A program made the translations under genes and the position numbers. A DNA stretch of 54,005 nucleotides. It comes from a virus. Taxonomy: Duplodnaviria > Caudoviricetes. Shown here in pieces: positions 1 through 54,005 of the stretch; position 1 is the first letter of the stretch, and each line of letters starts with the position of its first letter. The notes under the pieces were generated by a model. The model searched no databases and was not told the DNA's origin. It saw only the letters and a list, made by a program, of their open reading frames with translations. The stretch is taken from positions 1-54,005 of IMG/VR virus record IMGVR_UViG_3300035135_002245; one strand, 5' to 3'.

Positions 1-360
1 GAAACTTATCGCTTCTTTCTCATATGGGTGAGATACATAATCATGACCCATATTGTAATATCTTTTGAACCAAGTTGGTGATTGTAAGTAGTGAATGTAT
101 TCGTGGATAAGAGTTTGAATAACCATCTTTCTACTTTTCATCTGAGGATAGTAAATACTAATCTCATTCAACATTGAACAATACTCAGCATGACAACTAT
201 CTTCATCACCACTAGAACCTTCAATTCCACTATATTTTTCGTAAATATTTCTGTGAGTTTCAACATAAGGAGTACATTCTTGGAACTTAGAAAATCCATA
301 ATGTTTCTCTATCTTAGGGAAAACTTCGTTGATTATTTCTTTAACTTTTGATTCTGTCAT
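1..360 (-). CDS. Zincin-like (HExxH) metallopeptidase, runs off the window end
   Basis: Not in the ORF track. Manual translation from ATG at 360: MTESKVKEIINEVFPKIEKHYG...LIHEYIHYLQ...HPYEKEAISF, giving HExxH plus a downstream Glu. A promoter motif lies directly upstream. Confidence 0.7.
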   Translation of the reverse strand, partial: MTESKVKEIINEVFPKIEKHYGFSKFQECTPYVETHRNIYEKYSGIEGSSGDEDSCHAEYCSMLNEISIYYPQMKSRKMVIQTLIHEYIHYLQSPTWFKRYYNMGHDYVSHPYEKEAISF

Positions 361-378
361 AACTCTCAATCTTACATA

Positions 379-411
379 GCTAATATAAGAAAAATAGCCG
401 AGACCACAATG
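379..411 (-). promoter_or_regulatory. Bacteroidota-type (-33/-7) early promoter, copy 1
   Basis: Minus strand cattgtggtctcggctatttttcttatattagc. It shares the TATTTTTC(T/G)TATATTAGC core with three other intergenic sites, and 367-398 is nearly identical to 38871-38902. Confidence 0.65.
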
Positions 412-422
412 GCATTTTTGAA

Positions 423-1052
423 TTATTTTGCTAAATGTGAAGATAAATATCCTGCGATTCTACCAGCTTTTATTTGTAGATGTTCCCACTGGTCTTTGGT
501 TAGTTTTTTCTTTCTTGATACAAAATCAACTCCTAATGAACCAATAAACTTATCATCTAAGGTAAACATCGGAATCACATAGGAAGATTTTGTTCCTACT
601 GAATCTGCTGCTCCTTTTAATCCATAGGTTGCGATTGTTTTATCTTTGAAATCTGGTATGAATATTCCTTTTTGTTCATCATTTAACATATGATTAAAAG
701 CGTGTGGGTAAAGTGAACAAGGAATATTATTGAAAATATGTGATACTGAAGATGTACCTGGTTTTGTAACTTCGTAGAATATTGAGAACTTTTGAATTGA
801 TTTACCTGTGGGATAAAAATTACCACCATTGTGAAACTGAGAAATCCAAACTCTACAAGATTCAAATTCGTTTCTGATTTCTTCTATTTCATCAGTAATA
901 AGTGCGGTGTTTACTATGGTTTCTTTAACCTTATCTCTTTTCTTATCTATTTGTTGTCTTTTATATCTATCAATTAATAAATAAAGTATTGGCCCAACTA
1001 CACCCGTTAAAAATGCTCCTAATAGTTCCATGATATGATTATGTTCGTCCAT
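423..1052 (-). CDS. Single-TM protein with C-terminal GAF-like domain; possible T4 T-type holin
   Basis: N-terminal hydrophobic helix LLGAFLTGVVGPILYLLI, then a GAF-like pattern (RVWISQFHNGG...SYVIPMF...FIGSLGVDF); 209 aa. Confidence 0.45.
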   Translation of the reverse strand: MDEHNHIMELLGAFLTGVVGPILYLLIDRYKRQQIDKKRDKVKETIVNTALITDEIEEIRNEFESCRVWISQFHNGGNFYPTGKSIQKFSIFYEVTKPGTSSVSHIFNNIPCSLYPHAFNHMLNDEQKGIFIPDFKDKTIATYGLKGAADSVGTKSSYVIPMFTLDDKFIGSLGVDFVSRKKKLTKDQWEHLQIKAGRIAGYLSSHLAK

Positions 1053-1375
1053 TATTTCTTCTTATACTCATCGTAATCCTGCATATAATCAGCAACTGTT
1101 TGTAAGTAATCCGAAGATTTAGTTAATTTTTCCTGTACCCAACCTTCTAATTCTTGAAGGTTTCTTTTCTTAATTTCATCGTATATAATTTTTGCAGAAC
1201 GAACAGAGGTTTTTAAGGATGATAATCCCATTCCAACTTCATGGTCATCTTCTTCTTTTATCTGTGATGGTGTTTTAAATGCGGGATAATCTTTGAAGGT
1301 AACTACTCTTCCTAATTCAATTTCATTGTTACCCCACTTTACCTCAGATAATATGTTTTTTAATTTAGTACTCAT
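1052..1375 (-). CDS. Conserved phage hypothetical protein, possible internal head protein
   Basis: DHEVGM...LEGWVQEKLTKSSDYL motif recalled from T4-like marine phage proteins; contains (I/L)xE sites. Confidence 0.55.
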   Translation of the reverse strand: MSTKLKNILSEVKWGNNEIELGRVVTFKDYPAFKTPSQIKEEDDHEVGMGLSSLKTSVRSAKIIYDEIKKRNLQELEGWVQEKLTKSSDYLQTVADYMQDYDEYKKK

Positions 1376-1992
1376 TATGCCATATCTCTTCTTGCAGCAG
1401 CTGCTGCTTTTCTTGTACTTCCAATAGGCCCACCCATTGATTTATACATTAAACTCTGGTGTGATTTAACTAAACCTAAATACTTTTTAAGTAAATCTTT
1501 TTGTATAGCACCATATTGTTTCATTGATAACTTTCCATCTTTATACATCTTGAATAAAGGTGCCTTACTTTTATTCATTTTTATTTTACTTTTATCAATA
1601 GTTCCACTTACATTTTTAACAGTAATACCTGAGATTACATCTGATGGTTTTTGTGGATATCCTAATATCTGTGCAACATCTTTGAAATACTTTTGAATTT
1701 GTGCTCCACCTTTTACTTTAGAATGTGGATATTTTATAAGTTGATTTGCTAAATCTAACAAATCTTTATCTTTCATATTTGGTTTAAAATATTCTTTGTT
1801 GCCAGGAGTAATACTTGCCTCACTTAGTGAACCATGAAACTTTTCTCTACTGATTTCTCTTACAAAGTTTTTAAATTCTGATACTTTCATAATACTTTCT
1901 CGTTTCTTCTTACCGGCACAATGTGCTTTTTGTGAAAATCCCTTTGGATTACTGCAATTTATACTCTTCTTATACTTATCACTCCATGCCAT
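1375..1992 (-). CDS. Lys-rich phage hypothetical protein, possible internal head protein
   Basis: N-terminal WSDKYKKSINCSNPKGFSQKAHC mini-domain, recalled from T4-like phage proteins; LSE^A-type candidate cleavage site. Confidence 0.55.
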   Translation of the reverse strand: MAWSDKYKKSINCSNPKGFSQKAHCAGKKKRESIMKVSEFKNFVREISREKFHGSLSEASITPGNKEYFKPNMKDKDLLDLANQLIKYPHSKVKGGAQIQKYFKDVAQILGYPQKPSDVISGITVKNVSGTIDKSKIKMNKSKAPLFKMYKDGKLSMKQYGAIQKDLLKKYLGLVKSHQSLMYKSMGGPIGSTRKAAAAARRDMA

Positions 1993-2026
1993 TATACTAT
2001 ATAAGTATAAAAAAATAAAAGTATAA

Positions 2027-2674
2027 TTATATTTTCTCTTTTATAAAGTTATACATTCTGTTTCCTAAACTTTCACCTACCCTAGAATCGGATGGAAAGT
2101 GTGCTCGTCCAATATTTCTACTATATGATATATCTTTACCTTCTTTCATAAACTCTTGACCAGCGTGGGGATATTTGGTTGCTAACACCTTACTAATAAG
2201 AATACCTTGTGTAGAATGACCTGATGGAAATGATGGTGTTTTCATTGAAGGTAAAATCATCTGTTTAGTTAATTTCATATCAAATTTTTCTGCAAGTTGT
2301 GTTGGTCTTGGTCTATTATGATGCCATTTTAAATCTAAAATAATCCCTGCAGAACTTTTTACTAAAGTATCTACTAGTTCTTTTGGATATTCAATACCAT
2401 TGTTTTTACATATCTTTTCAAAACATTGTTCTATTTCATCTTTTTCTTTGACAAAATCTTCATCAATAGGTAATGCCTTCAATGTTTTTAGTTCGTAATA
2501 AGTTTGTAATGATTCGTTTTTTGGAAATTTAAGATTGTGTTTGAATTCTGAATAATCAAAATCTTTGAAGATACCATCTTTAACACCATCTATTTTTTTG
2601 ATATGCTTTTCTTTTGGTTCTCCTGGATATTTTAATGCTTTTATATCTTCTATATTTTCAAAGGTGTACATCAT
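2027..2674 (-). CDS. PAP2 / vanadium-haloperoxidase-superfamily phosphatase
   Basis: All three motifs present: KWHHNRPRP, PSFPSGH and SRNIGRAHFPSD. Confidence 0.85.
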   Translation of the reverse strand: MMYTFENIEDIKALKYPGEPKEKHIKKIDGVKDGIFKDFDYSEFKHNLKFPKNESLQTYYELKTLKALPIDEDFVKEKDEIEQCFEKICKNNGIEYPKELVDTLVKSSAGIILDLKWHHNRPRPTQLAEKFDMKLTKQMILPSMKTPSFPSGHSTQGILISKVLATKYPHAGQEFMKEGKDISYSRNIGRAHFPSDSRVGESLGNRMYNFIKEKI

Positions 2675-2685
2675 AAATATAAATA

Positions 2686-2871
2686 TTAACCTTTTATTTT
2701 ATTCCATAAATCTAGAGCCTTTGAAGTTACTGACTCTACACCTTTACCAATCTTTTTTGAGATTTGTTTGGCTAAAGGTTTAGGTAATACTTTTTCTAAC
2801 TGTTTTTTTGATTTAGATTTAGCAACTAAACCACTTCCTTTTTCTATTATTTTTTCTTTTAACTTTCCCAT
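2686..2871 (-). CDS. Small basic hypothetical protein
   Basis: 61 aa Lys-rich ORF packed in the minus-strand gene train. Confidence 0.55.
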   Translation of the reverse strand: MGKLKEKIIEKGSGLVAKSKSKKQLEKVLPKPLAKQISKKIGKGVESVTSKALDLWNKIKG

Positions 2872-3065
2872 TGAACACCTCGTCTCACTAATTCTTTTCT
2901 TATAACCTCTTTCTTCCTTTTGTATGAAGGGTTTTTATAATATTTTATTAATTCTTCATTGGAAGTATTGGACACTGTATAATGTTTCCATGCCCATTTA
3001 TTGGTCATTCTCCCTCTTGCATCTCTAACGTATTCTTTTGTACTCGGTTTTATTTTTACTGGCAT
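2859..3065 (-). CDS. Small basic hypothetical protein
   Basis: 68 aa ORF, tightly packed with its neighbours. Confidence 0.6.
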   Translation of the reverse strand: MPVKIKPSTKEYVRDARGRMTNKWAWKHYTVSNTSNEELIKYYKNPSYKRKKEVIRKELVRRGVQWES

Positions 3066-3066
3066 C

Positions 3067-3159
3067 TTATTTATCTAACCACTTAAACCACCTATTCATA
3101 ATAAACCAAAATGCAAAAAACATTCCGATTACCTTTAGTAAGGTGAATATGGTCTCCAT
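3067..3159 (-). CDS. 30 aa membrane microprotein
   Basis: Manual translation METIFTLLKVIGMFFAFWFIMNRWFKWLDK*. It fills the gap and is preceded by the ATACTTAT motif at 3165-3172. Confidence 0.5.
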   Translation of the reverse strand: METIFTLLKVIGMFFAFWFIMNRWFKWLDK

Positions 3160-3191
3160 ACCCTATAAGTATTTAGATACCCTCTCAAAAG

Positions 3192-3722
3192 TTATAATTT
3201 ATTTGGGTTATCTAATCTAAAGTATATTGTACCACCAACATATGGTCTCAATTTACCCACACCAGTTTCTTTGTCTAGTAAATCATTTCTAAATCCTACA
3301 TCTAAACTGAACATTTTATCACTCTTGAATTTATGAAGGATTTGAACATTTGCCCCACTAAAATAGTTTTCTAAATCATATTGATAAGCAAATCCTGCAT
3401 ACCATTTTGATTCTGGTAATTCATACTTTGGTACAAATACTTCATATGGTTTATCTACATAAACAGTTTTGATTACCTCAATTGGTTTTTCTATCTCTTT
3501 GATTATTTCTACTGTTACTGTATCGGTTTTTGTTTCTGTAATATATTTTGGTACAAATACTTTTTTCTCTACTAATTTTTCAACATAGATACTATCAATG
3601 ACAGTCTGAAGTACTTCTATTTCTTTAATCTTTTCTACTTCTTGTATTGTTGGATTAAAGAATAACCAAAGTGATAATCCAGTCAAAAATCCTATTACAC
3701 CTAATTCTATTTTGTTTTTCAT
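3192..3722 (-). CDS. Membrane-anchored protein with V/E/K-rich stalk and C-terminal beta-rich domain
   Basis: N-terminal TM helix, VEK/IEK repeats and amphipathic beta-strands (WYAGFAYQY, YVGGTIYFRL); upstream AAGGAG. Confidence 0.65.
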   Translation of the reverse strand: MKNKIELGVIGFLTGLSLWLFFNPTIQEVEKIKEIEVLQTVIDSIYVEKLVEKKVFVPKYITETKTDTVTVEIIKEIEKPIEVIKTVYVDKPYEVFVPKYELPESKWYAGFAYQYDLENYFSGANVQILHKFKSDKMFSLDVGFRNDLLDKETGVGKLRPYVGGTIYFRLDNPNKL

Positions 3723-3734
3723 ATTTAATTCTCC

Positions 3735-5558
3735 TTAAAAGGGTAACTTTGCACCTATCATAAACGAATTCATTATTGGTACAAACTCATTACTACTATA
3801 AATTATCGTCCATCCTGCATTGAACGAAAATGATTTTGTTAATTGTATTGTGAAGGAATTTGCAAGGATTCCTATAAAATCTTTTGATGTTGTTGCAAAG
3901 GCATCAAACTCATCCATTTTTTGTGTATATGAAATTGGGTTTTGTGCCATTATTAAAGCTGGTGAATAAGTTATTCTGTTGTTTACCTTTACCATATTTG
4001 CATAAAGTATATTGTATCCACCAGAACCCATCTTAGGCATTTCATTTCCTAATGCATCTTTACCAAACATAAATGAATAGTTGATACCAAGTCCAACTGT
4101 TCCCCATTTACCTAATGGTTTCATTCTACTGAGAGATAAAGTTGTTGAATTCATATCAAAGTTTCTCATGTAAGATAAGTTGATACCATCTACCCAAGTT
4201 ACTTGGTAGTTATCATTCAAACTAACTTTACTTCTACCTATTGTTAAACCAGCCTGTTTAAGATTATCATAAATCATTAAGTTTGCTGTATTTGTTACAT
4301 CACCATAAATTGATGATTGAGATGCACCTATATTAAGAACTTGGTTATAATCCAATGTTAGTGCCTGTTGTGCCATTATATCTGCTTTTAATTGGATTGG
4401 CATGAATCGTTTTTCTTTTTCTTCTTCCTCTTCCTCTTCTTCTTCGGATTCTTCATCGGATTCCTCTTCCTCTTCTTCCTCTTCTTCAGATTCTTCTTCC
4501 TCTTCTTCCTCTTCACTCTCTTCTTCAGATTCTTCTTCCTCTTCACTTTCTTCTTCAGATTCTTCTTCACTTTCTTCTTCACTTTCTTCAGTTTCTTCTT
4601 CAGAATCATCGGATTCATCAGAATCATCATCACCATCTGAGTCATCTCCATCTGAGTCATCATCACCATCCCCATCTGAATCATCTCCGTCTCCATCACC
4701 ATCTGAGTCATCTCCATCGGAATCTGAATCTCCATCACTATCTCCATCGGAATCTGAATCACCATCTCCATCTCCATCAGAATCACCCCCACTATCGGAA
4801 TCAGAATCTCCATCGGAATCACCGCCTCCATCTGAATCGGAGTCTCCCCCACCATCACCATCGGAATCTCCACCACTTCCATCATCACCACCAGAACTTC
4901 CATCATCTCCGCCAGAATCTCCACCACTACCATCATCACCGCCAGAGCCATCACCGCCTCCATCTGAACCATTTCCGCTATCTCCACCAGAGTCTCCACC
5001 ACTATCTCCACCAGAATCAGAACCACTTCCACTAGAATCAGAACCGCTTCCACTATCTCCACCTGATGAACCACTACCACTATCTCCACCACTTGAGCCA
5101 GATGAACCACTATCTCCACCACTCGAACCACTTCCGCTCGAACCTGATGAACCACTACTTCCACTTGAAGATGAACCACTCGAACCACTTGTATTGGTTG
5201 AACCAGTATTCCCACTTGTGTTTGTATTGTTCGTGGCGTTACTTGTTGAGTTTGTTGCGTTGTTTGCTGCGTTTTGGGCGTTTGTTGCTTGGTTTTGAGC
5301 TGTTGAACATGGTGAAAGTGCTGCCCACCATGCATATTTTTGAGCTAACCATTGATGAAGTTCACCATTTGTATATTGTTCGTAAGTAAATAATTTAGCT
5401 TCGTTGTAGAATGCAACTATTGCAGAGCCAGTTGTGAAGTTTGCGGTAACAACTTGTACCTCACCAGTACATCTATCTACAAATGTCTGTGTGAATGTTT
5501 GTCCATAACTAATATTAGTTAAGAACAGAAAGAATAATATCGATAGTAGTTTTCTCAT
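3735..5558 (-). CDS. Secreted protein: small N-domain, very long G/S/D/E linker, C-terminal putative outer-membrane beta-barrel
   Basis: Signal peptide MRKLLSILFFLFLTNISYG, about 280 aa of low-complexity linker, alternating beta-strands and a terminal Phe (MIGAKLPF). Confidence 0.75.
   Translation of the reverse strand: MRKLLSILFFLFLTNISYGQTFTQTFVDRCTGEVQVVTANFTTGSAIVAFYNEAKLFTYEQYTNGELHQWLAQKYAWWAALSPCSTAQNQATNAQNAANNATNSTSNATNNTNTSGNTGSTNTSGSSGSSSSGSSGSSGSSGSGSSGGDSGSSGSSGGDSGSGSSGGDSGSGSDSSGSGSDSGGDSGGDSGGDSGNGSDGGGDGSGGDDGSGGDSGGDDGSSGGDDGSGGDSDGDGGGDSDSDGGGDSDGDSDSDSGGDSDGDGDGDSDSDGDSDGDSDSDGDDSDGDGDGDDSDGDGDDDSDGDDSDGDDDSDESDDSEEETEESEEESEEESEEESEEEEESEEESEEEEEEEESEEEEEEEEESDEESEEEEEEEEEKEKRFMPIQLKADIMAQQALTLDYNQVLNIGASQSSIYGDVTNTANLMIYDNLKQAGLTIGRSKVSLNDNYQVTWVDGINLSYMRNFDMNSTTLSLSRMKPLGKWGTVGLGINYSFMFGKDALGNEMPKMGSGGYNILYANMVKVNNRITYSPALIMAQNPISYTQKMDEFDAFATTSKDFIGILANSFTIQLTKSFSFNAGWTIIYSSNEFVPIMNSFMIGAKLPF
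4408..5200. repeat. Coding low-complexity degenerate tandem repeats (GGDSG, DGDSD, EEESE units)
   Basis: Repeated tcttcttcctcttc, ccatcggaatc and ccactatctcca units on the + strand; these encode the linker of 3735..5558. Confidence 0.9.
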
Positions 5559-5563
5559 TCATC

Positions 5564-6283
5564 TTAATTCTCAAAAATGCCCTTTCTTATCATTCTTGCT
5601 ACTATTCTTGCTGAAGCGGTTTCCAACGCTTTTCTGGTAGTTACTCCAATTGCTGACTGTCTGAAATTTATTTCTTCCAAATCTAACCCCAGCAAACCTT
5701 CTTGGGTTTTTACTGTATTTGCTTCTCCAAGACCAGAACCTACAAAGTAAGTACCATTCTCTGCGTTAGTAAACCTAACTTGTAATCCCAAACGAGTTGT
5801 TTGTGTTTGTTTAGAACCATCTTTTAGGGATAAAACCTCATCTTCTGAAACTGAAAAATCATAAATTTCAATTGTAACAAAATATTTTGCTAACATGATT
5901 TTTCCAACACCATAAACCTCGTTTTGTGAAACACCTTTTCTCGATGCAACCCATTGTGTTTTCATTCTATCTTTGATAGCATCTTTTTCTTCAACAAACT
6001 CAAATCGGTTAGTCCAATCTAAATACTCAATTACCATATTGGTAACTCCTAAACCAATTCTTGCATCTTTTAAATCAGGCCACATTTCGTAAACCACATC
6101 TGATGCTGAAATGTTGATAAGTGCTATTGGAATAGTTTCACCCCAATAATCTGAAACATCATCGATAGATTTTTTCTTTTCGAATTCTGCTTGGTAAGTT
6201 TCTGCTTCAATCTTACCCACAGTTTGTGAGAATCCTAAATGAGAAACAAATAATAACAATATAATAAGAATTTTATTTGTCAT
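5564..6283 (-). CDS. CsgG-family (curli secretion pore-like) protein
   Basis: Signal peptide plus the CsgG-like pattern LGVTNMVIEYL..TNRFEFVE, AKYFVTIEIYDF and LGLQVRFTNAENG. Confidence 0.7.
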   Translation of the reverse strand: MTNKILIILLLFVSHLGFSQTVGKIEAETYQAEFEKKKSIDDVSDYWGETIPIALINISASDVVYEMWPDLKDARIGLGVTNMVIEYLDWTNRFEFVEEKDAIKDRMKTQWVASRKGVSQNEVYGVGKIMLAKYFVTIEIYDFSVSEDEVLSLKDGSKQTQTTRLGLQVRFTNAENGTYFVGSGLGEANTVKTQEGLLGLDLEEINFRQSAIGVTTRKALETASARIVARMIRKGIFEN

Positions 6284-6383
6284 CTTTTTTATTCATATGT
6301 TTTGTAAGTTCAGGATAAAATTGTAGAAAGAATCCATCAATTTTATCAATCACTTTGATTAATTTTTCTTTTAAATTTTTCAT
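6273..6383 (-). CDS. 36 aa hypothetical protein
   Basis: Manual translation MKNLKEKLIKVIDKIDGFFLQFYPELTKHMNKKDDK*; ATGA overlap with the upstream ORF. Confidence 0.45.
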   Translation of the reverse strand: MKNLKEKLIKVIDKIDGFFLQFYPELTKHMNKKDDK

Positions 6384-6475
6384 AATTGTGTTGCCATTAA
6401 AAATATTGCGAATAGAACACAACTGAATAGTATTCCATACCAACACTTACAAACGGCATCTAATAAATTTTTCAT
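6380..6475 (-). CDS. 31 aa membrane microprotein
   Basis: Manual translation MKNLLDAVCKCWYGILFSCVLFAIFLMATQL*; hydrophobic and fills the gap. Confidence 0.5.
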   Translation of the reverse strand: MKNLLDAVCKCWYGILFSCVLFAIFLMATQL

Positions 6476-6480
6476 TTTAA

Positions 6481-6672
6481 CTACCCTAAAGTATCAAAAA
6501 TACCAAATGTGGCATTTTGAATATCTGCTTCACCTGATATAATTCCATACATCAGTACTGAAAAACCTAATGCGAACAAACCTAGTAAACCAAATATCCA
6601 TACTTTAAGGATAAAGTTCCATATAATGTTCTCGTGCATTCTGTCATTCCAAATTTCTACTAAAACATTCAT
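6481..6672 (-). CDS. Small membrane protein
   Basis: Hydrophobic helix ILKVWIFGLLGLFALGFSVLMYGII; upstream AGGAG. Confidence 0.65.
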   Translation of the reverse strand: MNVLVEIWNDRMHENIIWNFILKVWIFGLLGLFALGFSVLMYGIISGEADIQNATFGIFDTLG

Positions 6673-6693
6673 AATATAATCTCCTATTTTAAA

Positions 6694-6936
6694 TTAACTG
6701 TGAGTTTCTTTTACCGATTTAGGTAACTTCCACCCCATTTTTTTCATAATCCAAGTCCAAAGTCCGGCTAGAGCAAAGAATTGTACTATAAATCCTAATG
6801 CTAACCAACTTGAAACCTCATCGCCAACTCTCATTCTATCAGAGAAAACATACCCATAGACATTTAAATAAGTTACTATTGAAATAAATCCTATTGGCTG
6901 TCCCCATTTTCTAAACCATTTCTTGAAACGATTCAT
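6694..6936 (-). CDS. Small two-TM membrane protein
   Basis: Two hydrophobic segments; upstream AGGAGG. Confidence 0.7.
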   Translation of the reverse strand: MNRFKKWFRKWGQPIGFISIVTYLNVYGYVFSDRMRVGDEVSSWLALGFIVQFFALAGLWTWIMKKMGWKLPKSVKETHS

Positions 6937-6954
6937 ATTAACCTCCTGTATTTA

Positions 6955-7254
6955 CTACCAATCTATCTTTTCTTCTTTTTCTTTTTTCTCTTCGACTGGT
7001 ACTTCTTTAACAATTACCCTTTCCTTAACTGGTTGTTGGTCTGGTATATTTACCACAATTGTTGGTCCTTCAACATTCACTTCTTGTTTGTTTTCTTGAA
7101 CCACTTCAACACCAGCAGTATCCTCATCTTCTATACCAATAAATGATTTAACTTCATCTATGAACATAGTTCCGAGTGCCGTTAGTATTACACCAACTCC
7201 CGCAATAATTTGGTTTTTTAATTTACCAAAAAAACTTTCTTTTTCTTTTGCCAT
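6955..7254 (-). CDS. Single-TM protein with charged C-terminal tail
   Basis: TM segment IIAGVGVILTALGTMFI followed by an E/K/V-rich tail. Confidence 0.7.
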   Translation of the reverse strand: MAKEKESFFGKLKNQIIAGVGVILTALGTMFIDEVKSFIGIEDEDTAGVEVVQENKQEVNVEGPTIVVNIPDQQPVKERVIVKEVPVEEKKEKEEKIDW

Positions 7255-7628
7255 TATTGTACTACGAATGATTCGCTCCCTAATATGTTATGGAATTCAT
7301 CTGTTAATTGAATCATATATCCACTCTTATCTAAAGTTGATGTATAAACTTTTAAGATGTTATCTCCTTCAGTTCCATTAACTCTTTCTTGTGATATCAA
7401 CTCATTATTCATTCCATGTCTGATTTTAATTCTGTAAATACCTGTCTCAGGTAGTTTAACATTCATAGAAACTCTATCAGTTACGATTACACTTTCTAGT
7501 TTTATACCTACAACATCTTTAATTTGTAATGCCTCAGGTACTTCTACGAATGGGTCATTATATAATTCTTCGTCTTTCACACAACTGAATACAAAGAATA
7601 AACTTAATAATATTAATACTTTTTTCAT
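7254..7628 (-). CDS. Lipoprotein with Ig-like beta-sandwich (resembles T9SS C-terminal domain fold)
   Basis: Lipobox FVFS^C; C-terminal LDKSGYMIQLTD...SESFVVQ; upstream AAGGAG. Confidence 0.6.
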   Translation of the reverse strand: MKKVLILLSLFFVFSCVKDEELYNDPFVEVPEALQIKDVVGIKLESVIVTDRVSMNVKLPETGIYRIKIRHGMNNELISQERVNGTEGDNILKVYTSTLDKSGYMIQLTDEFHNILGSESFVVQ

Positions 7629-7638
7629 TTTTTTCTCC

Positions 7639-9288
7639 TTAGTTTATAATAAAGTTAACTTGTGTTCCATCATCTTTTACACCTTCAGTAACTTTGAATG
7701 TAATCAAACCTGAAGTGTTTTGAATTGCTTCATTTGGTGTAAAAATTAATTTATATGGTGTACCTGTCTTAACAGTAGCATTAAAGTTTTGGTCAAACGA
7801 ACCAACTCTTATCTTATCTCCATCTATATTTGAGAAGTTAGTCATCTCATTACCAGTATCAAAGATTACATTATCTAATGTTAAAACTGTTGTATTGTAC
7901 TTGATATTGAATTGTGTACCGATTAGATTTTCAACATCCATTTCAATTCTAAATTCAACTGTACCATCATCTTTTATTTCAGAAACTAAATCTAAGTTAG
8001 CTTCTTCACTTCTATAAAGTGGGTCAGCACCTTGTACCGAACTATATTGTACATCATAAGTTCTTGCAGATGCAGCTTGTGATTTTGCAGCTCCTTCTGC
8101 TGTTGGTTCATATGAATGTGTAAAGTTAACGTCTCCTACCAATCCATGTGCAACGTTTATAGTTTTAGATGATTGGTCTGTATCTGTAAGTGTAAATGTA
8201 TTTAGGAACATTGAACTCTGTGTGTTATCACCATACGTTCCTTCAATACCACTTTTATCAAATGTTGCACCAGCTTTAGTAATTCTGTTTGTATTACCAG
8301 TTGTTACTGATTGTAAATACGCCATGATTTCATATGAATCTTGGAAATCTACTTTATTATCATCACCAACAACATCACCAATAACAGCCTGTACATGATA
8401 ATCCCAAGTTGAAGTTGTACCACTTGGTCCATCTCCTGCACCAATTGCTTCTGCGAATACTTTTGCTAAATCTGCTACAGTTACTACTTCATCAAGATAT
8501 TCTGGTAGTTCTGATAGGTTTACTTCTATTGAGTAAATTTTATCGTTTTCTAAACCACTAACTACTGCCTGTCCACCAGCATCAAAATCACCAGTCTTTA
8601 CAGATTCACCATCATATTTGATTGTGTATCCATAATCAGTATATCCTGCAGAGTTTGCTGTTTTTAAGTTTAAGGTTACATCACCAGCATTACCACCTTG
8701 AATGTTTCCTAAGCTATAATCACCATTTCTAGTTACTTGTAATTGTGAACCATCTGCCTTCTTAATATTTGCCCAGTTCAATGCAATTACATTACTGTAA
8801 TCAGAATAGTTTGTTCCAAAGTTATCTTTAACTTTAAATTTAATTGTTACAATAACATCTCCATTTGTCCATGCAGTTGTTCCTTGTACTGTGATTCTAT
8901 TTACATTGAAATCAGCATTTTGTGAATACGAATTGTTACCAGCTTCAGATTGCCACCATTGATATTGTAAATCCATATCAGATGCATCTGTATCTGGTCT
9001 ATCGTTATATTTGTATCCAGTCCATTGATTTCTTGTTTTAGAATAATCACTTGGTACGCCTGCAGCCCAATTGAATTCTGTTAGTTCTAATAATTTGTTG
9101 TTGTATTCGTAATCAAATTGTAAAAGAGTTGCATCGCCTTGGTCACCAGTGTAATACTGAATCTTCATAACGAATTCATCGCCTACTTTTTGAATTGTTC
9201 CACTTTGGTGTTCAAGATTTAAACTACCTTGTCCAAATGAACTTAGTGTAAAAAGTACACTAACTAAAAATGTTAAAAATTTTTTCAT
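7639..9288 (-). CDS. Secreted protein with cohesin-like domains and dockerin/EF-hand-like motifs
   Basis: Signal peptide; cohesin-like KVGDEFVMKI...LQFDYEYNNKLLEL and FRIEMD...GTQFNIKYNTTVL; Ca-loop-like DEVVTVADL, GDVVGDDNKVDFQDSYEIMAYL and GDVNF. Confidence 0.6.
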   Translation of the reverse strand: MKKFLTFLVSVLFTLSSFGQGSLNLEHQSGTIQKVGDEFVMKIQYYTGDQGDATLLQFDYEYNNKLLELTEFNWAAGVPSDYSKTRNQWTGYKYNDRPDTDASDMDLQYQWWQSEAGNNSYSQNADFNVNRITVQGTTAWTNGDVIVTIKFKVKDNFGTNYSDYSNVIALNWANIKKADGSQLQVTRNGDYSLGNIQGGNAGDVTLNLKTANSAGYTDYGYTIKYDGESVKTGDFDAGGQAVVSGLENDKIYSIEVNLSELPEYLDEVVTVADLAKVFAEAIGAGDGPSGTTSTWDYHVQAVIGDVVGDDNKVDFQDSYEIMAYLQSVTTGNTNRITKAGATFDKSGIEGTYGDNTQSSMFLNTFTLTDTDQSSKTINVAHGLVGDVNFTHSYEPTAEGAAKSQAASARTYDVQYSSVQGADPLYRSEEANLDLVSEIKDDGTVEFRIEMDVENLIGTQFNIKYNTTVLTLDNVIFDTGNEMTNFSNIDGDKIRVGSFDQNFNATVKTGTPYKLIFTPNEAIQNTSGLITFKVTEGVKDDGTQVNFIIN

Positions 9289-9800
9289 AATAATAAATCC
9301 TTAATAATACTTTCGCATACTTTCTTTAATGCGATACTTGCTGTTTGTTGATTAAATGTTCCATCTTCTGCAACTACAAGGGTTGAGGTAGAAATTGTTC
9401 TTGACTGACCTTTTTGGGTAGTTCTTTTTCTAACCTTACCATTGACTTCTAGTTCACCAATAGCGATAATCTGCGTTAGTGATACATCTTTGTGGAACAC
9501 CGCAACTGATGTTCCAATATTTTTTATATCAAAAAAGACCAATCTAACATTTACTTGTGTAGATGCCTGGTCTGATAAATCATAATCTAAATCTAAGAGG
9601 AGTTCTTCGAGAATGTTTTTTACACCAACTGCTAGATTTCTGTTACCCGCAAATTTTCCCATGCGGATTTCGTTGGTGACTTCGCCGACCTTAATAAGGT
9701 TCTGTTCGTTTTCGTATCTATCTTTATTAGAACCATTTGGTAATAAAACTAAGATACACAAAACGAATATTTTAAATACATTTAGTGTAGCGTACTTCAA
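9285..9800 (-). CDS. Exported alpha/beta protein, possibly CsgG/LptE-like fold
   Basis: TTG start with AAGGAG; hydrophobic N-terminus; VGEVTN...LAVGVKNILEELL and a C-terminal helix ASIALKKVCESII that echoes the CsgG-like gene. Confidence 0.5.
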   Translation of the reverse strand: MKYATLNVFKIFVLCILVLLPNGSNKDRYENEQNLIKVGEVTNEIRMGKFAGNRNLAVGVKNILEELLLDLDYDLSDQASTQVNVRLVFFDIKNIGTSVAVFHKDVSLTQIIAIGELEVNGKVRKRTTQKGQSRTISTSTLVVAEDGTFNQQTASIALKKVCESIIKDLLL

Positions 9801-9926
9801 AGTAATCTCCTTGTTAATAGATTACTGTAACTAACTTAAAAAAACTGATTGTGTATAAACGTTTTGATTAAAACGATATTGAAGTAACGATGGATGTTAT
9901 AACATCCTTTTCTGATAATAAATATC
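9801..9926 (-). promoter_or_regulatory. Structured leader of the envelope module
   Basis: ATATTTAT motif at 9918-9925; perfect 16 bp palindrome ggatgttataacatcc (9892-9907); hairpin cgtttt/aaaacg (9860-9875); 8 bp hairpin agtaatct/agattact (9801-9826) overlapping the SD. Confidence 0.5.
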
Positions 9927-9936
9927 TAACTAAGAT

Positions 9937-10827
9937 TTAAAACGTAGTATTTTGTACTACTTTTTCTATCTCTGTTCTAAAATTGTTTTGAGCAACCTTT
10001 AAAAATTCATCTTTTCTACTAATAGATGCAAGATAATTTGTTAAATGAAGGTTGTTTCTGTATTTGTAGTTTTCACAAACTACTAAATTTTTTATTTTAT
10101 ACTGAGTACCTAATTTTAAAAGTTCTAGTGAATTCATGATAAAGGTATCTTCTAATCCATAATGACCAAAAGATTTAGGTACTGTAACTTTATCTAATAT
10201 ATTTTTTGATATACAAGTAAACCATCCACCAGCAAATTTCATCGTTGGTTGACCTGGTGCATTACAAACTACTGTTTCTACTGATATATCTCCTTTGATA
10301 CCAGAATCTTTGTAAGGGTTATTTGTTTTTTGGTAATCATTTGGTTTATCTAAAAAGTTTTTATTAACCAAACAATCCCATGTATTATCCCAAACTTTTA
10401 CTATTTCTGGTGTGATGATTGCATGTTTATCATCTAATTGTCCTGCAACATTTTCTAAATATGTAAGGGTTCTTTCATCAAATATAATATCTGTATCTAA
10501 CCAAATATGATAATCAACATCTTGATGGTCTAACCAAGTTTGTCTCCTTTTAGATACACACCCTTGAACTTCATTTTCAGATAATCTAAAATGTTTATTC
10601 TTTATCCACCAACATTTATTTAACATTATGTTAAATTTATCTTGAAAATAACTTAATGGAAGTTTCGATTGTTCCCACATTACCAAATCATTGGACACTC
10701 CTAATGTTACATCTAATATGTAATTACTTTCATCTACATATTCAAATGCTTTTCCTAATTGAGTTAGAGTTAAATCTAAATCATCAATTTCATGTGGTAA
10801 GGCAAATATAGAAATACAAAACTTCAT
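9937..10827 (-). CDS. Putative GT-A glycosyltransferase
   Basis: IWLDTDI DxD motif and YGLED motif; located in the glycosylation island. Confidence 0.6.
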   Translation of the reverse strand: MKFCISIFALPHEIDDLDLTLTQLGKAFEYVDESNYILDVTLGVSNDLVMWEQSKLPLSYFQDKFNIMLNKCWWIKNKHFRLSENEVQGCVSKRRQTWLDHQDVDYHIWLDTDIIFDERTLTYLENVAGQLDDKHAIITPEIVKVWDNTWDCLVNKNFLDKPNDYQKTNNPYKDSGIKGDISVETVVCNAPGQPTMKFAGGWFTCISKNILDKVTVPKSFGHYGLEDTFIMNSLELLKLGTQYKIKNLVVCENYKYRNNLHLTNYLASISRKDEFLKVAQNNFRTEIEKVVQNTTF

Positions 10828-11603
10828 TAACTTAATAATTTATTTACATGACTATCTATTGCAGCTACTCTATCGTACTGATGAAGAATTACATACTCAT
10901 CTAACTCGTGGTTTTGTTCACCGATAATTTTGTCATTATTAGGGTTTGGCCATCCATGTAATGTACCTATCTGTAATGCCCAATTTTCTCCAAGTGTTGT
11001 AAATTGCATATTACTTTTTGCTATTTTATTGTGTACAATAAAGTTAAAAGAACTCTGGTCTGTAAAATGTTCTGTATTTCCTGCTTGAGATACTAAGTAG
11101 TTTAGGAGTAGTAAATCTCTCATACTCTCATACTTACCTGCTAACACTCCAACATTACAGGTCTGTTCATTTTCATATCTATCTAATAAAAGTTCATTAT
11201 AACCTTCTAAAATGTTTTTTGGACCCCAATTACAATGTTTGTATAATAAATTTTCACTAGAAACTAATATATCTTTTTTAAGATTCTTTTCTAACCAATC
11301 TGATGGATTGTGTTGGAATACAACATCTCTTACATCGGTTGTAATCATGTATCTATAATCTCTATCTAATTGTCTGAGAACCCAATACATTGTAATCAAT
11401 CTATGCATATGGATATGTCCTTCAAGTTCTCCTTTAAATATTTCCCATCCTTCTGATTTCAAGTATTTAATAGTATCATCATCTGTATCATATACTACCA
11501 TAATTTTATCACCAGTAAATCCACATCTTTTAATAGACTCTACATAGTTGAATAACTGATGTTTTACATATTTTGTTGTTGCTCCTATTATTAAATCTTT
11601 CAT
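10827..11603 (-). CDS. Putative GT-A glycosyltransferase
   Basis: TDVRDVVFQHNP, CNVGVLAG, DQSSFN and ILHQYDR motifs. Confidence 0.65.
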   Translation of the reverse strand: MKDLIIGATTKYVKHQLFNYVESIKRCGFTGDKIMVVYDTDDDTIKYLKSEGWEIFKGELEGHIHMHRLITMYWVLRQLDRDYRYMITTDVRDVVFQHNPSDWLEKNLKKDILVSSENLLYKHCNWGPKNILEGYNELLLDRYENEQTCNVGVLAGKYESMRDLLLLNYLVSQAGNTEHFTDQSSFNFIVHNKIAKSNMQFTTLGENWALQIGTLHGWPNPNNDKIIGEQNHELDEYVILHQYDRVAAIDSHVNKLLS

Positions 11604-12418
11604 AAACTTTTAATTATATTATCATCTTTTAAAAAATCCACAATCTCGTAATCTCTCCATGTACTATGACCTGGATATAAATCTGGTCTTTCATTGAACC
11701 AAGTTTGTACTAACTCTCTATTCCATACAACTGAACCATTTATTGCCATTACAGCAAGTTGTGGTAAAACATCAACCCATCCTATTAAGTGAGTTTGTTC
11801 TCTAATCTCATCCCATCTTTCATCTAATATTGGTTTTAGTTTATCCCATCCTTTAACAAAAGTTTCACAATTGATAATAAATCCACCTTGTGCACCATAT
11901 CCTTTAAATCCTGATAAATTGATTGGAATATCTGTATTACCATCTATACTTTCTATAAATTCTAGTAAATAGGGATGTATTCTATTACAGTTATATTCAA
12001 CAACTGCAATACCAAAATCTTCTTTAAGAATACTGATTGGTTTTAGGATAAAAGTATCATCCTCTAATGATATCAAATATTTAGAATCACATTTTTTTGC
12101 TGCTTCATATAAACTATCCATCCATGTGAATGCATTTTCTTTTGGCCAACACGCTCTTTTTAGAGCTTCACTACTTCCATCTTCCCATTCTTCATAATGG
12201 GTCATCCATCCACATCTACCAACTTTCATTGGTTGTACAGAAAAGTCTGCACCATATTTTTCACAAATCTCTTTATGTTCTTTTTCTTTACCACCTACAT
12301 CCATTTTAAAATATAGGTTACCATCTTTATAAAACTCTCTGAATTTTCTAAATATAACATCTGCCGTATGTGGTCTATCATAACCCCACAAATAAGCACT
12401 TAATAAAGTTTTACTCAT
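11600..12418 (-). CDS. Putative glycosyltransferase
   Basis: ISLEDD motif; glycosylation island context. Confidence 0.5.
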   Translation of the reverse strand: MSKTLLSAYLWGYDRPHTADVIFRKFREFYKDGNLYFKMDVGGKEKEHKEICEKYGADFSVQPMKVGRCGWMTHYEEWEDGSSEALKRACWPKENAFTWMDSLYEAAKKCDSKYLISLEDDTFILKPISILKEDFGIAVVEYNCNRIHPYLLEFIESIDGNTDIPINLSGFKGYGAQGGFIINCETFVKGWDKLKPILDERWDEIREQTHLIGWVDVLPQLAVMAINGSVVWNRELVQTWFNERPDLYPGHSTWRDYEIVDFLKDDNIIKSL

Positions 12419-12419
12419 A

Positions 12420-13421
12420 TTATTTATTTTTCCAAAAAGAATAAATTCCTTTTTCTAACTCATACTCTGGCCATACGAATCTTTCTCTCATTGGTTGTTG
12501 TTTTGCCCACTCCCACATTTGTGTTAACCCATCTTTTAATAAAGTTTTATATTCGAATCCTAACAAATCAATTGATTTCTGAAATGTAGGTATAGAATGT
12601 TTAACTTCGTGTCTTGGTTCTAAATGAACTATATTACCCTCACCAATAACTTCTCTTAGAACAACAGATGCATCTTTGATTGAGATTTCTTCAATACCAC
12701 CTAAGTTAATGATTTCTTTTGATGCCTCTTCTCTTACTGCTGAATTCCATAATGGTTCTAATGAATCATCAATAAAACTAAATGCCCTTGTTTGTGTACC
12801 ATCACCAAAGATGGTCATATCTTCACCATTCAAATGTTGGAACATCCAAATACCTAGTACATTTCTGTACTTATCCCAAATGTTTTGTTTTACACCATAA
12901 ACATTATGTGGTCTGATAATACACCAATCTAATCCATGTTGTTCACCAGCAATTTGGATATCCATTTCACATCCATACTTTGCAACTCCATAAGGGTCTA
13001 TTGGTGCCTGTTGTTGGGATTCATCAAAGATACCACCATTACCATGTCCATAAACTGCAAGTGTTGAAGTGAATACTAATCTCTTTACATTATGTTTAAT
13101 ACACTCATTTACTATTCCAGCAGTTGACCTTAAATTATTATCGTAATTATATGTTCTGATAAATGGAGATAATCCTTCTGCAGCATATGCAGCAAAATGG
13201 AAAACATAATCAAAATTCTGTGTTTCAAATAACTCAGATATTTCTTTTGTATCAGTTACTAAATTTAAGTTTTTCCATTTTACTTTTTCATTTATATTTT
13301 CTGCATATCCACCACTTAAATCATCGATTCCCCAAACCTCTACTTCTGATTTGTTTTCTAAAATCCAATCTGCTAATCTACTTCCTAGTAAACCTGCAAC
13401 TCCTGTTATTAATATTTTCAT
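12420..13421 (-). CDS. NAD-dependent nucleotide-sugar epimerase/dehydratase (extended SDR)
   Basis: ITGVAGLLGS Rossmann motif, YGVAK catalytic motif and FGDGTQTRAF. Confidence 0.9.
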   Translation of the reverse strand: MKILITGVAGLLGSRLADWILENKSEVEVWGIDDLSGGYAENINEKVKWKNLNLVTDTKEISELFETQNFDYVFHFAAYAAEGLSPFIRTYNYDNNLRSTAGIVNECIKHNVKRLVFTSTLAVYGHGNGGIFDESQQQAPIDPYGVAKYGCEMDIQIAGEQHGLDWCIIRPHNVYGVKQNIWDKYRNVLGIWMFQHLNGEDMTIFGDGTQTRAFSFIDDSLEPLWNSAVREEASKEIINLGGIEEISIKDASVVLREVIGEGNIVHLEPRHEVKHSIPTFQKSIDLLGFEYKTLLKDGLTQMWEWAKQQPMRERFVWPEYELEKGIYSFWKNK

Positions 13422-14032
13422 ATGTATCTACTTAATGTATATTTTTTTGATATTTGAACTGTTTGTTTTTCTTCATCTATATAATGATACTCACTAGGTT
13501 CTATATAGTTTTTTAAATCTTTGTAAAGAGCATGAAACAAACCTATATAACCATGTTGTCCATTATTATTTCTACAATCAACAATACCTTTTACAAATCC
13601 TTCTAACATTGATTTTGGAAAAGCATAAAAAGTATCTGTTGTACAATTATGATTATCCCACCAATCTAATTCTTTAAATAAAAAATTAAATTTGTTAAAA
13701 TTAAATTCAATAGGTACTCCTAACCATAAATCAAATCTAGTTACTATGTAGAAATCATAATCCATTTCTTTTAGTGCACTAACTGATTGAATATAAGTAT
13801 CAAAAGCGTGTTGAATTGGAATAAATTCAGCACGAATTGGATTGTAAATTTTTCTTATATCCTCTTCTCTATCTGTATCATATGTTTTTAAATAAAAATC
13901 AACTACATGTCCTTCTTTTCTAAGAGGTGTAACAACATTCTTAAATAAATTTTCATGACAATTAGTATATGTATGAAAATGATTTCCAACGTCATGGTGT
14001 GATAATCCTACTAAATTAATTAATATTTTCAT
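13418..14032 (-). CDS. Putative sugar transferase / hypothetical protein
   Basis: YDFYIVTRFDL motif, typical of transferases found with HAD/nucleotidyltransferase clusters. Confidence 0.45.
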   Translation of the reverse strand: MKILINLVGLSHHDVGNHFHTYTNCHENLFKNVVTPLRKEGHVVDFYLKTYDTDREEDIRKIYNPIRAEFIPIQHAFDTYIQSVSALKEMDYDFYIVTRFDLWLGVPIEFNFNKFNFLFKELDWWDNHNCTTDTFYAFPKSMLEGFVKGIVDCRNNNGQHGYIGLFHALYKDLKNYIEPSEYHYIDEEKQTVQISKKYTLSRYI

Positions 14033-14481
14033 TTATAATTTTTTATATAATCTGAACAAACTCCATATGCAAGAGATACATCATCTTTATGCCATTCTGG
14101 CATTACTGCTATACTATATTTAAGTGGTTGAATACCTGGATATGCCCAAATATTTCCTCTTGAAGTTATAGTAACTGAATCAGTTTCATGCCAAAAATAA
14201 TTTAAAGTATTTACTCCATTCTCATTTTCTAGTTCTTTTAAATACTCAATTGTTGTAAGTGTTTTACAATGTATCCATAAATACAGATGTCTATCTGTTA
14301 ACCATTTTAAATCAATTTTATATGTTGGTTCATCGTGTCCTAACCAAAATTCATCATCATGGTAATGTAAATCAACTTCACAATCATAACCTAACTGTAA
14401 TGCCTTATCAACATACTCAGGTAGATTTTCGTATTGTGGATATTTACCATCCACATTTCCTCTATGTGAAATTAATCTCAT
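14029..14481 (-). CDS. GDPD/PLC-like phosphodiesterase domain protein
   Basis: LISHRGN, EN, YDCEVDL, LGHD and GVCSDY motifs. Confidence 0.75.
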   Translation of the reverse strand: MRLISHRGNVDGKYPQYENLPEYVDKALQLGYDCEVDLHYHDDEFWLGHDEPTYKIDLKWLTDRHLYLWIHCKTLTTIEYLKELENENGVNTLNYFWHETDSVTITSRGNIWAYPGIQPLKYSIAVMPEWHKDDVSLAYGVCSDYIKNYK

Positions 14482-15845
14482 TTATGATTCTCTAAATAAT
14501 ATTTTAAATCTTCTGGTGTACCTAATCCCCACATCTTAGGAATATCAAAGGTACGAACTTCTTTTCCATCTTCAATTGCTTGATTGAAAACAGGACAAAC
14601 ATAGAACTCGTTGTTTACTCTGATATCCTTTTCAATCATATCTTCTGCATACTTTACAAAATCAGAACCTTTCTTCCAATAGTAATATCCAACAGTTGCG
14701 ATATCTGATATAGGATTTTTTTCTGCAACTTCAGTTACCAATCCTTGTTCATCTACTTTTGCAAAACTCCACTTTGGGTGTGTTGCCCTAAATGATACAA
14801 TCCCACCATCGGCATCAGTTTCATTCATTTTGTACAAGAACTCATTTGAATCCCACTCAACAAATTGGTCTGAGTTAGCAAAGAATAGTGGAGTATCTTT
14901 ATCAATGTACTCTTTAGCAAGTAATGCAGTACATGCTGCTCCTTCTGTAATTCCATTTACCTCAACAATCTTACAATTTGGTGTAATTAAATTAAGTAAA
15001 GTATCTAAGTTATATTTTTCTCTATGTTCTTTTTGTACAACGTAAACATAATTTGCTTTGATATTCAAATTATCTACAACTACTTGAATCATAGGTTTTC
15101 CTTTTACATCAATTAATGGTTTTGGAAAAGTGTATCCAGCTTGTTGAAATCTACTTCCTGCCCCAGCCATTGGAATCAATACTGTAAGATTCTCATCTCT
15201 CCACGCTGGTGTTGATTGTTGTTCTCCCATTTCTATTTCATTTAATTTGTTATAAATGTTGTTATAATTTGTTTCTTTTGTATTCTTCACTCTTAGAATA
15301 TGTGATTTAGAACGAGCAGCTGCAAGTAATCCATAAGGGGAATCTTCAACTATCAAAGTTTCTTCAGGTAAACAACTCATCATTGATATTGCCTTCCAAT
15401 ACATTTCTGGATGTGGTTTAGAATTCTTAACATCCTCATTGGATATTACTAAATCCATAAACTCCATGATACCTAACTTTGAAAGTACGGTCAATACTGT
15501 TTTTCTAATTGAGTTTGAACATACTGCTATTTTATAACCTTCACTCACTAAGTTGGTCATACATTGTATTAAACCACTATTTGGTTCTAATGCTCTCAAC
15601 TTTTGTAATGTAAGTTCTTGTTTGAATTCCCAAATATCTTTGTGAGAATCAATTGGTAATCCTTTCTTTTCAGATAACATTTGTAGTTTCTGAGTAGTTT
15701 TTAATCCATCATAAGTTGATAGATGTTCGTTCCAACTAATTGCATATTCGTTTCCTAATGCCTCATTGAGTGCATCATAATGTATGTTTTTAGCTTCAAC
15801 TAATACACCATCTAAATCAAATATGATTAGTTTTATTTTACTCAT
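14478..15845 (-). CDS. HAD phosphatase fused to sugar-phosphate nucleotidyltransferase
   Basis: FDLDGVL, KPHP and VEDS (HAD); IPMAGAGSRF..PKPLI, EKNPIS and GLGTPEDL (NTP transferase). Confidence 0.9.
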   Translation of the reverse strand: MSKIKLIIFDLDGVLVEAKNIHYDALNEALGNEYAISWNEHLSTYDGLKTTQKLQMLSEKKGLPIDSHKDIWEFKQELTLQKLRALEPNSGLIQCMTNLVSEGYKIAVCSNSIRKTVLTVLSKLGIMEFMDLVISNEDVKNSKPHPEMYWKAISMMSCLPEETLIVEDSPYGLLAAARSKSHILRVKNTKETNYNNIYNKLNEIEMGEQQSTPAWRDENLTVLIPMAGAGSRFQQAGYTFPKPLIDVKGKPMIQVVVDNLNIKANYVYVVQKEHREKYNLDTLLNLITPNCKIVEVNGITEGAACTALLAKEYIDKDTPLFFANSDQFVEWDSNEFLYKMNETDADGGIVSFRATHPKWSFAKVDEQGLVTEVAEKNPISDIATVGYYYWKKGSDFVKYAEDMIEKDIRVNNEFYVCPVFNQAIEDGKEVRTFDIPKMWGLGTPEDLKYYLENHK

Positions 15846-16140
15846 AAAATCCTAACAACTCGTGTTCTCTGATTAAGAAATATTTTTCACCATCAAGTGT
15901 AATTGGGTCTCCTGTCATATCTTTTGAATACATAACTTGGTCACCAACCTTTACTGTCATTGGAATTACATCTCCACTTTGAGAGAATATACCAGTTCCA
16001 ATGGCAACTACTTCACCTAATACTTTTTGTCCTCTTTGTGCACTATCAGTTAAGATAATACCACCTTGTGATTTTTTTTCTCCAAGAGATTCTGGTTTTA
16101 CTAAAACCCTATCTCCTAATGGTCTAAATTTACCTTCCAT
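15838..16140 (-). CDS. groES: Co-chaperonin GroES
   Basis: RPLGDRVLV, GGIIL mobile loop, GEVVAIGTG and VKVGDQV. Confidence 0.92.
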   Translation of the reverse strand: MEGKFRPLGDRVLVKPESLGEKKSQGGIILTDSAQRGQKVLGEVVAIGTGIFSQSGDVIPMTVKVGDQVMYSKDMTGDPITLDGEKYFLIREHELLGFYE

Positions 16141-16870
16141 GTTTACCTTCGTCTAAATGTTTAAATAGTCCCTCACCATGAGCAACTTTGAATGTTTGTT
16201 TTGCCCACCACTTTGAGATGTTACCTTCTAATGCGATACCACCCCCGGCGAATGGAGTTACCGTTTTTAAATAAAAATCCTTTTTATACAAAGTAGGATT
16301 GTTAGTCCAATTTCCCCATCGTGATGTAGTAATAAAATACTCACCACTTTGTTTTATATGATTGGGAAAACTTTCAGCTGGATTACACCAGTGTACTGAA
16401 TCTAATAAGTGAGGTGAAGTACATTCGATTTCATCATCATAGTAATCCAATTCTTTACCTCTATACTTAAATGAAAAATGTGGATGACCAGGGTCTTTTC
16501 TATGTCTGTATCTTACTGCACTATAACCCCTATCCAACAACTCAATACCACTATTCAATCTTTCGATACAAGTTTGTTTATTTTCAATAAGCTTCCAATC
16601 ATGTTCTAATACTAAAACATTATCTGTTTGTGCCTGTTCAGTTAATCTAATAAACCCCTGTCCTATTCCAATATTATCTTGTAAACCAATATATGGAATA
16701 CCAAAATGATTTGCAATTTCTTTATCTTGTTCTGAAACTTCTTGAAATAAAATACATACATCATTTACTTGATGAAGAAATTGTCTTTCAAAATAAGTTT
16801 GTAAAGTGTTAACTAAAGTTTGTCCACTTTTCCAAGAAAGAATACCTATACTTAAATCTAACTTTTCCAT
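16130..16870 (-). CDS. Putative GT-A glycosyltransferase
   Basis: NIGIGQG, LVLEHDW and WTNNP motifs. Confidence 0.6.
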   Translation of the reverse strand: MEKLDLSIGILSWKSGQTLVNTLQTYFERQFLHQVNDVCILFQEVSEQDKEIANHFGIPYIGLQDNIGIGQGFIRLTEQAQTDNVLVLEHDWKLIENKQTCIERLNSGIELLDRGYSAVRYRHRKDPGHPHFSFKYRGKELDYYDDEIECTSPHLLDSVHWCNPAESFPNHIKQSGEYFITTSRWGNWTNNPTLYKKDFYLKTVTPFAGGGIALEGNISKWWAKQTFKVAHGEGLFKHLDEGKHGR

Positions 16871-17520
16871 TTATCTTTATTTTGAAAATGATTTATCCAA
16901 TTTTTTAAATCTTGTTTTTTTATCTCATCTAATTCAGGTAAATCACAAGTGGTACTCATATCAGTTTCACACCTATATCCTCTGAGTATTGATTTCTTAC
17001 ATGGATTACATTCTTTAATAAAATTATCTCCATACCATACAATCATATCTTCTGGTATTGGAATCCAATGTGATTTTTTTAAGAAAAGTAATGATGCCCA
17101 TCCACAATCATCCATACCTGATTTCCAATCTTGTATGTATGGATTTCCTTCGTATGTAAATGGAATTCCATCAAACCCATCCCAATTTCCTTGTGACATC
17201 CCAATTATACCATGTCTTTCAAACACTTCATCACTCAACATAGATAATATCTTTGTGTCAAAATTAACATCATCATTAACTATTATCAAGAATTCATTCT
17301 TTGATAACTCTACTCCTTTATTCCATGCTGGATTACAACCTGTATTTTTACCTTCACATATATAGTTTAATTTTGGATTCGGTTTAATACTTGGTTCTGT
17401 TTTACCAGAGTTATCAATTACAATAACTTCATCAACAAATTTTGAATTTAGTAAACTATCTACAAGATTAAAAAATCTATAAGATTTTAACATCGTTGGA
17501 ACTATTGCTGTATATTTCAT
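16858..17520 (-). CDS. GT2-family glycosyltransferase
   Basis: IVPT, EVIVIDNS, NPAWNKG, IVNDDV and WYGD motifs. Confidence 0.85.
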   Translation of the reverse strand: MKYTAIVPTMLKSYRFFNLVDSLLNSKFVDEVIVIDNSGKTEPSIKPNPKLNYICEGKNTGCNPAWNKGVELSKNEFLIIVNDDVNFDTKILSMLSDEVFERHGIIGMSQGNWDGFDGIPFTYEGNPYIQDWKSGMDDCGWASLLFLKKSHWIPIPEDMIVWYGDNFIKECNPCKKSILRGYRCETDMSTTCDLPELDEIKKQDLKNWINHFQNKDKWKS

Positions 17521-18149
17521 ACTTTAATTATTTCATGGTCTGTTCCTACTACGTTTAACATAGTGTATTTGTGTACCTTGTAATATTCCCAAAGATTCCA
17601 ATCACCTTTTGGTTCATAAAGTTCTGATTCACCTCTTTGAATTATAGTACATCCAAAATCATCATCAATTGTTGTAATCTGTAAATCATTTCTTGTTGTT
17701 CTAAGTTTTACTATTGCTTTCCATACATCACCATTCCATATCCCATCTGGTATTTTACCACCATTTTCATCAATTCTTATAGCATGTGATTCTTCTGATG
17801 GTAAACAATCATGACAAACAATACTACCACCCTCTGACAAGTGTTTTAATGAGTTCTCTACATCTTTTAGAACTTGTTCGTTATGATGTAACCCGTCAAT
17901 AAAAATAATATCGTATTTAACCTCTGTATCTTTTACTGATTCAAAATATTCATCTGATGTTCCTACAAAATCAATATCATCAGTCCAATCATAACTTCCA
18001 CCAAATTGTTTTGGATTTGGTTCTATACAGAACTTTGAATCACAAGTTACTTGATTAAAATTTGATGCTGGATTTTGTGTTCCAACTTCTAAATAAGATT
18101 TATAATTGTGTTTCTGAATTAACTTATTTATAATATCATATCTCCTCAT
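17517..18149 (-). CDS. Class I SAM-dependent methyltransferase (Methyltransf_24-like)
   Basis: YLEVG, YDIIFIDGLH and GGSIVCHD motifs. Confidence 0.85.
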   Translation of the reverse strand: MRRYDIINKLIQKHNYKSYLEVGTQNPASNFNQVTCDSKFCIEPNPKQFGGSYDWTDDIDFVGTSDEYFESVKDTEVKYDIIFIDGLHHNEQVLKDVENSLKHLSEGGSIVCHDCLPSEESHAIRIDENGGKIPDGIWNGDVWKAIVKLRTTRNDLQITTIDDDFGCTIIQRGESELYEPKGDWNLWEYYKVHKYTMLNVVGTDHEIIKV

Positions 18150-19026
18150 TCTTAAACTCTTTATATTTGTTAATTATAAACTCTACTCTTTGTTTTTGTG
18201 TGTGATTTTCTAAAACCTTTTTAAATCCATTGTTTGCAATTCTTTCTCTTTCCTCTTCATTCTCTCTATAATAATTTATCTTTTCAACACAATCAAATAT
18301 ATCATCATAGTAAACGATATCCTCACCATCAACAAATAACTCATCTAATTTTTTAGATTTTTCTAATCTATCACATATAACCATCTTACCACAAGCCATA
18401 CCTTCAAAGATTCTACGAGTAATTTCTCCCCATCTACTGTTTTGAATAACCATCAATCCTTGATTTAAAAAATCAGTATGTTCTTCTGGCCCCATTCCAT
18501 TCTTATTTCCAATAGTACCTTGACCATGTTCTGTAATCCCATCTAATAGTTGTGAACTTCCCATCCCTCTACTCGTTACTGCAACATATTTTGGTTTTTG
18601 TGGTATTGGGAACTGAGTTCTTGTATCAGCAAAATGTGTCCACCAATAAGCATCTCTATCTCTTTTTTTATATTCTTCAGTTGCATCTGAATCAGGTGAT
18701 AGTGTGATGTGAAATCTTTCTGATTTAGGAAAGTTTCTCTCAAAGTTTTGTGGGTCATCTCCACTCTCTTGTACCCAAAACGCATCTACTAAATTTTTAT
18801 CTAAAAGAGGTGAATCAAATCTACCCCAATCCATAAACAAAACAATATCTGTTTTTGGTTTTGAATCTATCCATTTTTTTAATTCTACATCATTCCAATT
18901 CTGTAATCTATTAGAACCTATGGATACAAACTCTACTTCCCAACCTTTATCCTCAAACTCATAAGCTAGAGATAATGGTGTTGACCACTCTTCATTTTCA
19001 TATGCATATATAAATGTTACTTTCAT
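18136..19026 (-). CDS. GT-B glycosyltransferase (CgeB / Glyco_trans_1_2-like)
   Basis: RRIFEGMACG, LFVDGEDIVYY and ERERIANNG...HT..QR motifs. Confidence 0.8.
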   Translation of the reverse strand: MKVTFIYAYENEEWSTPLSLAYEFEDKGWEVEFVSIGSNRLQNWNDVELKKWIDSKPKTDIVLFMDWGRFDSPLLDKNLVDAFWVQESGDDPQNFERNFPKSERFHITLSPDSDATEEYKKRDRDAYWWTHFADTRTQFPIPQKPKYVAVTSRGMGSSQLLDGITEHGQGTIGNKNGMGPEEHTDFLNQGLMVIQNSRWGEITRRIFEGMACGKMVICDRLEKSKKLDELFVDGEDIVYYDDIFDCVEKINYYRENEEERERIANNGFKKVLENHTQKQRVEFIINKYKEFKNEEI

Positions 19027-19853
19027 ACTACTGCTCTACCTTTCATGTTTTCCCAATCGCGATTCTTTCTGATTTCATCATTTGTAGTTTTAGTTGCTTT
19101 TAAAACATTGTTTGTAGTACCAAACTTATCAGTTATATGGAGAAGTGCAGATAAATCTTTTGGGAAACAATGTCCACCGAATCCAAAATCACCATCGTGA
19201 CCAGGAACTTGCCAATGGGATGTCCCTAACCTTTTATCAAGTGTTGCGTATTCCATAACCTTATCATAATCTGCACCCACTACTCCACATAATTGATATA
19301 TTTCATTTGCAAATGAAACCTTTGTTGAAAGGAAAGCATTTGTTGTATATTTCACCATCTCTGCATATGTTGAGTTGGTTTTTATAATCTTTGCATTAGG
19401 AAATACCTTTGAAAATACTCTTTTCAAATTTGTAGAGGATGGTCTAGGCCCTCCTAATATAATTCTATCTTGATTTTCATAATCAGATACAGCATTTGCC
19501 TCAGTAAGAAACTCTGGATTAAATACAATTTCTAATGATTCATATTTTTTATTCCATCTTTCTGTTGTACCTGGTGGTACTGTTGATTTAACAACTACTG
19601 TTTTTACTGTTTCTTGATTATCTGCAATCAAATCTATATTTTCTAGTTCTTGTTCTATGATATCTACATTACAACTACCATCTTTATTCATTGGTGTTGG
19701 TAGACAAAGAAATAGATAAGGTTGATGAATTACATTTTCTTTTGTATCATTAGATTTTTCTTCATCTAAATCATAAGTGTGTACTTCATAATACTTTTTA
19801 AACTTCTGATAAACAGCGTTCCCTACAAATCCTTGTCCTATAATTCCTATCAT
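19023..19853 (-). CDS. UDP-glucose/GDP-mannose dehydrogenase family protein (short form)
   Basis: GIIGQGFVG, CLPTP, KSTVPPGT, FNPEFL, EMVKY and catalytic GFGGHCFPKD; 276 aa. Confidence 0.9.
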   Translation of the reverse strand: MIGIIGQGFVGNAVYQKFKKYYEVHTYDLDEEKSNDTKENVIHQPYLFLCLPTPMNKDGSCNVDIIEQELENIDLIADNQETVKTVVVKSTVPPGTTERWNKKYESLEIVFNPEFLTEANAVSDYENQDRIILGGPRPSSTNLKRVFSKVFPNAKIIKTNSTYAEMVKYTTNAFLSTKVSFANEIYQLCGVVGADYDKVMEYATLDKRLGTSHWQVPGHDGDFGFGGHCFPKDLSALLHITDKFGTTNNVLKATKTTNDEIRKNRDWENMKGRAVV

Positions 19854-20479
19854 ATCGTTTCGTAAAATTCGTTTTGTTCTTCTTGTCTTTTAATTTGTTT
19901 ATGATGATACAAACAGTAGTTTTCATCTGCTGGAAAGTTTGAGAAAGTATCATAACCTGTAATTCTTTCATGAACTTTATTCATCCAATTTATATCATCG
20001 GTATTTTTATAAATCCTTGTTTGATAATCAGGCCAATTTACTCTTCCTTTTTCATCAACATTCCATCTCCATTTTTGAATATGTTCATCTGTTAATCCTT
20101 CAACTGTATTTACTCTTGGTAAATAAATCAAATCAACAGCATTTGATTCTAATATTTCATGTAAGTTATCCAATAAAAACTCGTTTGGTACTTCATCAGC
20201 ATCAATTTGAAATATATAATCTCCTTTACAATGTGATTTAAGATTGTTTTTATAAGATGCAAAATCTTTGTTTAAAGGAAACCCTATAACTTTTACTTTA
20301 TCTTTATGCATATTCTTCATGATGTTAAGGTATTCCATAACTACATCTGTTACTGAACCCTCATCATATTGAATTACAATCTCATCATCTTCTCTTAACT
20401 TTTCTTTAAGAGTATCTACTAAAACTGCTATTTCTGTAATCTCATTACAGACCGTAACTCCATAACTAATCGATATCAT
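19850..20479 (-). CDS. GT2-family glycosyltransferase
   Basis: DFASYKN, YIFQIDADE, WPDYQTRI and VHE motifs. Confidence 0.85.
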   Translation of the reverse strand: MISISYGVTVCNEITEIAVLVDTLKEKLREDDEIVIQYDEGSVTDVVMEYLNIMKNMHKDKVKVIGFPLNKDFASYKNNLKSHCKGDYIFQIDADEVPNEFLLDNLHEILESNAVDLIYLPRVNTVEGLTDEHIQKWRWNVDEKGRVNWPDYQTRIYKNTDDINWMNKVHERITGYDTFSNFPADENYCLYHHKQIKRQEEQNEFYETI

Positions 20480-20996
20480 CGTCTTTTATTTCTTGGTTTA
20501 TAATATCTTTCTTTTCTTGTCTTGATTGACCTGGTTTGAAGTATTGTTTAAGAACATCCTTTTGTAAAAAAACTTCTGAAATATATGTTATTGAATCCAA
20601 AGTATATGTTCTATAATTTTTACTATAAACTTTTGGTGAACTTTTTAACAACTTGTAAACTTGCTTTCCATCATCTGTTTTAATGTTACCAAAGTTTTTT
20701 AATACTTCATCTAAATGAAGTGCATCATCAATACTTTTTCTTTTATCTTTTAACTTAGTTAAAAACGATAAAAACTCTCTAGGATGTACTGAATTTAATT
20801 TTACTCCATGAAGTTGATTAGCAACTGCACCAAATATAAAAACATATGATGCATTACCACCTGCTAAATTTTTTGATTTACCATCTGCATATTTGTACTG
20901 AGAAATCTTATATAAATTTCTCAATCTAATATTAGATTTACCTACTCTGTTTTCGTTTTCTATTATCTTTTTATATGCAAGAAATTGTGTATCCAT
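20466..20996 (-). CDS. Hypothetical protein (weak resemblance to T4 gp2-like DNA end-protector family)
   Basis: Basic 176 aa ORF with LHGVKLN and NYRTY patterns; the family call is tentative. Confidence 0.5.
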   Translation of the reverse strand: MDTQFLAYKKIIENENRVGKSNIRLRNLYKISQYKYADGKSKNLAGGNASYVFIFGAVANQLHGVKLNSVHPREFLSFLTKLKDKRKSIDDALHLDEVLKNFGNIKTDDGKQVYKLLKSSPKVYSKNYRTYTLDSITYISEVFLQKDVLKQYFKPGQSRQEKKDIINQEIKDDDID

Positions 20997-22261
20997 TATA
21001 ATTTTTTAATGGTTGGTAATTTCAATTCAACTTTTTGAGGAGTTTTTATATTTAGTTTATTCATTATCTCTAAAAACATTTCATCCATTCTTTTTAGTGA
21101 AAAGAATTTTCTTGTGTTTATTTTTAGATTTGCTGATTTAGTTTGGTGTGATTTATAATTGTTGTAAACATCAAAAATCTTTTTTGCAGCATCTGAATAA
21201 TCTACTGAAAACCATTGTGCTTCTTTTAACAAGAAATCATTTGAGGCACTTTCATGAACATTAGTTAATTTTCCATCAATATAAGTTGTATATTTTTCTG
21301 GTAAGAAATCAGTATGTCCACTCCACTTAGAAACAATAATTGGTTTACCTGTAAGTGTAAACTCACAAAGTGGTCTACCATATCCTTCTCCTTTTGTAAA
21401 TGATAACATAGCTTTTACTTTTGGATGATGGTATAATGATGCCATTTCTTCATCTTTTAAATCTCCAAACAATAAATAAATTGGTGGACATTTATCACCA
21501 AATTCTTTTGTAATATCTTTAATCTTTTTAGATATACTTTCTCTATCCATTACAGAAAATCCTGCAGTAGATGTTTTTAAAATAAGACCTGGTTGTTGAT
21601 TCTTTGGTAATCCTTTAAAAACAGTACAGAACGTTTTAATTGTCATTCCAACATCTTTTCTATCTTGTCCTAAATCTCCACTCAACCAATGTCCAACAAC
21701 TAAATAATTGAAATCTGTTTCAATACCTTCTAAGAAGTTTTCAATCTTTGGTGGTGTTTGATATAATTGTAATTCAACACCTTCTGGTAAAACTTCTATT
21801 GGTTTTTCAATTCTATGTTGTTTTATTAATTGTTTTGTCTGTTTATGAGTTTCATCCCATGATGTTGTTTGTAAAGTATGTTTGGTAAACTTAGAAGGAA
21901 CTAAAATTAAATCCATACGATTACATCCATCTACAAAAGATTTAGGTGCAACTGTTGTTTCTACTCCAGCAGTAATACCAATGTTATATTTACCAATTGG
22001 CCTGAATTCGTTTGCAACTGTAACTTGTACATATACATCAGGTTGTTTATCTATATTAGTAACTACATTCTTTAGTATTTGTTGTCCAAGTTCTGTTTGT
22101 GGATTTATTTGATTCTGTGGAGTATTTCCCCATCTTGTAGGTATAACTTTAATATCAAATTTATCCATTTTAAAAAGAGATGCTAACAAATCTCTTGAAT
22201 GGTCACCATAACCACTTCTTGTGGCAACTGGTCCTTGAAATAATAAAAATGGTTTACTCAT
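20996..22261 (-). CDS. GT-B (GT4-like) glycosyltransferase
   Basis: RSGYG, DRKDVG, TKGEGYGRPLCE and WSGHTDF motifs. Confidence 0.85.
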   Translation of the reverse strand: MSKPFLLFQGPVATRSGYGDHSRDLLASLFKMDKFDIKVIPTRWGNTPQNQINPQTELGQQILKNVVTNIDKQPDVYVQVTVANEFRPIGKYNIGITAGVETTVAPKSFVDGCNRMDLILVPSKFTKHTLQTTSWDETHKQTKQLIKQHRIEKPIEVLPEGVELQLYQTPPKIENFLEGIETDFNYLVVGHWLSGDLGQDRKDVGMTIKTFCTVFKGLPKNQQPGLILKTSTAGFSVMDRESISKKIKDITKEFGDKCPPIYLLFGDLKDEEMASLYHHPKVKAMLSFTKGEGYGRPLCEFTLTGKPIIVSKWSGHTDFLPEKYTTYIDGKLTNVHESASNDFLLKEAQWFSVDYSDAAKKIFDVYNNYKSHQTKSANLKINTRKFFSLKRMDEMFLEIMNKLNIKTPQKVELKLPTIKKL

Positions 22262-23649
22262 TATCTTAATTTATATAATTTATATCTTTCTTTTGGTTTG
22301 AAGTTTTCAATTGCCTTCTCAATTCCATCTGCCATACATTTATTTTGGTTCTTGGCGTTTAATCCAAGTTCACCTATAAATGCCTCTCTACCTTTTAATC
22401 CTGCCTCTTTTCTTTGTTTTGGTGTTTTATCATACCAATACTTAATTGCATCTGCAACATCTTCAACATCAACCTTATCATCAATGATGTATGGAGTTGG
22501 AACAGAACCTGTCATTGTTTGAACTCTTGGCCATACTGGTTTTACCCACTCACCATGAGTTACTTTATCTTCCCATTCTCTCCAATTATGAAGTGAACCA
22601 ATTTGTTTGTAATCTTCAGCAGTAAATAATTTACCATCTGATTTCTTTCTTAATCCACATTGGTCTTGTAATCCACCAGTCACATTGATAACTGCAGGTG
22701 TTCCTGCCATGATTGATTCTGCAGTTGTTAATCCGAATCCTTCGTTACCTGCAATATTGATTGTACAATCTGCTATATTATAAATGTAATTAAGTTTTTC
22801 TTGGTCTACCCTATCAGTTGAAAAGATAATTTTAGCATTTGGTGCAATTCTTTCAGCAACTGCTGGTAAATCTGTACCATTCCCATCGACAGGATTTGTA
22901 TGCATAATCAAACATACTTTATCTCTTTTTTCTTCAGGTAGTTTCTGTCTGAACTTTTCGAATGCCCATATAACATCAGATGGTTGTTTTCTTCTGATAT
23001 TTCTATTCATCCAAAATAGAACGAAATCCCAATCTTCACCCATCGTTACTCTTTCTTTAAACTCTTGTGGTACATTATCAACTGGTTTATAAGTATTTTC
23101 ATTGATACCATGTGGTACATAATCTACTTGCCAATCTTCTAATGGTTTACTTGTATCAGTTTGTATTTTACCAACTCTACTTACGATACCATAAGTTTGT
23201 CTTGAAATACATCCTAACCAATCACAACTTTCATAGTAATTTCTATTATAGTGAGGGTCTGGTAAATCATCCCAAATGTGATAAAACAGAATCGGAATGT
23301 TTTCTCTAACTTCTGCTTCTATTTCATATAACCATCTCCAATATCTTGGGTCTGTAAAGTGTAGGATTGCATCAGGTTGATGTCTCATGATTAATTGTCT
23401 AAGGATATTTGCATCTCCATATCCAGTCCAAGGCACTATTTTTAGTGAAGCATCTTTTACTCCACTTACTTTTCTAGCATCCTCACCCAAATCAATTTCT
23501 TTTCCTTGGTCTGGATGTTTTATTGCTGCACCTAATTGAACCCAATCGAATCTATCCATTGTACCATTTACAAATTCCTTTGAAACAGTAGCGATACCAG
23601 ATGTCATTCTCAGGTCATCTGATAATAGTAGAATTTTCTTCTTTGCCAT
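22261..23649 (-). CDS. GT-B (GT4-like) glycosyltransferase
   Basis: SGIA, VPHGIN, NRNIRRK, NEGFGLTTAES and TGGLQDQ motifs. Confidence 0.88.
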   Translation of the reverse strand: MAKKKILLLSDDLRMTSGIATVSKEFVNGTMDRFDWVQLGAAIKHPDQGKEIDLGEDARKVSGVKDASLKIVPWTGYGDANILRQLIMRHQPDAILHFTDPRYWRWLYEIEAEVRENIPILFYHIWDDLPDPHYNRNYYESCDWLGCISRQTYGIVSRVGKIQTDTSKPLEDWQVDYVPHGINENTYKPVDNVPQEFKERVTMGEDWDFVLFWMNRNIRRKQPSDVIWAFEKFRQKLPEEKRDKVCLIMHTNPVDGNGTDLPAVAERIAPNAKIIFSTDRVDQEKLNYIYNIADCTINIAGNEGFGLTTAESIMAGTPAVINVTGGLQDQCGLRKKSDGKLFTAEDYKQIGSLHNWREWEDKVTHGEWVKPVWPRVQTMTGSVPTPYIIDDKVDVEDVADAIKYWYDKTPKQRKEAGLKGREAFIGELGLNAKNQNKCMADGIEKAIENFKPKERYKLYKLR

Positions 23650-23660
23650 TAATTGTTATT

Positions 23661-23798
23661 TTAAATTGTTCTAAATCTTCTTGAGGAATTCCAATATACT
23701 CTTGGTGTATTACCTAAAAACTTTTTACGATGTGTTCTATCATTAAGTTCTTCACGAGCTTGATTTAATTGTGTATTACCGTTATCTTGTTTGTTCAT
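23661..23798 (-). CDS. 45 aa hypothetical protein
   Basis: Manual translation MNKQDNGNTQLNQAREELNDRTHRKKFLGNTPRVYWNSSRRFRTI*; fills the gap between two genes. Confidence 0.5.
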   Translation of the reverse strand: MNKQDNGNTQLNQAREELNDRTHRKKFLGNTPRVYWNSSRRFRTI

Positions 23799-23800
23799 AG

Positions 23801-23995
23801 TTAAAATTGAGAACCACTCTCATTTAAGTTGTTGTAGTCATTAATTTCGTTTCTATAATCTTCTTCTTCAACATATTTGTTTAAAGAACGATTTACTAAT
23901 TTTTGTAAAGTTATATTTGAATCAAATGATATTTTCTTAAATTTTGAATATACATCTGTCAATATCTTTACAGTTGTTAATTTAGTTTTTGCCAT
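23801..23995 (-). CDS. Ribbon-helix-helix-like small DNA-binding protein
   Basis: KLTTVKI strand followed by two helices (VYSKFKK; LQKLVNRSLNKY); upstream AGGAG. Confidence 0.55.
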   Translation of the reverse strand: MAKTKLTTVKILTDVYSKFKKISFDSNITLQKLVNRSLNKYVEEEDYRNEINDYNNLNESGSQF

Positions 23996-24048
23996 AACTC
24001 TCCTAATTTATGTTTGTATATAAATATATATAAATCAGAAAAACATAA

Positions 24049-24909
24049 CTATTTCCAGGCAGAACATAATCCTCTTTGTTTAAACTCACACCAATCACAT
24101 GGTTTACCCTTGTTAGTGAAGTAATCAACATCAAGTTTATGTTTACCATCTTTATCGAATACTGTTTCAATAAAGTTCATGAACCCATTCCAAGCTTTGT
24201 TAATGGATGGTTTGCCATTTGCTGGAACATGAGTTGATATACGAGGTATAGGAAAATCCCAATCCTCGTTTATTTTTCTTTTTAGTATTTGAAACTCCAC
24301 TTTTATTTTATCCATAGGGAGTCCATACTTATCTGAATATATTTTTTTGTATAAAAGTATTTGTGAATTTTTTATTGGGTCTCTCTTCTGATATTTGTTC
24401 CAACCTCTTGTTGATGTTTTTAAATCAATGATAGTAATTGAATTATCATGTAAATCTCTAAGTATCACATCAACAAATCCAATGAAGTGTACGTTTGGTT
24501 TAATCTCAGCGTTTAGAGGTAACTCGATTGCCTCTAACTTATATCCTTTCTTAGAATACCATTTGGCCAATTTAGATTTAAAGAACTTTAGAATTTGTCT
24601 ACCATCACCAAAGAATTCTTCTAACTCTACTTGTGTACAAGGTAATCTTTCACCTTGTTTTTCTTTTTCTTTTTTAAACTCTTCAACTAATTTATCTTTC
24701 AACAACAAATCTAAATCAATCTCCATTGCCTGTTTCTTTGTAACATTGTACATCACATCCAAAAAGTGTTGAATGGTTTCGTGCATTGCAGAACCAAAGA
24801 TTGTGTGAATGTTACCTGAACTTTCACCTAATTTATCGATATAATTTAGTTTGTATTGTTGTGGACAAGAACTCCACATATTGTATTGTGAGAATGATAC
24901 TCTACCCAT
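24049..24909 (-). CDS. PD-(D/E)xK nuclease, Cas4/RecB-like, with four conserved Cys
   Basis: SFSQY...CP, GSAMH, GFVD, IIDLKTS, QxxxY and CDWCEFKQRGLC motifs. Confidence 0.85.
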   Translation of the reverse strand: MGRVSFSQYNMWSSCPQQYKLNYIDKLGESSGNIHTIFGSAMHETIQHFLDVMYNVTKKQAMEIDLDLLLKDKLVEEFKKEKEKQGERLPCTQVELEEFFGDGRQILKFFKSKLAKWYSKKGYKLEAIELPLNAEIKPNVHFIGFVDVILRDLHDNSITIIDLKTSTRGWNKYQKRDPIKNSQILLYKKIYSDKYGLPMDKIKVEFQILKRKINEDWDFPIPRISTHVPANGKPSINKAWNGFMNFIETVFDKDGKHKLDVDYFTNKGKPCDWCEFKQRGLCSAWK

Positions 24910-24925
24910 AATTTAATTTTACTAA

Positions 24926-24958
24926 GCTAATATAAGAAAAATAATTGACAAATCCAAA
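24926..24958 (-). promoter_or_regulatory. Bacteroidota-type promoter, copy 2
   Basis: Minus strand tttggatttgtcaattatttttcttatattagc (TTTG...TATATTAG). Confidence 0.7.
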
Positions 24959-26302
24959 TTATAATAGATTTTTTTTGTCTCTATTTTGTCTCCATTCATA
25001 CGAACCTATTTTTGGTTTAAGTTGTTCAACTTTTATTCCAGTCGTTGAGGTCATATCAGTTCCCCTTAAAGAATCTAATCTTCTATTTTCACTAAAGAAT
25101 TCTCTCTGAGTTTCTCCATAGGATGTATCAACTTTTGTAAATTCAATCATAGATTGTATTTTATTTAATGTCAAAGGTTCTTTAAATTTAGTTAATAATG
25201 ATTCTAAATAATTTATAACTTTAACCTTTTCATCTTTTGGTAATGATTTTAATGCAGAACGAGATGGTGCCCATGCATAATAGAAATCAATATTTCTTTC
25301 ATTTTCAATGTATCCACTATCCATCATAAACTGATAGAAATCCCAAATGTGATATACATTATAAACTGTTGTTGTGTATTGAAAATTATAATTGTATCCT
25401 AAAGAAGTTGTAGAAGTGTCACCTGGTTTAAAATACTTTCTAATTTTTTGTAGATTTTTTAAGAATACATCTGTTTTAAAACCTGTTCTTTGGTATTCAC
25501 CAATTTTACCAATCCCATCACAAGAAATTGATAAGAATATTTTAGCAAAATCAAACCAAATATCTAAGAAGTTATATTTTTCAAATTTTAGAATTGATAA
25601 ATTTGTATTATAATGTATGGATATATTCTTTTTTTGTTCACCCCATAAATCTTCAAATGGAGTTATTGTGTGTAAGTGATTCAGAAGTTCTGCGTGTTCT
25701 GGTGTTATTAATGGTTCACCACCAGCAAAATACCAACTCTTTACATTTTCAAGATGTGGTTTTAATTCTGAAACTATTCCCTCTTTAACCTTGATTACTT
25801 TACTTGGATTTTCTTTTTTCCAATATTCAACATATTGTTGTTCTTCAATTTTGTTTGTTGGACTACTATGTTCTACAAGTGGTTGTTCTTTATACCACTC
25901 AGATGAGAATGTATGATTACACATTCTACATTTGAAATTACATAGGTTTGAAAATCTTATATCAATATGTTGTAATGCAGTTGTTGGAACAGAATAATCT
26001 TCACCAACCTCTGGCATTTTCCATAATGTATTTTTATTGAAATCATTTCTTGGTGATATCTCTCCTCTATCTTCTCTTTCATAACATACATTACAAACAG
26101 AATTTCTAGTACCCTCACTCATATCTTTTCTGAGTTGTCTCATTTGAGGTGAGTTTATAACTTCTTCAACTGATTTATTTCTTAAACTCAGTTCTTCTTT
26201 AAACTCTCCACCAATACAACATGGTTTAACTAAACCCGTAGGTTCAGCATATAAATGAATATATGGTAATATACAATGTGTATCTTTAGATTTCTGTTTC
26301 AT
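24959..26302 (-). CDS. Radical SAM protein with N-terminal SPASM/twitch-like domain
   Basis: CNFKCRMC motif, AGGEP, N-terminal C..P....PCC...CNVC. Start moved to ATG 26302 because the track's longer start lies inside a hairpin. Confidence 0.88.
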   Translation of the reverse strand: MKQKSKDTHCILPYIHLYAEPTGLVKPCCIGGEFKEELSLRNKSVEEVINSPQMRQLRKDMSEGTRNSVCNVCYEREDRGEISPRNDFNKNTLWKMPEVGEDYSVPTTALQHIDIRFSNLCNFKCRMCNHTFSSEWYKEQPLVEHSSPTNKIEEQQYVEYWKKENPSKVIKVKEGIVSELKPHLENVKSWYFAGGEPLITPEHAELLNHLHTITPFEDLWGEQKKNISIHYNTNLSILKFEKYNFLDIWFDFAKIFLSISCDGIGKIGEYQRTGFKTDVFLKNLQKIRKYFKPGDTSTTSLGYNYNFQYTTTVYNVYHIWDFYQFMMDSGYIENERNIDFYYAWAPSRSALKSLPKDEKVKVINYLESLLTKFKEPLTLNKIQSMIEFTKVDTSYGETQREFFSENRRLDSLRGTDMTSTTGIKVEQLKPKIGSYEWRQNRDKKNLL

Positions 26303-26314
26303 TGAGAGATATAT

Positions 26315-26381
26315 AAAAAAATGAAGGTGGGAAAGTACTTCAGACAGCAATGACTTTTTCCAAGACCCACCTTTATTTTTA
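26315..26381 (-). terminator. Long-loop hairpin with U-tract after the TonB receptor gene
   Basis: Minus strand aaaaataaaggtggg-(34 nt)-cccaccttcattttttt. Confidence 0.5.
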
Positions 26382-26389
26382 TAAGTAGT

Positions 26390-29095
26390 TTAGAATCTTA
26401 ATTTTAAAGAAGCATTCCATGTACGTCCGAATCCGAACCATACTGAGTTTCTTGTATCGATTCCATTCCAAGTCTGTGAACTTCCATCAGCGTGGATGTT
26501 AGAGTTAGACTCGGCAATATAGTAAGTATCAAATAGATTATTTACGTTAACTCTAAATGTACTCTTTGTTCCGAATAAATCAAAACTATAAGTTGCACCT
26601 AAATCTGTTAATCCATATGATGGTAGTTTTAGTGCACCTAAATTATCAGGTTGTGTAAACTCTGAATCAGTAATTGAGTAATCTGCGTACAGATTATCTA
26701 CAAATCTATATCCTAAATCTACACTAAGGTTTTTACCAACCTTGTAATCAGCTTCAACATAAGATGTGAATTGTGCAGCATCACCAACTTTCGCATCTTT
26801 CAAGTACAATGTACCTGTTCCGATTTGTTCGTTGTTATCATCAAATAAAGCTGCTTCAAAATCTTTAGTATATCTCCAATCACCAACTGATAACATACCT
26901 TTTAATCTCAAGTTAGATGTTGGGTCATAAGTTGCCTCAACTTCTAAACCATTATGTACAACATCGATATCTTTGAATTGTGCAAATCCATCAACACCTT
27001 GTTGGTTAGATAAACTTCTTGTTACAAATCTATTACCCCATGTTGTAGAGTATAAGTTTACATTTGCTCTGAAGTTATTACTAACGAATCCATATCCTAA
27101 TTCAACAGATGTAATTTCCTCATTTTGTAAATCAGGATTAACTGTGTTTGCATAGTTAGGGAATACTCCATCAAAGTTTGGTTGTCTTGAAATAAATCCA
27201 GCATTAAAGAACACATTGTGTGAATCATTAATGTTGTAGTTAGCACCACCTTTTACATATCCACCACCAACATTTTTAGTTTCTGATTCTGGATTATCAG
27301 GTTGTGCAAAGTAATCAATTCTTTGGAAAGATTGATTAGATAAACCACCTTGTAATACAGCAGATACGATAGAGTTGTTATATTCAACTAAACCATTAAC
27401 ACCTTGCCAACCAACTTTACCAATATTATAGTAAGCGATTTTCGGGCCTCTGATACCTGTATTTTGGAAAGGATTAGCATCAACTAAAGTGTTGATAATT
27501 TGTCCTGCAGAGTTATCATTACCAGTTGAGTAATAACCATCTAATCCAAGAAGGTCGTTTAATACTCTGTAATGGTATCCTGTGTAGTTTCTCAAATCAA
27601 CACCAATCGAAGTTTTCCAATCTCCACTTTCATATTCTAAGTTAGAGATTGCTCCAACCCAGTCATGAGAGTTCATAGATGCTCTTCTAATCAAAGCACT
27701 TCTGTTCACACCATCTTCATTGAATCCATTAGAACCAATTAACTGACCACCGAATGGTAAATCACCAGTGTATGGGTCTGTATTTGATTGGTTAAATGCA
27801 ACTACTGCATCAAAATCAATGAATCCTTCAGGAGTTCTTGAACCTCTACCATTTTCTAAGTAGTGTTCAGTTAAATCCTTTCTGAAAGGTAAGATATCAG
27901 TTTCAGAGTTGTAGTAGTTTCTACCTCTTGGACCAGTTCCCCCACCTCTACCTGCTGAACCATATAATGATGTAGCAAGTTTTAGGTTTGAGTTAATATC
28001 CCAATCCCAATTCAGAGTTGCTAATGGTTTGTTGTAGAAGTTTCTTCTTAACGAATACTCTTCTCCATTTAAAATACCACCATTGGTATTCCATCTTCTA
28101 TCGATTCCTTCTTCACCAAAGTTTTGGTAATCTCTAATAGAAACCCAAACATCTCTTTGGTGGTGCCATTGTCCAGCACCTAAGAAAGAAAAGTTAACTG
28201 AGTGGTCTGAATCTTCAGGTGCATATCCTAATGCAAAGAAGTAAGTGTAACCCTCACCACTTGTATTATAGATATATCCATCACCTGCCCACTTTGAAAG
28301 TAATACAGATGTTGCCCATCCATTTTCATTTAGACCAGTTGAGTGAGCAACAGTAGTTTTTGTGTAACCATCGTTACCAAATACTTGTTGTACTGAACTA
28401 CCCTCTCTAGCCTCAGCTGCTTTTGTAAAAATTGAAACAGTTCCACCTACTGATGGTACTGCCAATTTCGAAGCTCCTAAACCTCTCTGTAATTGGATAC
28501 CACTTGCAACGTCTGTAAGACCTTGCCAGTTAGACCAATAAACCCATCCATTTTCCATATCATTAACAGGTTGACCGTTAATTAGGAAAGATGTGTTTCT
28601 TTGGTCGAATCCTCTCAAAGAGATTCTTGAATCACCATAACCACCACCTTGTTTAGTAGCATAAACACCTGGTGTTTTGTTCATGATTTCTGGAAACTCT
28701 TGGTTTCCAACTTTAAGAGCAATTTCTCTTGGTGAAATCGTAGATACTGCTACAGGAGTTTCTCTCACTTTTGCAATATCGATTACACCGGAACTAACTA
28801 CTACTTCACCGAGTACATTCAAATCAGGTGTTAAACCTACATTTGTTTCTACACTTGCGGCTACTACTGCAGTTTCGTATCCTAAATAAGAAACAACAAG
28901 TGCTTCTCCTTCGCTAACATCTAAAGTAAACGTGCCATCAAAACCAGAGACCGTTCCATCGGATGTTCCTTCAATGATAATGGTTGCACCAGGCAGTGCA
29001 TCACCAGTTTCACTGTCAAATACTTTCCCACTAATTTGTGCAAAAGTAGTGATACTTGTTAAAAGCATCATTCCAACTAATAATAGTTTTCTCAT
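26390..29095 (-). CDS. TonB-dependent receptor, Bacteroidota type (CarboxypepD_reg-like N-domain, plug, barrel)
   Basis: Signal peptide; ISGKVFD...LPGATI; LGEVVV TonB-box region; plug motifs TPGVY, ISLRGF, LINGQP; ends GRTWNASLKLRF. Confidence 0.93.
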   Translation of the reverse strand: MRKLLLVGMMLLTSITTFAQISGKVFDSETGDALPGATIIIEGTSDGTVSGFDGTFTLDVSEGEALVVSYLGYETAVVAASVETNVGLTPDLNVLGEVVVSSGVIDIAKVRETPVAVSTISPREIALKVGNQEFPEIMNKTPGVYATKQGGGYGDSRISLRGFDQRNTSFLINGQPVNDMENGWVYWSNWQGLTDVASGIQLQRGLGASKLAVPSVGGTVSIFTKAAEAREGSSVQQVFGNDGYTKTTVAHSTGLNENGWATSVLLSKWAGDGYIYNTSGEGYTYFFALGYAPEDSDHSVNFSFLGAGQWHHQRDVWVSIRDYQNFGEEGIDRRWNTNGGILNGEEYSLRRNFYNKPLATLNWDWDINSNLKLATSLYGSAGRGGGTGPRGRNYYNSETDILPFRKDLTEHYLENGRGSRTPEGFIDFDAVVAFNQSNTDPYTGDLPFGGQLIGSNGFNEDGVNRSALIRRASMNSHDWVGAISNLEYESGDWKTSIGVDLRNYTGYHYRVLNDLLGLDGYYSTGNDNSAGQIINTLVDANPFQNTGIRGPKIAYYNIGKVGWQGVNGLVEYNNSIVSAVLQGGLSNQSFQRIDYFAQPDNPESETKNVGGGYVKGGANYNINDSHNVFFNAGFISRQPNFDGVFPNYANTVNPDLQNEEITSVELGYGFVSNNFRANVNLYSTTWGNRFVTRSLSNQQGVDGFAQFKDIDVVHNGLEVEATYDPTSNLRLKGMLSVGDWRYTKDFEAALFDDNNEQIGTGTLYLKDAKVGDAAQFTSYVEADYKVGKNLSVDLGYRFVDNLYADYSITDSEFTQPDNLGALKLPSYGLTDLGATYSFDLFGTKSTFRVNVNNLFDTYYIAESNSNIHADGSSQTWNGIDTRNSVWFGFGRTWNASLKLRF

Positions 29096-29182
29096 AATAA
29101 TTATTTAAAAATTAAATTAAATTTAGTAACCTATACTCCTCACAAGTATTTTTTTATGTCCAGTTACTATGGACAATTTCTT

Positions 29183-29632
29183 TTATATTTTAAGTTTTAA
29201 TTTTGTTATTTGTTTTTTATCTACTCCGTATTTTTCACAGATGTATTTTATATTTTCTCTTCCCTCTCTTGTTGCATAAAGTATTTCACAGTACTCTTCT
29301 GCCTGTAGTTTAGATACTTGAAAATCTTGTTTAATAATATCCACTAGAAACTCTTCGTATTTGTTTACTTTTTTTCCTTTGACATATTTTAGATAGTATC
29401 TACCTTTTGGTATGATATTAATCAAAGCCAAATAATATTGTTTTGGACTTAATCTTTCGGTATATGGTTGTAAATCTGCTATGGTTGTAATCCAATCTGG
29501 ATTCATGGATAAGAATCTTTGTACCATGTAATTACTCCATGTTTTCTTATCACCATCTTCAAGTTTATCCCAATAGTTTGGGTCTTGAAATTGTGTAACT
29601 GCTTTTATGTGGTCAAATAAACTTTTTGCCAT
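29183..29632 (-). CDS. Clamp loader small subunit (T4 gp62-like)
   Basis: SLFDHIKA, YMVQRFLSM and IIPKGRYYLKYVK patterns; located near the clamp loader ATPase. Confidence 0.7.
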   Translation of the reverse strand: MAKSLFDHIKAVTQFQDPNYWDKLEDGDKKTWSNYMVQRFLSMNPDWITTIADLQPYTERLSPKQYYLALINIIPKGRYYLKYVKGKKVNKYEEFLVDIIKQDFQVSKLQAEEYCEILYATREGRENIKYICEKYGVDKKQITKLKLKI

Positions 29633-30194
29633 CTGTAAATAATTCTTTTATTCTTTCTTTAAAATTAATATACCCTTTCTTAGCATTTTCTTCCCATTTT
29701 GATGAATCACCATCATCACTTATCCACTTGAATGAGTATAATAGTTTGTTATAACGAGAACAAACTTGTGCAATAGAATATAATTCCATATCAACAATAT
29801 CACACTTCTTAATCATCTCTAAGTATTTCTCAGCATAATCTGTTCTATGTTTATCGTAAAATTGGTCTGTTGAAAAACATTTGATATCTGATTTACCTTG
29901 AAGAGTTATGGCACCCAATCCATGAAAAGGGGTGTATCCATATTCAGCAAAAGGTCTTACATCTATATTATTGTAGACCTTACCAACTGTAAGTACTTCT
30001 CCTATCTTATGATTTTGTAGATTACCACAAGAACCGAAATTAATTACATGGGATGGATTATATTTCTCAATCAATCGTGTTGTATTCATAGCAGCATTTA
30101 TTTTACCAACTCCTATGATGTGAATCTCACTTCCAAATATTTCTAGCTCTTGATGTTCTAACTCAGTTGCAGATAAAAATAAATACTTACTCAT
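29613..30194 (-). CDS. mtnN: MTA/SAH nucleosidase (PNP_UDP_1 family)
   Basis: GVGKINAA, INFGSCG, TDQF, VDME and KWISD motifs. Confidence 0.8.
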   Translation of the reverse strand: MSKYLFLSATELEHQELEIFGSEIHIIGVGKINAAMNTTRLIEKYNPSHVINFGSCGNLQNHKIGEVLTVGKVYNNIDVRPFAEYGYTPFHGLGAITLQGKSDIKCFSTDQFYDKHRTDYAEKYLEMIKKCDIVDMELYSIAQVCSRYNKLLYSFKWISDDGDSSKWEENAKKGYINFKERIKELFTDGKKFI

Positions 30195-30681
30195 ATGAAA
30201 TTAAACTTTTGACATCATAACCTTCGTAAAGACCTATATCTAACAAACATAATTTATCGGTAACTTCTAATCCATGTAGTTTACATAAATCTTCTGCTGC
30301 AGTAATTGTACCGCCTGTTGCAAGTACATCATCTACAATTACACAAGTTCCTAAATCATGTTGTGGAATATATGCCATTTCCAATTCATCCTTACCATAC
30401 TCTAATCCATACTTTACTGAAAATAATCTACTGTTTGGTAATTTACCTTTTTTACGAATCATCCTAATACCACCACCAAAGTGAAATGCAAGTGCAGATG
30501 CGAATATAAATCCTCGTGATTCAATCCCAACCCAATAGTTTGGAATTTCAACAAGGTCACCCATATCTTTTATTGCTGATTCGAAGGCAACTGTATTTGC
30601 CATTAGTGGTTGAATATCTTTGTACTGAATACCTTTGATTGGAAAATCAGGTATGTTTTCAATATACTCTTTGTAGTCCAT
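30187..30681 (-). CDS. apt: Adenine phosphoribosyltransferase
   Basis: PDFPIKGIQYKDI, GIESRGF, RKKGKLP, YGLEYG and IVDDVLATGGT motifs. Confidence 0.93.
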   Translation of the reverse strand: MDYKEYIENIPDFPIKGIQYKDIQPLMANTVAFESAIKDMGDLVEIPNYWVGIESRGFIFASALAFHFGGGIRMIRKKGKLPNSRLFSVKYGLEYGKDELEMAYIPQHDLGTCVIVDDVLATGGTITAAEDLCKLHGLEVTDKLCLLDIGLYEGYDVKSLISYE

Positions 30682-30944
30682 TACTTATCTAAATCTTGTA
30701 ATTCTTTTGGTATAAATGCCTTGTGTACCTCACCACATTCCCCACATAAATATACTTCAATTGGAATAACGACATCTTGTGGTGTACCAGTTACAATTTT
30801 AGATATTGTTCTAAACTTTGTGCCTGGTATGAATACATCAAAACCACAGTTTTCACATACCATTGGTTTAGATTTTTTGATATCAAGTTGAGGTTGTTTT
30901 GGTGGTGGTGTATTTGCACCATCCATTCCTATAATTTTAGCCAT
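30681..30944 (-). CDS. Small zinc-ribbon protein
   Basis: CENCG...CGECG. Confidence 0.7.
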   Translation of the reverse strand: MAKIIGMDGANTPPPKQPQLDIKKSKPMVCENCGFDVFIPGTKFRTISKIVTGTPQDVVIPIEVYLCGECGEVHKAFIPKELQDLDK

Positions 30945-31897
30945 TACTTATTTGTTAAATTTAATAATTCTATCATCAATGCCATAAATTGTATTTCTTT
31001 ATCAACTACTAAGGCATCTTTATATTGTCTTTCAGATAATGTTAATATAACATTTGCAGTACTTCCTTCAGCATAATCATCTACTTTTTCATAGAAGTAA
31101 GAATATAAATCAGTAAAATCTTGGATTCTAGCATCGGCAACTGATTGTCTGATTTTCATATATTTGTTTCTCTTATCATCTTTAGATACGAATATTTCTA
31201 CTAGTTTGGATTTCAAATCTCCTTCAATAACATTATTAGTATCTATTTTTAATTCACCTTTATGTGTACTTAGTTGACAAGTATTGATAATCTTTCTAAT
31301 ATCAGGATAAGATGCATCTATAATTGGTACAAGAGTTTTTGGCTCATATGTAACTCCTTCTGAACCTAAAATTTGTGAGATTTGAACTGCAACATCTTTT
31401 TTAGTTGGTGGTACAATCTGAAACTCTTGTGTTCTACTTCTGATAGGTGAGATGATTTTCTCAACATAATTACAAGTTAAGATAAATCTACAATGTTTTG
31501 AGAATGTTTCCATCAAGTTTCTAAGGATTGCCTGTGCATTTGGTGTCATATAATCAAACTCATCAAGTATTACAACTTTCAAATCTTTGAATCCTATTGT
31601 TGATGCAAAACCTTTTACTTTATTTCTAACTGTATCTACATTGTTCTCATCAGATGCGTTGATGATAATATGGTCACAATCTATCGAATTAACAATAAGT
31701 TTTGCAAGTGTAGTTTTACCTGTACCTGCTTTACCAAAAAATAAGAGGTGAGGAATATCACCACTTTCTAAATAACCTTCTACTTTTGATTTGAGATGTT
31801 CATTACCAACATATTCTTTCAATACTTGTGGTCTGTACTTCTCTACCCATAAAGAATTATTTACTTCTTTGTTTGTTGTATCTTTAAAGAAACTCAT
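30944..31897 (-). CDS. Clamp loader AAA+ subunit (RFC small / T4 gp44-like)
   Basis: WVEKYRP, GKAGTGKT, INASD, LDEFD, AQAILR and SR motifs. Confidence 0.95.
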   Translation of the reverse strand: MSFFKDTTNKEVNNSLWVEKYRPQVLKEYVGNEHLKSKVEGYLESGDIPHLLFFGKAGTGKTTLAKLIVNSIDCDHIIINASDENNVDTVRNKVKGFASTIGFKDLKVVILDEFDYMTPNAQAILRNLMETFSKHCRFILTCNYVEKIISPIRSRTQEFQIVPPTKKDVAVQISQILGSEGVTYEPKTLVPIIDASYPDIRKIINTCQLSTHKGELKIDTNNVIEGDLKSKLVEIFVSKDDKRNKYMKIRQSVADARIQDFTDLYSYFYEKVDDYAEGSTANVILTLSERQYKDALVVDKEIQFMALMIELLNLTNK

Positions 31898-31898
31898 A

Positions 31899-32078
31899 TT
31901 ATGCTATATCTGTTGTGTAACCTTGATTTTCTAAATCTTTTAGGTTATATTCATGTTTATCTTTTTTTACCTTTGATAAGGTATCTTTTAAATGGTCAAA
32001 TTGTGCAGGAGTCATATTATATTGGTGTACTCCTTCAACAAATCCCCTCAACCATTGTACGAATTCTGATTCAGTCAT
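31899..32078 (-). CDS. 59 aa hypothetical protein
   Basis: Manual translation MTESEFVQWLRGFVEGVHQYNMTPAQFDHLKDTLSKV...; fills the gap exactly. Confidence 0.65.
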   Translation of the reverse strand: MTESEFVQWLRGFVEGVHQYNMTPAQFDHLKDTLSKVKKDKHEYNLKDLENQGYTTDIA

Positions 32079-32081
32079 ATT

Positions 32082-33710
32082 TTATTTTTTATGGAACACG
32101 AAAATCGGTTCGAATTTATATTGTTTACCATTATGTTCTACTGAATTTTTAATACCACTTTTAGATGGGTCTAATCCAACCATTCGTGTCATTAACATTT
32201 TCAGTTTACCTTTATATTCACAACCCAAATCTTTTAAGATATCAATAGAATCTTGTTCTAATGGATAATAAACTGATTTACCAATCTTGATATCAGCAAT
32301 ATTCCAAAGAATATATCTATCCTTCTTTAAATATTCGTATATAGTTGTTAGCGTAGGTTTTAAGAAGTTATCTCTCCAATCCTCATACTCACCATAGGCT
32401 TTGAACGATTGGTTCTCATCTTGTGAATATTGTTCTCTGTTAAAGTATGGTGGTGAAGTAAATGCAATATCTAATTTACCTTTATACTTTTGGAACTTTG
32501 GATTGTTTTGAATCAACTCCGAACCATCTTGAAATAGTTCGTAAGTATTACCTTGTTTTTCTACATTAAAAAATGATGTAAGTTTATCTGAGAAATCATC
32601 TACACAATTATCATTGTAAAACTTAGCAACATATTCATAACGAGAAATACCTAATTCATCCAAGAAGTTATCTGGATTAGGGTCTGTACCAACATAGTGA
32701 ACTTTCTTACGAGAACTCATAGCTCCGATGATTCTACCACCCCAACCACTTGATGAATCATAAATATGTAATGGTTCATCAGTATCAATGTGATTAGTAT
32801 AGTTTTCGTAAATCCACTTTGCAGTTAGTGCAGGAAAGTTTACTGCTGGTTGTCCACAACTCAATCTGAACACTTGTAATATCTTAGGAAAGATACCATC
32901 TGTTTTATCATACCAACGAATAAGGTATTTGTATTCTGTAACTGTTCCTGCTTCTGAGGTTGTTGATTCAACAATATCACCAAGATTTGATATTTGTGTT
33001 TTATCTAAGTAACCTGTTGCAACTAAACCATTTACTTCTGCAGCATCTAAATATAGATTTCCAAATCCTTGATATTGTTCATTGAATGTTCCATAGTTTT
33101 TTAATGTGGATGTTTTAACTTTTGCAAGTACGATACCTAAATCTTTATACTTTCCTTTAAAAACTTTTCCATCGTGAACATCTTTGATAAATTCAGAACC
33201 ACTCTGTCCATCCCAAAAAGGATTCTCATCTTTTTTATCTACGATTGAACGAGACCAAGAGTACATAGAATCTCTTTTAACTGCTCGTTTCATAATACGA
33301 ACAAACTTATCTTCTAACTCTGGGTCTGAAAAATGGTCGTAGATAGATAATCCACCTTCTGCAGATTTACCACTTGAAATCTTTGTTTTTAACATTGTAG
33401 GAAAAAACTGATTTACAACTGATGCATCTTTGTTAAAGTTTTGGATGATACCCAATGATTCTTCATCACCAGTTTTATCTTTTACCCAATACTTCGCAGG
33501 ATTTGATTTTAGTTTCTTAAATGATTTTACGATACCTTTTTCATCTTTACCAATGACAGGTGGAGTTCCTCTTTCATCCCATTGTTCAGTTACTTCTTTA
33601 CGAAGTAAACGAGCCCATGCTACGAACTCATCATCAGTCATTTGTAATAACTTATGATAAGACGTATTTGACTCGAACTCTGAAAATTTACTCCTTTCGT
33701 AAAAGTGCAT
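32082..33710 (-). CDS. Amino (N4-C/N6-A) DNA methyltransferase-like protein, SPPY type
   Basis: Motif I DSSSGWGGR, motif IV FTSPPYF and C-terminal EPIFVF. Confidence 0.8.
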   Translation of the reverse strand: MHFYERSKFSEFESNTSYHKLLQMTDDEFVAWARLLRKEVTEQWDERGTPPVIGKDEKGIVKSFKKLKSNPAKYWVKDKTGDEESLGIIQNFNKDASVVNQFFPTMLKTKISSGKSAEGGLSIYDHFSDPELEDKFVRIMKRAVKRDSMYSWSRSIVDKKDENPFWDGQSGSEFIKDVHDGKVFKGKYKDLGIVLAKVKTSTLKNYGTFNEQYQGFGNLYLDAAEVNGLVATGYLDKTQISNLGDIVESTTSEAGTVTEYKYLIRWYDKTDGIFPKILQVFRLSCGQPAVNFPALTAKWIYENYTNHIDTDEPLHIYDSSSGWGGRIIGAMSSRKKVHYVGTDPNPDNFLDELGISRYEYVAKFYNDNCVDDFSDKLTSFFNVEKQGNTYELFQDGSELIQNNPKFQKYKGKLDIAFTSPPYFNREQYSQDENQSFKAYGEYEDWRDNFLKPTLTTIYEYLKKDRYILWNIADIKIGKSVYYPLEQDSIDILKDLGCEYKGKLKMLMTRMVGLDPSKSGIKNSVEHNGKQYKFEPIFVFHKK

Positions 33711-34423
33711 TATGATTGTATTTGAACTAAATAGTAATCTGATTTAAATTCATCAACTTCAAATGAAATGTGAGCCAATCCATCAGAAGATATTTTTAGT
33801 GTTGCATCTTTTGCCTCTTTGTTAGCAACTAAAATTTCTTTCAAGAAGTTTGCTGAGAAAGAGATTGGTTCTACATCACCATCACAAGTACAATCTACAG
33901 CAATATTAATTCTGTTTGTATTGATGTTTGAGTGTCCTAAAATAATTTTTCCACTATTATCTTTACAAGTGAATGTAAAATTATTCTCATCTGGTAATGC
34001 TGATTTTGCTCTGATGAATCTATTAATGAATACATCATCTAAGTTAATTGTAATATTAAACTCAGGTAATTGTTTTAAATCTGGTACAGAAGGGATAACC
34101 GATAAATCAGCCAACATATAGTTTACTGAAGTTGAACCATCTTTAAATTTAAGTGAAATTGCTTTATCATCTGTTTTTGTAATATCGAAATCGATATCAT
34201 CTGATAAAACACCTAACATTTTTGTTAGTTTTGTTGTGTCATAAACTCCAAATGTTGAATCATCAAATCCAAAATCTGAAAGTGTTACAGTTCCTAGAAC
34301 TGATTTGTCATCCGAAATGAATGAAGTAGATAGTGAACCTTCTTTTGATTCCCATTTTACAGATTCTACTAAACCTGCCAAGTTGTACTTCGATACGAAG
34401 CGATTGATTCTTGATTTTTCCAT
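33710..34423 (-). CDS. DNA polymerase sliding clamp (gp45/PCNA-like)
   Basis: 237 aa directly downstream of polB; FGVYD..KL, FSANFLKEIL and YYLV patterns. Confidence 0.75.
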   Translation of the reverse strand: MEKSRINRFVSKYNLAGLVESVKWESKEGSLSTSFISDDKSVLGTVTLSDFGFDDSTFGVYDTTKLTKMLGVLSDDIDFDITKTDDKAISLKFKDGSTSVNYMLADLSVIPSVPDLKQLPEFNITINLDDVFINRFIRAKSALPDENNFTFTCKDNSGKIILGHSNINTNRINIAVDCTCDGDVEPISFSANFLKEILVANKEAKDATLKISSDGLAHISFEVDEFKSDYYLVQIQS

Positions 34424-34473
34424 GTATTAAAAATTTAGATTATTAAGTTTTATCATATATAAATATATAAAGT

Positions 34474-36996
34474 TTACGAAAACGAAAAGAATTTTTCTGC
34501 CGTTTTTTGTTCTGAAATTACATCTCCCCAACCGATTGCATCATAGAAATCTTGAAGTTTTTTTCTTAGTTCTCTTTCAAATATTTTGTTGTGGTCAACA
34601 TAGGTTTGAATGAACTTATTTACTTCTGGTGGGTCTGAGTAACCTGTGAATCCTAATCCATCTAATCCTAGTGGATTATTCTTTAGGTAAACCCATTTTA
34701 TCTTATCACCATCCCTCATGGGTTCATACTTGAATGGTGCATTAAAGTGTCTCAAACAATCGTTGTACATAATTGCTGCTTTTACATGAGCAGGAGTACC
34801 TTTCATGATTGAGAATAATTGTCTTTTACCTTTCTTTGGTAGATATTTTGTTATGTTCTTAACAGCTGAATTCTTTGCGATATCTTTTATATCTAACTCA
34901 ACCATTAATTTTTTAAATTTTAGAACCTTATCTGATATTTGTTCTTCTGTTTCACCTCGTAGAATCGATATAAGAACATCTGACATGATTTCTTGGAATG
35001 CCTTAGGGAAACTACTTCGTTTAACATCTAATCCCTTTACATCTAATTTATCAACAGGTACTCCATTATCTGAAATAATCCATTGAGCATATCTTTTCTT
35101 GGCAATCCACAATCCAGCCTTTGCAACATATTCTTTTTTGATTTCTAATCTATGTTTATCTTTATCAACATTAAAAATCTTTTGTGAAAGTATATCATAG
35201 AAATCATTAAGATAATCTTGCATTTCTTCAGCAATCTCATTTACGAAACCAGCGATTGTATCTTGGTCATTATCTTGCCAGTTCGGAATTCTTTTATCCA
35301 TCAATGGTACTGCAGAGAAAAATACAGAATCAGTATCGATATAGATATTAGAATCAGCATCAGGTGTATTCAACTCTTTGTTGTATTTGATATTACCCAT
35401 ATCTGCAGTAGATTTAATCACAGTTTGACCTGTGGTTGTAACTGCTTCAGCATTATCAATATCATAGAATCTAAACGCAGGTAATCCTAATACACCATAT
35501 AATGAGTTAAGTAGAATCTTTTGTACCAACTGTCTTTTATGAAAGAATGCATATTTTTCTTTGTTACCAGCCTTACCATACTTCTTCATCTCATTTTTAT
35601 ATTCAACCCTTTGTTGAAACCATAAATCAAGAATACCTGGAATACATCCTACTTCATCAGTACGATAGAGTACACCATTTGATGATACTGAGAATTTACT
35701 ATCATTAAGATATTCTTTTAAATTATCTTTTGTAATTGTATCATCACCAATATTGTAAGTATCAACTTCACCTTTTAAAAACTTATTCGAATCCCAATCA
35801 TGAATCTTGGCAACTTTAGTTTCAGGTGAAATATTAAGAGTCATAATGATTGATGGATATAGAGATGTTAAATCCAAATCATATACCCAATCATATTTTC
35901 CAACAATAGGGTCTTTCACATATGCACCGATGAACTTATCATCACCTCGTTCTTTCAAGGCTTCCATTCTTTCTCTTCTATCTGCAGGTTTATTAGGTGC
36001 AACTAAGTTTCTTCTTCTAAGATATGTAAGTAATGCACCTTCAAGATATTTTGAAGAGTAAACAAAATCTTCATATGGTACGTGTCCTGCATGACAGATA
36101 CCTCTACATAAATCGATGAACTGAAGTTTCTCATCTAATTCTACAACAATCTCAACATCCACTAAGTTGTACTCAATGAACTTATCTATATCATCTCTAA
36201 ATAATTGGTCAAGATTTCCTTGATACTCAATCTTACCTTTATTAATTTCTATCTGACCAACTGTATCTAATCGATAGTTTGGTAGTTCACCATAGTTGTA
36301 GTTCTTATATAGAGATATATAATCTAAGTAAGATACCCCAGCCATGAAGAATCTTTGTCTGTAAGGAGACCAGAAACACTCACCGATTGGTGATAATCTA
36401 TTTGCTTGTCTTTCACCCATCAAACGTTTGATTCTGTTATAAAGATATGGTGTATCAAAGTAATCAATATTCCAACCAGTAACGATTGAAGGATTAATCA
36501 TTTCATACAACTCTAAATACTTTTGTAATAAATCTCTTTCATCTTGGAATGGAAGAACGATTGCTTTATCAGTTTTCTTTTCAACCATCTTACCACTCTT
36601 ATCCATAACCAAAACCCAATATTGTTTGGTAGCAGAATCATGAAGTGCAATAGATGTGATTTCGTTTTCTGATTTCTGAGTATCTGGTAATCCACTTTCC
36701 ATCTCAACCTCAATATCATATGTGAGAACTACGTGTCCCTTTGAGATATCATCTGAATCAGAATATGTATCCACCAAAACTCTAGTAGTTTCAGCAACAT
36801 CTGATTCAAATAAATCTGGATTATCTTTTGAAAATTTATAAATCTTAGTTAGAGAATCTCCATAAATAGAACGATACTCTCCCCTATCAGCTTTTTCATA
36901 TGCATATCGTGTATAGGGGAAAGTTCTATATCCTAATTGGTCATCCCATAAGTGTATGAGATTTTTCTCTCTTTGGTAATAAATATTTTGGTACAA
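34474..36996 (-). CDS. Family B DNA polymerase
   Basis: Exonuclease motifs YDIE, TGWN..FD and YN..D; polymerase motifs DLTSLYPSII, KILLNSLYG and YIDTDS; TTG start. Confidence 0.97.
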   Translation of the reverse strand: MYQNIYYQREKNLIHLWDDQLGYRTFPYTRYAYEKADRGEYRSIYGDSLTKIYKFSKDNPDLFESDVAETTRVLVDTYSDSDDISKGHVVLTYDIEVEMESGLPDTQKSENEITSIALHDSATKQYWVLVMDKSGKMVEKKTDKAIVLPFQDERDLLQKYLELYEMINPSIVTGWNIDYFDTPYLYNRIKRLMGERQANRLSPIGECFWSPYRQRFFMAGVSYLDYISLYKNYNYGELPNYRLDTVGQIEINKGKIEYQGNLDQLFRDDIDKFIEYNLVDVEIVVELDEKLQFIDLCRGICHAGHVPYEDFVYSSKYLEGALLTYLRRRNLVAPNKPADRRERMEALKERGDDKFIGAYVKDPIVGKYDWVYDLDLTSLYPSIIMTLNISPETKVAKIHDWDSNKFLKGEVDTYNIGDDTITKDNLKEYLNDSKFSVSSNGVLYRTDEVGCIPGILDLWFQQRVEYKNEMKKYGKAGNKEKYAFFHKRQLVQKILLNSLYGVLGLPAFRFYDIDNAEAVTTTGQTVIKSTADMGNIKYNKELNTPDADSNIYIDTDSVFFSAVPLMDKRIPNWQDNDQDTIAGFVNEIAEEMQDYLNDFYDILSQKIFNVDKDKHRLEIKKEYVAKAGLWIAKKRYAQWIISDNGVPVDKLDVKGLDVKRSSFPKAFQEIMSDVLISILRGETEEQISDKVLKFKKLMVELDIKDIAKNSAVKNITKYLPKKGKRQLFSIMKGTPAHVKAAIMYNDCLRHFNAPFKYEPMRDGDKIKWVYLKNNPLGLDGLGFTGYSDPPEVNKFIQTYVDHNKIFERELRKKLQDFYDAIGWGDVISEQKTAEKFFSFS

Positions 36997-36997
36997 A

Positions 36998-38467
36998 CTA
37001 TTCTTCGTTATTATTTTCTACTGAAGTATCTTCAATTTCTTTATGTTCTTCAATGTGACATTCTCTGTGAAGAACAACCATTTTCTTAACATCTAAACCA
37101 CCATGTTTAGCGTACTCTTCGATGTGATGAACATCATCATGAATACCAACATCTTTACCACATCTTCTACATTTGTGGTTAGTATTATCAAGAACATCAA
37201 TTCTTTCACTCCATTTAACATTTCTATCTTTAGTTCTAATTGAAAGACCAAACTCTTCTTCAAACTTGGTGAATCCTTCTTGAGTTGCCCCACCCATTTC
37301 TGAAAGTTTTATATCAAGGTAAAAATTTAAATTATCGATAAGTTCAGAAGTGAACTCGGAGTTCTGTGTCTTTTGTTCAAAATCCCATTTGTTACCTCTA
37401 ATGGTTAAAACCTTACCCATTCTCTTTCTTACTCCTACATACATATCATACACAAACGAATTAAATTTTTCGTAATCTGTAATTAAGATTTCATTCTCAC
37501 TTCTTATGTCATGTAACCAATGAATCAGTAATCTGATTTTACCCCAATTATAAGAACCTTTTCTGTTAACAGGTATGTTCTTTACAAACTTTTCAATAAT
37601 TGTAATATAATTTTTAAATTCAGTACTAACACTATCAGTATAATCTGACATCTTATCTCTCATCTTCTTGTTTATCTTTCCAATAACTCCATTTGATTGG
37701 TAAAGTTGAATATAAAGATTAAGAACTAATTCACTTGGTTTGAATCTCATATTATCGATTCCTAACTTTTCCCAAGTATCTTTCATAGAGGTGTTAATAT
37801 CTCTTAAATAATCAAATAGTTTAGTACCATATGAAAGTAAAATTTCAATGGCCTTCAATGGTGTTTGACCAACATTTAAATTTCTAAACCATCTTCTAAT
37901 ATATCCTTCATCACCTTCAATGAAAACTACATTCAATGTTCTTTTCTGTAAAAGTTGTTGAACCAATACTTCACCATTTGGTTCTTTTTTCAAATCTTCG
38001 TAACTCATTCCACTTGCATCATACCAAGTACCCTCTACAAGACCAGGAATGATTGTACCAGTTGGTAAAACAAACAACCCCTTTATCCAATTACCCATAG
38101 ATGTTAATCGTTGTTGACCATCTACAGCTTCAAAGATTTGTTTTAATCTTTGAATAGCCAAGTACAATGGGTCATGAAGTTCTCCCATCAACATGGCTTT
38201 AACAATTTGTTGTTGTTGTGATATTGTTTTTACAAATAATCTTTGGAATCTTTTAGGAATTGTAATAAATCCCCAAAGTAATGTGAAGTTTTCAAGTGAT
38301 TTACTGAAATCATCTTTATCAGTTCCAAAAAATATATTCCAAAGAGATATTTTCCTATCCTTTGGTTCGTGTGTACTTTCAGGTACAACATTACACCTTT
38401 TATCCCTTCGGATACCATTGACCACTTCGGCCTGTTGTTCTGGTGTTAAACTTAATAATGAATTCAT
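36998..38467 (-). CDS. DUF262-HNH fusion (GmrSD-like nuclease)
   Basis: VDGQQRLT and FRNLN..TPL (DUF262); C-terminal CRRC...DVHHI...GG...VLHRECH (HNH). Confidence 0.8.
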   Translation of the reverse strand: MNSLLSLTPEQQAEVVNGIRRDKRCNVVPESTHEPKDRKISLWNIFFGTDKDDFSKSLENFTLLWGFITIPKRFQRLFVKTISQQQQIVKAMLMGELHDPLYLAIQRLKQIFEAVDGQQRLTSMGNWIKGLFVLPTGTIIPGLVEGTWYDASGMSYEDLKKEPNGEVLVQQLLQKRTLNVVFIEGDEGYIRRWFRNLNVGQTPLKAIEILLSYGTKLFDYLRDINTSMKDTWEKLGIDNMRFKPSELVLNLYIQLYQSNGVIGKINKKMRDKMSDYTDSVSTEFKNYITIIEKFVKNIPVNRKGSYNWGKIRLLIHWLHDIRSENEILITDYEKFNSFVYDMYVGVRKRMGKVLTIRGNKWDFEQKTQNSEFTSELIDNLNFYLDIKLSEMGGATQEGFTKFEEEFGLSIRTKDRNVKWSERIDVLDNTNHKCRRCGKDVGIHDDVHHIEEYAKHGGLDVKKMVVLHRECHIEEHKEIEDTSVENNNEE

Positions 38468-38483
38468 ATTTATTGTTTAAGGT

Positions 38484-38864
38484 TTAATTTTGTTTTATCC
38501 ATACCTTTCCGTCAGCATAATCACATTCGATATCCAACTTTTCGTTTATAAGGTTTAGAATATCTCTAACATAACTCCAAGTGTTCCAAGAGTAGTAACT
38601 ATCAGTAGAAGTAGCATCAAAGTTAATCTCAGAGATTCTTAATCTACCACCAGTATATTCTTTTGAACCACCACCAGTGTAGTATCTAAGACCAGCAGAA
38701 GAAGTGTATTTATATTCACTCCAATCTTGATAGTTATGTTCAATGTTTAATTCAGTAAGTAAATCGGAAACCCATCTTAGTTGTGGCATCGGGCCTTTAC
38801 CAACTGATTTCTTTACTAACTTCTCGTAGTGTTTATAATATTTTAGGTTTTTTAGGTTTTTCAT
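38484..38864 (-). CDS. Hypothetical early protein
   Basis: Start moved to ATG 38864 (MKNLKNLKYY), just downstream of promoter copy 3. Confidence 0.65.
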   Translation of the reverse strand: MKNLKNLKYYKHYEKLVKKSVGKGPMPQLRWVSDLLTELNIEHNYQDWSEYKYTSSAGLRYYTGGGSKEYTGGRLRISEINFDATSTDSYYSWNTWSYVRDILNLINEKLDIECDYADGKVWIKQN

Positions 38865-38882
38865 AATTATCAATCTTACATA

Positions 38883-38915
38883 GCTAATATACGAAAAATA
38901 GCTCAAAGCTCCAAA
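38883..38915 (-). promoter_or_regulatory. Bacteroidota-type promoter, copy 3
   Basis: Minus strand tttggagctttgagctatttttcgtatattagc. Confidence 0.7.
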
Positions 38916-39086
38916 TTATTTTACACTTTTTTTGCAACTTTTTTTATGAAAAAATAACCCCCCACATTTACATTTTACATAGTAAACTGTTGATGCTATT
39001 ATTGGTGAAGATGCCATTGCTGTCCAAACATTAGGATGCCAATGTTCTCCACAAAATCCAAATATATGTTTTATAAATTCTATCAT
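38916..39086 (-). CDS. 56 aa Cys/His-containing hypothetical protein
   Basis: Manual translation MIEFIKHIFGFCGEHWHPNVWTAMASSPIIASTVYYVKCKCGGLFFHKKSCKKSVK*; ATGA overlap with the upstream methyltransferase stop. Confidence 0.6.
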   Translation of the reverse strand: MIEFIKHIFGFCGEHWHPNVWTAMASSPIIASTVYYVKCKCGGLFFHKKSCKKSVK

Positions 39087-40324
39087 TTTTCAAATATCCA
39101 AATTGGTTCTGCGAATGTTTTATCTTTTGTTTCCTCTGATAACTTTAACACTTCTTCAGAGTATTGTTTTTCGTTTGATTCAGTTTGTTTTACAGTTCCT
39201 GCTCCACCACTATTAGGACGTTTTGCCATTTCCATTCCTATTGCACCTCTGTATTTTAATCCTTTATGTATTAAAAAATCACACATAGGATTTGTAATCT
39301 CTTTCCATGTTTTACCACCTTTACCAGCAGTATAAACATCTGATATATTTATTGCAATCAAACCACCTTTCTTAACTGTTGGTATGATTTTATTTAGTGA
39401 TTTATGTAAAAAATATCTATTCCATCCATCTATATCTTTATATCGTATCCAACTCTGAGTATCATCGTGTGAGTATCTTTCAACATTAAAATAAGGTGGT
39501 GATGTAAATACTAAATCGAAATAATCATCGTATTTAGAATAATCAAAATCTTCAGCAGGTGAACAATAGAAATCAGTTTTAGTTGGTGATTCAAAGAAAG
39601 TAGTATGTTTTTCGTAAAAATCTCTTTGTTGTTCATAGATAGGATGATTCTCTTTACGAGGGTCTAAACCTACATAGTGTTCAATAGTTTCTGAAGCAAA
39701 GGCTCCACTTAATCTATCGCCCCAGCCCATACTGAAGTCAAGCATTGTCTTACTACCAAAATACTCAGTTAAACATTTAGTGACGTTGGGCTTGTGTTGA
39801 GATGCGATATATTTACGAAGTGATATCATCAAACGTAATTCTGATTTACCTATCTTATCAAACTTCAATGAATAAGCAGCACCCATCAATGTTTTCATAA
39901 ATGCTGGTGTTTCCCATGTCCTCTTTGGGCCTGGATAACCACTTGAACATATTGACCATCTGTTTGCTTCTTGATGTTTATTACTAGAAAGATTACCTAC
40001 ATTGTATCTTTTGAAATATAAAGGAGTACCATCAAATGTAAGTGGATATTTTGTTTCAGTTGCTTGTCTCATGAACCATTCACCTTCCTTGAGAAGCTCA
40101 TTCCAGCGAATTCCTTTTAATTTTCCATAATCTTTTACAACATCTTCCCACTCCCATTTATCAGTAGCGTAAGGTAATGGCCAAGATGCAGCTACTTCGG
40201 CAAGAGACTCTTTCACCACATCTTGTTCATATTTACCCTTGATTAATTCCCATTCTTCATTCTCAATGAGAAAGTAATCACCTTTGTAATTTTCTCTTTT
40301 ATATTTCTCTAGTTCTTTTATCAT
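39083..40324 (-). CDS. Amino (N4-C/N6-A) DNA methyltransferase-like protein, SPPY type
   Basis: DFSMGWGDR, FTSPPYF and EPIWIF motifs; paralogous to 32082..33710. Confidence 0.82.
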   Translation of the reverse strand: MIKELEKYKRENYKGDYFLIENEEWELIKGKYEQDVVKESLAEVAASWPLPYATDKWEWEDVVKDYGKLKGIRWNELLKEGEWFMRQATETKYPLTFDGTPLYFKRYNVGNLSSNKHQEANRWSICSSGYPGPKRTWETPAFMKTLMGAAYSLKFDKIGKSELRLMISLRKYIASQHKPNVTKCLTEYFGSKTMLDFSMGWGDRLSGAFASETIEHYVGLDPRKENHPIYEQQRDFYEKHTTFFESPTKTDFYCSPAEDFDYSKYDDYFDLVFTSPPYFNVERYSHDDTQSWIRYKDIDGWNRYFLHKSLNKIIPTVKKGGLIAINISDVYTAGKGGKTWKEITNPMCDFLIHKGLKYRGAIGMEMAKRPNSGGAGTVKQTESNEKQYSEEVLKLSEETKDKTFAEPIWIFEK

Positions 40325-41950
<1,626 letters not shown>

Positions 41951-42793
41951 TTAATTTAAATTTAGTGATTTTTTGTACGAACCACCGATGTTCCAAAATA
42001 AAATCTTTCCATCTAGTGACTCTATATTTTCTTCTAACCAATACCACATCTTTTTATCCCAAAATTCGTTACAATCAAATGGAACAGAATAATCTTCCAT
42101 AAAATCATTGAATTCAAATGGGGATTTATAAATGTTAATATTGTTTAAATCTCCTGCTTTGTTTTCATTTAGAATCTTTTTTGTAGATTCTATTGATGAC
42201 ATCGTAATAGTGTGAACTTTTCTTCTGTTATTAAGTAAATCTTTCCAATCTGTATATTGTAAAAATTCTTTTATTAAACCAGAAGCAGTTACCCCACTAC
42301 CGATTGATACAACAAGATGGTCGAAATCTTCTTCTTCCAAAACTTGTTTCATCCTACTCTTCATGTAATCTACATAAGCAGGATGATTAAAAGCATACGG
42401 TAATTGTTGCCAACCATTCTTTTTTGCGATACCACCAAGTTTATTCTCAAGTAGTTTCATCATGTTTGGTTTCATCGGATTTAAAGTTGCACCATTACCT
42501 TTGATTATTTCTAATATCTGAGGTGGATATGTTTTAGAATTTGGATATGATGATATAAATTCAATACCATAATCCTTACACATCCTAGATAATGTCCAAC
42601 CAGTCCAACTTCCATATACTGAAAGATGTGTTAGTGGTTTTGATTTATCAATATAATCAGATTCTATAATCTTTCTTATACCTTCAATCTTTGCCCATCG
42701 AGGATAATTTATACCATCCCCAACTAAATCATCTCGTTTGACATGAACTGTCTTTCCTTTTAGTTTATATTCTTCTATCGGAGTTAGAACCAT
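41951..42793 (-). CDS. PLP-dependent fold-type II enzyme (ACC deaminase / D-cysteine desulfhydrase-like)
   Basis: VHVKRDDL...WAK (PLP lysine region), VVSIGSGVTASGL phosphate loop and ILFWNIGG. Confidence 0.8.
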   Translation of the reverse strand: MVLTPIEEYKLKGKTVHVKRDDLVGDGINYPRWAKIEGIRKIIESDYIDKSKPLTHLSVYGSWTGWTLSRMCKDYGIEFISSYPNSKTYPPQILEIIKGNGATLNPMKPNMMKLLENKLGGIAKKNGWQQLPYAFNHPAYVDYMKSRMKQVLEEEDFDHLVVSIGSGVTASGLIKEFLQYTDWKDLLNNRRKVHTITMSSIESTKKILNENKAGDLNNINIYKSPFEFNDFMEDYSVPFDCNEFWDKKMWYWLEENIESLDGKILFWNIGGSYKKSLNLN

Positions 42794-43710
42794 TCGTGTT
42801 GTACTTCGTTTTTAATTTTATTGTAATGAGATATAAGTTGTTTCTTTTCAACTCCAAAGATTTCACAATGAAGTGTATTTATATCTCCTTTTTCTTTTTT
42901 AGTATGAAAGTTAGATTTGTTTTTTGCATTACCAAATCTCTCAAACTCATCTTTAAATAATACATCAGTTACAAACCACTTTTTCTTTTCTTTCATTTTA
43001 TCATCTTCAAATTTGAAATTAGTTTGTTCATAATTTACATTCTGAAAATGTTTGTAGATACTTTCTGTCTGTAATGGTGTATCTAAAGTAATTCCATATG
43101 AATTAATATATTTTCTAATTGATACATGATTATGTACATTACCATTAAAGTTTTTATCTTCATAACACATTCTACGATGGTCATTATAATGTTTATCAAA
43201 ATCTTCTCTTGTAACAACACCCTTTAACATATCTCTATACTTGATACTAAGTTTGGCGTTTGTTTCATATATAACATCCTCATATAATCCCGCAACTAAA
43301 TGTTTGGTTGAAATATGTTGTAACATATACCAATATGCATAACAACATTGAATATCTATTTTTCTTGATATTCCAATTCTATCGATACCATCTTTTATTA
43401 TTTTAGATGCACTTTCTTTATTTATTTTAGGTATGTTTACAATTTCTAATGGAATACCATATCCTTTTGCAATCTTACGAGAATAGATTAAATCATTTGT
43501 ATCGTAATCTTCTACTTGAAATGTAAGTAACTGAGATGGCTTCTTACCTAATTCCATCAGACCATATAATAACATAGATGAATCTATACCAGCAGAAAAT
43601 GATAATGAATAATCATCTGGTATTTCTGATAATCTATCTAATAAAAGTTCTTTAAAATCCCATGCCCATTTCGGATTGGGGTCAAACTTAAATGATTCGT
43701 GTACTCTCAT
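42784..43710 (-). CDS. PP-loop (N-type ATP pyrophosphatase) protein, asparagine-synthetase C-domain-like, with no glutaminase domain
   Basis: LSFSAGIDSS PP-loop; D...SRKIA..YGIP; GLYED in place of GEGADE; 308 aa. Confidence 0.75.
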   Translation of the reverse strand: MRVHESFKFDPNPKWAWDFKELLLDRLSEIPDDYSLSFSAGIDSSMLLYGLMELGKKPSQLLTFQVEDYDTNDLIYSRKIAKGYGIPLEIVNIPKINKESASKIIKDGIDRIGISRKIDIQCCYAYWYMLQHISTKHLVAGLYEDVIYETNAKLSIKYRDMLKGVVTREDFDKHYNDHRRMCYEDKNFNGNVHNHVSIRKYINSYGITLDTPLQTESIYKHFQNVNYEQTNFKFEDDKMKEKKKWFVTDVLFKDEFERFGNAKNKSNFHTKKEKGDINTLHCEIFGVEKKQLISHYNKIKNEVQHEWF

Positions 43711-44405
43711 TTACCTAATACTTCTAATAACTTGATAGTTTTCTTTTTTTCATTATCCATATCACCGATATGACATGAACAAGCAAGTGTAGTTACTTTC
43801 CCTAATTCTAATCCACTTTGTTCAGCAAGGAAGTGTCCCATCTCTGTTAATGCAGTATAATCTGCGTAACCACTTTTAGATACTCTATTTGAACGAAGTA
43901 CTGATGTTAGGTATAATTTACCATCTCTTGGTTTTAAATCAATCATACACATACAAGGTTGTGAATAGGGATTCCTTGCATCTTTTGTAGGGTCAAAGAT
44001 AATAAGTTCACATCTTTTTACAGCCTGTCCTTTACTTAAAATCTTAATTACATTTTCAACTTGATTGAATTCACCCTTCCAAGATACCATTCTACCCCAA
44101 TAAGATTGATACCAATGGTCTTTAATATATTTGTAATCCAAACCTTCTTCTTCTTCAAAGAATGGATTATCTGATTTCTTTTCTTCTGGTTTAAGGAATG
44201 TAACAGTTTTGGCAAAATCAATTCTATCATCACCCATCACTTCTCTGAAGTGTCCATCAAACCAATCATCTGATTTGAATTCTGTGATTTCAGTTACTAC
44301 ATTGAGTTCTTCTGTTAGATTACCAACCTTAACACCATGTTCTAATAAATGTTTTGATACTTTCACCCAGGCATCTCCTGGCGATGTTGCCTCTATAACT
44401 GTCAT
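43707..44405 (-). CDS. Thymidylate synthase / dCMP hydroxymethylase superfamily protein (atypical)
   Basis: NQVENVI..L, R...IIFDP..D, catalytic PC, GKL.LT..LRSN and SCHI. Start set at ATG 44405 (ATGA overlap). Confidence 0.8.
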   Translation of the reverse strand: MTVIEATSPGDAWVKVSKHLLEHGVKVGNLTEELNVVTEITEFKSDDWFDGHFREVMGDDRIDFAKTVTFLKPEEKKSDNPFFEEEEGLDYKYIKDHWYQSYWGRMVSWKGEFNQVENVIKILSKGQAVKRCELIIFDPTKDARNPYSQPCMCMIDLKPRDGKLYLTSVLRSNRVSKSGYADYTALTEMGHFLAEQSGLELGKVTTLACSCHIGDMDNEKKKTIKLLEVLGK

Positions 44406-44602
44406 ATATGTGTCCAAGTTTTTCGTTTAACAATTTCTTCTACGTTCCAAGTAGATACTTTGAAATTACGAGCTATGATATTAGTAGAGAAACCCTTAGA
44501 ATAGAGTTCTCTTATTTGTCTCACTTGTTGAGATGTGAGTTTTGCTCTTGGATGAGATTCACCTCGTAACCTATTAGAGAAAAACCATAAGCTTTTCACC
44601 AT
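44402..44602 (-). CDS. Stand-alone HTH protein resembling the C-terminal DNA-binding tail of HNH homing endonucleases
   Basis: RGESHPRAKLTSQQVRQIR...IARNFKVS...IVKRKTW; no HNH core. Confidence 0.7.
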   Translation of the reverse strand: MVKSLWFFSNRLRGESHPRAKLTSQQVRQIRELYSKGFSTNIIARNFKVSTWNVEEIVKRKTWTHI

Positions 44603-44618
44603 ACTTTTTAAAATTTAA

Positions 44619-44651
44619 GCTAATATAAGAAAAATATTTGAGAAATCCAAA
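44619..44651 (-). promoter_or_regulatory. Bacteroidota-type promoter, copy 4
   Basis: Minus strand tttggatttctcaaatatttttcttatattagc. Confidence 0.7.
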
Positions 44652-44658
44652 TAAAATC

Positions 44659-44919
44659 TTATAAATTTTCATTAATTGTGTTTGTGTATGCAAGTTCTGA
44701 TTGTACTCCTACAAATCTTTGTACTTCTTCACCATTCTTTTCAATGATTACTGTTGGTACTGAACGAACATAATACTTTTGAGCTGTTTCAAAATCTGTA
44801 TCGATGTTTACATTTTCAAAAGATACTTGTGAGAATTTACTTTTTACATTCTCCATTACTGGTGTAAGAACCTTACATGGTCCACACCAATCTGCATAGA
44901 ATTTTTTAACTGTTACCAT
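44659..44919 (-). CDS. trxA: Thioredoxin
   Basis: FYADWCGPCK and VRSVPT motifs; next to nrdA. Confidence 0.93.
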   Translation of the reverse strand: MVTVKKFYADWCGPCKVLTPVMENVKSKFSQVSFENVNIDTDFETAQKYYVRSVPTVIIEKNGEEVQRFVGVQSELAYTNTINENL

Positions 44920-44938
44920 TTTTTTCTCCTAATTAATT

Positions 44939-46720
44939 TTAACCATCACATGCAACACAATCGGGGTCAACTGCCCTAGTGGCAATATCACCTCTAAGAA
45001 CTGATTCAGTTCTCATATAGTACAATGTTTTAATACCTTGTTTCCAAGCTTCCATTGTTACTTGATTAATCCACTTCGGTGTTGCAATCGAAGGGAATGC
45101 TAAATTTAATGAAACTGATTGGTCAATATACTGTTGTCTAACTCCAGCTTGTTTTACCAAATCCATTTGATTAATTTCTTTGAATGTTCTGAACACATCC
45201 TTGACAGGGTAGATTTTATCTCTATCACCATTTTTTATTTCTGAACAAAGAACCATCTTACCATCTAGGTAACACCACTTATCTAATTCTTTGATTCCTT
45301 GAATTGAACCACCATCTTCCATAATTTTATCCCAAGTATCTTTATTATTAATTCCTGCCTTTCTCAATACTTTAATTAACTCACCATTTTTTCTAATGAA
45401 AGTTCCTTTGGAAGTTTGTTCTGTAAATATATTTGCAGCCCATGGTTCAATACCTGGTGATACATGACCTGCTAACTTTGAGTTTGATACTGTTGGTGCA
45501 ACTGCTCTAAGGTGTGTATTTCTAAATCCACTTTCTTTACACCATAGTGGTTCACCATATTCTGATGCTAAATCTCTACTTGCTCTTTCTGATTCGATTT
45601 TCATTTGTGAGAAAATCTTACGAGTTTCAAATTGTGCATCCATTCCTTCAAATGGAATACCTCTTTGTTGTAAGTATGTGTGCCATCCTAATACTCCTAA
45701 TCCTAATGCTCTACCTTTTTCAGCAGATGCAACAGAATGTTCGAATCCTTTCATGTTTTTGGCCTTTTGAATAAATTCAGAAAGTACACCATCTAAAAAC
45801 CAAGTTGCAGTATAAATTAAATCTGTACTTTTCCATTCATCATACTTTGCTAAATTGATTGAAGATAAACAACAAACGAATGAATGATTCTCATCTGTAT
45901 GTAATGTGATTTCAGAACAAATATTTGTCATGAATACTTTTAATCCATTTTTCTTATACATCTCTGGATTATTCTTGTTCACATTACCTTTAAACATAAT
46001 ATAAGGTTCACCAGTTGCTTTTCTTTTCTGAAGTAGTTTACCCCATCTTCTTCTTGCAGTTTCGTTTCCATCTTGGAGTTTTCTCATAAACTTATCACCA
46101 ACAATTGCACATTGATGTAAGTTAAGTGATTGTCTGTTTACATCACCTTTTGGTTCTCTAATTTCCAACCACTCTTCAAAATCATCGTGTTCAATGTTAA
46201 GGTTAACTGAAGCAGCACCTCTTCTTACTGAACCTTGATTTGTAGCAAGGATTGTAGAATCGTATATTTTTGTAAATGGTACAACACCATCAGATGTTCC
46301 ATTACCTGCAATTATAGAACCTGCTGGTCTAATCTGATTGATACCAATACCAACTCCACCGCCATGTTTTGCAAGTAACATTAGTTCTAAGTTTTTAGAA
46401 CCAATATCATAAATGGAATCGGCAACATCAATACCAAAACAAGAAATAGGTAATCCTCTATCAGTACCAGTATTTGAAAGGACTGGTGTTGCAAGATTTA
46501 ACCAACCTTTCCAAATGTAATCAAAAAACTTCGTTGCCATTTGTGGTTTACCCAATCTTTGTGCAACTCTTGTTGCAACTCTCCAATAGGCATCTTTTGG
46601 TTTCTCACCAGGTAATAGATATCCTTTAGATATTGTTTTTACATATATCTCTGTATTACCCCATGAAGGAAAATCAACATCGATTTCCCAACCTAAATCT
46701 TCTCCGTAGTTTTTTGCCAT
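44939..46720 (-). CDS. nrdA: Ribonucleotide reductase class Ia alpha subunit (short form, no ATP cone)
   Basis: ATPVLSN, PISCF, GGGVG, TNICSEI, APTVS, IDQSVSLN, KTLYY and terminal CVAC. Confidence 0.95.
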   Translation of the reverse strand: MAKNYGEDLGWEIDVDFPSWGNTEIYVKTISKGYLLPGEKPKDAYWRVATRVAQRLGKPQMATKFFDYIWKGWLNLATPVLSNTGTDRGLPISCFGIDVADSIYDIGSKNLELMLLAKHGGGVGIGINQIRPAGSIIAGNGTSDGVVPFTKIYDSTILATNQGSVRRGAASVNLNIEHDDFEEWLEIREPKGDVNRQSLNLHQCAIVGDKFMRKLQDGNETARRRWGKLLQKRKATGEPYIMFKGNVNKNNPEMYKKNGLKVFMTNICSEITLHTDENHSFVCCLSSINLAKYDEWKSTDLIYTATWFLDGVLSEFIQKAKNMKGFEHSVASAEKGRALGLGVLGWHTYLQQRGIPFEGMDAQFETRKIFSQMKIESERASRDLASEYGEPLWCKESGFRNTHLRAVAPTVSNSKLAGHVSPGIEPWAANIFTEQTSKGTFIRKNGELIKVLRKAGINNKDTWDKIMEDGGSIQGIKELDKWCYLDGKMVLCSEIKNGDRDKIYPVKDVFRTFKEINQMDLVKQAGVRQQYIDQSVSLNLAFPSIATPKWINQVTMEAWKQGIKTLYYMRTESVLRGDIATRAVDPDCVACDG

Positions 46721-46721
46721 T

Positions 46722-47141
46722 TTATATTAATTTTATTTGTGAAGAGTTTCCATAATTACCGAAAATTTCTTCGTTTATTTTTATATCTTTTATTGCTATA
46801 CCTGTTTTACTATCAATACTTCCTTCTTCAAATTGTGTATTTAATAAACACAATGGGTCTGAAAATAAAAAATTACAATCCTTCGTTAATTTGAAATTAA
46901 TTTCAGAATTATCGTTAACTATATTATTCCCATAAGAACGAAGTACATATGATAATACTTCTTTAGGTAACTGTTTGGCTTCACCAAACTTTATTTTGTA
47001 CCAACCAGTTTCTCCTTTCCATGTTGGAAAAACTTGTTCTCCTTTTTTTATATCAACCAAAGCAAATAATCCAACTCCATGAACACTGCTTGTTCTTTGA
47101 TAACTTTTAACTGAAGTATTTAAATAATCAAATGGGTTCAT
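46722..47141 (-). CDS. SET-domain protein
   Basis: SSVHGVGLFALVDIKKGE and AIKDIKINEEIFGNYG; the NHS motif is degenerate (LLNTQ). Confidence 0.8.
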   Translation of the reverse strand: MNPFDYLNTSVKSYQRTSSVHGVGLFALVDIKKGEQVFPTWKGETGWYKIKFGEAKQLPKEVLSYVLRSYGNNIVNDNSEINFKLTKDCNFLFSDPLCLLNTQFEEGSIDSKTGIAIKDIKINEEIFGNYGNSSQIKLI

Positions 47142-47718
47142 GTATTACATTTTTTTGAAATACACCATCTATAAAATAACTCCAATTACAATTATGTGTT
47201 TGTTCAATTACTTTTGGATAGTGTTCTCTATGAGGAGAATCTATCTTGAATTGAAAAGAATGTAAATCACTAGTATCTCTTAATACGAAATAACTAAAAA
47301 TTGATAATACACAATTTTCATTTGAGATTAGTTTTGCGTAATCTTCAAATTTAGAATAGTTAGGGTCATCATAAGTATCTAAAAAAATACCATCAAACTT
47401 AACATCTAACGTTGGGATTACATCTATCCAATCTCCAAAATATAAATGAACATTATCTTTACCTTCAGCCCATTTCTGTGCTTCGTTAAAGATTTGTGGA
47501 TTTGTTTCTATACAATGATAATTACCAACCTTGTTATAGATTGCATCAGCACTATATCCTAATCCAAATCCAACATCTAATACTTTTCCACCATTTTGTG
47601 TAACAATATTAGAGTAAAATTCCATCAATTGTTTGGACACTACATCCATAACAATTTTAGAATCATCATCTGAATACGATATCCTCGTATCTGTTATTGT
47701 AACCTTTTTGTTTTTCAA
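47128..47718 (-). CDS. Class I methyltransferase, RMT2/guanidinoacetate-methyltransferase-like
   Basis: GGKVLDVGFGLGYSA, HCIETNP, GDWIDV and FDGIFLDTY. Start tentatively set at TTG 47718, just after the nrdB stop. Confidence 0.75.
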   Translation of the reverse strand: MKNKKVTITDTRISYSDDDSKIVMDVVSKQLMEFYSNIVTQNGGKVLDVGFGLGYSADAIYNKVGNYHCIETNPQIFNEAQKWAEGKDNVHLYFGDWIDVIPTLDVKFDGIFLDTYDDPNYSKFEDYAKLISNENCVLSIFSYFVLRDTSDLHSFQFKIDSPHREHYPKVIEQTHNCNWSYFIDGVFQKNVIHEPI

Positions 47719-47722
47719 ATTT

Positions 47723-48718
47723 TTAAAATAAATCGTCCCAATCCTCACCCTCGTTTGCCTTAGAATAATCAGTAGGTCTAATAGCAAAGAAATCTGTGTG
47801 AGTGTGTCCGCCTGTAAGATGATAGAACCATTCTAAATTTTCTGATTTCTTTTTATTGTAATCAAAAATTGATTCGTATCCTAATTCTTTTAACTTGGTG
47901 TTTGTTCTTTCTTTGATGAATTCTTTTAAATCATCTGCTTTCAGATTTTCTAAATCTCCCATCTCGAACATTTTATCAATAAATTTAGTTTCGAGTTCTA
48001 CAATTAATTTTGCAGCTTCCTCGATAGAATCTTTACATTGTTCTTGTAGTTCAGGATATTCTTCACACATATGTCTGAATAATTGACATCCCATTCTACT
48101 ATGAAGTGATTCATCTCTTACACTCCATTTCATTTGTTGTCCGATTCCTTTTAGTTTGTTTCTCATTTGGAACGAATAAAGAACAGCAAAGGAAGAGTAG
48201 AGAGATACTCCTTCAGCAAATGCTGAAAAAATTGCTAAACTTCTACCTACTTCCTGTCTTGCTTTTTCGTTCTTTTGTAAATCTTCGTGTGTCCAATCTG
48301 CCGAAGTTTGAGTAAGTAATTCAAATTTTTCTGCAACCGCAGGTTCATGTAGAAATGCTGAGAAATCATCCAACCCTAAAGTTTCATTTAAATAAGAATA
48401 TGCTGTTGCATGAATGGTTTCTTGTGAACCAAACATCATAGCCATTTGTCTAATTTCATGTTTGGGAAACCAATCAGTAACCATGTTAGTCCAATAATCA
48501 GATACTGCACATTCTGTTTGTGCAAATCCTAATAGGATGTTACCAACTAAATTCTTTTCTGACTCTGTTAGGGTTTCGTTCCAATCTTTAACATCCCCTT
48601 GCATTGGAATTTCAGTATGTAACCAAAATGCCTGTGCCTGTTTTAACCAACCTTCGTTGTAATAAATTGGATATTCGAATGGTTTGAACGGTACTCGTTC
48701 TGTGAATAATTTGCTCAT
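47723..48718 (-). CDS. nrdB: Ribonucleotide reductase class Ia beta subunit
   Basis: FW..EI, ETIHATAY, EGVSLYSSF, RDESLH and TDFF motifs. Confidence 0.95.
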   Translation of the reverse strand: MSKLFTERVPFKPFEYPIYYNEGWLKQAQAFWLHTEIPMQGDVKDWNETLTESEKNLVGNILLGFAQTECAVSDYWTNMVTDWFPKHEIRQMAMMFGSQETIHATAYSYLNETLGLDDFSAFLHEPAVAEKFELLTQTSADWTHEDLQKNEKARQEVGRSLAIFSAFAEGVSLYSSFAVLYSFQMRNKLKGIGQQMKWSVRDESLHSRMGCQLFRHMCEEYPELQEQCKDSIEEAAKLIVELETKFIDKMFEMGDLENLKADDLKEFIKERTNTKLKELGYESIFDYNKKKSENLEWFYHLTGGHTHTDFFAIRPTDYSKANEGEDWDDLF

Positions 48719-48733
48719 TTTTCTATAACTTTT

Positions 48734-48904
48734 TTACTTGTTCTCTTCAACAGATGCTTTTCTGTAATCAGTAACTAATTTTTTGATTTCTCCAATTGCC
48801 TTCCTAGCTCTTGATTTAGCTGCTTTAGAAGTACCATTGTGTTCATCTTCAAATTGTGTAAATAGTTCTTTGATTTGTTCGAAAAGTTCTTGTGAATTTG
48901 CCAT
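48734..48904 (-). CDS. Histone H1-like (Hc1-family) small protein
   Basis: Not in the ORF track. Manual translation MANSQELFEQIKELFTQFEDEHNGTSKAAKSRARKAIGEIKKLVTDYRKASVEENK*, matching the KAA..RARKA..E.KK....RK Hc1 pattern. Confidence 0.75.
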   Translation of the reverse strand: MANSQELFEQIKELFTQFEDEHNGTSKAAKSRARKAIGEIKKLVTDYRKASVEENK

Positions 48905-48997
48905 AATTTATTTCCTTTAATTTAATGTTCGTAGATATAACTATTGTATATATTCAAAACCGAATAGTATTTTTAAAAATATTTTTTTTATTATACA

Positions 48998-50356
48998 CTA
49001 TCCCATATTTTCTACATACTTTTTGTGGAGTAATTGTCTCCTTTCTAATTGACCAGAGGCTGATTCTTTCGTTGAAAGAATACCTTCGGCCGATGTACCT
49101 TCATAAACTTCAATGAAACCTGTATTAGTATCCATCTTACATGGAAATGTAATCCCATCAGGTCCAAATCTGTTCTTCATTATGTGAGCTCGAGCAGTAT
49201 TATTTAATTTATCTTTACTCTTTCTACTCCAACTCATAATGAAATCTGCATTCATAACTTTTGCATATGAATCAGCAATTTTATCAGCTTCGATTACTTC
49301 TGAATCTATTGCCGAACGATTGGTTTGAGATGCAGTCCAAACAGGTATTCCCATTTCACCACTCAATCCTCTCAAATCTATATAAACGCCTCCTTGTTCT
49401 GCATAAGTAGAATCGGATTTGTTTGAATGAGAGAGAAGTAAATCGGCATAATCAACAATGATAACATCGGGCTTGTTATCTGTTGCAATCATCTTATCAA
49501 TGTGTTGTTGTATTTTTTTAACTGTAACTCCTTTGGGTGGGAAATACTTAATCAACAACGAACCTTGTAAGTTTTTGATTTTTCCTTTTACTTCTTCTTT
49601 CTTATCTTTCAATTCTGCTGATGGTACTTGTGTAAATACAGTATCGTACCTTTGTCCAACATAATGTTCAGATAGTTCCATAGTGTAATGAACTACACTC
49701 AAACCTTGACGTACGGCTGATGCTCCTAATGCAGTTAGTATCCAAGTTTTACCAACACCAGATGGTGCAACTACTACACCTAATTCTCCTGGTCCTAATC
49801 CACCATCCATTAAATCATTGATTGGTTTCCAATCGGATGGTACAGTATCTCGTTTTACTTCTTCTGCTCTTAAATCAAAATCATCTAAATAGTTATGTCC
49901 TAAATCAGTTTCAGTACCAACTTTCATTGCTCTATCTACTAAATCTTTGATTCTATCAAAGTTACCCGCTTTTAGTAAATCAACTGATGCAAGGATTACT
50001 TGTTTTAAATTCTGATTCCTACAAAAAGATGTGAACTCTTTTTTGATGTAATCTAAATCCACATTACCTACTTGTGTAAATACGTGTCTTAATTGTTCAA
50101 CAATTGTAGTTTTCAAAACATCATTATCTAATTTTGATAATTGTGCTTTGAATACATCTAATGTAGGGGGTTTTCTAAATTCTTCGTGATAATCTAATAT
50201 CTCACCTATTATCCACTTGTTTGCGTCTGATTCAAAGAATTTTGGAGTAGTAATCTCACTAAGAGTATCCAAAAACTTTTCATCAGTTAATAGTGCCGAT
50301 ACAACTTTACTCTGAAATGATTGCCCGAATTTCGATAAGTTGTCTATTTCTGTCAT
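48998..50356 (-). CDS. Replicative DnaB-like helicase (T4 gp41-like)
   Basis: APSGVGKT, TMEL, IVDYADL, TASQTNR and KNRFG motifs. Confidence 0.93.
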   Translation of the reverse strand: MTEIDNLSKFGQSFQSKVVSALLTDEKFLDTLSEITTPKFFESDANKWIIGEILDYHEEFRKPPTLDVFKAQLSKLDNDVLKTTIVEQLRHVFTQVGNVDLDYIKKEFTSFCRNQNLKQVILASVDLLKAGNFDRIKDLVDRAMKVGTETDLGHNYLDDFDLRAEEVKRDTVPSDWKPINDLMDGGLGPGELGVVVAPSGVGKTWILTALGASAVRQGLSVVHYTMELSEHYVGQRYDTVFTQVPSAELKDKKEEVKGKIKNLQGSLLIKYFPPKGVTVKKIQQHIDKMIATDNKPDVIIVDYADLLLSHSNKSDSTYAEQGGVYIDLRGLSGEMGIPVWTASQTNRSAIDSEVIEADKIADSYAKVMNADFIMSWSRKSKDKLNNTARAHIMKNRFGPDGITFPCKMDTNTGFIEVYEGTSAEGILSTKESASGQLERRQLLHKKYVENMG

Positions 50357-51399
50357 TAATCTGTTATGATGTTACCAAAAGTTGTTTTTAACCAATCATT
50401 AATATTGCCCATGTTATTAACAACTTTATATTTTAATAATACCTTCATAAAATCCATTTTGTTTAATGGTTTAATTTCTTCATGAAATCTATCAAGGATT
50501 TTCATTTTAATTTGTCCACTAATATCAACTTCTTTAAGTTGCATTAGTTTTTCATTCATGATGATTTGTTCTCTTGCTTTCAAGATATCATCATATAATT
50601 TGATTTTACCCTTCTTTTCTTCTGCTAGTTTAAGTAACTCATCTACTGTGATAGTTCGTTCCTCAGTCAACTCTGGAAACCTTTTTAGAAGGGTTTTAAT
50701 ACCACATCCTCTAACTCCAGGTATATTATCTGATGAATCTCCATCGAGTACTCTGTAAATTAACATATTGTTGGGGTGTAAACCGAACTCTTCTTGTACT
50801 ACTTTCTGATTATAAATCTTCTTTTTAGTAGGTGACCAAATGATTGTTTTTTCATCTACTAATTGTAAGAAATCTTTATCAGTAGACATCAATACAGCTT
50901 GTTCATCTTCTTTGAGAATCTGTTCAGAAATATAGGCCATAACATCATCTGCCTCTACACCATCATACATCATAAATGATACTGGTAGATAATCAAGAAT
51001 ATCAGCTAACCAAACATATTGTCTCTTCATTGATTCTCGTTCTTCCTCATCATTCATCATATCATTGTATGCACGATTAATTCTGAGTTTACTTTTAGAA
51101 CGATTTGCCTTATAACCTTCAAATAGTTTTTTTCTTCTTTTAGAACCACCACTACCATCAAATGTAACAATAACTCTAGTTGGTTGTGTTTGTCTGATTG
51201 CGTATCCGATTGAACGTAATACACCAGTTACACCACCAACATGGTCACCATTATCATTTAGAGTAGGGATAGATGTCCAACACCTAATAAAAGTGTTTAA
51301 TCCATCAATGATGAGAACACGAGAATTTTTATGCTTATTACCTGCATTCTCATGTTCTCTTTCAACTGATTCTAAAATGTTTTTGTAGAGTTCTCTCAT
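50356..51399 (-). CDS. 5'-3' exonuclease / flap endonuclease (T4 RNase H / PolI N-domain-like)
   Basis: IIDGLN, FDG, YKANR, EADD, STDKDFLQL and GDSSDNIPGVRGCGIKT motifs. Confidence 0.93.
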   Translation of the reverse strand: MRELYKNILESVEREHENAGNKHKNSRVLIIDGLNTFIRCWTSIPTLNDNGDHVGGVTGVLRSIGYAIRQTQPTRVIVTFDGSGGSKRRKKLFEGYKANRSKSKLRINRAYNDMMNDEEERESMKRQYVWLADILDYLPVSFMMYDGVEADDVMAYISEQILKEDEQAVLMSTDKDFLQLVDEKTIIWSPTKKKIYNQKVVQEEFGLHPNNMLIYRVLDGDSSDNIPGVRGCGIKTLLKRFPELTEERTITVDELLKLAEEKKGKIKLYDDILKAREQIIMNEKLMQLKEVDISGQIKMKILDRFHEEIKPLNKMDFMKVLLKYKVVNNMGNINDWLKTTFGNIITD

Positions 51400-51620
51400 A
51401 AAACTTCTTTCGATGGTTGATAATATTTTTCTAAAGTACTCAATCTATCATCAGCATCTACTAACAACACCAAAGCCTCTTCAGCATTTTTGTAGAAATC
51501 TTCAGTAGAGTGGTCACCAATACCAACAGCCTTCTCACCAAGAAGTTCTAGTGAAAGTAGTGCTTTACTCTTATCAGATTCGGCACTACTTTTTAACATT
51601 TCATATAATAATTTATTCAT
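51396..51620 (-). CDS. Conserved phage hypothetical protein
   Basis: 74 aa helical protein with a VGIGDH motif. Confidence 0.7.
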   Translation of the reverse strand: MNKLLYEMLKSSAESDKSKALLSLELLGEKAVGIGDHSTEDFYKNAEEALVLLVDADDRLSTLEKYYQPSKEVL

Positions 51621-51625
51621 AACTT

Positions 51626-52747
51626 TTAGTCATTTTCACCAGGTGTTTCAGTATCAACTGAATGAGCATCGATATCAAGAGTATCTGATTTATATTGTAA
51701 GATAGTTGCCTCACAAATTCTTTTATAAATCTGTTCTCTTAATTCTTGTTTCTCACCCATCAATGGAATAAAATCTTTTGATTGAAACTTGAATATTTCT
51801 CCAGTCTCAGTATCAGCATATTCATACCACGCACCTGCTTGTTTTACTATTTTATTTTCTTTCATAACTCCGAGCCATGAACCATAATTATCAATTCCTC
51901 TTTCAAAGAATATATCGAAATCCGCCGCTCTTAATGGTGGCCCCATTCGATTTTTTACGATTTGTGCTCTTACCTTAATTCCAATTGTTCTATCTTTACC
52001 ATTAACTTTGGTTTTAATCTGTCCCATATTTTTAAGACGGATTCTAACAGAACTATGGAATGCTAAAGCCTTACCACCACTCGTTGTCCATGGGTCACCA
52101 AACATAACACCCATCTTTTGTCTAAGTTGGTTAGTAAACACAAGAGTAATCTTTTGTCTACCAATCATGTTTGTTATTTTTCTCATGGCTTTTGAGATGA
52201 TGATTGCTTTATCAGTTGCATAACCATCCTTATTGTAATCTGCTGCCAATTCATTTTTAGTTGAAGCGGCTGCAACCGAATCTACAACAATAGTTACTAA
52301 CTTATCTTTCGATGCAGTTCTTACCTTTTCAATAATTGTTTCACAATAATCAAAAATTTGTTCTACTGAATCTGCGGATACATAAAGAAGTTTAGATACG
52401 TCAACACCAATTGCATCTAAAAATTCTCTACTTACAGCAGTTTCTGTATCGATTAGAACTGCCACACCCCCTTGTTTTTGTGTTTCAGCAAGGAGATGGG
52501 CAGCTAGTAGTGATTTCCCACTTTGTTCTAAACCTGTAATTTCGGTGATTCTACCAACGGGTAATCCACCATAAGGGCGATTAGAAATCGCAACATCCAA
52601 CATAGCAGTTCCAGTCGAAATCCAACCCTCTACGTTTGTAGGAGCCTCATCCGAATCTAGGAAGAATGCTACCTTTTGGTCTTTTGAATTTTTGTTTAGA
52701 GTATCCGCAAGGATATCTGCTAATTCTAGTTCTTTTTTCTTCGCCAT
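51626..52747 (-). CDS. recA: RecA/UvsX recombinase
   Basis: ISTG..LD, GGLPVGRITEITGLEQSGKS, IDTE, VDSVAA, FTNQLR and SGGKALAF motifs. Confidence 0.95.
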   Translation of the reverse strand: MAKKKELELADILADTLNKNSKDQKVAFFLDSDEAPTNVEGWISTGTAMLDVAISNRPYGGLPVGRITEITGLEQSGKSLLAAHLLAETQKQGGVAVLIDTETAVSREFLDAIGVDVSKLLYVSADSVEQIFDYCETIIEKVRTASKDKLVTIVVDSVAAASTKNELAADYNKDGYATDKAIIISKAMRKITNMIGRQKITLVFTNQLRQKMGVMFGDPWTTSGGKALAFHSSVRIRLKNMGQIKTKVNGKDRTIGIKVRAQIVKNRMGPPLRAADFDIFFERGIDNYGSWLGVMKENKIVKQAGAWYEYADTETGEIFKFQSKDFIPLMGEKQELREQIYKRICEATILQYKSDTLDIDAHSVDTETPGEND

Positions 52748-52757
52748 TTAGTGGATA

Positions 52758-53579
52758 TTAATTGTTAAACAAATCATCAAACGCAGAAGCAACATCATCA
52801 GTTTTCTTAGATGGTGTAGGTTTTGATTCATCTACATCAAAAGGTAAATCGTTTACTTCTTGCTTTGGTTTACTTTCAGATAAAGTTGTACTTTCTGAAG
52901 TTGATTCATCAGAAGATGATTCAGCAGTTGGATTTAACCAACCTTCAAGTACATCTTTAAGTTCATCATAAGAAAGTTCAGAATATAAATCTGTAATTTC
53001 AGTTTGATTTTCTAAAAGATTAGCCACTGTATCTGAATTATCAGAAAGTGGAGTTTGAGATGGTTTAACTCTGATAGTGGTAGTAGGATAAGTTGTTCCT
53101 GCATCTTCTGCAGATTTGTATTCGATTGTTAAATCTCTACCACTTGAAGGGTCGGTGATATCTCCATAATCGGGGTCTGCAATATATCCAAGAATTTCTT
53201 GATATACTGTTTTACCAAATCCCCAAAATCTAACACCTTCTCCTTCTTCACCTCTCACTATAACAGGTACAAAAGTTCTTAACTTAGGCTCCATTTGTTT
53301 TGCAGCCTTCCAATCTTCTTTATCACCCATTCTCTTTAGTTTATCCGCAAACTCTACAATAGGGTCTGGTCTACCAAATGATTGTGGAGATAAATAAGTT
53401 TTGTTGTTAATGTTGTAGTGAAAGTAAAGTTCAATGAAAGGATTGTCTTTGTTGAACTTGTAAGGTACGATTCTAACTTGGGTTTTACCAGGTGTTGGTT
53501 TCCAAAGTGAATCTGACTTCTTTTGAGTATTTTGAAGTTTGTTCAATCTACCCTTAATTGCGTTAATGTCAATTCCCAT
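52758..53579 (-). CDS. Single-stranded DNA-binding protein (T4 gp32-like)
   Basis: WKP..G...VRIVP, FHY, WGFGKTVY, DITDP..GRDL and an acidic C-terminal tail ending FDDLFNN. Confidence 0.85.
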   Translation of the reverse strand: MGIDINAIKGRLNKLQNTQKKSDSLWKPTPGKTQVRIVPYKFNKDNPFIELYFHYNINNKTYLSPQSFGRPDPIVEFADKLKRMGDKEDWKAAKQMEPKLRTFVPVIVRGEEGEGVRFWGFGKTVYQEILGYIADPDYGDITDPSSGRDLTIEYKSAEDAGTTYPTTTIRVKPSQTPLSDNSDTVANLLENQTEITDLYSELSYDELKDVLEGWLNPTAESSSDESTSESTTLSESKPKQEVNDLPFDVDESKPTPSKKTDDVASAFDDLFNN

Positions 53580-53616
53580 AATAATAATTAATTTTAAATT
53601 TAAATGTTTAAGTTTT

Positions 53617-53646
53617 ACAGTTTATTTTAAGTGTACTGTTACACTT
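53617..53646 (-). promoter_or_regulatory. H-type RNA pseudoknot in the SSB leader (T4 gene 32-like translational operator)
   Basis: mRNA AAGUGU-A-ACAGU-ACACUU-AAAAUAA-ACUGU, followed by 37 nt that are almost all A/U up to the AUG. Confidence 0.55.
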
Positions 53647-53688
53647 GGTGTATATATAAATATGGCCAATTTGTGAAAACGTAAAGTT

Positions 53689-54005
53689 TTATTTGGCCCA
53701 TTTTTTTCTTTGTACAATTTGTGATATTACACCATATACAGACAAATCTTCATAGGTATCTTGGATGTTCTCCCCTACCTCATCTGGTTGTCCTTTTACC
53801 ACTAATTGTAATAATCTTTGAATCTTATCATTCTTCCTAAACCAAAGACCTGTAAGTGCAACTTTGATATCATCTTCAGTTTCTAAAGGTGTACCAACTG
53901 ATATGTTACCAGGCCCATAATTCCTCTGTTTTTTACAGAAGGTTTCATACATTTCATCTAGGATGTTCTTAAATTCTTGTGTAGTTTGTGGATATTTTTC
54001 TTCGC
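53689..54005 (-). CDS. DUF1599 / nucleotide-modification-associated all-alpha domain protein; 5' end outside the window
   Basis: KKQRNYG, R.NDKIQRL and E.IQDTYEDLSVYGVI motifs; the frame stays open to the window edge. Confidence 0.7.
   Translation of the reverse strand, partial: EEKYPQTTQEFKNILDEMYETFCKKQRNYGPGNISVGTPLETEDDIKVALTGLWFRKNDKIQRLLQLVVKGQPDEVGENIQDTYEDLSVYGVISQIVQRKKWAK

Follow-up and report, generated by a model that had tools for sequence, protein, structure and literature searches.

By hypermodifying their DNA, phages defeat both restriction enzymes and CRISPR nucleases, and these modifications have provided tools for DNA labelling and epigenetic sequencing. The characterised pyrimidine pathways in the literature we examined begin from few handles, i.e., a hydroxymethyl, hydroxy or carboxymethyl group. 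Among the closest described systems, Pseudomonas phage M6 produces 5-(2-aminoethyl)uridine through gp51 (aGPT-Pplase2), gp52 (PLP decarboxylase), gp53 (radical-SAM isomerase) and gp54 (5-hmdU DNA kinase), with gp52 decarboxylating C-alpha-glycinylthymidine on DNA (PMC8989533). The CmoA/CmoX/CmoY system of Synechococcus phage S-B43 yields 5-carboxymethylcytosine (5cxmC) and then its glycine amide, CmoY ligating glycine to 5cxmC on DNA, and ligase clusters both with and without a glutaminase are reported in the same paper (PMC12783734). Finally, the 5-hydroxy-dCMP synthases of RB69, DLP3 and HY126 are described as flavin-dependent thymidylate synthase (TS) homologues with a D169N plus N177D signature (PMC13326640).

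The window, i.e., the whole 54,005-nt stretch of viral DNA analysed here, contains four co-directional minus-strand genes set among RNR, thioredoxin and PolB genes. These encode a small HTH protein of 66 aa (44402..44602), a TS-fold enzyme of 232 aa counted from an ATG (43707..44405), a glutaminase-less AsnB-family PP-loop ligase of 308 aa (42784..43710) and a fold-type-II PLP enzyme of 280 aa (41951..42793), with successive overlaps of 4 nt (ATGA), 4 nt and 10 nt. A TTG start would extend the TS-fold ORF to 43707-44417, yet the ATG at 44405 is the likelier start because the listed relatives are almost all 232 aa long. A groEL-type chaperonin gene (40325..41944, minus strand; Cpn60, 6.9e-70) starts 6 nt after the PLP gene and is abutted by the gene for a 413-aa SPPY methyltransferase-like protein (39083..40324, minus strand), a second paralogue of which, of 542 aa, lies at 32082..33710 on the same strand (PF01555, 1.4e-6). 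The overlapping genes, their family calls and the order groEL then SPPY methyltransferase thus agree with the original prediction. The promoter that it placed at 44619-44651 does not: a sigma-70 scan returned no minus-strand site there, where only an AT-rich spacer of 56 nt was read, running from the thioredoxin stop to the HTH start (44603..44658, minus strand). Sigma-70 sites overall showed no excess over shuffled sequences (32 vs 37.1 ± 5.2). The host's promoter type may differ, and a promoter inside this spacer is possible. Of two further genes thought to fit a modified genome, a GmrSD-like nuclease is present (Pfam matches to GmrSD_N and HNH, 36998-38467), whereas DUF1599 dwindled to a weak sub-threshold match in a truncated ORF (53689-54003; 16.7-16.8 bits against a cut-off of 25).

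The TS-fold protein matches Thymidylat_synt (PF00303) over residues 103-219 only (E = 9.3e-7, 28.7 bits against a cut-off of 24.3) and the model TIGR03283 'thy_syn_methano' over its full length (3.4e-22), at 79 bits against an equivalog cut-off of 174.55. Its Cys151, Arg171/Ser172, His212 and Asp182 match E. coli C146, R166/S167, H207 and N177 in alignments A2, which took in E. coli ThyA, T4 gp42 and M6 gp58, and A4, as well as by hhalign; the catalytic Cys and the phosphate-binding R166/S167 positions are invariant in A2 and hhalign. An AF2 model (pLDDT 84) gave 396 Foldseek matches in the PDB at E ≤ 0.001, and among the matches listed the top ones are all TS-family chains, the best being the phage HY126 dCMP hydroxylase 9iqu (E = 1.9e-12) and MilA. 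The predicted structure therefore assigns the protein to the TS superfamily fold. Asp occupies the cytosine-specifying position, E. coli N177, in 18/18 aligned family members, which supports the 'cytosine-type' homologue originally proposed.

Other positions depart from the characterised enzymes. The D169 position holds Arg in the window clade (Arg174) and Ala in the jumbo-phage clade (A2), the L143 position holds Ser or Gly and not the Glu of 5-hydroxy-dCMP synthases, and a stretch of ~28 residues around W80/W83 is absent in A2. In the profile-profile comparison by hhalign, E. coli residues 110-208 alone could be aligned, the N-terminal half could not. Known assignments were tried and rejected in turn: a classical folate-dependent TS or dCMP hydroxymethylase, for want of Asp169 and with the folate-binding N-terminal half (E58, W80, Y94) unalignable; an archaeal short TS, on a TIGR03283 score below the curated equivalog cut-off despite the full-length match; and a 5-hydroxy-dCMP synthase, which shares N177D but not D169N (here R or A) or a Glu at L143. 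Nor would the protein be the phage's dTMP synthase, because 5/5 complete relatives encode a separate ThyA or ThyX elsewhere. Judged from its residues, it fits none of the three known signatures, whether for a methyl, hydroxymethyl or hydroxy product.

For the next gene, the predicted PP-loop enzyme with SAGIDS and without glutaminase was recovered on both counts: the motif spans residues 39-44, with S39, G41, D43, S44 and S45 invariant in 12/12, and no GATase (class II glutaminase) domain matched in Pfam within the 308 aa. The protein matches phrog_26038 at 9.2e-16; its own QueC and AsnB matches are sub-threshold, and PF00733 is above cut-off in its homologues from two other loci (L019, at 2.6e-8, and L084). 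Matches by tblastn include genes annotated 'asparagine synthase' in Synechococcus phages S-B05 and S-B43 and gp67 of a Staphylococcus phage, and in S-B05 and the Staphylococcus phage this gene sits between a methyltransferase-domain gene and a cytosine-methyltransferase gene. Only its N-terminal half aligns with the S-B05 protein, at 24-25% identity, and the nearest Atlas clusters are viral short Asn_synthase proteins. A ligase of the same module in locus L092 is closer to CmoY, at 27% to the S-B05 protein and 36% to the Staphylococcus phage gp67. The window protein is thus a candidate glutaminase-less AsnB-family ATP-dependent amide ligase, distantly related to CmoY. Its form is in the minority, with 12 short ligases against 46 full glutamine-dependent AsnB proteins among 59 TS-anchored loci. 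The 501-aa relatives have the glutaminase domain and begin with MCGI or VCGI in 12/12 sampled, the Cys of which we take to be the glutaminase nucleophile.

The PLP enzyme scored below cut-off with PALP (2.6e-5), and it was phrog_7093 (5.7e-23) that bore out its predicted family. By tblastn it aligned to M6 gp52 with 28.3% identity over 95% of its length (E = 8e-19), and matched 65 phage records, each with at least 80% coverage. The predicted Schiff-base lysine, K35, is the counterpart of gp52 K36 in the alignment and invariant in 8/8 sequences, as are G167 and G172 of a Gly-rich SxGSG stretch that presumably binds the PLP phosphate, and family-specific C-terminal motifs are common to the two proteins. 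This points to a full-length member of the gp52 family, with a predicted decarboxylase activity.

The 413-aa SPPY protein matches N6_N4_Mtase (PF01555) at 1.7e-6 (28.6 bits against a cut-off of 26.7) and has both motif IV (FTSPPYF) and SAM-binding motif I of that family. Its 542-aa paralogue is 30% identical over 244 residues (E = 2e-23) and shares its motifs; LDFSxGWGDRLxG, YVGxDP, SPAE and FTSPPYF are conserved in 11/11 paralogues. The fold is that of a generic class I methyltransferase (MTase), with fold matches at TM about 0.3. MTase-like genes are adjacent in 36/40 TS-anchored loci with full flanks, and around the TS-fold gene of the jumbo-phage clade 1-4 copies lie in an interval reaching 4.5 kb upstream and 5.5 kb downstream. 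This methyltransferase-like gene, often multi-copy, belongs to the conserved module. By comparison, groEL is a passenger inserted inside the module in the window's lineage: in seven close relatives the MTase-like gene directly follows the PLP gene without groEL between them, and in two other loci groEL is located beyond PolB. The HTH gene is not a core part either. It occurs upstream of the TS-fold or MTase-like gene in many loci of the window clade and was not seen in those of the jumbo-phage clade. Its product has weak HTH_38/HTH_7 matches and a match to the C-terminal part of phrog_20467 'HNH endonuclease' (1.2e-8), and is probably a regulator or the remnant of a homing-endonuclease DNA-binding domain.

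Next, we considered how widely the module is kept. The suggested check for co-occurrence of the three enzyme families came out positive, the families being linked in deeply diverged phage contigs. Of the viral loci anchored on the TS-fold gene, 59 extend at least 3 kb downstream; these are not independent and include many close relatives, and the PLP gene is found in 56/59 and an AsnB-family gene in 58/59. Gene order is kept across three TS identity classes (≥72%, 45-55% and 40-44%) with differing flanks. Overall, these data support a functional unit of the three enzyme genes. Within it, three AsnB-family types (full AsnB, window type and CmoY type) interchange at the same place, and a radical-SAM family is an alternative partner that sometimes replaces the PLP gene and in one protein forms a fusion with the TS-fold domain. 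The module is common. The TS-fold family, which source annotations label 'thymidylate synthase', takes in 185 relatives that reach E ≤ 0.001 within the scored candidates, and a single 90% cluster holds 334 sequences from 111 contigs. It is almost only viral, with 1 match among 185,579 species genomes, on a MAG contig carrying the same module. A 10-kb stretch around the module is present in 19 sequencing runs from 9 studies, spanning seawater, estuary, wetland and reef.

On balance, with somewhat better than even confidence, we read the module as one that hypermodifies a pyrimidine of phage DNA, cytosine being the likeliest, and that belongs to a combinatorial family found in large uncultured aquatic phages. 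It most likely decorates a DNA base, probably cytosine, with a group that carries an amide and an amine. In such a scheme, the TS-fold Cys would attack C6 of dCMP and a first handle would be placed on C5; we infer the substrate, cofactor and added group of this step from a protein whose fold, Cys and Asp are shown. An amino-acid-type unit with a carboxylate would then end up on the base. Going by homology and linkage, the AsnB-family PP-loop enzyme would adenylate the carboxylate to give an amide, most relatives taking ammonia from glutamine; since the window ligase has no glutaminase, it would use free ammonia, an amine or an amino acid, as CmoY does with glycine. On the same grounds, the M6-gp52-type PLP enzyme would strip the alpha-carboxylate of a base-linked alpha-amino acid to leave a primary amine, and the SPPY paralogues may act on DNA, through N-methylation or sequence-specific writing. 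Of the amino-acid- or sulfur-derived cytosine substituent first envisaged, the amino acid part fits the homology to M6 gp52 and CmoY, while nothing points to sulfur.

Several points count against this scheme. No amino-acid-attaching enzyme was found, identity to characterised homologues is only 24-30%, and the Arg or Ala at D169 together with the unalignable N-terminal half bears on the cofactor of the first step. In addition, amidation and decarboxylation would draw on the same carboxylate, except where the side chain offers two or the ligase adds the second. More tentatively, and as a possibility that we rate well short of even, the product may be an undescribed DNA base made by a single assembly of a fourth TS-fold catalytic type (neither methyl, hydroxymethyl nor hydroxy), radical-SAM enzymes and base-flipping SPPY proteins, in which amidation and decarboxylation would lead to an aminoalkyl-carboxamide. 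Diphthamide-like chemistry, transferred to DNA, is one possible parallel for such a side chain.

The alternative that survives best, although we consider it rather unlikely, has the MTase-like, AsnB-family and PLP proteins as the core and places the chemistry on cytosine N4 or adenine N6, both exocyclic nitrogens. An SPPY protein would transfer a carboxylate-bearing group (carboxymethyl or 3-amino-3-carboxypropyl) from SAM or an analogue, to be amidated or decarboxylated, with an optional TS-fold enzyme supplying 5-substituted cytosine. Counted from the PLP gene (n = 59), loci have an AsnB-family gene in 56/59, an MTase-like gene in 48/59 and a TS-fold gene in just 41/59. The TS-fold gene is thus missing in 18/59, as well as in one complete 134.5-kb genome, so that the system may not centre on C5 chemistry, and the original proposal that the three enzymes together build a C5 substituent becomes one reading among several. 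One clade (L143-L159 and L167), which includes one complete genome, has the arrangement MT-PLP-(2-hydroxyacid-dehydrogenase-like)-MT-AsnB without a TS-fold gene, a radical-SAM::MTase-like fusion exists in one protein, and the paralogue expansion suggests sequence-specific writers. CmoB, a Cx-SAM user, is among the fold matches and one paralogue has a weak Methyltransf_9 match; however, these fold matches are the generic ones noted above, no CmoA-type gene was seen, and the window's 219-aa MTase-like ORF had no CmoA match in NCBIfam. Moreover, non-methyl transfer by an SPPY enzyme is proposed by analogy, the competition for one carboxylate persists for an aminocarboxypropyl group, and the TS-fold::radical-SAM fusion binds the TS-fold enzyme to the same chemistry.

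We find it improbable that the TS-fold enzyme alone touches the DNA precursor (giving 5-methyl-, 5-hydroxymethyl- or 5-hydroxy-dCMP), with the AsnB and PLP genes as auxiliary metabolic genes (for asparagine synthesis or serine/threonine breakdown) or small-molecule donor makers that are neighbours through shared early expression. In favour of this, the 501-aa relatives exceed the NCBIfam cut-off for the glutamine-hydrolysing enzyme (288 vs 267 bits), keep the N-terminal Cys and SGGxDS in 12/12 sampled and have E. coli AsnB as best solved relative (5e-40). Likewise, the PLP family bears the database label 'threonine dehydratase', and in one clade the PLP gene has a 2-hydroxyacid-dehydrogenase-like neighbour that looks like a gene of small-molecule metabolism. 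Yet the swapping of three AsnB types is easier to square with a common tailoring role than with asparagine supply, the linkage persists across very different genomes, and the PLP protein has the lysine and C-terminal motifs of gp52, which is shown to act on DNA (PMC8989533). Less probable again is a module that targets RNA (e.g., tRNA) or resembles MilA of the mildiomycin pathway in producing a free metabolite of nucleoside type: MilA, a CMP hydroxymethylase, is the best solved-structure sequence match (2.7e-6) and MTase-like fold matches include the tRNA enzymes aTrm11, MnmM and CmoB, but the module lies within a block of genes for DNA replication and nucleotide metabolism, PF01555, which the MTase-like proteins match, is a family of DNA methylases, and the nearest characterised relatives of 2/3 enzymes work on DNA. 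An ordinary thymidylate synthase, as source annotations and the full-length archaeal match would have it, is scarcely credible given Asp in place of N177 in 18/18 members, the loss of D169, the sub-equivalog score and the ThyA or ThyX encoded elsewhere in 5/5 complete relatives.

Returning to hypermodification of a DNA pyrimidine, the novelty would lie in the set as a whole, in which a divergent TS-fold enzyme of cytosine type occurs with an enzyme that forms amides, a PLP enzyme of the gp52 type and an expanded group of SPPY methyltransferase-like proteins. No paper in the literature searched describes this set, in line with the original statement that no characterised pathway was known to combine the three enzymes. 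If the product is new, it would add one more base to the known repertoire, a new TS-fold reaction type and possibly sequence-specific enzymes placing an amine or amide handle on DNA. Should the aminoalkyl-carboxamide reading be true, the ligase, PLP and radical-SAM parts, being interchangeable, would amount to a natural combinatorial kit from which abundant marine phages obtain several new bases of related kind.

Compared with known systems, the TS-fold protein resembles MilA (CMP 5-hydroxymethylase; PDB 5b6d, 5jnh) in its aligned Cys and Asp and in structure (TM 0.69-0.70), but MilA is longer (325-342 aa in solved chains), has an Asp at the D169 position (RAND) and uses a ribonucleotide in a bacterial antibiotic pathway. 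With T4 gp42 it shares the fold, the Asp at N177 and adjacent tailoring genes in a replication block; gp42, however, retains D169 (RSND), published T4-type enzymes have an acidic residue at the L143 position that is lacking here, and the T4 tailoring glucosyltransferases are unrelated to the enzymes of this module. The 5-hydroxy-dCMP synthases, which act on dCMP, are likewise small TS-fold proteins with N177D and are the best structural matches (9iqu/9iqc, E = 1.9e-12, TM 0.64-0.68), but have D169N and L143E where the window family has Arg/Ala and Ser/Gly, and their partners are sugar-nucleotide enzymes and glycosyltransferases instead of AsnB and PLP enzymes. Like S-B43, the module pairs an AsnB-family ATP-dependent amide ligase with a cytosine-modifying enzyme; a C5 DNA methyltransferase of the CmoX family was found in 0/5 records searched, and the partners here are the TS-fold enzyme, the PLP enzyme and the SPPY-type proteins. 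With M6 it shares a TS homologue nearby and a full-length gp52 homologue with the same lysine. A radical-SAM enzyme, integral to M6 as gp53, is an optional partner in the window's relatives and shows no BLAST similarity to gp53, and a Pfam scan of 56 ORFs of the window found no 5-hmU DNA kinase or aGPT-Pplase family. Here, the TS-fold enzyme is of cytosine type and not a dUMP hydroxymethylase, and it is joined in 58/59 TS-anchored loci by an AsnB-family partner that is not among the M6 pathway proteins gp51-gp54. Taken together, we regard the module as a new variant within phage base hypermodification.

The window, a 54-kb fragment from a virus record of 29% completeness (CheckV), has a G+C content of ~31%, and its ORFs of at least 90 aa all lie on the minus strand, save a few nested in longer minus-strand ORFs. 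ORF calls together with Pfam and PHROG scans bore out the place and family originally predicted for four consecutive minus-strand genes, i.e., an HTH gene (44402–44602), a TS-fold gene (43707–44417 as first called), a PP-loop gene (42784–43710), and a PLP enzyme gene (41951–42793). The TS-fold gene most likely starts at an ATG at 44405, because the listed relatives are almost all 232 aa; this ATG overlaps the HTH stop codon as ATGA, and the following junctions overlap by 4 nt (TS-fold/PP-loop) and 10 nt (PP-loop/PLP). Also on the minus strand, groEL (40325–41944) begins 6 nt past the PLP stop codon and is abutted by an SPPY methyltransferase-like (MTase-like) gene (39083–40324). A promoter proposed at 44619–44651 could not be recovered: a sigma-70 scan yielded no minus-strand site there, the region was without excess of such sites (32 vs. 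37.1 ± 5.2 in shuffles), and just a 56-nt AT-rich spacer lies at that place. Searched at the DNA level against 50,697 phage records, the 2.7-kb region had no match. Both GroEL (Cpn60, 6.9e-70) and GroES (15838–16140, minus strand; Cpn10, 9.7e-26) are phage-encoded; the position of groEL varies among relatives, and close relatives lack it at this position.

At the protein level, a tblastn search with the PLP protein matched 65 phage records, each with ≥80% query coverage, the best match being gp52 of Pseudomonas phage M6 (28.3% identity, residues 4–270, E 8e-19). PMC8989533 reports that purified gp52 acts on DNA as a PLP-dependent decarboxylase, turning C-alpha-glycinylthymidine into 5-(2-aminoethyl)uridine, that K36 is its likely Schiff-base lysine, and that the homologous ViI gp226 decarboxylates O-serinylthymidine. 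K35 of the window protein aligns with gp52 K36 and is invariant in 8/8 aligned sequences, and the C-terminal family-specific residues PF.xN, K.W.W, and FWN.G are kept along with it. A PDB sequence search with the window PLP protein gave nothing at E ≤ 0.1.

The PP-loop protein, in which no glutaminase domain was detected, carries SAGIDS at residues 39–44. In phage records it matched only a protein of a Staphylococcus phage and proteins labeled “asparagine synthase” in Synechococcus phages S-B05, S-B43, and RB11-B (24–26% identity). In S-B05 and the Staphylococcus phage, the matched gene has a gene for a methyltransferase-domain protein on one side and one for a cytosine methyltransferase on the other. 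The S-B43 counterparts of the three genes are CmoA, CmoY, and CmoX, of which CmoY joins glycine to 5-carboxymethylcytosine in DNA with ATP (PMC12783734); from its position, we infer that the matched “asparagine synthase” gene is CmoY. A PDB sequence search with the ligase profile returned only NAD synthetase (0.016). The Staphylococcus phage vB-SscS-F1 (MW589261.1) carries its triad of methyltransferase-domain, CmoY-like, and cytosine methyltransferase genes at 5305–7823, with a CmoY-like protein 35% identical to that of S-B05. This triad suggests that a phage with a Gram-positive host has a system of the 5-carboxymethylcytosine type.

For the TS-fold protein, the PF00303 match was confined to the C-terminal half, and TIGR03283, the archaeal short-TS model, matched over the full length far below its cut-off. 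Alignment with E. coli ThyA, T4 gp42, and M6 gp58 indicated that C146, R166, S167, and H207 are kept, while the N177 position is Asp, like in T4 gp42, the L143 position is Ser or Gly, and the D169 position is Arg in the window clade and Ala in the jumbo clade, two groups of loci found through the TS-fold gene. Profile–profile comparison aligned only residues 110–208 of E. coli ThyA. The closest folds to an AF2 model (pLDDT 84) were phage HY126 dCMP hydroxylase (9iqu, 9iqc) and MilA; the titles of PDB entries 9IQU, 9IQC, and 9IR2 come from the fold search, and a literature search on these codes returned nothing relevant. According to PMC13326640, D169N plus N177D marks flavin-dependent 5-hydroxy-dCMP synthases, and hydroxymethylases have an acidic residue at position 143. 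Carrying neither signature, the TS-fold protein is, judged by these residues, a cytosine-type TS-fold enzyme assigned to neither product type. Its family has few members and a sharp boundary (14 representatives at E ≤ 1e-30 in a set of 1.84 billion) and is almost exclusively viral, with a single match in 185,579 species genomes, on a MAG contig with the same module. All five complete relatives have a separate ThyA (G001–G003) or ThyX (G004 and G005), and 4/5 have a dCMP deaminase. The small HTH protein of the window resembles the C-terminal part of GIY-YIG/NUMOD3-type homing endonucleases, and in several relatives the TS-fold gene has such an endonuclease gene next to it or fused to it (L072:6233–7687, L075:9190–9816, and L069:6975–7274). 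Homing endonucleases of this type also account for the 484-aa TS fusion and the “extra” ORFs seen in these three loci and in P0189, and were rejected as pathway parts.

The TS-fold alignment, used to scan IMG/VR, retrieved 72 loci, not independent samples, with identities to the window protein of ≥72% (47 loci), 45–55% (18), and 40–44% (7). Co-occurrence of the three enzymes, the neighborhood check named in the original prediction, was confirmed: among the 59 loci with ≥3 kb downstream, a PLP gene was present in 56 and an AsnB-family gene in 58. The latter encoded the full 501-aa GATase_7 + Asn_synthase protein in 46 loci (starting MCGI or VCGI in 12/12 sampled) and a short one, like the window’s or CmoY-like, in the remaining 12. 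A radical-SAM gene replaced the PLP gene in all three PLP-less loci (L070, L075, and L084), and L074 had both. In 36/40 fully flanked loci, an MTase-like gene was found in the stretch from 4.5 kb upstream to 5.5 kb downstream, and in the jumbo clade up to three copies precede and up to two follow the enzymes, with a maximum of four per locus. Since the flanks vary by clade, with RNR, thioredoxin, and PolB genes around the window-clade loci and helicase and T5orf172 genes around those of the jumbo clade, this linkage goes beyond simple inherited synteny. Two fusions, each a single observation, tie the TS-fold, radical-SAM, and MTase-like families together: an 801-aa radical-SAM::MTase-like protein in L070 and a 676-aa TS-fold::radical-SAM protein (P0195). 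The relatives’ radical-SAM genes were discarded as M6 gp53 homologs, BLASTP revealing no similarity, and the window’s own twitch-domain radical-SAM/SPASM protein (24959–26350, minus strand; NF033640, 8.4e-93) is unrelated to the module-linked radical-SAM family.

The best 80 of 197 relatives were kept from a PLP-anchored search, and 59 of these loci had ≥3 kb upstream, where an AsnB-family gene occurred in 56/59, an MTase-like gene in 48/59, and a TS-fold gene in 41/59. The combination kept most consistently is thus AsnB-family, PLP, and MTase-like, with the TS-fold gene in about 70% of loci. One clade (L143–L159 and L167) has the order MTase-like, PLP, D-2-hydroxyacid-dehydrogenase-resembling protein, MTase-like, AsnB, without a TS-fold gene, and the window-clade relatives L162 and L165 likewise lack one. 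Because the PF00303 genome search was too insensitive for this family, having missed the copy in G003, the absence was re-tested with the TS-fold family profile A4: neither model found a TS-fold gene in a complete 134.5-kb member of the TS-less clade, the profile search being without a positive control and hence weaker than it looks. The TS-less module, which adjoins clamp and clamp-loader genes, is exemplified by L156:4548–11434, encoding MTase-like (482–484 aa), PLP, D-2-hydroxyacid/glyoxylate-reductase-like (292 aa; best PDB match 4.8e-6), MTase-like (314 aa), and AsnB (478 aa) proteins.

We regard the module as a DNA pyrimidine hypermodification pathway with moderate confidence; the gene families, their key residues, the linkage, and the fusions are observed, whereas we infer the substrate, step order, and product. 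This reading has a real difficulty in that amidation and decarboxylation each require a carboxylate; the side chain would therefore have two, the ligase would supply the second, or the two enzymes would target different groups. The enzyme attaching the amino-acid unit was not found, and Pfam detected neither a 5-hmU kinase nor an aGPT-Pplase among 56 window ORFs. The main rival, rather unlikely in our estimate, would make the SPPY proteins central, transferring a carboxylate-bearing group to an exocyclic nitrogen. A uronic-acid alternative, in which the amidated carboxylate would be that of a base-linked glucuronic acid, was considered because a UDP-glucose dehydrogenase and glycosyltransferases lie at 12–24 kb of the window, and was dropped as a general feature, with the UDP-glucose dehydrogenase family present in 1/5 complete relatives. 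A CmoX/CmoA route was rejected, as a C5 methylase was found in 0/5 records searched and the 219-aa MTase-like ORF at 47128–47787 is not CmoA (NCBIfam).

Other minus-strand genes of the window include a cluster at 12420–23649 encoding an NAD-dependent epimerase/dehydratase, a HAD phosphatase fused to a nucleotidyltransferase, two GT2, one GT1-like, and one GT4 glycosyltransferase, a UDP-glucose dehydrogenase, and a Methyltransf_24 protein, which could serve DNA glycosylation or host-surface change. Within the replication block, a 901-aa ORF (26390–29095) encodes an outer-membrane receptor with CarboxypepD_reg, Plug, and TonB-dependent receptor beta-barrel domains, an order that is typical of Bacteroidota SusC-like proteins and could be a clue to the host. 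Nucleoside-phosphorylase-family (PNP_UDP_1) and phosphoribosyltransferase genes (29613–30681), i.e., nucleotide-salvage functions, adjoin the clamp-loader genes. A SET-domain gene (46722–47141) and the 219-aa SAM-methyltransferase-like gene (47128–47787) lie between the two RNR subunit genes and were seen only in window-clade relatives (L004, L005, L008, and L029–L031). The predicted GmrSD-like nuclease was identified by Pfam as a GmrSD_N (DUF262) + HNH protein (36998–38467) between PolB and the module, with a 36%-identical copy between the PLP gene and PolB in L050 and L051; it is a type-IV-restriction-like enzyme, here encoded by a phage whose own DNA it probably modifies itself. The predicted DUF1599 gene corresponds to a match in the truncated last ORF, weak and sub-threshold.

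Our literature search found no description of a system uniting a TS homolog, an AsnB-family enzyme, and a PLP enzyme of the gp52 type, and further papers or supplements may hold more. PMC8989533 mentions amidoligase and glutaminotransferase domains, to which it gives no role, on some of the contigs that have the kinase and aGPT-Pplase2. The original prediction had presented a candidate new base-modification operon; since each part of the putative hypermodification module now has a characterized relative, each of them distant, the module is not categorically new.

Follow-up and report, generated by a model that had tools for sequence, protein, structure and literature searches.

The window, by which we mean the whole stretch of 54,005 nucleotides that was analysed, carries on one strand a gene for a thymidylate synthase (TS)-like protein together with genes for an amide ligase, a PLP enzyme and two SPPY-motif methyltransferase-like proteins (Table 1). 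The TS-like ORF was listed as 43707..44417(-), with a TTG start and 236 aa. An in-frame ATG at 44405 yields instead a protein of 232 aa, which is the length of nearly all homologue clusters (120 listed), and the sequence MTVIE, with which the TS-like proteins of the relatives begin, fits this second start. Homologue lengths, the shared start and the profile matches given below establish that the TS homologue placed here by the first-pass annotation is a real ORF encoding a protein of the TS fold. The ligase gene shares 4 bases with the TS-like gene, at the stop of the latter. At 12–23 kb, 20 kb away from the cassette, the window also contains GT2, GT1 and GT4 genes and genes for a UDP-glucose dehydrogenase, an epimerase and a nucleotidyltransferase.

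Table 1. Genes of the cassette and active-site segments of the TS-like protein
Feature	Position	Strand	Remarks
TS-like enzyme	43707..44405	-	232 aa; TS fold, Cys-dependent, probably cytosine-type, remodelled cofactor pocket
PP-loop ATP-dependent amide ligase, CmoY type	42784..43710	-	308 aa; no glutaminase domain
Fold-type II PLP enzyme	41951..42793	-	280 aa; homologue of phage M6 gp52 decarboxylase
SPPY-motif amino-methyltransferase-like protein	39083..40324	-	413 aa; PF01555 1.7e-6
Second SPPY methyltransferase-like protein	32082..33710	-	542 aa; PF01555 1.4e-6
P150-C151-M152 = E. coli P145-C146-H147	43950..43958	-	Catalytic cysteine; P150 and C151 invariant in alignments A1 and A2
R171-S-N-R174-V-S-K177-S-G-Y-A-D182 (RSNRVSKSGYAD) = E. 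coli R166..N177	43860..43895	-	
H212-I-G214 (HIG) = E. coli H207-L-Y209	43764..43772	-	His retained, 3'-OH Tyr gone

The TS-like protein matched the Pfam family PF00303 at 28.7 bits (cut-off 24.3). Its best sequence-family match was the methanogen-type TS model TIGR03283, which covered the full length (residues 4–219 vs 3–199 of 201; 3.4e-22) at 79 bits, below the cut-off of 174.55, while the canonical ThyA equivalog models were missed (TIGR03284, 18.9 vs 108.35 bits; NF002497, 17.1 vs 327). An Atlas search returned the TS family assignment again and nothing further. When the AF2 model (pLDDT 91) was compared by VIA with known structures, AfhB came first (9iqu, Z 20.7, rmsd 2.4, 194 aligned; 9iqc, Z 20.3), tied with MilA (Z 20.2); the best PDB profile match had an E-value of 7.2e-9. 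Thymidylate synthesis in the phage is not the task of this protein; all five complete relatives have, besides it, a true ThyA or ThyX (ThyA in three, at about 300 bits or more, and ThyX in two). The nearest TS homologues in cultured phages are at most 29% identical, and a 10-kb piece of the window had no megablast match among 50,697 phage records. The clade to which the protein belongs is virus-restricted, with a single match in a genome collection of 185,579 species, and is found in genomes of 220–375 kb; one of its 90% clusters comprises 334 member sequences on 111 contigs. A SusC-like gene suggests that the hosts belong to the Bacteroidota. A literature search found no paper on the TS-like enzyme or its cassette.

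The active site was located by hhalign of the clade profile (A2) against an alignment (A3) of E. coli ThyA, T4 gp42 and 22 archaeal-type relatives (probability 100, E 1.6e-40, 207 columns), in which query residues 134–213 and E. coli residues 130–208 are aligned without gaps. In this register C151, R171, S172, N173 and R174 correspond to C146, R166, S167, C168 and D169 of E. coli, K177 to L172, D182 to N177, H212 to H207, G214 to Y209, Y102 to Y94 and K130/R131 to R126/R127. Cys146, Arg166, Ser167 and His207 are thus kept, and Asn177 is changed to Asp, Asp169 to Arg and Tyr209 to Gly. HMMER alignments to MilA and HY126 AfhB have no gaps between the PC and the H, MAFFT places the R (+0), D (+3) and N/D (+11) in one column each in E. 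coli, T4 and the 22 archaeal-type relatives, and the VIA structural ranges agree with the register (model 10..230 vs E. coli chain 1..223 of 1nce_A). Alignment by hhalign to E. coli ThyA alone (probability 78) had put a Gly under N177 by opening a gap of +3 followed by one of -3. This three-residue shift disappears with the richer profile, and as HMMER and MAFFT do not show it either, we treat it as an artefact; with T4 gp42 alone, the clade profile gave a probability of only 2. The strings quoted in the first-pass annotation were all found in the sequence (PCM, RSNRVSKSGYAD and HIG; Table 1), and its reference strings, QRSCDVFLGLPFN...THLY for E. coli ThyA and MRSNDVVFGFRND...LHVY for T4 gp42, agree with the database records. 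Its manual register, with Asp at 177, Arg at 169 and Gly at 209, is borne out by the profile-profile and structural alignments, and the rewired active site is confirmed.

C151, R171 and S172 are invariant in the clade, as is SKSGY.D in the second active-site segment, where Arg stands in place of the folate Asp169 and Asp in place of Asn177 (E. coli numbering). N168, R169, SKSGYA, D177 and G209 recur in 119 of the 120 close clusters listed, the 120th being a fragment of 187 aa. Among 13 representatives (50% identity, E<1e-30), D177 is universal and position 169 is never Asp or Asn (nine R, four A); Y209 is absent from all 11 that could be parsed at that position. The 90 more distant relatives parsed keep D169 in 80 cases and Y209 in 62 (23 unparsed at 209), and their commonest residue at 177 is N (51/90), followed by D (36/90).

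The neighbouring genes relate the cassette to known DNA modification systems. In the ligase the SGGIDS motif (PP-loop SGGxDS) is conserved; its family alignment (A4) matched Synechococcus phage S-B43 CmoY by hhalign (probability 99.3, E 4.6e-20, 233 of 271 columns), and its fold resembles those of carbapenam synthetase, asparagine synthetase and the beta-lactam synthetase C-domain (TMq 0.62–0.64). It is a clear CmoY homologue, and activity on DNA bases is predicted for it. The PLP gene matched M6 in tblastn (28% identity, 95% coverage, E 8e-19); aligned end to end by MAFFT, the enzyme is 30% identical to gp52, with Lys35 under the PLP lysine of gp52, Lys36, and both proteins share the C-terminal motif PFPCN..W.WL..FWN.G. 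According to PMC8989533, gp52 of phage M6 is a decarboxylase of amino-acid-modified bases in DNA. A profile match of the PLP enzyme to gp52 (E 1.2e-64) was discarded as circular, as the alignment used (A5) includes gp52 and a misplaced row from locus L044; the stretch L044:6757-7611, taken for a PLP gene, encodes a PP-loop protein according to the alignment. PDB sequence searches with the 413-aa methyltransferase-like protein, the ligase and the PLP enzyme gave nothing useful.

Linkage was tallied over 79 unique loci, which are not independent, many being near-identical contigs; 59 of them have at least 2.6 kb on both flanks. A ligase gene is present in 58 of these 59, in a long, AsnB-type form in 45 and a short PP-loop form in 13; a PLP gene is present in 55, the remaining four having a radical SAM gene, and in 52 a homologue of the 413-aa SPPY protein is encoded no more than 6 kb from the TS-like gene. 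Gene order in the cassette is kept down to 41% TS identity. In other lineages, genes for counterparts of the 542-aa protein are next to the TS-like gene on its upstream side, and SPPY homologues of 539–546 aa abut it in loci L069 and L080. The cassette lies in the replication module, between ribonucleotide reductase and DNA polymerase, with DNA-methylase-like genes alongside. The radical SAM genes of the clade are class-B-like, not photolyase-like, and the long ligase, at 284 bits, exceeds the NCBIfam equivalog threshold of 267 bits for true asparagine synthase. Arg or Ala at position 169 showed no correlation with the type of partner (long or short ligase, PLP or radical SAM), with the exception of R-S-Q-R in five loci that have radical SAM without PLP, probably a lineage effect. 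Fusions of the TS-like protein to radical SAM (P0128) and to AsnB (L041) were also observed.

The clade-invariant Asp177 suggests that the substrate is a cytosine nucleotide, as the first-pass annotation had proposed. Indeed, N177D gives dCMP preference (PMC13326640), and position 165, which is Gln in ThyA, is a hydrophobic Leu here and Met in T4 gp42, MilA and AfhB. Cytosine specificity is accordingly a likely prediction. The further suggestion that loss of Tyr209 points to a 3'-substituted substrate, or to DNA itself, is weak. Position 209 is unconstrained across the clade (G, R, K, A, H, S, F, T), and the dCMP hydroxylase AfhB has Phe there and was nevertheless crystallised with dCMP (title of PDB 9iqu), so that the missing Tyr is poor evidence for a DNA substrate. 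Nor do isoelectric points give a consistent DNA-binding signal: the value is 5.6 for the window's protein (ThyA, 5.6; gp42, 5.8), and within the clade it varies between 5.6 and 9.8 without a steady basic surface.

If the enzyme worked together with the ligase and the PLP enzyme on cytosines that are part of DNA already, this would be in keeping with both partner families, which act on polymeric DNA (PMC12783734; PMC8989533). A deletion removes R21 and R127' lacks conservation, which leaves fewer phosphate-binding arginines; the loss of Y209 and the TS-AsnB fusion point the same way. In the five complete relatives, moreover, searches of low sensitivity detected neither a T4 gp1-like dNMP kinase (0/5, single-sequence search) nor Tmk (0/5), and MazG was present in three and dUTPase in one, with no consistent dCTPase, a pattern that does not fit nucleotide-level replacement in the style of T4. 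We know of no TS-fold enzyme that acts on DNA, however, and this alternative appears unlikely: the enzyme keeps R166 and S167, as would suit a 5'-phosphate, the protein of the window has an acidic pI, the clade has no consistent basic surface, AfhB binds dCMP without a Tyr hydroxyl, and the kinase searches were insensitive.

As for the second substrate, several features of the pocket make a co-substrate other than folate likely. Of the 12 residues within 6 A of dUMP C5 listed in PMC13326640, only Y94, C146 and S167 are unchanged in the hhalign map. L172, G173 and F176 are replaced by an invariant K-S..A; the W83 region is missing, and so is the C-terminal lid, since the model stops at about E. 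coli residue 223–225. The D169N flavin-dependent dCMP hydroxylases provide a precedent for a TS homologue that dispenses with folate (PMC13326640). The earlier idea of a co-substrate other than methylene-tetrahydrofolate therefore gains support on wider grounds than those on which it was put forward. Two refinements of it did not hold. An anionic co-substrate contacting Arg169 is not favoured, because Ala replaces this residue in sister lineages with the same ligase and PLP genes, so that Arg169 is not the key residue. Similarly, a co-substrate supplied by the neighbouring enzymes is not supported; these are homologues of the DNA-base tailoring enzymes SpCmoY and M6 gp52 and thus resemble downstream DNA-tailoring enzymes, not enzymes of small-molecule biosynthesis.

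An ordinary dCMP hydroxymethylase or methylase, dependent on folate or another pterin and with a pocket that merely drifted, would represent the default for the TS superfamily. It would be consistent with the retained catalytic Cys, Tyr94, Arg166 and His207, with an acidic pair, D59/E60, that aligns at or beside E58 of E. coli, and with the methanogen-type relatives, in which the C-terminal lid is likewise missing; a ternary complex of E. coli D169C in the PDB (1nce) implies, furthermore, that Asp169 is not absolutely required for binding. On the other hand, D169 is missing in 13/13 clade representatives and kept in 80/90 parsed outgroup relatives, the hydrophobic L172/G173/F176 have given way to K-S..A, the W83 region and lid are absent, and a hydroxymethyl or methyl handle would offer the ligase no carboxylate. 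We therefore hold this explanation to be improbable.

Alternatively, the protein may be a flavin-dependent dCMP 5-hydroxylase like HY126 AfhB, RB69 gp48 and DLP3 gp80, whose product, 5-hydroxycytosine, would then be glycosylated by the glycosyltransferases of the window. The best structural matches (9iqu and 9iqc), the best PDB profile match, the presence of D177, the loss of D169 and the lack of a Tyr hydroxyl at 209 (Phe in AfhB) would agree with this, as would the glycosyltransferase and sugar-nucleotide genes. We give it little credence, however. The published diagnostic is D169N (PMC13326640), and the clade has R or A at this position and N in none of the 13 representatives. MilA is tied with AfhB in the structural comparison, and the clade is nearest to methanogen-type TS by sequence and hence a lineage separate from AfhB. 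Finally, a hydroxyl handle would leave the obligatory amide ligase and PLP decarboxylase unexplained.

The reading that we prefer, although its chances of being right and of being wrong seem to us about equal, is that a phage pathway for cytosine hypermodification, hitherto uncharacterised, begins with the TS-like enzyme, which would make the handle. The protein retains the set of residues for covalent catalysis (Cys146, Tyr94, Arg166, Ser167, His207 and a Lys at 126'), and its gene is tightly linked to genes for an amide ligase of the CmoY/AsnB type and a PLP enzyme of the gp52 type. Neither CmoA nor a C5-methyltransferase (CmoX) was found in any of the five complete relatives, which leaves the TS-like enzyme as the only candidate for C5 activation of the ligase's substrate. 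The M6 ORF just upstream of the PLP gene, which from gene order we take to be gp51, also found no counterpart in these five genomes when used as a single-sequence query of low sensitivity.

In the proposed pathway Cys151 would add to C6 of a cytosine nucleotide, most simply dCMP, and the resulting C5 carbanion would attack an electrophile other than methylene-tetrahydrofolate, which need not be a flavin species either. This electrophile may be held in a polar pocket with the invariant Lys177 and Tyr180 and the clade-specific FR..G..RID motif, and the side chain at C5 of the product would contain either a carboxylate or an amino-acid moiety. Once the product is part of the DNA, the carboxylate might be turned into an amide by the ligase, much as CmoY amidates 5-carboxymethylcytosine in DNA (PMC12783734), with ammonia or an amine for the short ligase of the window and glutamine-derived ammonia for the long form of sister phages. 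The PLP enzyme would take off an alpha-carboxylate, and the SPPY methyltransferase-like proteins could add further decoration. Several points weigh against the scheme: a side chain with a single carboxylate would make the ligase and the decarboxylase rivals for it, the long ligase, being above the asparagine synthase cut-off, could be metabolic, the kinase, MazG and dUTPase results for the five complete relatives do not fit a T4-style replacement of nucleotides, and the best structural neighbour of the TS-like model is a flavin hydroxylase. A bolder version, in which a TS fold without folate or flavin forms a new C5 carbon-carbon or carbon-heteroatom bond with a carboxyl- or amino-acid-bearing electrophile, possibly on DNA, is conceivable but rather doubtful. 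It is very improbable that the product of the cassette is a modified nucleotide or nucleoside in free form (comparable to the role of MilA in mildiomycin synthesis) or that its target is RNA, with the long ligase as an auxiliary asparagine synthase. MilA, tied as top structural match, does work on CMP in antibiotic biosynthesis and the long ligase does pass the asparagine synthase cut-off. Against this stand the position of the cassette, with ribonucleotide reductase on one side and DNA polymerase on the other, the DNA-methylase-like genes around it, the similarity of its ligase and PLP genes, which is closest to phage enzymes that act on DNA, and the restriction of the clade to viruses.

The possible role of the TS-like enzyme in cytosine hypermodification bears on a wider question. 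TS-family enzymes supply the precursors for most of the hypermodified pyrimidines known from phage DNA, and all of these enzymes, to our knowledge, were thought until 2025 to use folate. In the flavin-dependent dCMP hydroxylases a single residue change at position 169 marks a switch of cofactor and chemistry (PMC13326640), and at this same residue the clade described here has diverged independently, as a second case. Its members are abundant and tightly linked to tailoring enzymes from two different known pathways. If it indeed works without folate or flavin, the handle that the enzyme provides would lead to a hypermodified cytosine with an amide or amine group, widespread among large phages of aquatic habitats. 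Its product, once worked out, would be a new cytosine modification and probably represent a new TS reaction type; it would also yield a sequence signature for predicting restriction- and CRISPR-resistant DNA in metagenomic phages.

Among characterised members of the fold, MilA of Streptomyces (PDB 5b6d/5jnh) and T4 gp42 are cytosine-type enzymes with Asp177 and a hydrophobic residue at 165, as in the clade, and MilA is the tied top match in both structure and sequence. Both enzymes, however, keep Asp169 and Tyr209 and use methylene-tetrahydrofolate, where the TS-like protein has R174 and G214, and both carry Asp or Glu at position 143 (PMC13326640) in place of its Ser (S148). Methanogen-type TS (TIGR03283) has the same short architecture without the C-terminal lid, but it expects D169 and N177 where R174 and D182 are found, and the score is 79 vs 174.55 bits. 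The flavin-dependent 5-hydroxy-dCMP synthases (AfhB, RB69 gp48 and DLP3 gp80; PMC13326640) are likewise short phage proteins of the TS fold, of about 230–240 aa, and share with the clade the catalytic Cys, Asp177 and the absence of both Asp169 and a Tyr hydroxyl at 209. They differ in the diagnostic Asn169, as opposed to Arg or Ala, in sequence (about 20% identity) and in their partners, which are glycosyltransferases and a dNMP kinase and not an amide ligase and a PLP enzyme.

With regard to the pathway as a whole, the CmoA/CmoX/CmoY system of S-B43 (PMC12783734) offers a close parallel, in that a Cys-dependent enzyme installs on cytosine, at C5, a handle which an ATP ligase resembling asparagine synthetase goes on to amidate, the products being 5-carboxymethylcytosine and its glycine amide. 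Ligases with and without a glutaminase domain occur in both cases (PMC12783734). The C5 enzyme of S-B43, in contrast, has a C5-methyltransferase fold and uses carboxy-SAM on DNA (PMC12783734), whereas here a TS fold would take this part and a PLP enzyme is added. The thymidine hypermodification of M6 and Salmonella phage ViI (PMC8989533) resembles the proposed pathway in other respects: the precursor comes from a member of the TS family, a base-attached amino acid in DNA is tailored by a PLP enzyme of the gp52 type, and a radical SAM gene is optional. Those phages begin with 5-hydroxymethyl-dU and depend on a 5-hmU DNA kinase as well as an aGPT-Pplase transferase (PMC8989533), whereas the base modified here would be cytosine.

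The active site of the thymidylate synthase (TS)-like protein is rewired at the positions named in the first-pass annotation, and the register behind this observation is backed by HMMER, MAFFT, hhalign and structural alignment. The strings that annotation had quoted for E. coli ThyA and T4 gp42 agree with the annotated records. The HMMER alignments of the segment with MilA and with AfhB of phage HY126 are gapless, and a MAFFT alignment of the E. coli and T4 sequences with 22 short relatives of archaeal type left Arg (+0), Asp (+3) and Asn/Asp (+11) matched throughout. A profile of the clade, that is, the virus-restricted relatives of the protein, matched this MAFFT alignment with an hhalign probability of 100 (E 1.6e-40), gapless over query residues 134 to 213. 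A dissenting register, obtained when hhalign was run against the single E. coli sequence (probability 78; compensating +3/-3 gaps in the helix after 172), disappeared with the richer profile. The structural aligner superposed residues 10..230 of the model on residues 1..223 of the E. coli chain, in agreement with this register. The residue map (query = E. coli ThyA) reads C151=C146, R171=R166, S172=S167, N173=C168, R174=D169, K177=L172, D182=N177, H212=H207, G214=Y209, Y102=Y94 and K130/R131=R126/R127. The ThyA residue D169 makes contact with the pterin, while the 3'-OH is held by H207 together with Y209. Of 120 close clusters, 119 agree at the rewired positions, and the 120th is a fragment. 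Among 13 clade representatives (50% identity, E<1e-30), all have Asp177 and none Asp169 (Arg in nine, Ala in four), and Tyr209 is found in none of the 11 parsed by pattern. In contrast, of the 90 more distant relatives parsed from that search, 80 kept Asp169 and 62 kept Tyr209 (in 23, position 209 was unparsed). A derived active site is therefore common to the clade.

The protein lies only slightly over the Pfam threshold for thymidylate synthase (28.7 vs 24.3 bits), and its best curated family, the methanogen-type small TS TIGR03283, matches over the full length (3.4e-22) with 79 bits, far under the 174.55-bit cut-off. AF2 gave a confident model (pLDDT 91, pTM 0.89), whose top structures by Foldseek and VIA-align are effectively tied: two entries for the flavin-dependent dCMP hydroxylase AfhB of phage HY126 (9iqu: Z 20.7, rmsd 2.4, 194 aligned; 9iqc: Z 20.3) and one for MilA, a CMP hydroxymethylase (Z 20.2), canonical TS reaching at most Z 18.3. 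The residues of covalent catalysis are retained; position 165 is Leu, as compared with Met in the cytosine enzymes T4 gp42, MilA and AfhB and Gln in ThyA. PMC13326640 lists 12 residues within 6 Å of dUMP C5, of which only Y94, C146 and S167 are unchanged. Nine are replaced (W80->F, A142->Y, L143->S, H147->M, Q165->L, C168->N, D169->R, G173->S and N177->D). A five-residue deletion takes in R21, the TS-like protein has no counterpart of the inserted W83 segment, and the C-terminal lid is missing because the protein stops near E. coli residue 223-225. The gene is not the phage's thymidylate synthase: five relatives (records 93-100% complete) carry it together with canonical ThyA (three genomes, ~300 bits or more) or ThyX (two genomes).

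The genetic context was compared over 78 unique related loci and the window, with TS-like proteins 97% down to 41% identical; the tally is restricted to those flanked by 2.6 kb or more in each direction, 59 in all, and the loci are not independent, many being near-identical. An ATP-dependent ligase gene adjoins the TS-like gene in 58 of the 59, in 45 cases coding for an asparagine-synthetase-like protein of 501-579 aa that carries a glutaminase domain at its N-terminus and in 13 for a PP-loop protein of ~300 aa. A gene for a PLP enzyme is present in 55 loci, the remaining four having a class-B-like radical SAM gene instead, and at least one SPPY methyltransferase-like gene in 52. Partnerless loci number four among all 79, each interrupted by a contig end. 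Either ligase type occurs at the same position in phages with 92-97% identical TS-like proteins (the window as against loci L004 and L006-L010), and the two types, short CmoY-like and 501-aa glutaminase-bearing AsnB-like, are homologous over the PP-loop region only (62 columns). The pattern suggests that non-orthologous ligases were exchanged recently at a single point in the pathway, which may alter the amine that is attached. The TS-like domain is fused to radical SAM in the related protein P0128 (676 aa) and, without its last helix, to an AsnB-like domain lacking the glutaminase N-terminal catalytic Cys in L041/L061 (6004-8115, 710 aa); the latter may be genuine or may be an artefact of assembly or of deletion. 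Essentially all members of the clade are viral, a collection of 185,579 prokaryote species having given one match, on a metagenome-assembled contig bearing the same cassette. In phages of 150-375 kb (L086-L091, e.g. L086 2390-9587), the genes for the TS-like protein, the ligase and the PLP enzyme are flanked by several tandem SPPY methyltransferase-like paralogues, with four full-length ORFs each in L086 and L088; the higher counts in L087 and L091 take in short fragment hits. In L027 (4766-5938), a P-loop (GSSGSGKST) can be made out by eye in a 390-aa ORF between the methyltransferase-like and TS-like genes, as can an acetyltransferase-like motif at its C-terminus.

The window record (IMG/VR, 54,005 bases, completeness estimate 29%) has a GC content of ~31% and essentially every gene on the minus strand. 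The TS-like gene is embedded in a replication and nucleotide-metabolism module, in which genes for a gp32-like protein, RecA, FEN and DnaB, and for ribonucleotide reductase beta, a methyltransferase, a SET-domain protein, ribonucleotide reductase alpha, thioredoxin and a small HTH protein, lie on one side of the TS-like, ligase and PLP genes, and those for GroEL, a 413-aa SPPY methyltransferase-like protein, two small ORFs, a GmrSD_N-HNH protein and family B DNA polymerase on the other. A length of 232 aa is common to nearly all 120 listed homologue clusters and matches the assigned ATG start. The SET-domain protein and class I methyltransferase occur in some close relatives only. GmrSD-type enzymes cleave modified DNA, and a phage copy beside a modification cassette is notable. 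The phage codes for GroES plus a GroEL-like protein, and GroEL also lies within the cassette neighbourhood of L015, L018 and L027. The adjacent MTA/SAH nucleosidase and adenine phosphoribosyltransferase genes form a salvage pair for SAM by-products, as would suit a phage whose methyltransferase-like and radical SAM genes consume much SAM; the window's twitch-domain radical SAM protein is unrelated to the class-B-like one of other cassettes. The sugar block could glycosylate DNA, virions or the host surface, and the SusC-like receptor, an unusual auxiliary gene for a phage, hints at a Bacteroidota host.

Features of the window
Feature	Position	Strand	Remarks
NDP-sugar/glycosyltransferase block	12420-23649	-	epimerase/dehydratase, HAD-nucleotidyltransferase fusion, GT2, GT1, GT4, UDP-glucose dehydrogenase domains, methyltransferase
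GroES (Cpn10)	15838-16140	-	9.7e-26
Twitch-domain radical SAM protein	24959-26350	-	NF033640, 8.4e-93, over cut-off
TonB-dependent receptor, SusC-like	26390-29095	-	901 aa; CarboxypepD_reg + Plug domains
MTA/SAH nucleosidase	29613-30194	-	8.7e-21; beside clamp loader
Adenine phosphoribosyltransferase	30187-30681	-	2.4e-44, over cut-off; adjacent to nucleosidase
GmrSD_N (DUF262) + HNH protein	36998-38467	-	489 aa; between DNA polymerase gene and cassette side genes
GroEL-like protein	40325-41944	-	full-length, 539 aa; named by eye from translation
PLP enzyme	41951-42793	-	280 aa
PP-loop protein (ligase)	42784-43710	-	308 aa
TS-like gene	43707-44405	-	ATG at 44405; 232 aa
HIG	43764-43772	-	string quoted in first-pass annotation, in place
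RSNRVSKSGYAD	43860-43895	-	string quoted in first-pass annotation, in place
PCM (catalytic-Cys string)	43950-43958	-	string quoted in first-pass annotation, in place
SET-domain protein + class I methyltransferase	46722-47787	-	139 and 219 aa; between ribonucleotide reductase subunit genes

We conclude that the TS-like protein is probably the member of the TS superfamily that makes the precursor in a pathway for hypermodifying phage DNA. A full-text literature search returned no description of the clade or the cassette, although the ligase clusters and metavirome contigs of PMC12783734 and PMC8989533 could include relatives of these genes. PMC13326640 names D169N only. In the most economical reading, Cys151 would activate C5 of a cytosine nucleotide, which would be joined to a non-folate electrophile within a pocket turned polar (invariant K177 and Y180; clade-specific FR..G..RID motif, residues 53-63); the product would be a handle bearing a carboxyl or amino acid, which the ligase would amidate and the PLP enzyme trim. 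The sequence evidence concerns the first half of these four steps only; the electrophile, the product and the step order we infer.

The earlier interpretation stands in part: a cytosine substrate and a non-folate co-substrate are both likely. Arg169 cannot serve as the essential anchor of the co-substrate, as Ala takes its place in lineages that have these partners too (L064-L066, L085-L091), and the co-substrate-making role given to the neighbouring enzymes is unsupported. Action on DNA itself, also proposed there, appears doubtful. The gene content of the five complete relatives speaks against a T4-style nucleotide route and leaves room for a DNA substrate, in that none yielded a T4 gp1-like dNMP kinase (single-sequence search, low sensitivity) or a member of the Tmk family, MazG being present in three and dUTPase in one. 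However, R166 and S167 are still present, the window protein is acidic (pI 5.6), and AfhB, with Phe at 209, nonetheless binds dCMP.

The neighbouring enzymes of the proposed cytosine pathway have homologues in two phage systems. The window ligase retains an SGGIDS motif, has the fold of the C-domain of asparagine, carbapenam and beta-lactam synthetases (TMq 0.62-0.64) and, on profile comparison by hhalign (probability 99.3, E 4.6e-20, 233 columns), is clearly homologous to CmoY of Synechococcus phage S-B43. According to PMC12783734, CmoY acts on 5-carboxymethylcytosine in DNA, adenylating its carboxylate and ligating glycine, and a second, glutaminase domain-bearing ligase cluster is predicted to use ammonia. 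The PLP enzyme is homologous end to end to gp52 of phage M6 (E 8e-19, 28% identity, 95% coverage), its K35 aligning with K36, the proposed PLP lysine, and a C-terminal motif being held in common; gp52 decarboxylates C-alpha-glycinylthymidine in DNA (PMC8989533). In S-B43, however, the substrate of CmoY is provided by CmoA and a C5-methyltransferase, neither of which was found in any of the five complete relatives, and the TS-like enzyme is therefore the sole candidate for C5 activation in them.
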